From: Luteitalea sp.
GTDB taxonomy: Bacteria > Acidobacteriota > Vicinamibacteria > Vicinamibacterales > Vicinamibacteraceae
Assembly: GCA_009377495.1 (NCBI GenBank)
Contig: WHTZ01000015.1
Coordinates: forward strand, 40,160-64,159
DNA: 24,000 nt
Direction of reading: 5' to 3'
How positions within the stretch are numbered: the first letter of the stretch is position 1; every line of letters starts with the position of its first letter. The notes beneath the pieces are model-generated. The model made no database searches, was not told the DNA's origin, and saw only the letters and a program-made list of their open reading frames with translations. The position numbers and the translations under genes were made by a program. Positions 1 to 24,000 of the stretch are shown here, piece after piece.

Positions 1-557
1 TGTCGTTTGCGACCTTCGTGCCGGTGTTGCTGACCGAGCAAGGTATGAGCGTGAGTCAAGCGGGGCGCGCCGTGGCGCTGTATCTGTTTGCGTGCGGCAT
101 TGGAGGCTTCTGGGGTGGCACGCTTGCCGATCGATTCGGTCCGCGTCGCGTCATTATCATCTCACTGGTTGCCGCGACTCCGTTCGTGCTGACGTCGCTC
201 CTCTTCGACCGCTGGACGTTCGCGCTGTTGCTGGCGGTCGGAGGCTGCTTCCTGCAATCGACCCAGCCGGTGAACGTCAGCTTCGCGCAGACGCTCGCGC
301 CTCGCCACGCGGCGACGGTGTCGTCGCTGATGATGGGTGCAGCCTGGGGCATGGGCGGCATCCTGGCGCCCGCCACCGGGTGGGTTGGCGATCAGCTCGG
401 ACTGCGCGTCACGCTGTTCCTCCTGGGCTTGCTGCCGTTGGTGGCAGCCGCGTGCGCAGCCCGGTTGCCCGAGGATAGGCGCGTGCACGCACCCGCCAGG
501 TCCGCGGAGGTCGGCGTCGCGGAACCTGCTGGCACCGGCAACGCCGGTGCCGCATGA
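1..557 (+). CDS. MFS-type transporter, C-terminal fragment (gene continues off the left edge)
   Basis: The reading frame is open from the window edge (frame of position 3) to TGA at 555-557. The translation is a run of hydrophobic helices (LVAATPFVLTSLLF, FALLLAVGGCFLQS, AAWGMGGILAPATGWVGD, LFLLGLLPLVAAACA) typical of the C-terminal half of major facilitator proteins. Third codon positions are GC-rich. Confidence 0.7.
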   Translation, partial: SFATFVPVLLTEQGMSVSQAGRAVALYLFACGIGGFWGGTLADRFGPRRVIIISLVAATPFVLTSLLFDRWTFALLLAVGGCFLQSTQPVNVSFAQTLAPRHAATVSSLMMGAAWGMGGILAPATGWVGDQLGLRVTLFLLGLLPLVAAACAARLPEDRRVHAPARSAEVGVAEPAGTGNAGAA

Positions 558-646
558 GGGGTGAGCGGCGGCCAGAGGCCGGCGCGAGCCGCGACCGGCG
601 GTCGGGGCGAGGCCAACCTGCTGGGGCCGGCGCGCGCCCAAACCGG

Positions 647-675
647 TTGACGCGTTGCGCAACGCACACTAGCCT
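647..675 (+). promoter_or_regulatory. Candidate sigma-70-type promoter (TTGACG-N17-TAGCCT) with an embedded perfect 14-bp palindrome, upstream of the rhomboid gene
   Basis: TTGACG at 647-652, a 17-nt spacer, then TAGCCT at 670-675. GCGTTGCGCAACGC at 652-665 is its own reverse complement. The GTG start at 682 lies only 6 nt after the -10-like hexamer. Confidence 0.3.
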
Positions 676-681
676 ACCGTT

Positions 682-1416
682 GTGGCTTACCCCTATGGCT
701 CGTCCGGTGTGACGTACCGCTTCGGTCCTGGCGGAGTGACGTACGCCATCAAGTGGCTGCTCATTATCAACGTCGTCGCCTTCCTGCTCACGGTCGCCGT
801 CCCGTCACTCATTATCTACTTCGGCCTGACGCCTTCCGCGGTGTTCGGCGGCGCCTGGCTGTGGCAGATCCTCACCTACCAGTTTCTGCACGATCCGCAC
901 TCGATCTTCCACATCCTGTTCAACATGCTGATGCTCTGGATGTTCGGCGTGGATCTGGAGCGCACGTGGGGAACGCGGGCGTTCGTGCACTACTACTTGC
1001 TGTGCGGCACCGGTGCAGCCGCAGCGACGCTCGTCGTAGCGCTGCTGCCATTCGATTTCGGACGCACCCTGTATTACACAACGACCATCGGCGCGTCTGG
1101 CGCGTTGTACGGCGTTCTGGCAGCGTACGGTTTGCTCTTCCCCAATCGGCTCATCTTGCTGCTTTTCTTCCCCGTGCCCGCCCGTTACGCCGTGATGATT
1201 CTCGGAGCCATTGCAGTCTTCTACACGATGACCGGCCTCCAGGCTGGGGTGGCCAACCTCGCACACCTGGGCGGTCTGGTAACGGGGTACCTCTACCTCA
1301 CGCGTGGCCGTGGTGGCCCGCTGGCGGAGCTGAAGTACCGCTACATGAAGTGGAAGATCAACCGCCTGCGCAAGCGCTTCGACCTGCGACCAGGCGGCCG
1401 CGGCTGGCCGCATTGA
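682..1416 (+). CDS. Rhomboid family intramembrane serine protease
   Basis: 244-aa polytopic membrane ORF. It carries the rhomboid signatures: the WR-like loop FLHDPHSIFHILFNMLMLWMFG, catalytic serine motif GASGALYGVLAAY, and catalytic histidine helix AHLGGLVTGYLY. Confidence 0.9.
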   Translation: MAYPYGSSGVTYRFGPGGVTYAIKWLLIINVVAFLLTVAVPSLIIYFGLTPSAVFGGAWLWQILTYQFLHDPHSIFHILFNMLMLWMFGVDLERTWGTRAFVHYYLLCGTGAAAATLVVALLPFDFGRTLYYTTTIGASGALYGVLAAYGLLFPNRLILLLFFPVPARYAVMILGAIAVFYTMTGLQAGVANLAHLGGLVTGYLYLTRGRGGPLAELKYRYMKWKINRLRKRFDLRPGGRGWPH

Positions 1417-1428
1417 GGAAGGGATAGA

Positions 1429-1764
1429 TTACGCCGTTACCGCGTTTCGCACCGGGCTGAAGACACCGAGCACGAACGTATCTTCGAGCGCCACCACCTG
1501 ATGCGCGCGGTGTCCCGGGATGCGGAGCACCTCGCCTTCGCGCACGGTCAGCTCCTCGCCGTCGACAAGGAAGCGGAGCGCACCCTGTAGGACATAGGTC
1601 ATCTGCTCGCTCTCGTGCTCGTGCAGCGGAACGAGGGTACCCTGCTTTAAATAGACCTGCGCCAGCATTTCACGATCGCCCACGACCACCTTGCGCGCAA
1701 CCATCTCGGTCACTTTTTCTAGTGCGATTTCATCCCACTGATAGAGGCGAGGCAAGGAGGACAT
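1429..1764 (-). CDS. Small cupin-domain protein
   Basis: An internal ATG at 1764 gives a 111-aa protein MSSLPRLYQW... It has cupin metal-motif-like segments (GTLVPLHEHESEQMTYVLQG, GEVLRIPGHRAHQV). The upstream 31 codons of the tracked ORF (Cys/His-rich, AT-rich DNA) look non-coding. Confidence 0.8.
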   Translation of the reverse strand: MSSLPRLYQWDEIALEKVTEMVARKVVVGDREMLAQVYLKQGTLVPLHEHESEQMTYVLQGALRFLVDGEELTVREGEVLRIPGHRAHQVVALEDTFVLGVFSPVRNAVTA

Positions 1765-1802
1765 GAGGTGCTTTCTACTGCGGTCGATTATTCCACAAAG
1801 GC

Positions 1803-1851
1803 ACACAGATAGACACAGATGAAAACAGACACAGATATGGTTTGATCTGTG
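1803..1851. promoter_or_regulatory. Operator-like repeat cluster: 3 direct ACACAGAT copies plus one inverted copy, in the AT-rich cupin/E1 divergent intergenic region
   Basis: ACACAGAT at 1803-1810, 1813-1820 and 1829-1836. ATCTGTG at 1845-1851 forms the inverted repeat CACAGAT-N8-ATCTGTG with the third copy. The cluster lies 39-87 nt upstream of the cupin ATG. Confidence 0.4.
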
Positions 1852-2024
1852 GGCCAATGTTCTAGCGGACGCTCAAGGGTTCTGGGATCCTCTCTACCTG
1901 AATTGCGCGATCCGGCCGGCTGGTATACATTGCCCGATGGCCCCGGGCAACCGCGGCCGACCGGGGTCCTCACGCGGCGTGACCGCGCGGGGCGCACCGC
2001 GTGGAGTGGAGGAGACCGAGCGCT

Positions 2025-4160
2025 ATGAAAGCATCGGCCGCGACGACCGGCGTTGCCCCTGCCCCGGACTCGAAGTACCAAGGCCTCATCCGCGACGACC
2101 TGCTCCGCGCCTACCGCACGATGCTGCTGTCGCGGAAGCTCGATGACAAGGAGATTCAGCTCAAGAACCAGAGCCAGATCTTCTTTCAAATCAGTGGAGC
2201 CGGGCACGAAGCCGTAACCGCAGCGGCTGGATTCTGTCTGCGCCCAGGCAAGGACTGGGTCTACGCGTACTATCGAGATCGCGCGTTGTGCCTGCTGCTC
2301 GGCGTGACGCCGTACGAGATGTTGTTGCAAGGCGTCGGCGCGAGGGATGACCCGGCATCCGGCGGTCGACAAATGCCCTCACACTGGGGCCATCGTCAAT
2401 GGAACATCGTCTCGCAGTCGAGCCCGACGGGAACACAGTGCTTGCAGGCCGTGGGTTGCGCCGAGGCCGCGCTACTCTACGATCGCATCACCGATATCGA
2501 CGGACGCGAGGCCCTGTACGCTCCGGACGAGGTGACGTATCTCTCGGTGGGCGACGGCGCGACCAGCGAGGGCGAGTTTTGGGAGTCGCTCAACACCGCG
2601 TGCACTCGTCTGCTTCCGTTGGTGATTCTCGTCGAGGACAATGGCTACGCCATCTCGGTCCCGGTTGACGTCCAAACACCGGGCGGCGATGTCTCGCGCC
2701 TCGTCGAGGGGTTTCCAAACCTCAAGGTGCTGCGCGTGGACGGCACGGACTTCGTGGCGAGTTATGGCGCCATGCGCGAGGCGGTGCAATACTCGCGGGC
2801 GCGGCGCGGCCCAGCGCTCGTCCACGCTCAGGTGACGCGCCCTTACTCGCACTCCCTGTCGGACGATGAGCGGCTCTACAAGAGCGCTGAGCTGCGCCGG
2901 CAGGAGGCGGAGCGAGATCCGATTCCGCGACTGCGCGCCCTTCTCCTCGACGAGCGTCTTGCGACCGCGGCCGACCTCGACACGATGGCCCGCGAGCTCG
3001 ATCGTGACATTGCCGAAGCCGCGGATCGGGCGCTCGCCGCACCCAAGCCACGCCGTAGCTCGGCTGCGCTGTACGTTTACTCTCCCGTTGTCGACCCGGC
3101 CTCGCGGGTCTTCGAGGGCACACCGGTGGCGGACGGCCCGACCGAGACGATGGTCGGCACGATTAATCGGACGCTGAAGGACGAGATGGCGCGTAATCCG
3201 CGCATCGTCGTCTTCGGTGAGGACGTCGCCGACTGCAGCCACGAAGAGTGGCTGTCCGAGGTGCCGGGCAAGGGTGGTGTCTTCAAGGTGACGCACGGTC
3301 TGCAACGACAGCATGGGAGCGATCGCGTCTTCAACTCACCGCTCGCAGAAGCCAACATCATCGGACGAGCCATTGGAATGGCGACGCGCGGGCTGAAGCC
3401 GGTCGTCGAGATCCAGTTCTTCGATTACATCTGGCCGGCGATGATGCAGATTCGCGACGAGATGTCGATGCTGCGCTATCGATCGAACAACAACTTCGCA
3501 TGCCCGGTTGTCATGCGAGTACCGATTGGTGGCTATCTACGCGGCGGTGCACCGTACCATAGCCAGTCTGGCGAGAGCATCTTCGCGCATTGCCCTGGCC
3601 TGCGCGTCGTCTTTCCGTCGAACGCGGTTGACGCGGCCGGGCTGTTGCGCACGGCCATTCGATGCGACGACCCCGTCCTCTTCCTGGAGCACAAGCACCT
3701 CTACCGACAGACTTACAACAAGGGCGTCTATCCTGGTGCCGCGTTCACGATTCCATTCGCTCGAGCGGCTATCCGGCGCGAAGGCACCGACCTGGTCGTG
3801 ATCACGTGGGGGGCGCTCGTACAACGCAGCCTGCTCGCCGCGCAGCAGGCCGAGAAAGAAGGCATCAGCGTGAGCGTGATCGATCTGCGGTCGCTGATGC
3901 CTTTCGACTGGGAAGCCATCGCCGAGGCCGTACGTCGCACGAGCCGGGTCGTCGTGGCACACGAGGACGCCCTCACCTGTGGCTTCGGCGCGGAGCTCGC
4001 CGCACGGATTGCTCAGGAGCTGTTCGACTACCTCGACGCGCCGGTGACCCGTGTCGGCGCCCTCGACGCCCCAGTGGCTTACTACCCTGAGCTCGAAGAG
4101 GAAATCCTGCCCCAGACAGCCGACGTGCTCGCGGCCATCCAACAGGTGGCTCGGTATTGA
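2025..4160 (+). CDS. TPP-dependent 2-oxoacid dehydrogenase E1 component, fused alpha+beta subunits
   Basis: ATG at 2025 is preceded by GGAGGAG at 2009-2015. The N-terminal half has E1-alpha features ([17 protein letters not shown]-binding [15 protein letters not shown]...[10 protein letters not shown]). The C-terminal half is E1-beta/transketolase-like ([58 protein letters not shown]). Total 711 aa. Confidence 0.9.
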
Positions 4161-4271
4161 ACACCGGGCCGCTCATGAGACGAACTCAGGTGCCAACTCC
4201 AGGGACCTACCCGATCGGGTGATCCGCGAACGTCCGCCGTTCGCTATCGTGGGCTCAGGAGGAACGACATC

Positions 4272-5180
4272 GTGAGCTCCCAGTCTCTTTGGCAACAGCT
4301 TTCGAACGACATCGCCACCGGGGTGCGAACGGCGGCATCGAGTCTCGTCCGTATCGGCGTGCCAGCCGGACGCCCCGCAACCGGTCTCATCCTCGCACCG
4401 GACCTCGTGATCGCAGCCGACCACGCCGTTGCGGTGGACGATGACCTCGAGATCGCGCGGGACGGCCAGCGTGCTCAGGCTACGGTGGTTGGACGTGATC
4501 CGGTGGTCGACCTCGCGGTGCTTCGCGCGAGTGGATTAGACGGCGCGCCGCTGACGCTCGCCGAGGGCCTGCCGCAGATCGGCGAGATCGTGGTCGGTGT
4601 CTGGCGTGACTGGCGTGGCGGCCTCGCGTCCGCATCGAGTCTCGTCGCGGGGCTCCCGGGGCCCATTCGCGTTGGTCGTGGGACGAGTCTCGACGCGCTC
4701 ATCCGGACCACGTTGCTTCCGGCGCGCGGCATGTCTGGCGGCGCGCTCCTCAGCGCCTCGGGTCAGGTCACCGGCGTGTTAACAGTCGGTCTTGGGCGCG
4801 GTACTGTCGTTGCGCTCCCGGCAGAAACCGTTCGACGTGCGGTCGACGAGCTGCAGGCGCATGGCCGCATTCGCCGCGGCTACGTTGGCGTTGCCCTCCA
4901 GCGCGTTCGGCTGCCGGCAAGTCAGCGCATTGACCAGGGCCAGCGCACCGTCCTGCTCGTTGTCGGCGTCGAAGAGAAAGGGCCCGCTGCTCACGCGGAG
5001 ATTCAGGTTGGTGACCTGATCGTCGGGTGTGAAGGTGAACGCCTCAGCGACGTTGAGGACCTGCAGGCGGCGCTTCGGGCCGATCGCGTTGGACAGCCGA
5101 TCGCGCTGGACCTCTTGCGCGGTGGTTCGGCGCTTCGGGTCACTGTCATCGTCGGCGAGCGCGGGCGTCGTGCCGCATAA
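4272..5180 (+). CDS. Trypsin-like (S1C-like) serine protease with C-terminal PDZ domain, no signal peptide
   Basis: GTG at 4272 lies 9 nt after AGGAGG (4257-4262). Candidate triad: His in LVIAADHAV, Asp in VVDLAVLRA, Ser in ARGMSGGALL. The PDZ-like C-terminus is RGYVGVAL...VGDLIVGCEGERLSDVEDLQ. There is no hydrophobic N-terminal segment. Confidence 0.8.
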   Translation: MSSQSLWQQLSNDIATGVRTAASSLVRIGVPAGRPATGLILAPDLVIAADHAVAVDDDLEIARDGQRAQATVVGRDPVVDLAVLRASGLDGAPLTLAEGLPQIGEIVVGVWRDWRGGLASASSLVAGLPGPIRVGRGTSLDALIRTTLLPARGMSGGALLSASGQVTGVLTVGLGRGTVVALPAETVRRAVDELQAHGRIRRGYVGVALQRVRLPASQRIDQGQRTVLLVVGVEEKGPAAHAEIQVGDLIVGCEGERLSDVEDLQAALRADRVGQPIALDLLRGGSALRVTVIVGERGRRAA

Positions 5181-5203
5181 CGGGAGTCGCCGAGCGTCAT
5201 GGT

Positions 5204-5863
5204 ATGAGACCGGTCGTAGTGGTGGCATCCACTGCCGCACGCCGAGAGGCGTTGGTGAGAGCGCTCGGATCGACTGACGCTTCAGCCGAGGTCTGGTCCG
5301 CTGACCTCGCCGACCTCACACGGGCCGACGCGGATGATCTACTGGTCGTCGATGGTGTCGAGCTCGCGCGCGCAGTCGCGAGCTCCGTGGGCCGCTCGGC
5401 ACGCCTCTTGGTCCTGGATGACGACCCTGCCGCGGCGGATCGCCTGCTCGATCTGCCAGTCGCTACATGGGGGCTGATTCCGGCACGGGCGCCCATTGCA
5501 CAGGTTGTGGCGGCCTCCGCGGCTGTCGACGCTGGCTTGGTCGTCTTGCCTCGATCAATGCGAGAGCTGCCACATCTGGCAGCCGTCGCGATCGACGGAG
5601 CGGGTGAACTCGACAGGCTCGACGTCGACCGGCACGGTGGGACATCGAACGAGCTGGCAGGCGACGAGTCGCTCACGAGGCGTGAGGGCGAGGTGCTCGA
5701 GCTGCTGGTACAAGGGCTCTCGAATCGGCGTATCGGCGCCGCGCTCGGCATCAGCGAGCACACGGTGAAGTTTCACGTGGCATCCATTTATGGCAAGCTG
5801 CGCGCGAGCAGCCGCGCCGACCTGGTGCGTCGTGCCCTGAGGCGTGGCTTGGTAGCGCTGTAA
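5204..5863 (+). CDS. LuxR/NarL-family transcriptional regulator with an atypical (pseudo-)receiver N-terminal domain
   Basis: The C-terminal LuxR HTH is LTRREGEVLELLVQGLSNRRIGAALGISEHTVKFHVASIYGKL. The N-terminal alpha/beta region has a receiver-like layout but lacks the acidic DD pair after strand 1 (PVVVVASTAARR). Confidence 0.85.
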   Translation: MRPVVVVASTAARREALVRALGSTDASAEVWSADLADLTRADADDLLVVDGVELARAVASSVGRSARLLVLDDDPAAADRLLDLPVATWGLIPARAPIAQVVAASAAVDAGLVVLPRSMRELPHLAAVAIDGAGELDRLDVDRHGGTSNELAGDESLTRREGEVLELLVQGLSNRRIGAALGISEHTVKFHVASIYGKLRASSRADLVRRALRRGLVAL

Positions 5864-5868
5864 CAGTC

Positions 5869-6855
5869 GTGACTGAATCAACGCTTTCTCCACCTCCGGA
5901 CATCGACCTGCTCGACGCTTATTCGTGCGCCGTGACGCAGGCGGTAGCTCATGCGGCGCCCTCGGTCGTGAAGATCGAGGGCGACCGCTCGCGCCGAGCG
6001 CGCTTCCGCGAGACGGAACGCTTCGAGCCGTCGCACAGCGGCTCCGGCTTCCTCTTCACGCCGGACGGCTTCATCCTGACCAACAGCCACGTGGTCTCGG
6101 GCATGGCCGGGTTACGCGTGCAACTGGCGGATGGTCGAACGCTCGATGCCGACCTGGTCGGTAACGATCCGGACACCGATCTCGCCGTTGTGCGCATCTC
6201 CGACGGCGACACGCTAGCCGCGCTTCGTTTCGGAGACTCACGAGCCATTCGTGTCGGCCAGCTCGCCATCGCGCTGGGCAACCCGTACGGCTTTCAGTGC
6301 ACCGTGACCGCGGGTGTCGTGAGCGCGCTCGGACGATCCCTTCGCGCCCGCTCCGGTCGCCTGCTCGACGATGTGATTCAAACAGACGCGGCGCTCAATC
6401 CGGGTAACTCGGGCGGGCCGCTCGTCAGCTCAGCGGGTGAGGTTATCGGCGTCAACACGGCAATCATCCTGCCCGCACAGGGTATTTCATTTGCGATTGC
6501 CAGTAACACGGCGCGCTATGTCGCCAGCCGATTGATTCGGGATGGTCGCATCCGCCGTAGCTACATCGGCGTCGCAGGTCAGAACACGCCGTTGCCGCGG
6601 GCCGTGGCGCGCCAGCACCAGTTGCAGACGGAATCCGGCGTTCAGGTCCTCTCTATCGAGCCGGATGGCCCCGCCGCCCGCACCTCACTCACGCGAGGCG
6701 ACGTCATCGTCGGTCTCGACGAAACGCCCATCGGTGGCATCGACGACCTGCATCGGCTGCTGACGGAGGAGCGCGTGCGCGCCGAGACACTCCTCGACGT
6801 CGTGCGGGATACCAAGCGCATCCGGATTCGCATCGTACCCGGTGAGCGGGCGTAG
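5869..6855 (+). CDS. HtrA/DegP-like S1C serine protease with one PDZ domain, no signal peptide
   Basis: GTG at 5869 is 5 nt after the LuxR stop. Canonical triad context: ILTNSHVV (His), DTDLAVVRI (Asp), GNSGGPLV (Ser). PDZ: RRSYIGVAG...GDVIVGLDETPIGGIDDLHRLL. Confidence 0.9.
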   Translation: MTESTLSPPPDIDLLDAYSCAVTQAVAHAAPSVVKIEGDRSRRARFRETERFEPSHSGSGFLFTPDGFILTNSHVVSGMAGLRVQLADGRTLDADLVGNDPDTDLAVVRISDGDTLAALRFGDSRAIRVGQLAIALGNPYGFQCTVTAGVVSALGRSLRARSGRLLDDVIQTDAALNPGNSGGPLVSSAGEVIGVNTAIILPAQGISFAIASNTARYVASRLIRDGRIRRSYIGVAGQNTPLPRAVARQHQLQTESGVQVLSIEPDGPAARTSLTRGDVIVGLDETPIGGIDDLHRLLTEERVRAETLLDVVRDTKRIRIRIVPGERA

Positions 6856-7062
6856 TACACGCCATTCATGAGGGCGCACGTCATTCACGGTTGAAGCTCG
6901 CCCAGCAACCTGCTAGACTGCCCTCATCGGGTTGAACCGATGCGAATCCTCATCTGACCCCCACTCGCGCGACTTCTTCTGGGTCGCTCCCTCTTTCCAG
7001 GTCTCACGGTGTTCTTCGTGTGACCGATCTCGTTCAACGTCCAGATAGAACGCCGCGTTTCT

Positions 7063-7128
7063 AGTAGCGAAGATCCGCCCCACCGTGGTTCGCCTAGGCT
7101 CGGCGGTTTGAGGCGGAGCTTCGCTACT
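7063..7128 (+). other. Long imperfect hairpin in the 316-nt leader/intergenic region upstream of the ABC transporter
   Basis: AGTAGCGAAG (7063-7072) pairs with CTTCGCTACT (7119-7128). TCCGCC (7074-7079) pairs with GGCGGA (7112-7117). That gives 16 bp with one 1x1 mismatch and a 32-nt apical region that has its own small stems. Confidence 0.35.
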
Positions 7129-7178
7129 GTCCCCGTTTCCACCCTTTCACAATGGGCTCCTAGGCCAGCGAGGTGATC

Positions 7179-8120
7179 ATGTCGGATCCAGCCATCAACG
7201 TGGACGGGCTCGTGAAGCTCTTTACCCGACGCGGCCAACCGCCCGTGCGGGCGGTGGATGGCCTGTGCTTTCGCGTCGAGCCTGGCGTGATCTTTGGTTT
7301 GCTCGGGCCCAACGGCGCCGGCAAGACCACGACGCTTCGCATTCTCACGACGTTGACGACGCCCACGGCGGGTGTCGCGCAGGTCGCGGGGTACGACGTG
7401 GTGGCGGCGCCGCTCGAGGTGCGCCGGCGCATTGCGGTCGTGATCCAGGCAAGCGCGGCAGAGCTCCTACTTTCAACGCGCGAGAACCTGCTCACGTTTG
7501 CGCGGTTCCATGGCCTGTCGGGGCAAGAGCTGCGCCGCCGGGCCGATCGCGTGCTCGAGCAACTCGGTTTGACCGAAGAAGCCAACCGCAAGGTTCAGGA
7601 TCTGAGCGGCGGCTTTCGGCGACGGGTCCAGGTAGCCAAAATCTTCATGGTCGACACGCCCGTCGTGTTCCTGGACGAGTTTTCAACGGGCATGGATCCG
7701 ATTCTGAAGCGGTCACTCATGCACGCGCTCCAAGAAGAGGCGCACCGGGGTCGCACCATCGTGCTGACCACGCACATCTTGAGCGAAGCCGAAGAGCTCT
7801 GCGACGACATTCTCATCATGAACCGTGGCCGTCAAGTCGCGCGGGGCGACCTCACATCGCTCAAGCTCCTTTCTCAGGGAGTGTACGAGGTGACGATCGC
7901 GTTCGATGAGCTACCGGCGGGCATCGACAGCGCGCTAGCGGCGCTTCGGCCGCTACGGTCGAGTGTGAACGGTCACACGATCGAAATTGCACTGAAGGAA
8001 GAGGAGTCCCGCGTCCTCGACCTAGCGGCAGGCCTGGCGCGGCTCGGACACGTACGACACGTCGATCTCAGCGGCGCCAGCCTCGAGGATGTGTTCATCG
8101 AGCTCATGGAGGAGTCCTGA
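7179..8120 (+). CDS. ABC transporter ATP-binding protein (ABC-2/DrrA-like exporter type)
   Basis: ATG at 7179 follows GAGGTG; an alternative GTG is at 7173. Walker A GPNGAGKTT, signature LSGGFRRRVQVA, Walker B VVFLDEFSTGMD, H-loop TTHIL. The C-terminal accessory domain is typical of the DrrA family. Confidence 0.9.
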   Translation: MSDPAINVDGLVKLFTRRGQPPVRAVDGLCFRVEPGVIFGLLGPNGAGKTTTLRILTTLTTPTAGVAQVAGYDVVAAPLEVRRRIAVVIQASAAELLLSTRENLLTFARFHGLSGQELRRRADRVLEQLGLTEEANRKVQDLSGGFRRRVQVAKIFMVDTPVVFLDEFSTGMDPILKRSLMHALQEEAHRGRTIVLTTHILSEAEELCDDILIMNRGRQVARGDLTSLKLLSQGVYEVTIAFDELPAGIDSALAALRPLRSSVNGHTIEIALKEEESRVLDLAAGLARLGHVRHVDLSGASLEDVFIELMEES

Positions 8121-8124
8121 CGTC

Positions 8125-8877
8125 ATGGATCCACTCATAGCCATCATCGCGCGCGAGGCGAAGATTCGCGCGACGAACGTGACGTTCATCTTCTGGGATC
8201 TCTTGTACCCACTCGCCAATCTGCTGATATTTGGGATGGCGTTGAGTCGCACGATTGAGTTCAGAGTGCCGGGCATGCCTGGCGACTACACCGCGTTCTT
8301 CCTGGCCGGCGTGTTGGGGATGGCGAGCTTCAGCATTGCGTCGAACACGGCGTGGTCGTTCTTTCTCGATCGCGACAACGGCATCTTCTACGAGATGCTG
8401 ACCTATCCGATGAGCCGGATGCAGTACCTCGTGGGCAAGGTGTTGTTCAACGTCTTCGTCGCGCTGCTCCAAGCCGTGTTGACGGTGTCATTGGCCGCCT
8501 GGCTGCTAGAGGTCCCCGTCCGCGTCGACCGGCTGCCCCTCCTGGCCGCCACCGTGTCGGTGGGCACAGCCGGCTGGTTCTTCCTCTACGCGATCTTCGC
8601 GCTGCGCATTCGCCGCAACGACGCGTTCAACGCCGTGACGTCGGTGTTCTACTTCGTCTTCTTGTGGGTGAGCTCGATGTTCTACCCGCTCGAGCCACTG
8701 CCGGCAGCGTTTCGGTATCTGGCGTACGCCAACCCGGTGACGTGGCAGGTAGACGTGTTTCGCTACGCGACGCTCGGTCTCGGTCAGCCGAGCCGTTTGC
8801 TCATGGAGGCGGTGGCGTTTTGCGTGTTTGCTCTCGTCGCGTTTTGGTACGCCCTACGCTGCCTGCAGCAGGAATGA
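8125..8877 (+). CDS. ABC-2 type transporter permease
   Basis: ATG at 8125 is 4 nt after the ATPase stop (8118-8120). The 250-aa protein has about 6 hydrophobic helices (LLYPLANLLIFGMAL, FFLAGVLGMASFSIA, VFVALLQAVLTVSLAAWLL, GWFFLYAIFAL, FYFVFLWVSSMFYP, AVAFCVFALVAFWY). Confidence 0.85.
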   Translation: MDPLIAIIAREAKIRATNVTFIFWDLLYPLANLLIFGMALSRTIEFRVPGMPGDYTAFFLAGVLGMASFSIASNTAWSFFLDRDNGIFYEMLTYPMSRMQYLVGKVLFNVFVALLQAVLTVSLAAWLLEVPVRVDRLPLLAATVSVGTAGWFFLYAIFALRIRRNDAFNAVTSVFYFVFLWVSSMFYPLEPLPAAFRYLAYANPVTWQVDVFRYATLGLGQPSRLLMEAVAFCVFALVAFWYALRCLQQE

Positions 8878-8889
8878 ACCAAATGAACC

Positions 8890-9927
8890 CTACCGCTTGG
8901 CTTGCTCGAGGAGGGGCGTGAGGGCGGACTCAATCGAGTCCTCGTCCTGGCCAAAGGAGACGTCCTTGAACAGGTACCAGCGCTCGACGTGGTCGAGCGA
9001 CTGCCCCGGCTCGAGCCGGCGCAATGGGCCCAGCGTCTCTACCTCGATGAAGTTCGCCGAGGTGAAGACTTCGGTGTTGCTGCCGAAGTCCGGGTACTTC
9101 GCACCATCTTGGTAGTCAAAGCGCTTGATGAACAGTGTCGCTTCGCGAAGGTACGCCGCCCAGCCTTGCTTGTTGCCAATGCCGATCTTCTGCGGCTCCG
9201 TGATGGTGCTGTCGGTCGAAAGTTGCAGAAACTTGGCGCCAACCGACCAGCGCGGATCGGCGAGGTTCGTGTAGCCCCACAGTGCCACGGGCCGCACGGG
9301 TAGCAGCTCGTCGTCATGCGACTTGAACGGCTCCTGCGGCAGGATGGTCCGCCCGCCACCGTTCATGATCGTAAGTGCCCACGCCGCCACGTCGAGCGTC
9401 TTCGCACTACGATTTGTGAGGCGGTGCGTCAACGTCACCCCAGAGCCACGCTCGTCGAGCGTCACGACGATCTCCTTCTCCATGCCTGTCTCCGCCTCGA
9501 CGCCACGCATGAGCCGAATCGTACGCGTCCCCTCGAGCTCGTGCTCGATGGGCTCGTTGTCTGGGGCGTACGACCACGGCTTGGCCTCCGGTGCGAGCCA
9601 CAGTCGGTGACCTCCCCACGCCTGCCATTCCTGGCGGCTCTTTTCGTCGAGCTCGACGGGCATCTCTCCCAAAATGTTGTCGCCGCCAACGAACGCGTAC
9701 CGGATCACGCGTGGACCGATGTCCGTGGTGACAACCACCTCGACATCGCCGTTCGTCATGCGCAGGCAGTTCGGTAAGTCGCCTAGGCAAGAAACCTTCT
9801 CCGCCTTCACCTCGGTAGGCCGGCCTTCGCCTTGCCTCGGCGTGGCAAGCGGCGCGGCACGCGACAATCCCACGAGAAGTCCAAGGGTCACACCGATGGA
9901 GAGCCGACCGACACGATGGGTTGACAT
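8890..9927 (-). CDS. Secreted beta-rich protein of unknown function (tentatively galactose-mutarotase-like / DUF4380-like)
   Basis: ATG at 9927 gives a signal peptide MSTHRVGRLSIGVTLGLLVGLSRAAPLA. The mature part is beta-rich and includes a GGHRLWLAPE segment that I associate from memory with DUF4380-type proteins (not verified). The tracked TTG start at 9948 would fall inside the putative -10 element. Confidence 0.65.
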   Translation of the reverse strand: MSTHRVGRLSIGVTLGLLVGLSRAAPLATPRQGEGRPTEVKAEKVSCLGDLPNCLRMTNGDVEVVVTTDIGPRVIRYAFVGGDNILGEMPVELDEKSRQEWQAWGGHRLWLAPEAKPWSYAPDNEPIEHELEGTRTIRLMRGVEAETGMEKEIVVTLDERGSGVTLTHRLTNRSAKTLDVAAWALTIMNGGGRTILPQEPFKSHDDELLPVRPVALWGYTNLADPRWSVGAKFLQLSTDSTITEPQKIGIGNKQGWAAYLREATLFIKRFDYQDGAKYPDFGSNTEVFTSANFIEVETLGPLRRLEPGQSLDHVERWYLFKDVSFGQDEDSIESALTPLLEQAKR

Positions 9928-9937
9928 GGTAGTCTGG

Positions 9938-9991
9938 AGGCTACGCAAAGGGCCGTGGGCATGTCAAGGGATCGAGGGTCAATCGAGGGTC
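9938..9991 (-). promoter_or_regulatory. Candidate promoter (TTGACA-N18-TAGCCT) preceded by a tandem 11-nt direct repeat
   Basis: On the minus strand, TTGACA is the complement of 9962-9967 and TAGCCT is the complement of 9938-9943. Plus-strand ATCGAGGGTC occurs twice with an 11-nt period (9971-9980 and 9982-9991). The ATG at 9927 is only about 10 nt beyond the -10 hexamer. Confidence 0.35.
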
Positions 9992-9995
9992 GGCT

Positions 9996-10673
9996 TCAAA
10001 AGGTGCGCTTGGTCAAACGCTCGATGTTGAATCTGGCGGTATCGGCAACAACCATGACGGCCATCACCCCTGCTTGGACCGGGTCGGTCACCACGAGGTC
10101 GGCTGCTTCTGGCACGCCTCCGGCCATGTTCAGGCTGACGACGATCAAACCGCGCGCGCGGACCTCATTGACGGCATCGACAATCTGCCCACCCATGAGG
10201 GATCCGGCGAGCACGAGCACGCGAGCGCGCGGCAGCCGCGCCACGGCGCGAACAGCTTCGGCCAGCGGCTCCTCACCCACGAGCGGAATCGTATCCACGG
10301 AGATCTTTTCGCCGCGAATGTTGTGGCGATCCGCCTCGGAGATCGCCCCAATCGCCACCTGACCCACTTGCGCGCCACCGCCAATGATGATGATGCGCTT
10401 GCCATACACTCGCTGGAACGTTTCGACGCGCTCGATGCCCTGCACAACGGACATGGCGCCGAGCTCCTCGAGCATCGCTGCCGGCGCGTCCGTTTCGATT
10501 TCGAGATACACCCGGCTACGGTCGTCCCGGTGGTCCAGGATCTCGACCGACGTGATGTCGCCTCGATGTTTGGCGATCACGCCAGTGAGCTGGTGCAGGA
10601 CCCCTGGACCCGAGTCTGCAGTGACGACGATGGCGACCGGTTCCACCTCGCTCATCGACGGGAATGGTACCAC
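9996..10673 (-). CDS. ACT-domain protein with an uncharacterised Rossmann-like C-terminal domain
   Basis: The N-terminus (VAIVVTADSGPGVLHQLTGVIAKHRGDITSVEIL...VYLEIE) has the ACT beta-alpha-beta-beta-alpha-beta pattern. The C-terminal domain has a glycine-rich turn RIIIIGGGAQVGQVA. Start is GTG at 10673 or ATG at 10655. Confidence 0.65.
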   Translation of the reverse strand: MVPFPSMSEVEPVAIVVTADSGPGVLHQLTGVIAKHRGDITSVEILDHRDDRSRVYLEIETDAPAAMLEELGAMSVVQGIERVETFQRVYGKRIIIIGGGAQVGQVAIGAISEADRHNIRGEKISVDTIPLVGEEPLAEAVRAVARLPRARVLVLAGSLMGGQIVDAVNEVRARGLIVVSLNMAGGVPEAADLVVTDPVQAGVMAVMVVADTARFNIERLTKRTF

Positions 10674-10685
10674 GCGGACAGGACA

Positions 10686-11567
10686 CTAGGCTCGTGTGAG
10701 CGCCACACCACCGACCACGAGTCCCGCGCCGGTGATCTTGAGCCAGCCAATCGGCTCCCCGAGCCAGAGCCCGGCGACGGCCAATGCCGCTATGGGCACC
10801 ATGTTCGAGTACATGGCCGTCCGTGCCGCGCCCAGGCGCTGGACCCCCGTGTACCAGACGATGTAGGCAAGGTTCAGTGCGAGGAGCGAGGAGAAGATCG
10901 AGGCAACCCAGGAGACGCTGCTGACCTCACGCCAGGCTGTCGTCGCCACCGCGGTCGAGCTGTATGCCAAGTAGAGTGTGGTCCCGATCGCCATCGAGTA
11001 TCCGGTGACGACAAGTGGCGAGTGACGAACGAGCAGCGGACCGGCGGCAACCGTGTAGAGGCTCCAGCAGGCCACCGCCGAGAGCATCAGCAGATCACCA
11101 ACGATCGACGTGCCAGACATGCGAGCACCCCACCCGACGACGAGATACACGCCAAGGGCCGACAGCGCGGCGCCAAGCCAGTGCAATCGACCTACGCGCT
11201 CGTGGCCGAGCCCGGCGCTGGTGAGCGCCACCGCTACCGGCGTCGACGCCATGACGAGGGCGGCATTTGCGGCGCTCGTCCGCGCGATCCCCTCGATGAA
11301 GCAGATCTGATACAGAAAATGGCCAACACAGGCCAACAGGCCGAGCAGCGCAACGTCACGCTTCGAGAACGAGATTTGGGCGGCACCGCGCGCACGCAGC
11401 CAGATCATCGTGAGAAAGACGAGCGAGGCCAGCACCAGGCGTAGTGCGTTGAAGCTCGGTGGTGACAGCTCCCGCAACACGAACTTCACGACGCTATAGT
11501 TGCTGCCCCAGAGGAAGGTAATCAGGAGCAGCCAGCCGTCCATGCGGGCAAAGCGGGGAGCAGCCAC
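10686..11567 (-). CDS. EamA/DMT-family transporter (two EamA repeats, 10 TM)
   Basis: 293-aa polytopic protein. The N-terminus LLLITFLWGSNYSVVKFVL is typical of EamA domains. The second repeat (SAVACWSLYTVAAGPLL...) and hydrophobic periodicity continue throughout. Confidence 0.85.
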   Translation of the reverse strand: MAAPRFARMDGWLLLITFLWGSNYSVVKFVLRELSPPSFNALRLVLASLVFLTMIWLRARGAAQISFSKRDVALLGLLACVGHFLYQICFIEGIARTSAANAALVMASTPVAVALTSAGLGHERVGRLHWLGAALSALGVYLVVGWGARMSGTSIVGDLLMLSAVACWSLYTVAAGPLLVRHSPLVVTGYSMAIGTTLYLAYSSTAVATTAWREVSSVSWVASIFSSLLALNLAYIVWYTGVQRLGAARTAMYSNMVPIAALAVAGLWLGEPIGWLKITGAGLVVGGVALTRA

Positions 11568-11593
11568 GAGGGAAGGAGACGATGCTGCACGGT

Positions 11594-11630
11594 GAAAAGG
11601 CGACGGGACGAGCCGGAGCCCGCCCCGTCG
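11594..11630 (-). terminator. Rho-independent terminator downstream of atpE
   Basis: Minus-strand RNA: CGACGGGGCGGGC-UCCG-GCUCGUCCCGUCG. This is a 13-bp stem (two G.U pairs) with a tetraloop, followed by CCUUUUC. It begins 27 nt after the atpE stop. Confidence 0.65.
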
Positions 11631-11657
11631 ATCACGAGTCGCGCCGAAAACCGGTGC

Positions 11658-12002
11658 CTAGAAAAGGCGATTCGGCACGATGAAGATGAACAGCGAGATG
11701 AGCAGCACGTAGAGCACGAGCGACTCGATCAGCACGAGACCCAGAATGGTCACGCCGCGGATCTGGTCGGCCGCGCCCGGATTCCGTGCGATCGCCTCGG
11801 TCGCCGAGGCCACCGCCCTGCCCTGACCGAGCGCACCGCCCGCCGCGGCAATGCCCAGCGCGAACCCCGCGGTCGCGATCGCCCACTTGAGCGCCTCCGC
11901 TGATTTCAAGGCGCCGCCGCCTGCCGCCTGTTCCTGTGCGTAGAGCGGCGTGAGTATCCCTGCCGCCAACATGAGCCCCATTACGATGACGAGCTTCTTC
12001 AC
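11658..12002 (-). CDS. atpE: F-type ATP synthase Fo subunit c, with an N-terminal hydrophobic extension
   Basis: GTG at 12002 lies 7-8 nt after GGAGGAGG. Core: GIAAAGGALGQGRAVASATEAIARNPGA...ILGLVLIESLVLYVLLISL, that is a glycine-rich helix 1, the RNP loop and the carboxylate Glu in helix 2. It is preceded by VKKLVIVMGLMLAAGILTPLYAQEQ. Confidence 0.9.
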   Translation of the reverse strand: MKKLVIVMGLMLAAGILTPLYAQEQAAGGGALKSAEALKWAIATAGFALGIAAAGGALGQGRAVASATEAIARNPGAADQIRGVTILGLVLIESLVLYVLLISLFIFIVPNRLF

Positions 12003-12197
12003 GATCGGAGCCTCCTCCGAAAATGGCATTACGAACGATGTGTCCCCGGTGGCCGCCGTTCGAACTCACGCGTGTCGAGAGCCACCTAATCGTTCACGCG
12101 AGCCGCGCCCGGGCTCGCGCGGTGCCCTGCGCTGTGCGCTTCGCACCTCCTGCTCGCGCCCCCGAGCACACATCAGGTTCGGGAGCGGAACAAACCT

Positions 12198-12249
12198 CAA
12201 TGCACAATGCTCAATGTTCAAATCGCCCCGCATTGGGCATTGGGCATTG
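12198..12249 (-). other. 19-bp imperfect hairpin built from 7-nt CAATGNN / CATTGNN repeats, immediately after the atpB stop codon
   Basis: Plus strand: CAATGCACAATGCTCAATG (12198-12216) and CATTGGGCATTGGGCATTG (12231-12249). Pairing is 17/19 with a 14-nt loop. On the minus-strand RNA it is followed by AGGUUUGUU. Confidence 0.5.
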
Positions 12250-13047
12250 CTATGCGGCTGCGTGTGCCTGCGCTTCGTCGTGGTGCACCTCGTGGTCATG
12301 ATCGGTGTGCACGGCGCCCGCCAGGTAGATCATCGTCAGCAGCGCGAAAATGTATGCCTGCAGCGTGCCGGTCACGACGCCCAACAGCATGAAGGGAAGC
12401 GGAACGATGAACGGCACCAAACCGGCGATGATCAGCACGATCATCTCCTCGCCAAAGACGTTCCCGAAGAGCCGTAACGACAGTGACATCACGCGCGACG
12501 CGTGGCTGATCAGCTCAATCACACCGATGAGCGGCGCCATCACGATTGGTACACCCGGCATCACGAAGAAGTGCTTCGCGTACCTGAATACGCCTTGCGT
12601 CCGGAGGCCCTCCAGATGGTAGTAGACCCAGACGGTCACCGCGCAGCCGACCGTCACATTGATGTTCGCGGTTGGCGACATCAGGCCAGGCACCTTGCCT
12701 ATCATGTTCGCGACGAAGATGAACAAGCCGATGGCACCAACGAGCGGCAGGTACTTTGGTCCTTTGTCGCCGATGTTCTCTCGAAGCGTGCTGTTGAGAA
12801 AATTGACTACGTCCTCGAGCAGGATCTGCAGCTTGCCCGGCTGCTCCACGCTCAGGCGCGCCCGCACGAATGCACTCAGCAGCGTCAAGCCGAGCACGAC
12901 GAGGAAGGACATCACGAGGTAGTCTGGAATCGGTTGCGCGTTGGCCGGCCACTCGACTCCTAACGCGGCGTAGATGGGCCGTAAGACCGGGGCAAGCAGG
13001 GCATTGACCGCGCCGACGATCCAGAGTTCGTGGTGGAGCTGTTCCAT
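12250..13047 (-). CDS. atpB: F-type ATP synthase Fo subunit a
   Basis: 265-aa polytopic protein with the conserved arginine helix SRVMSLSLRLFGNVFGEEM and C-terminal helices LGVVTGTLQAYIFALLTMIYL. Its position directly upstream of subunit c supports the call. Confidence 0.9.
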   Translation of the reverse strand: MEQLHHELWIVGAVNALLAPVLRPIYAALGVEWPANAQPIPDYLVMSFLVVLGLTLLSAFVRARLSVEQPGKLQILLEDVVNFLNSTLRENIGDKGPKYLPLVGAIGLFIFVANMIGKVPGLMSPTANINVTVGCAVTVWVYYHLEGLRTQGVFRYAKHFFVMPGVPIVMAPLIGVIELISHASRVMSLSLRLFGNVFGEEMIVLIIAGLVPFIVPLPFMLLGVVTGTLQAYIFALLTMIYLAGAVHTDHDHEVHHDEAQAHAAA

Positions 13048-13086
13048 CGCAAGCCGGTGGTAACGATGACCGCTATGAGGGGAATC

Positions 13087-13512
13087 TCAGTGCGCGCCGC
13101 GGCGCACCAACAATCGGACAGTCTCGGCTGAGGCCGCTAAGACGACCGAAGACGCGCCCAGCAGCAGCCCAATCGGGTGCAGGCGCAAACGGCCAATCAT
13201 AACGTACGCCAGAAATCCCAGCAAAGCATAGCGGCCTACCAGCCCGAAGAGCCGGCGACCGGCCGCTCGACCTTGGGCCCGACGCGTGTCGGTTGTCATC
13301 ACGGCCCCGACGCTGGCGCGAATCGTCCAAAAGCTCAGCCCAGAGATCAGCCCGCCACCCAGCACGCCGAGCGCAAGTTGCGCCCCCGAGAACAGCCACG
13401 CCGCGACCGCGAGCAACAGGCAGGCCGCGAGCGCGCCGCGCCCGATGCGCTCGAGCAATCGGTCACTTGGAGCGGGTGCTGCGGAGGGCGCGGGCGGTGA
13501 TGCGGTAGACAT
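13087..13512 (-). CDS. atpI: ATP synthase protein I-like small membrane protein
   Basis: Hydrophobic 4-helix small protein (ALAACLLLAVAAWLF, LGVLGGGLISGLSFW, LFGLVGRYALLGFLAYVMI, IGLLLGASSVVLAA) directly upstream of atpB. The start is uncertain: ATG at 13512 overlaps the upstream gene by 50 nt, whereas TTG at 13458 would avoid the overlap. Confidence 0.55.
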   Translation of the reverse strand: MSTASPPAPSAAPAPSDRLLERIGRGALAACLLLAVAAWLFSGAQLALGVLGGGLISGLSFWTIRASVGAVMTTDTRRAQGRAAGRRLFGLVGRYALLGFLAYVMIGRLRLHPIGLLLGASSVVLAASAETVRLLVRRGAH

Positions 13513-13723
13513 TCAGGATGCCGGCAGCGACGCCACAGGCAAAGAACACAATGAAGCCCCACGGAGCGGTTCCGAAACGCTGATCGACCCACCAACCGAC
13601 GGCGGTGCCCATGACGATGGCCAGTACGAACGACAGCCCCAGCGAGGCCAGCTCGCCAACCGCCCGCCAGTCGCTGGGTCGAAGCATGGTCTGTGCTATT
13701 CGGGCTCCTTGTCGTCGCCGCAT
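13463..13723 (-). CDS. AtpZ/ATPase_gene1-like small membrane protein (first gene of the atp unit)
   Basis: Two-helix protein GELASLGLSFVLAIVMGTAVGWWVDQRFGTAPWGFIVFFACGVAAGILNVY. This resembles the small proteins encoded upstream of atpI in many atp operons. The start is ATG at 13723, or ATG at 13687, which lies 8 nt after the upstream gene's stop. Confidence 0.55.
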   Translation of the reverse strand: MRRRQGARIAQTMLRPSDWRAVGELASLGLSFVLAIVMGTAVGWWVDQRFGTAPWGFIVFFACGVAAGILNVYRITARALRSTRSK

Positions 13724-14004
13724 GGCGCGACGACGCCCGCGAGCGGATCTGCGTTGGGCGGCTCGCCTCCTTTCGGGGGCTGGTTCGGCCTGGCCGTCGC
13801 CTCCTGCCGCGCCACGGGCCGCGAGGTGTCATCCTGCGGCAGCTCTGCCCCACAGTCCGGCTCTGTGGCCCCGTTCGACCCGGCCGTGGCCTGCGCCTGC
13901 CCATCCGCGGGCGGCTGATCCGTCGAGCCGCCGCTTACGACGTACGCCGCCAGGCTCCCAGCGACCACGAGCCCCAGCAGTACGACAATCCCTCTCGATT
14001 TCAT
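13696..14004 (-). CDS. Small signal-anchored or secreted Pro/Gly/Asp-rich low-complexity protein
   Basis: ATG at 14004 is preceded by GAGGTGG. The N-terminus MKSRGIVVLLGLVVAGSLAAYVV is a signal or anchor. The remainder is low complexity with two Cys. Third codon positions are GC-rich, consistent with coding. Confidence 0.5.
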   Translation of the reverse strand: MKSRGIVVLLGLVVAGSLAAYVVSGGSTDQPPADGQAQATAGSNGATEPDCGAELPQDDTSRPVARQEATARPNQPPKGGEPPNADPLAGVVAPCGDDKEPE

Positions 14005-14165
14005 CGCCACCTCGCAAGACAGGGAACGGCGCGGAAAGGGGGTCACGACCCCTTTCCCGGTGCCGGCCCGGTCGTGATCCTCTGAACTATACTGAGGAGA
14101 CGGGCCTGTTTGCCAGCGGCATGCTCGAGGCGAGCCAGAGAGCCGCCCCTGAACGGAGCTTGATC

Positions 14166-15092
14166 ATGCATACATTGGATCTCGTTTGTCACCACCGGCC
14201 CGTGCTCGTCATTACCCTCGCGCTTGCTGCCGGATTGTCCCTGCCCTCGACCGCGCTCACACAGCCCGATGAGCGGGCGCTGTATGTCAGCGTGCTGAAC
14301 AAGCGGAACGAGCCTGTCACCACGCTCGGGCGGGACGATCTGATCGTGCGCGAGGATGGGGTTGCGCGTGAGGTGCTGCGCCTCAGCCGCGCGACACAGC
14401 CTCTGCAGATCGCGCTGCTCGTTGACAACAGCCAGGCAGCAGAGCGCGACATGCTGAACCTCCGCGAGGGGTTGACGTCGTTCGTAGACGCGATCACAAG
14501 TGATGGCAAGCACGAGCTCTCATTGGTCACGTTTGGCGAGCGCCCGACGATTCAACTCAACCCCACCCGCGACGTCGAGGCGCTGCACAGTGCCGTCGGG
14601 CGGCTGTTTGCGGTCCCCGGCTCGGGTGCCTACGCGCTCGAAGCCATCGCGGCGACCGCCCGCGGCTTTGCGCGGCGCGAGGCGACCCGACCTGTGATCG
14701 TTCTGATCGTGACCGAGGGTGTCGAGTTCAGCAATGACCACTATCAGACGGTGATCGATGCGCTGAAGCGAAGCGGCGCCGCGTTCTACGCGCTCCGGCT
14801 CACGGAGCACGGTGATGCCGACGATCAGCGGGACGAGACCCGCAATCGCAACATCGTGCTCGACCGCGGCACGCGAGAGACTGGCGGCCGGCAGGAGATC
14901 TTGCTGACAACGATGAGCGTGAACGACGAGCTGGAGACGTTGGCTCATGAGCTCGTCAATCAGTACCGAGTGGTCTACGCGCGGCCCGAGTCGCTCATTC
15001 CACCCGAACGGGTCACGGTCGAGGCCAAGGACAAAGACCTGACCGCCCGCGCGACGCCCGAGCGAGAGCCCCGGTCAGGAGCGTCACGGTGA
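14166..15092 (+). CDS. Secreted VWFA-type protein (Acidobacterial VWFA-related family-like), MIDAS motif degenerate
   Basis: ATG at 14166 is in frame with the tracked 495-aa ORF, whose first 187 codons overlap minus-strand genes. Signal peptide: HRPVLVITLALAAGLSLPSTALTQ. N-terminal strand region: LYVSVLNKRNEPVTTLGRDDLIVREDGVAREV. The VWA core has LLVDNSQAA in place of DxSxS. Confidence 0.8.
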   Translation: MHTLDLVCHHRPVLVITLALAAGLSLPSTALTQPDERALYVSVLNKRNEPVTTLGRDDLIVREDGVAREVLRLSRATQPLQIALLVDNSQAAERDMLNLREGLTSFVDAITSDGKHELSLVTFGERPTIQLNPTRDVEALHSAVGRLFAVPGSGAYALEAIAATARGFARREATRPVIVLIVTEGVEFSNDHYQTVIDALKRSGAAFYALRLTEHGDADDQRDETRNRNIVLDRGTRETGGRQEILLTTMSVNDELETLAHELVNQYRVVYARPESLIPPERVTVEAKDKDLTARATPEREPRSGASR

Positions 15093-16018
15093 ACAAATCG
15101 GTGGCGGTGGCCGCCACCACGGTCGCGTTGGCGGCGGCTTCGCCCGTGCCCTCGTCGACCAGGCAGCAGGAGCCGCCCCAGTTTCGGACGGGCGTCGAGC
15201 TCGTGTCGCTCACCGTGACGGTCACGAACAAGCAAGAAGAGTACGTCACCGACATCGATCAGGACGAGCTCCTCGTCTTCGAGGATGGCGTTAAACAAGA
15301 CGTGACCTTCTTCTCGCGCCGCAAGACGCCCATTGGCTTGGCGCTCCTCATCGATTCGAGCGCGAGCATGGAAGAGAAGATCTCGACGGCCCAGCAGGCC
15401 GCCTCAGGCTTCGTCGAGCGCCTCGGACCAGAGGATCTGGCCGAGGTCATCGACTTCGACAGCCGCGTGACGATCCTGCAGACATTTACGAGGGACCGGA
15501 CCGCGCTACAGCGTGCGATTCGCGAGACGACGCCGGAAGGCCCGACGTCGCTACATAACGCGGTGTACGTCGCGCTCAAGGAGCTGCGGAAGACCAGGGG
15601 GCCGAGCATCGAGCAGATTCGGCGGCAGGCCATCGTCGTGCTCTCGGACGGCGAGGATACCGCTAGCCTCGTCACGTTCGAGGAAGTGCTCGATCTCGCC
15701 AAGCGGTCGGACGTCGCGATCTATCCGATTGGGCTGCGGAGCCCCGAGACGGTCTCGCGACGTGGCTTCAACGAGGCAGACTTCACCCTGCGCCAGTTTG
15801 CGCAGGAAACGGGTGGGCGGGCGTTCTTCCCCGACGCGGTCGCGCGGCTACCCGACATCTACCAGCAGATCGCCAACGAGCTGGCAAACCAATACGTCAT
15901 CGGGTACGCGTCGAGTAACCCGCGGCGCGACGGACAGTGGCGCCGTGTCGTCGTGCAGGTGCTGCGGCCGGATGCTATGGCCCGCACCAAGCTCGGATAC
16001 TACGGACCGACTCGGTGA
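15089..16018 (+). CDS. Secreted VWFA-type protein (Acidobacterial VWFA-related family-like), intact MIDAS motif
   Basis: GTG at 15089 overlaps the upstream stop (GTGA). Signal-like N-terminus. FRTGVELVSLTVTVTNKQEEYVTDIDQDELLVFEDGVKQDVTFF, then LLIDSSASM (DxSxS), VLSDGEDT, and the C-terminal YVIGY...WRRVVVQV pattern. Confidence 0.85.
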   Translation: MNKSVAVAATTVALAAASPVPSSTRQQEPPQFRTGVELVSLTVTVTNKQEEYVTDIDQDELLVFEDGVKQDVTFFSRRKTPIGLALLIDSSASMEEKISTAQQAASGFVERLGPEDLAEVIDFDSRVTILQTFTRDRTALQRAIRETTPEGPTSLHNAVYVALKELRKTRGPSIEQIRRQAIVVLSDGEDTASLVTFEEVLDLAKRSDVAIYPIGLRSPETVSRRGFNEADFTLRQFAQETGGRAFFPDAVARLPDIYQQIANELANQYVIGYASSNPRRDGQWRRVVVQVLRPDAMARTKLGYYGPTR

Positions 16019-16021
16019 GCT

Positions 16022-16045
16022 GGTGCTGGGGTGCTGAGGTGCTCT
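16022..16045. repeat. Three tandem 8-nt units GGTGCTGN in the VWFA/hemX-like spacer
   Basis: ggtgctgg (16022-16029), ggtgctga (16030-16037), ggtgctct (16038-16045). Confidence 0.6.
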
Positions 16046-16071
16046 GAAACTGCGCGCTGTCGAGGAGCGTT

Positions 16072-16893
16072 GTGATCGCGCTTGCCCTTTACGCTGTCGC
16101 CACGGCCGCATATATCTGGCGCTTCGTCCGTCGCGACCAACCCGGCCGCCACGTGCCGACCTTGCTCCTCGTCGCGGCCGTCCTCGTCCACACGTTCGTG
16201 ATCGGCATGCAGAGTGTCCAGGTCGGAGCAGCGCCGTTCGCTGGGCGCAGCGGTGCCGTGTCCACCTTCGTGTGGATGCTCGCCCTGGTCTACCTCTACA
16301 CGGAGATCTCAACCGAAGAGCTCGCAATTGGTGTCTTCATCGCGCCGCTCCTGACCGCACTGCAGATCATTCCGGCGTTCACGGCGGCCGCCGAGGAGCA
16401 CCCCGCGTTGCTCGACAACCCCCTGTTCGCGGTGCACGTCGCGTCGGTGCTTCTGGCGTATGCGAGCTTCGCGCTCGCCTTTGTCGTCGCCCTCACCTAC
16501 GTCCTGTTGTTTCGCGAGCTGAAGCGCCGGACGCCCGGTGTGTTCTTCTCGCGACTGCCGTCGCTACAGGTGCTCGACGCGATGAACATGCGCGCGGTCA
16601 CCGTGGGCTGGGCGTGCCTGACACTTGGTCTGATAGTGGGAACCTGGTGGGTCACGCAGGCCCGCCTCTACGCGGCTGATGACCCCCACGTCCGGGCGAT
16701 GTCGCTGCTCGATCCCACGATCCTCGTCGCCTGCTTGTCCTGGATGGTATATACCTTGCTTCTGGTTGGACGGCGTACGCGCGGCTGGGGCGGCCGCCGG
16801 GCGGCGTGGCTGTCGGCGCTCGGCTTCGGCCTGGTGTTGCTGAACTTTCTCCTGGTGGGCTATTTCTTCTCACGCAGCCACGGTTTCGTGTGA
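16072..16893 (+). CDS. CcsA/HemX-like cytochrome c assembly family membrane protein
   Basis: 273-aa polytopic protein with a Trp-rich segment (LGLIVGTWWVTQA) and C-terminal helices resembling the Cytochrom_C_asm family. Its stop overlaps the hemA ATG by 1 nt (TGATG), the usual position for hemX/ccsA-like genes. Confidence 0.75.
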   Translation: MIALALYAVATAAYIWRFVRRDQPGRHVPTLLLVAAVLVHTFVIGMQSVQVGAAPFAGRSGAVSTFVWMLALVYLYTEISTEELAIGVFIAPLLTALQIIPAFTAAAEEHPALLDNPLFAVHVASVLLAYASFALAFVVALTYVLLFRELKRRTPGVFFSRLPSLQVLDAMNMRAVTVGWACLTLGLIVGTWWVTQARLYAADDPHVRAMSLLDPTILVACLSWMVYTLLLVGRRTRGWGGRRAAWLSALGFGLVLLNFLLVGYFFSRSHGFV

Positions 16894-18206
16894 TGCACCT
16901 CGTCCTGATCGGCCTGAGCCACCACACCGCACCGCTCGAGCTACGCGAGCGCCTGGCGTTCTCCCGTACACGGCTACGGGCCGCGCTCGCCACGCTCGTC
17001 TCGCGGACCGAGGCAGGCGATGCGGTCCTGTTGTCGACCTGCAATCGCTCGGAGGTCTACGCCACCTGCGCCGAACCGGACCGCGCCGCCACTGCTCTCG
17101 CCGAGGTGCTGTGCAACACGCAAGGCGTGCCGCTCATGACCGTCGGCCCGTACCTCTATACGCGAACTGACGCAGACGCCGCGCAACATCTCTTTCGCGT
17201 GGCAGCCGGGCTCGACTCGCTCGTCGTGGGCGAGCCCGAGATCCTCGGCCAAGTGAAAGAGGCGTACCGCGTCGCCAGCGAGGCCCAGGGCACGGGAGCC
17301 GTCCTCAATCGCTTGTTCCACGGCGCATTTGGCGTCGGCAAACGTGTGCGGTCCGAGACAGCCTTGGCCGAAGGCGCCGTGTCGGTGAGCTACGCAGCCA
17401 TCAGGCTGGCCAAGAAGATCTTCGGCGACCTCAGCCATCTGCGCGTGCTCGTCATCGGGTCGGGCGAGATGGCGCGGCTGGCCGCCCTGCACTTTCAGAG
17501 CCAGCAGGTTGCGCGGTTGTCGGTCACGACACGCAGCGAGGACCGCGCCGAGGCGCTCGCAGCCGAAGTGGGCGGCGTGGCCGTCCCCTGGTCGACGCGT
17601 GAAATCGCGCTCGCTGACAGCGACGTGGTGGTCTCTGCAACAGGCGGGGGCGAGCTGGTGCTTACGCGGAATGTCGTTGCCACCGCAACCGCCGCCCGGC
17701 GCGGGCACCCGCTCTTTCTGCTCGACATGGCAGTGCCACGCGACGTCGATGCCTCCTCTGGCGACCTCGCGCAGGTCTTTCTCTACAACCTTGACGATCT
17801 GCGAAGCATCGTTCAGGAGAATCTTGCGCGTCGAACGGGTGAGATCGAAGCGGCTGAAGCAATCGTGCAGGATGAAGTCGAGGCGTTCATGGCCTGGATG
17901 CGATCGCGCCACGTGGTGCCCACGGTCGTCGCGTTGCGCCAGCGCTTCGAGCAGATTCGCCGGTCGGAGCTCGACCGGCTTTCCTCACGATTGTCCGGCT
18001 TGCCGCCCGACGCACGAGCTCGTGTCAACGAGGTCACGCGCCTGATTGTCGAAAAGCTCCTGCTCACGCCGACCGCGCAGCTCAAGTCCATCGACGATCG
18101 TGAAACAATGCGCGCGTACTCGGCCGCGTTACGCCGTCTCTTCGATCTCGAGGACGAAGACATGAGCGAGGCCGATACCACGCGGCGGGCTCGGACGGAA
18201 ACGTAG
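16893..18206 (+). CDS. hemA: Glutamyl-tRNA reductase
   Basis: MHLVLIGLSHHTAPLELRERLAF, LSTCNRSEVY (catalytic Cys), AAGLDSLVVGEPEILGQVK, the NADPH-binding VLVIGSGEMA, and a C-terminal dimerisation helix. ATG at 16893. Confidence 0.92.
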   Translation: MHLVLIGLSHHTAPLELRERLAFSRTRLRAALATLVSRTEAGDAVLLSTCNRSEVYATCAEPDRAATALAEVLCNTQGVPLMTVGPYLYTRTDADAAQHLFRVAAGLDSLVVGEPEILGQVKEAYRVASEAQGTGAVLNRLFHGAFGVGKRVRSETALAEGAVSVSYAAIRLAKKIFGDLSHLRVLVIGSGEMARLAALHFQSQQVARLSVTTRSEDRAEALAAEVGGVAVPWSTREIALADSDVVVSATGGGELVLTRNVVATATAARRGHPLFLLDMAVPRDVDASSGDLAQVFLYNLDDLRSIVQENLARRTGEIEAAEAIVQDEVEAFMAWMRSRHVVPTVVALRQRFEQIRRSELDRLSSRLSGLPPDARARVNEVTRLIVEKLLLTPTAQLKSIDDRETMRAYSAALRRLFDLEDEDMSEADTTRRARTET

Positions 18207-18218
18207 GAGCGAGGGGCC

Positions 18219-18337
18219 AGGGGCGAGGTCTCAGGGCCGTCTCAGGGACCAGGGAAAGCCCCGAGACAGCCTCGTCCCTGACGCCTGCCCTATGGACTGA
18301 GACAGCCCTGGCACCTCGCACCTTGGACCTCGCCCCT
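18219..18337 (+). other. Nested inverted-repeat element filling the hemA-hemC spacer
   Basis: Outer perfect 11-bp pair: AGGGGCGAGGT (18219-18229) with ACCTCGCCCCT (18327-18337, abutting the hemC ATG). Inner pair: 18233-18245 with 18297-18309, 12 of 13 bp. The GTCTCAGGG direct repeat is at 18228-18236 and 18239-18247. Two inverted GAGACAGCC copies are at 18263-18271 and 18299-18307. Confidence 0.45.
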
Positions 18338-19306
18338 ATGCTTCGCATTGGCACACGCGGCAGTCAGCTCGCACGCTGGCAGGCGCGGGCGGTCGCGGCA
18401 CAGCTCGAAGCGACCGCGTCCGCGCGCTGCGAGCTCGTTACGATTCGCACCAGCGGTGATCGGTTGGCCGAAGCGACGCTTGGAGAGGTGGGGGGAAAGC
18501 GGTTGTTCGTCAAGGAGCTCGAGGACGCGCTGCTCGCGGGCACGATTGATCTCGCGGTGCACAGCGCCAAGGATATGTCGGCCACGCTGCCCGACGAGCT
18601 CGCCCTCGGCGCCGTGCTGCCGCGTGAGGACCCCCGAGATGCGCTGGTTTTACCGCAGGCGAGGGGAGCCACAGCACCTGACGCCCACCTACAAACACTG
18701 CTGGGCGCTCGGCCACGGATTGGCACAAGCAGTGTCCGCCGCGTGGCACAACTGCATCGCGCGTTTCCTGATGCCATGTTTGGCGCTATCCGCGGCAATG
18801 TCGACACCCGGCTGCGCAAGCTCGACGAGGGCCAGTTCGATGCGATTGTGCTGGCCGCAGCCGGATTGCGGCGGCTCGGCTTCGACGACCGGATCAGCGC
18901 GCTCATCTCACCTGACGTCTGCTTGCCAGCGCCAGGCCAAGGCATCATCGCTATCCAGACCCTCGCGAGCCGAAACGATCTGCGCGAGTGCCTCACACTC
19001 CTCAATGACGCCGACGCATGGGCCGCCCTCGAAGCCGAGCACGCATTGGTTGCGGCGCTTGGAGGCGGTTGTCAAATCCCGCTCGGTGCCCTCGCGCACT
19101 TTGTCGATCACGAGACGCTCGAGCTGTCAGCAGTGGTCACATCGCTCGATGAGGAGCACGAGGTTCGCGCGGTTGGATTTGGTCGGCGAGAGGAGGCCGC
19201 CAACCTAGGCGGCCGGGTCGCCGACCAACTGCTCGCTGGCGGCGCCGGGACGATTCTCGACGGCCTTCGTGATCTGCAAGCCCCGGTCAAAGACCTGCAA
19301 CCGTAG
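18338..19306 (+). CDS. hemC: Hydroxymethylbilane synthase (porphobilinogen deaminase)
   Basis: MLRIGTRGSQLARWQA, FVKELEDALLAGTIDLAVHSAKD, IGTSSVRR, RGNVDTRLRKL, PAPGQGIIAIQ, and GGCQIPLGA (cofactor-binding Cys). ATG at 18338; the tracked TTG at 18323 is less likely. Confidence 0.92.
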   Translation: MLRIGTRGSQLARWQARAVAAQLEATASARCELVTIRTSGDRLAEATLGEVGGKRLFVKELEDALLAGTIDLAVHSAKDMSATLPDELALGAVLPREDPRDALVLPQARGATAPDAHLQTLLGARPRIGTSSVRRVAQLHRAFPDAMFGAIRGNVDTRLRKLDEGQFDAIVLAAAGLRRLGFDDRISALISPDVCLPAPGQGIIAIQTLASRNDLRECLTLLNDADAWAALEAEHALVAALGGGCQIPLGALAHFVDHETLELSAVVTSLDEEHEVRAVGFGRREEAANLGGRVADQLLAGGAGTILDGLRDLQAPVKDLQP

Positions 19307-19333
19307 GTCGGAGCTCCGTGCCATCCAGTGACA

Positions 19334-19354
19334 CCTGTGACGGTTCTTCACAGG
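19334..19354. promoter_or_regulatory. Perfect 7-bp inverted repeat CCTGTGA-N7-TCACAGG (candidate enhancer-binding-protein site or hemC-distal hairpin)
   Basis: CCTGTGA at 19334-19340 and TCACAGG at 19348-19354. A third CACAGG half-site is at 19364-19369, followed by GTCGTTTTAT. The repeat is centred about 53 nt upstream of the sigma-54-like GG. Confidence 0.3.
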
Positions 19355-19395
19355 GCACGTCGACACAGGCGTCGTTTTATCAGTGTCTACACGGA

Positions 19396-19411
19396 TGGTC
19401 CTCGGATTGCT
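19396..19411 (+). promoter_or_regulatory. Candidate sigma-54 (-24/-12) promoter upstream of the chimeric ORF/NtrC pair
   Basis: TGGTCCTCGGATTGCT has GG at 19397-19398, exactly 10 nt, then GC at 19409-19410, with TTGC at 19407-10. This matches the TGGCAC-N5-TTGCW spacing and core. The predicted start site is about 19422, 2 nt before ATG 19424. Confidence 0.35.
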
Positions 19412-19423
19412 TATCACATTTCC

Positions 19424-20584
19424 ATGAAACACGCGCTGTGGCTTCTGTTGCTCTTGTCGATTCCGTTCGGAACTCTCCATGGACAGGATGACGTTTCCAA
19501 CATCAACGCACGCTACATGGTCGAGAGCGTCGACATGTCGGGCGTGGCCGAAGCTGAAGTCAGCCTGGAGCTCCGCAATGACATGCAGGCCATGGTCGGT
19601 CAACGGCTCGATCCGGATGCTGCCGACCGTCTAGAGGAGCGATTGTCCCGCGAGCTGCCAGACTACGAGGTGAACCGCCGGATCGAACGCGGCAGCGAGC
19701 GCGGACGGATCCGCATGGTCTTCGAAGCTCAAAAGAAGCCCTGGATCCCATTTCGCCCGTCGCGTTCGATGTTGGCCTACCACTCCAAGCAAGGCTGGAG
19801 CAGCGTCCTGGACATCGATTGGACCGCCCGCCGCAACCACCGGTTCAGCCTAGGCTTGGTGTTCTGGAACGAGCAAGATCTGATCGAGGACTACGCGGGC
19901 TTCTGGCTGCGTTACGAGAACCGTTTCGCCGGGACTGAACGGCTCGGCCTCAGCATCGAGCTCTCCAGCTTCAGGGAGAAATGGGAAGACGCGACCTTGC
20001 GGGCTCTCGAGTCCCGACCCGACGGACCTGAAGCCTACCGGGCCCGTCAGATGATCGAGCCCGCGGTCACGTTCGCCCTTAGTCCGCGGTTCCGGATTCG
20101 TGCTGGAGCAAGCATCGGTGAGTTGGAATCGCACTCACAGTCCCCGGGATCTCAGGCCCTAGGCCCGTCGACACGCTATACGCTCCAGTTCGACGAAAGC
20201 GGCCCGACGGCGTGGGCCGATCCCGATCTCGTGAAAGGCATTCTCACGAACCTGTTCGAGAATGCGGCCGAGGCCGCAGCCGCCGGTGGGACAGTGTTGG
20301 CCACGGCCGGGGTCGCGAACGGGTTCGTGAACATTGAAGTTCACGACTCGGGCCCTGGCCTGGGCGACGAAGTCTTGCGGACGTTCGAGCCGACGATCAC
20401 GTTCAAAAAGCACGGCATGGGGCTGGGATTGTCCATCGCCCGCAAGAACGCGCTGCTTTCCGGCGGCGACATCCAGCCGGTCGTGAGCGTGCTGGGCGGC
20501 GCCGCGTTCCGGGTCGTGCTCCCCCAGGCCGAGGCCAGATCGTCGGCGCCAGCGTCCTCCATATCCGGATCATCAAGGTCATGA
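19424..20584 (+). CDS. Chimeric ORF: Sec signal peptide + POTRA-like domain + short Omp85-like beta region fused to a histidine-kinase HATPase_c domain (no TM, no HisKA/DHp). Possible fusion scar or pseudogene
   Basis: ATG at 19424 gives MKHALWLLLLLSIPFGTLHG|QDD. The POTRA-like pattern is YMVESVDMSGV...MVGQRLDPDAADRLEERL...GRIRMVFEAQK. Amphipathic beta strands follow (FSLGLVFWN, FWLRYENRF, LGLSIELSSF). From about 20174 the kinase ATPase domain begins: ADPDLVKGILTNLFENAAEA (N box), VHDSGPGL (G1) and HGMGLGLSIA (G2). The stop overlaps the downstream ATG (ATGA). Confidence 0.6.
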   Translation: MKHALWLLLLLSIPFGTLHGQDDVSNINARYMVESVDMSGVAEAEVSLELRNDMQAMVGQRLDPDAADRLEERLSRELPDYEVNRRIERGSERGRIRMVFEAQKKPWIPFRPSRSMLAYHSKQGWSSVLDIDWTARRNHRFSLGLVFWNEQDLIEDYAGFWLRYENRFAGTERLGLSIELSSFREKWEDATLRALESRPDGPEAYRARQMIEPAVTFALSPRFRIRAGASIGELESHSQSPGSQALGPSTRYTLQFDESGPTAWADPDLVKGILTNLFENAAEAAAAGGTVLATAGVANGFVNIEVHDSGPGLGDEVLRTFEPTITFKKHGMGLGLSIARKNALLSGGDIQPVVSVLGGAAFRVVLPQAEARSSAPASSISGSSRS

Positions 20585-21927
20585 CAGCGGCACGGCGTAT
20601 TCTCATCGTCGACGACGAGGCCAACATCGGGCGCTCGCTCCGGCTCATCTTCGAAGGCGGAGACTATACGGTCGACGTGTGTCACAGCGCGGCCGAATTC
20701 CGGTCCTACATCGCCTCGCGCCGGGCGGACCTGTACTTCCTGGACGTGAGGCTCCCGGACGGTAACGGCATCGACCTGCTTCAATTGATCCGGCAGGCGG
20801 ACGACCCCTCTCCGGCGGTCATGATCTCCGGACACGGCACGATCGCGGATGCGGTCCAGGCTACCCGCGCTGGCGCGTTCGACTTCCTCGAAAAGCCCCT
20901 GGGACGGGACCGCGTCCTGCTTGTCGCCCGTAACGCCTTGGAGCATTCGAGCCTGGAACGCGAGAACAGGCAGTTCCGCGAGCTGGTCGGCGAAGGGCCG
21001 ACGATGATTGGGCGCAGCCCGACGTTCCAGCGCGCGCAACAGGAGGCGGCCCGCGTGGCCCGATCTGACGCACGCGTCCTCCTGATTGGCGAATCCGGCG
21101 TGGGCAAGGAGCTGCTTGCGGCCTACATCCACCGCGAGAGCCCATTCGCGTCCGGGCCCTTTGTGAAGGTGAACTGCGCCGCCATTCCCGCCGAGCTGAT
21201 CGAAAGCGAGCTATTTGGGCACGAGAAAGGTGCCTTCACCGGAGCCGCGGCTCGACGCCGGGGCAAGTTCGAGCTCGCCGACCGCGGAACACTCTTCCTA
21301 GACGAAGTCGGCGACCTTCACGAGGCGTCGCAGGCCAAGCTCCTGCGCGTTCTCGAGGACGGGGAGTTCCACCGCCTGGGCGGAGAGCACACGGTCCGCG
21401 TGTCGGTGCGCGTGATCGCGGCCACGAACCGCGACCTCGCACAGCGGATTGCGGAAGGGCGGTTTCGTGAGGATCTCTACTACAGATTGAGCGTCGTCCC
21501 CATCCGTGTGCCCGCCCTCCGGGAGCGGCCGGAAGATACTCACGACCTGGCGACATATTTCCTCGCGGAGTTCTGCCAGCGCAATAACTTCAAACCGAAG
21601 ACGATCGACGCCGAGGTGTTCCCGATTCTGGAGGCGTATACCTGGCCCGGCAACGCGCGTGAGCTGCGCAACGCCATCGAACGCATGGCCATCCTCACTC
21701 CTGACGCGACGATCACGCCGGATGCGATCCCAATCGACATCCGGACACCGCGGCCGGCGTCACCCTCGGAGCTTCAGGAAGCACGCGATGCCGCCGAACG
21801 CGCCCGGCTCATCCGCGCCCTGGAGGAAACCGGCTGGAACGTCTCCAGCGCCGCACGCCGGCTCGGGATTGAACGGACAAACCTGCACAAGCGGATCCGC
21901 GCCTTGGGGCTGGCGCGGGATAGATAG
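20581..21927 (+). CDS. Sigma-54-dependent NtrC/Fis-family response regulator (bacterial enhancer-binding protein)
   Basis: Receiver: [32 protein letters not shown]+: [23 protein letters not shown] (GAFTGA loop), [26 protein letters not shown]-terminal Fis-type HTH: [20 protein letters not shown]. Confidence 0.92.
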
Positions 21928-21954
21928 TGGTTCCTTTTGCATTAAGATCGCGGC

Positions 21955-23493
21955 ATGCCGCCTGTCTACATCGTTGGCGCCGGGCCGGGTGATCCAACGC
22001 TCATCACCTTGCGCGGTCACCGCCTCTTGACGAACGCGGATGTGGTGGTGCACGACCATCTCGTGCATCCCCGCTTGTTACGGTCGGGGCGGCCCGATGC
22101 TGAGTACATCGATGTTGGTGATGCTGCCCCGCGCCAAATCGCGCAGGAAGCCATTTGTTTGCTCCTGGTCGAGAAAGCGCGCGAAGGCAGGCACGTCGTT
22201 CGTCTCAAGTGGGGCGACCCCTTCGTCTTCGACAGCGGCGGAAAGGAAGCGCTGTTCCTTCACGAGCACGGCATTCCGTTCGAGGTCGTGCCAGGTGTGC
22301 CGGCGCTCGTCGCGCACGCGGCGTATGCGGGCATCCCATTGACCTACCCGGATGCGGGCGATGCCGTGACGCTCGTGCGCGGGTACGAGGACGGCACGAG
22401 CACGGCGCCGCAAATTAACTGGGAATCGGTCGCGCGTCTCGAGGGGTCGATTGCGTGCTACGCGGGACCCAGCCAGCTCGCACCGATTGTCACGGCGCTC
22501 CTCGACAACGGCTGCTCGCCGGATGAGGCGGCAGCGCTCGTGACCGATGGGACGCTTCCGCAGCAATCCACCGCACGGATGACGCTCGGCCAACTCGCCG
22601 ACCACGTCAAGAGCACACCGCCGACCGAGCCTGCGGTGCTCGTGGTTGGGCGGGTTGCGGGGCTGCGGGAGCACCTACGCTGGTTCGACGCCAGGCCGTT
22701 GTTCGGCCGCCGCATCGTGGTGACGCGCGCTCGGGAACAGGCGGGCGAGCTGGTCGAGCGGCTCGAAGAGCTCGGTGCGCAGGCGATTGAAGCGCCGACG
22801 ATTCGCATCGAGGCCGCGGCCGATCTTGCCCCGCTCGACGAAGCATGCGAACAGGCGAGCAGCTACGATTGGATCGTCTTTACCAGCGTCAACGGCGTGG
22901 AGCACTTCATGCGCCGTTTCCTGGGAGGGGGACGTGACATCCGGACCCTCAAGGGCCCCAGGCTTTGCGCCGTCGGACCGTCCACGGCGGAGCACCTGGC
23001 GCGCTACTACCTGCACGTCGCGGTCGTGCCGCCCGACGATCGGTCGGCGGCCATCGTGCGAGCCATGCGCGAGCGTGGCAGCCTGACCGGGCAGCGGGTG
23101 TTACTGCCGCGCACAGATATCGCGCGCGAGACGCTGCCGGACGAGTTGCGGCAGGCAGGCGCAGCCGTGGTTGAGGTCGCAGCCTACCGAACCGTGCGCG
23201 AACCGCCGTCACGGCAGGCAGATCCAGACATCTACAAGATGCTGCTCGAGGGTCAAATCGACGTCGTGACGTTTACGAGCGCATCGAGTGTGCGGCACTT
23301 CGTCACGAACATCGGCGAGGATCAGGCCGCCGACCTGCTCAGTCGAACAGCGGTTGCGTCGATTGGTCCCGTCACGGCGGAAGCGGCACAGCAGCTCGAG
23401 ATCAATACGACGATCATGCCAGCCAGCTACACGATTCCGGCGCTGGTCGACGCTATCGTGGCGTGGGCACAGGCAAACGGGGGAAAGGGATAG
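21955..23493 (+). CDS. cobA/hemD: Bifunctional uroporphyrinogen-III C-methyltransferase / uroporphyrinogen-III synthase
   Basis: N-terminal SUMT: VYIVGAGPGDPTLITLRG...ADVVVHD, VRLKWGDPFVFDSGGKE, FEVVPGVPA. The C-terminal half is HemD-like: RRIVVTRAREQAGELVERLEELGA, DWIVFTSVNGV, VVTFTSASSV. Confidence 0.9.
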   Translation: MPPVYIVGAGPGDPTLITLRGHRLLTNADVVVHDHLVHPRLLRSGRPDAEYIDVGDAAPRQIAQEAICLLLVEKAREGRHVVRLKWGDPFVFDSGGKEALFLHEHGIPFEVVPGVPALVAHAAYAGIPLTYPDAGDAVTLVRGYEDGTSTAPQINWESVARLEGSIACYAGPSQLAPIVTALLDNGCSPDEAAALVTDGTLPQQSTARMTLGQLADHVKSTPPTEPAVLVVGRVAGLREHLRWFDARPLFGRRIVVTRAREQAGELVERLEELGAQAIEAPTIRIEAAADLAPLDEACEQASSYDWIVFTSVNGVEHFMRRFLGGGRDIRTLKGPRLCAVGPSTAEHLARYYLHVAVVPPDDRSAAIVRAMRERGSLTGQRVLLPRTDIARETLPDELRQAGAAVVEVAAYRTVREPPSRQADPDIYKMLLEGQIDVVTFTSASSVRHFVTNIGEDQAADLLSRTAVASIGPVTAEAAQQLEINTTIMPASYTIPALVDAIVAWAQANGGKG

Positions 23494-23721
23494 CTAGGGT
23501 CGCGCAGACTCGCTTGGAACACCAGGCGCCACCGCGGGCGCGTCCATCTTCACGACCTTGCCAGACAGCACCTCACGCTGCGCCGTGACGATGTGCTTGT
23601 GCTCACCCGGCACACGTGGCACGCAACCCTTAATCAACTGCCGCACGCGTAGTCCCGACAGGACGACGAACTCGAAGGCATTCGGTAAGCGGTCTCGATC
23701 AATCACGGCTGTACCTTTCAC
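23494..23721 (-). CDS. rpoZ: DNA-directed RNA polymerase subunit omega
   Basis: NAFEFVVLSGLRVRQLIKG...KHIVTAQREVLSGKV matches the RpoZ helix pattern (N-R/K-[FY]-x-L-V-x-x-A-x-x-R-A-R-Q-L). Start is GTG at 23721, or GTG at 23706, which lies 7 nt after GAAAGG. The stop abuts the cobA/hemD stop. Confidence 0.75.
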   Translation of the reverse strand: MKGTAVIDRDRLPNAFEFVVLSGLRVRQLIKGCVPRVPGEHKHIVTAQREVLSGKVVKMDAPAVAPGVPSESARP

Positions 23722-23856
23722 GGGCGCACCGGGCCCAGCAGTGGCTTTGATGAGAGCTGAAACCGGAGCCGGGAAGGTCCGCGGCGGGTGGCAGAACTCA
23801 GGAAAGCGGAACCTAACGAGAGCCTGAGTATATCAGATGCTAGACTAGGGCGATCC

Positions 23857-24000
23857 ATGAACGTGACCGAGCTCGCAACCTTCGCGATCACAAAACGGCT
23901 GCGACGGCTCCGACAGACGGAGAGCTTCCGCGCCTTGGTACGCGAGACGCGCCTCACGCCGGACGCGCTGGTGTATCCGCTGTTTGCATGCCCTGGTGAG
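23857..24000 (+). CDS. hemB: Porphobilinogen synthase (delta-aminolevulinate dehydratase), N-terminal fragment running off the right edge
   Basis: My own translation from ATG 23857 is [48 protein letters not shown]. This matches the conserved HemB N-terminus (R-x-RRLR...R-x-LV-x-E-T-x-L...L-I-x-P-L-F). It is absent from the ORF track because it has no stop in the window. Confidence 0.8.

Follow-up and report, generated by a model that had tools for sequence, protein, structure and literature searches.

Organization of the locus

The open reading frame (ORF) under study occupies positions 19424..20584 on the plus strand of the window, i.e. of the whole 24,000-nt stretch of DNA that was analysed, with its ATG at 19424 and its stop codon at 20582-20584, and encodes a protein of 386 aa. 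It corresponds to GenBank entry MPY88330.1 (locus tag GEU99_10425), annotated as 'hypothetical protein' in a metagenome-assembled genome (MAG) of Luteitalea sp. The gene on its left is hemC (porphobilinogen deaminase, 18323..19306, plus strand), upstream of which hemA is located. The gene on its right (20581..21927, plus strand) encodes an intact NtrC-family sigma-54 activator with REC, AAA+ and HTH_8 domains, the ATG of which overlaps the stop codon of the ORF (ATGA), as had been read from the letters in the initial annotation. cobA-hemD follows at 21955-23493, and the ORF and the regulator gene, described below as the remnant of a gene cassette, thus sit within a haem-biosynthesis cluster.

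Two conserved elements are kept before the ORF, both belonging to the cassette. A sigma-54-type -24/-12 promoter element, TGGTCCTCGGATTGC (19396..19410, plus strand), was recognized by positional conservation in 39 relatives: the pattern [T/G/C]GGC-N8-TTGC was found 27-29 nt upstream of the start codon in 39/39 of the relatives listed, so that its support comes from conserved position and not from motif count. In the window, the element begins 28 nt before the ATG, and a transcript with no leader, or almost none, is therefore predicted, the transcription start site being placed from the element itself. The palindrome CACCTGTGACGGTTCTTCACAGG (19332..19354, plus strand) stands at the same distance from the promoter in the 39 relatives, with the family consensus CACAGGTGTGAC-N6-GTCACAGG (TGTGAC-N6-GTCACA), and the 6-mers with the strongest enrichment were CACAGG, GGTGTG and GTGTGA. 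It is probably the binding site (UAS) of the NtrC-family activator of the cassette, as predicted from its conservation.

Architecture of the encoded protein

The initial annotation had described an exported POTRA/Omp85-like N-terminus joined in one ORF to a complete HATPase_c domain, and this architecture was confirmed by Pfam, by homologues and by a modelled homologue: the product consists of a signal peptide, one POTRA-like domain, a partial Omp85 barrel and a complete HATPase_c domain, in an ORF free of stops and frameshifts. What had been reported as missing was likewise not found. HATPase_c was the sole Pfam match of the 386-aa product, with neither HisKA nor HAMP detected; there is no DHp/H-box in the ORF; no other plus-strand frame is open across it; and no 19-residue window reached transmembrane-like hydropathy, the sole long hydrophobic run being aa 4-11, the core of the signal peptide. 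The matches of the two halves to proteins of relatives reached E values of 1e-91 and 1e-49 in single pairwise comparisons and are far beyond chance.

The Sec-type signal peptide MKHALWLLLLLSIPFGTLHG (19424..19483, plus strand, aa 1-20), called strong in the initial annotation, aligned with the signal peptides of the homologues and, on this alignment, is the native N-terminus of the Omp85-like gene. Window aa 21-247 aligned to aa 107-333 of the Omp85-like protein P0005 (locus L002) at 58% identity, and the N-terminal half was 50-61% identical to PF01103 (Omp85) proteins of ~500 aa. The AlphaFold model of the intact homologue P0005 (pLDDT 86) contains two POTRA domains and a barrel of 16 strands; Foldseek matched it best to BamA and TamA (probability 1.0). 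The N-terminal 247 aa had no match in Pfam or NCBIfam, PF01103 was not reached by either the ORF or its N-terminal part, and the Pfam POTRA models gave no direct match to the protein; the identity of this half is therefore known from homologues and the structure model only.

According to the alignment mapped on the P0005 model, the single POTRA-like domain (~aa 32-104; 19517..19735, plus strand) is equivalent to POTRA2 of the two-POTRA homologues (beta-alpha-alpha-beta-beta; model residues 118-190), and single-POTRA members of the family were also found in intact cassettes (P0242 in L061). The barrel fragment (~aa 116-247; 19769..20164, plus strand), delimited by the alignment to P0005/L002 and by the P0005 model, comprises strands 1-7 and the first 5 residues of strand 8, i.e. 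7 1/3 of 16 strands, because strand 8 spans aa 329-343 in the model and the alignment stops at homologue aa 333; the strands are thus too few for a 16-strand Omp85 barrel, as had been noticed from the letters. The TLRGWNK motif, which in P0005 occupies nearly invariant columns (aa 416-419), and the C-terminal strands have been deleted from the window protein. This RG(F/Y/W)-type motif is taken by us to belong to loop 6, after BamA.

The C-terminal part is a complete CA/HATPase_c domain (aa 248-369; 20165..20530, plus strand), which aligned to aa 338-460 of the cassette kinase at 68% identity. The Pfam HATPase_c match covered aa 266-369 (E 7.8e-13; profile positions 2-110 of 111), and in addition to the previously named N box (aa 274-284), G1 box (307-313) and G2 box (331-337), an F box (321-327) was located. 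The intact kinases carry HAMP at aa 183-234, HisKA at aa 250-311 and the H-box HELKNSL, with no match to a PAS domain. Because the first kinase-derived residue corresponds to kinase aa 338, ~80 residues past the H-box, this part does not hide a DHp hairpin with a conserved His, and the transmembrane segments, HAMP and DHp/H-box of the kinase have all been deleted. The kinase had been called 'ntrB-like' in the initial annotation, of which the assignment to a kinase gene stands and the type is refined to a HAMP-containing one labelled NtrY by JGI; its best NCBIfam alignments were the C-termini of AtoS and ZraS. Both the kinase and the regulator fell short of every curated NCBIfam equivalog cut-off, and NtrY and NtrX therefore serve as labels here and not as established identities.

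The intact cassette in relatives

Separate Omp85-like and kinase genes were found in a four-gene cassette of the same order in 47 relatives, namely L001, L002 and 45 loci detected by scanning the genomes of Acidobacteriota species. The order is an Omp85-like protein, a secreted protein of ~190 aa, a HAMP-HisKA-HATPase kinase and an NtrC-family regulator. Among soil Acidobacteriota the intact operon is common, occurring in Vicinamibacterales, Bryobacteraceae and other groups. The ~190-aa protein has at least 2,800 homologues and matched nothing in Pfam, NCBIfam or PDB. Nothing relevant to the cassette was found in the literature, and the intact cassette appears to be undescribed.

In the window, nothing is left of the ~190-aa gene, the Omp85-like and kinase genes survive as truncated pieces of one fused ORF, and the regulator alone is full length, with ~70% identity to its counterparts in the cassettes of relatives. 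No kinase other than the remnant was found in the window, which agrees with the earlier suggestion that the regulator had been orphaned. Other eroded copies of the cassette are L003, L058 and L063. L003, a Luteitalea MAG probably from the same project as the window, was considered as an intact counterpart and rejected: it belongs to another organism, as a paralogue or orthologue of 58% identity, and its cassette is likewise cut short, after the ~190-aa gene.

The junction and the missing segment

By homology alignment, the junction was placed at 20164/20165 on the plus strand (GCC CTA GGC / CCG TCG ACA), within the range of nt 20130-20175 given for the fusion point in the initial annotation; the protein reads SQALG/PSTRY there, and the predicted junction-spanning tryptic peptide is AGASIGELESHSQSPGSQALGPSTR. 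The segment missing by homology amounts to 2,102-2,381 nt (median 2,174), as measured in 39 relatives, and its pieces were found nowhere else in the window. No break in GC or skew was detected at the junction. The nearest intact relatives are only ~60-70% identical to the window lineage, and the position of the junction is accordingly one given by homology.

Two candidate recombination substrates were rejected, since both copies of each remain and the geometry is unfit: a 13-nt near-repeat, GGCACGTCGACAC (at 19354) and GGCCCGTCGACAC (across the junction), and a 25-nt repeat of 80% identity, coding for EPAVTF and EPTITF, respectively. Many such short repeat pairs were found in the window.

With high confidence, the ORF is read as the chimeric remnant of one internal deletion of ~2.1-2.4 kb in the four-gene operon. 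The comparative evidence supports the first of the two initially offered readings, in which the 5' end of an omp85-family gene was fused to the 3' end of a kinase gene by deletion, with one refinement: the fused genes, both of one cassette, were not immediate neighbours, as the ~190-aa gene between them was also lost. From the Omp85-like gene the deletion took the last 8 2/3 strands of the barrel; the ~190-aa gene went entirely, and the kinase lost residues 1-337 (transmembrane sensor, HAMP and the phospho-accepting DHp). Having fallen in frame by chance, the deletion lets the native promoter, start codon and signal peptide read into the ATP-binding domain and then into the regulator.

Haplotypes and assembly

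The same junction was recovered in the Logan contig L057 (run SRR10173838), which is 99.79% identical to the window over 3,738 nt and differs from it by 5 SNPs and one 3-nt indel. Because of these differences, L057 represents a second haplotype, so that two haplotypes carry the junction and two assemblers reproduce it. The indel lies at 20382..20383 (plus strand), where the Leu codon of LFEPTI, a motif found family-wide, is missing from the window allele, which reads RT-FEP in place of RTLFEP.

It was considered whether ~2.2 kb had been skipped, or contigs joined, during assembly of a genome that carries the intact cassette. The window comes from a short-read MAG obtained by co-assembly (MEGAHIT, with SPAdes re-assembly) of three metagenomes from a strain-heterogeneous community, and SRR10173838 probably belongs to the window's own project, since its project deposited three Luteitalea MAGs; the reads of L057 would then be no independent sample. 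Against this, a different assembler gave the identical junction on a contig distinguished by the 5 SNPs and the indel. De Bruijn contigs hold only k-mers that are present in reads, so the junction k-mers exist unless the breakpoints share a long exact repeat, and none is visible between them. Both sides come from one cassette in the correct order and orientation, with no break in composition, and a search of the protein collection, Logan gene calls included, brought up no intact Omp85-like or kinase protein of near-identical sequence. An artefact or a chimeric contig, which the initial annotation had named as a possible objection, is very unlikely indeed on this evidence.

A real deletion might also be a minority or transient variant in a population dominated by the intact cassette, with the assemblers having taken the deleted path. 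Strain heterogeneity is documented by the two haplotypes in one project, and assemblers may pick one branch of a bubble; however, the deletion is present in each assembly and each haplotype, the searched collections (Logan contigs included) yielded nothing of the missing 2.2 kb above 61-72% identity, be it as contig or as protein fragment, and the 32-mer just left of the junction had no other match in JGI metagenome contigs. A minority variant is accordingly considered very unlikely.

A second, independent fusion

No other protein with the full-length architecture was found among 1.84 billion representatives by exhaustive phmmer, and the architecture was absent from 5.8 billion clustered proteins and from 185,579 species genomes outside the window lineage. 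The second initial reading, a genuinely new architecture, is thus not supported, no full-length orthologues having been found in any searched collection. One independent look-alike fusion, P0021 in L058, was detected; it probably comes from Bryobacteraceae and is also confined to one lineage.

Comparison of P0021 (L058) with the syntenic intact relative L063 revealed that 2,346 nt had been lost in frame between two copies of TGCGGCTGGCC, an exact repeat of 11 nt, and in this case the mechanism of deletion is shown directly. P0021 recurred without change on 5 contigs, which come from at least 3 samples. It has retained promoter, signal peptide and the entire CA domain, and no regulator lies downstream of it. 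Its breakpoints differ from those of the window fusion in both genes. The whole CA domain is kept in both fusions, their breakpoints lying ~11 residues from each other, and selection could explain this as well as chance does. The pairwise dN/dS of P0021, 0.18-0.28, is ambiguous when set against its surroundings: seven housekeeping genes upstream gave 0.06-0.27 and an adjacent 144-aa ORF gave 0.52. Its CA domain differs from that of the intact orthologue at 8 positions; at 6 of these the fusion carries the derived state (L>P and A>P among them), and all 6 are invariant in 10 outgroups.

Function or decay

Between the two haplotypes, the chimera shows 1 non-synonymous difference, the loss of 1 conserved codon and 0 synonymous differences, and the regulator shows 3 synonymous and 1 non-synonymous differences; these numbers are too small for a test of relaxed selection, and the contrast is at most suggestive. 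The divergence of the fragments relative to the regulator was average (ranks 13 and 14 of 23), and departures from near-invariant columns were 2/47 in the N-terminal part, 5/60 in the C-terminal part (tied highest) and 19/260 in the regulator, which is likewise high. In both tests, on relative divergence and on conserved columns, the window fragments thus showed no decay in excess of that in the regulator next to them. The deletion is read as recent, which the absence of clear decay fits; this absence is equally no proof of lost function.

The ORF is most likely a dead chimera and not a new kind of protein. Its product, if made, would be exported by Sec but would be unable to close a barrel, and its ATPase domain would have neither a phospho-acceptor nor, in the periplasm, ATP; for want of these two, it would most likely be non-functional and degraded. 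The regulator would be left without its kinase, and since the operon probably depends on this regulator through the sigma-54 promoter, the remnant would probably be poorly expressed.

The opposite view, that selection keeps the Omp85-N/HATPase chimera as a functional new architecture, was judged very improbable. The product might be an exported or membrane-associated ATP-binding protein, or the ORF might serve to carry sigma-54 transcription and translational coupling to the regulator. Consistent with this view, the ORF is intact in two haplotypes, the ATP-binding motifs are all present, the promoter, signal peptide and ATGA coupling have been kept, and a second lineage independently made a similar in-frame fusion that is unchanged on its 5 contigs, with a dN/dS that is not near 1. 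Yet each fusion is restricted to one lineage, has close or fairly close intact relatives and lacks orthologues of the same architecture; the two differ in both breakpoints, and P0021 has no downstream regulator. The derived changes at outgroup-invariant positions in the CA domain of P0021 and the loss of a family-invariant Leu codon from the window allele also speak against it, as do 7 1/3 of 16 strands, which form no Omp85 barrel, and a CA domain without DHp, which has no phospho-acceptor. Moreover, a random deletion has a one-in-three chance of preserving the frame, and the cassettes sampled number in the thousands.

Likewise, there is a slim chance that in-frame Omp85-N/CA fusions are favoured outcomes of cassette dismantling, with a useful product or useful translation. 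This idea rests on the independent origin of the fusions in Luteitalea and a probable Bryobacteraceae lineage and on the sigma-54 promoter, signal peptide and whole ATP-binding domain having been kept each time. If true, the downstream sigma-54 activator might be kept expressed by translational coupling, or the product might act as an ATP-binding envelope protein.

Discussion

One in-frame deletion accounts here for what looks, in a MAG, like a 'novel domain combination' with incoherent topology. This is a caution for annotation, the more so as the GenBank entry presents the chimera as an ordinary hypothetical protein and not as a pseudogene. The deletion leaves a sigma-54 activator without a kinase in the window. 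Together with the three other eroded copies, the window shows that the cassette has been repeatedly dismantled in nature. The intact cassette is a more interesting by-product of the analysis than the chimera itself: its promoter, fixed at 27-29 nt from the start codon, predicts leaderless sigma-54 transcripts, a prediction that is testable in cultivated Vicinamibacteria.

Among known systems, BamA and TamA of the Omp85 superfamily (PF01103) are homologous to the N-terminal 247 aa of the chimera, i.e. to its signal peptide, POTRA and first barrel strands, but the chimera differs from them in keeping less than half of the strands and in lacking TLRGWNK and the C-terminal strands. The intact Omp85-like family itself is distinct from BamA in having 1-2 POTRA domains only, the BamA model TIGR03303 matching it weakly (E 0.004, far under the cut-off), and from both BamA and TamA in its gene neighbours, which are a two-component system and not BAM or TamB partners. 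The C-terminal 122 aa resemble the NtrY/NtrX and AtoS/AtoC systems in being the CA domain of a HAMP-HisKA-HATPase kinase; unlike NtrY/AtoS-type kinases, the chimera has no DHp/H-box, HAMP or membrane sensor. The downstream REC-AAA+-HTH_8 regulator, with its start overlapping the kinase stop, is similar to NtrC, NtrX and AtoC. The locus as a whole also resembles the chimeras and pseudogenes formed by intra-operon deletion between short repeats, through illegitimate recombination or replication slippage: one contiguous segment, made up of two part-genes and the whole gene between them, has been lost, the flanks in the window are collinear with those of intact relatives, the architecture is found in a single lineage, and the parallel case of L058 compared with L063 has its junction in an 11-nt direct repeat. 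It differs from such chimeras in that the window ORF has so far acquired neither stops nor frameshifts.

Chimeric ORF and origin of its two halves

The chimeric ORF runs on the plus strand from the ATG at 19424 to the stop codon at 20582-20584 and encodes 386 aa; the remaining plus-strand frames of this stretch are all closed. Its own record, MPY88330.1 (GEU99_10425, Luteitalea sp. MAG), is annotated as "hypothetical protein". HATPase_c at aa 266-369 was the only Pfam domain detected (E 7.8e-13, nearly the whole profile), with the N, G1, F and G2 motifs all located, and no Pfam match to HisKA, HAMP or POTRA/Omp85 was obtained on the chimera. Against NCBIfam, alignment was confined to the final ~120 aa, which matched the C-terminal ends of kinases such as AtoS, ZraS and FixL. 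The core of the signal peptide is the only long hydrophobic run. The regulator (20581-21927) is complete, with REC, sigma-54 AAA+ and HTH_8 domains, and its ATG overlaps the stop codon of the chimera. The initial annotation was thereby confirmed for the ORF and its length, the closed frames, the HATPase_c domain with its N, G1 and G2 boxes, the Sec signal peptide without a transmembrane helix and the overlap with an intact regulator.

When 5.8 billion clustered proteins were searched with the chimera as query, MPY88330.1 itself was the only full-length match. Every other match fell into one of two classes, namely ~500-aa PF01103 (Omp85) proteins over the first ~60% of the chimera (40-61% identity, the closest above 50%) and ~465-aa HAMP-HisKA-HATPase kinases over the last ~32% (57-72% identity). 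By pairwise alignment with the intact cassette L002, aa 21-247 gave a gap-free match to the Omp85-like protein (aa 107-333; 58% identity, E 1e-91), and aa 248-369 aligned with the kinase (aa 338-460; 68% identity, E 1e-49). The seam was placed at nt 20164|20165 by tblastn. The POTRA/Omp85-like character initially assigned to the N-terminus was therefore supported by homologues but not by domain models, none of which matched. HisKA occupies aa 250-311 of the intact kinase, and the kinase part of the chimera begins ~80 residues past the H-box (HELKNSL), in agreement with the absence of HisKA noted at first.

Structure prediction had been proposed initially for the two halves, and the model considered here is that of an intact Omp85-like homologue, P0005. 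In its AlphaFold model (pLDDT 86), the signal peptide is accompanied by two POTRA domains and 16 strands, and BamA and TamA were the top Foldseek matches. Since residue 333 falls within strand 8, the chimera retains one POTRA domain and 7 1/3 of the 16 strands.

Intact cassette in relatives

The genes for the Omp85-like protein, the ~190-aa protein, the kinase and the regulator share this order and a common strand in L001, in L002 and in 45 further loci that a scan of species genomes from the Acidobacteriota (Vicinamibacterales, Solibacteraceae and others) provided. Separate omp85-like and kinase genes, as sought by the synteny comparison, are thus present in one cassette in 47 relatives. The two halves of the chimera are collinear with these two genes, and the intervening 2,102-2,381 nt (median 2,174; 39 loci, between the positions homologous to both window breakpoints) are absent, the missing cassette parts being found nowhere else in the window. 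This bears out the deletion scar suggested by the initial annotation, which is in all likelihood the main explanation of the chimera. The loss is one contiguous, in-frame segment within the operon, and the remnant has kept the 5' control region and the last gene.

Most homologues have a further POTRA domain, in first position, that is absent from the window protein (window 19484-19516 against columns 70-150 of A1, the alignment of Omp85-like homologues). This single-POTRA state is natural variation and no second scar, because the family includes many members of 410-440 aa with a single POTRA (e.g. P0242 and P0020) and P0242 belongs to a complete cassette, L061. Another member of the family, P0243 (959 aa), carries about seven tandem POTRA-like repeats before the barrel, an unusual expansion.

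The ~190-aa gene deleted from the window (L002:7500-8084, L001:3756-4325 and about 40 other loci) encodes a secreted protein whose signal peptide ends in AQ and in which the motifs SYDLWEERFAV, AEAWC, FWIRLEY, LSRR and EAGPFRL are invariant. The protein's homologues number at least 2,822, every one 'hypothetical', and it has no match in Pfam, NCBIfam or PDB sequences; with its AlphaFold model (pLDDT 78.5) as query, Foldseek returned nothing from the PDB at E <= 0.001.

Control region and genomic setting

A sigma-54-type -24/-12 element is located at 19396-19410 (window copy TGGTCCTCGGATTGC), in the same position upstream of the Omp85-like gene as in L001-L050. The element ([T/G/C]GGC-N8-TTGC) starts 27-29 nt before the start codon in the window and in 39/39 relatives displayed. 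From this spacing, transcription is predicted to start 1-3 nt before the ATG, and the sigma-54 transcripts are predicted to be leaderless or near-leaderless, which to our knowledge is unusual. The palindrome CACAGGTGTGAC-N6-GTCACAGG (19332-19354) is conserved in relatives, where it sits about 50-75 nt upstream of the -24 element, and is probably an activator binding site. In one clade of relatives, ATCAAC-N3-TTGTA occurs immediately 5' of the -24 element.

The remnant is enclosed by a haem-biosynthesis cluster (window 16072-23493) in the order ccsA-like cytochrome c assembly gene, hemA, hemC, chimera, regulator and cobA-hemD fusion, with just 25 nt from the hemC stop to the palindrome and 27 nt from the regulator stop to cobA. 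Since hem genes adjoin the cassette in 0/47 relatives, this location is specific to the window lineage.

Assembly and age of the junction

The second member of the chimera's 90% cluster, P0121 (387 aa), was derived from the Logan assembly of run SRR10173838. Its contig, L057 (3,738 nt), spans the 3' part of hemC, the chimera, the regulator and the 5' part of cobA, and shares 99.79% identity with the window. Its junction is identical, and it differs by 5 SNPs and one 3-nt indel. The run belongs to PRJNA494230, the metagenomes of Centrosaurus fossil bone and its mudstone, whose MAGs were obtained by MEGAHIT co-assembly and then SPAdes re-assembly, three being Luteitalea sp. (PMC8067395). Given its organism name, the accession numbers of neighbouring proteins and an identity of 99.8%, the window MAG would be one of these three. 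L057 is thus probably not an independent sample, which weakens it as evidence against an artefact of assembly, but it represents an independent assembler and a second haplotype, with the same junction. Moreover, there is no composition break at the junction, no long repeat able to cause collapse was found, and the two sides belong to one operon in correct order and orientation. A junction produced by misassembly, a concern of the initial annotation, is very unlikely.

A 13-nt near-repeat is present at 19354-19366 (GGCACGTCGACAC) and 20162-20174 (GGCCCGTCGACAC), the second copy exactly across the junction. As a deletion substrate it was rejected and judged a chance match, since both copies are still present, the geometry does not match that of this deletion and many similar short pairs occur in the region.

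For identity relative to the regulator, the fragments rank 13th and 14th of 23 (mean versus 22 intact relatives) and appear no more diverged than expected. Departures from near-invariant columns amount to 2/47 in the N part, 5/60 in the C part (tied highest) and 19/260 in the regulator, also high. The two haplotypes differ in the chimera by one non-synonymous change (N52D at 19577; N in the window, D in L057), one lost Leu codon and 0 synonymous changes, and in the regulator by three synonymous changes and one non-synonymous. At the indel (20382/20383), the window allele is without the family-invariant Leu codon of the LFEPTI motif. These differences lean towards relaxed constraint, in counts too few to test. 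Measured against the family as a whole, the deletion is recent.

A second fusion

The alternative of a new architecture was not upheld, as no full-length orthologue was found in the 5.8 billion clusters, 1.84 billion representatives or 185,579 species genomes. By exhaustive phmmer of the representatives, only the chimera itself matched both halves, with P0021 as the one exception, and each of 53 related loci from the species genomes matches either one half or the other. By these searches, the chimera does not constitute a family. Recurrent fusions maintained by selection are a highly improbable residual reading.

P0021 (309 aa, L058:8001-8930) has a signal peptide and an N-terminus of Omp85-like type, with 28% identity to window aa 21-177, joined to a CA domain that shares 68% identity with window aa 261-377. 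Among intact proteins, Omp85-like ones of 405 aa match the N part at 86% identity, and a kinase of 496 aa matches the C part at 92%; the MAG of this kinase is labelled Bryobacteraceae, probably the source group of P0021. The fusion is an independent event in another family. The left side of L058 is syntenic with L063, which has an intact Omp85-like gene, a 204-aa gene and a kinase (7173-10491). DNA alignment of the two gave a 2,346-nt in-frame deletion whose ends lie in two copies of TGCGGCTGGCC, a textbook microhomology deletion. The 3' end of the kinase is also gone from L058, and P0021 has no regulator downstream, the locus containing no regulator-like sequence.

In the P0021 CA domain, 6/8 departures from the intact orthologue are derived states of the fusion at sites that do not vary among ten outgroups, L>P and A>P being among them. 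Its pairwise dN/dS of 0.18-0.28 is not clearly elevated, compared with 0.06-0.27 in seven upstream housekeeping neighbours and 0.52 in the adjacent 144-aa ORF. The cassette of L003 (894-4459; Luteitalea sp. Dino_bin44, PRJNA494230) is eroded, ending past the 190-aa gene, where it abuts a convergent truncated TonB-dependent-like outer-membrane gene. The cassette of L063 is eroded as well, the place of the regulator after the kinase being taken by a group II intron maturase fragment and phage-like genes (10681-19491).

Expected consequences and relation to known systems

After such a deletion, the chimera would still be transcribed from the sigma-54 promoter of the cassette, translated from the native ATG and exported by Sec. 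The exported product would be unable to form a barrel, and its ATP-binding domain would be without a phospho-acceptor and, in the periplasm, also without ATP. The regulator would be left without its own kinase. The operon is probably activated by its own regulator, because the promoter is of the sigma-54 type with a conserved palindrome upstream. Without the kinase, expression of the remnant would tend to be shut down.

Compared with known systems, the N half is a fragment of an Omp85 superfamily protein, lacking the defining barrel, and the C half is the CA domain of a histidine kinase, lacking DHp and the H-box. The kinase-regulator pair of the cassette is similar to NtrY/NtrX and AtoS/AtoC, yet reaches no curated cut-off. 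As a whole, the chimera adds one more case to the well-known chimeric ORFs that intra-operon deletions leave behind.
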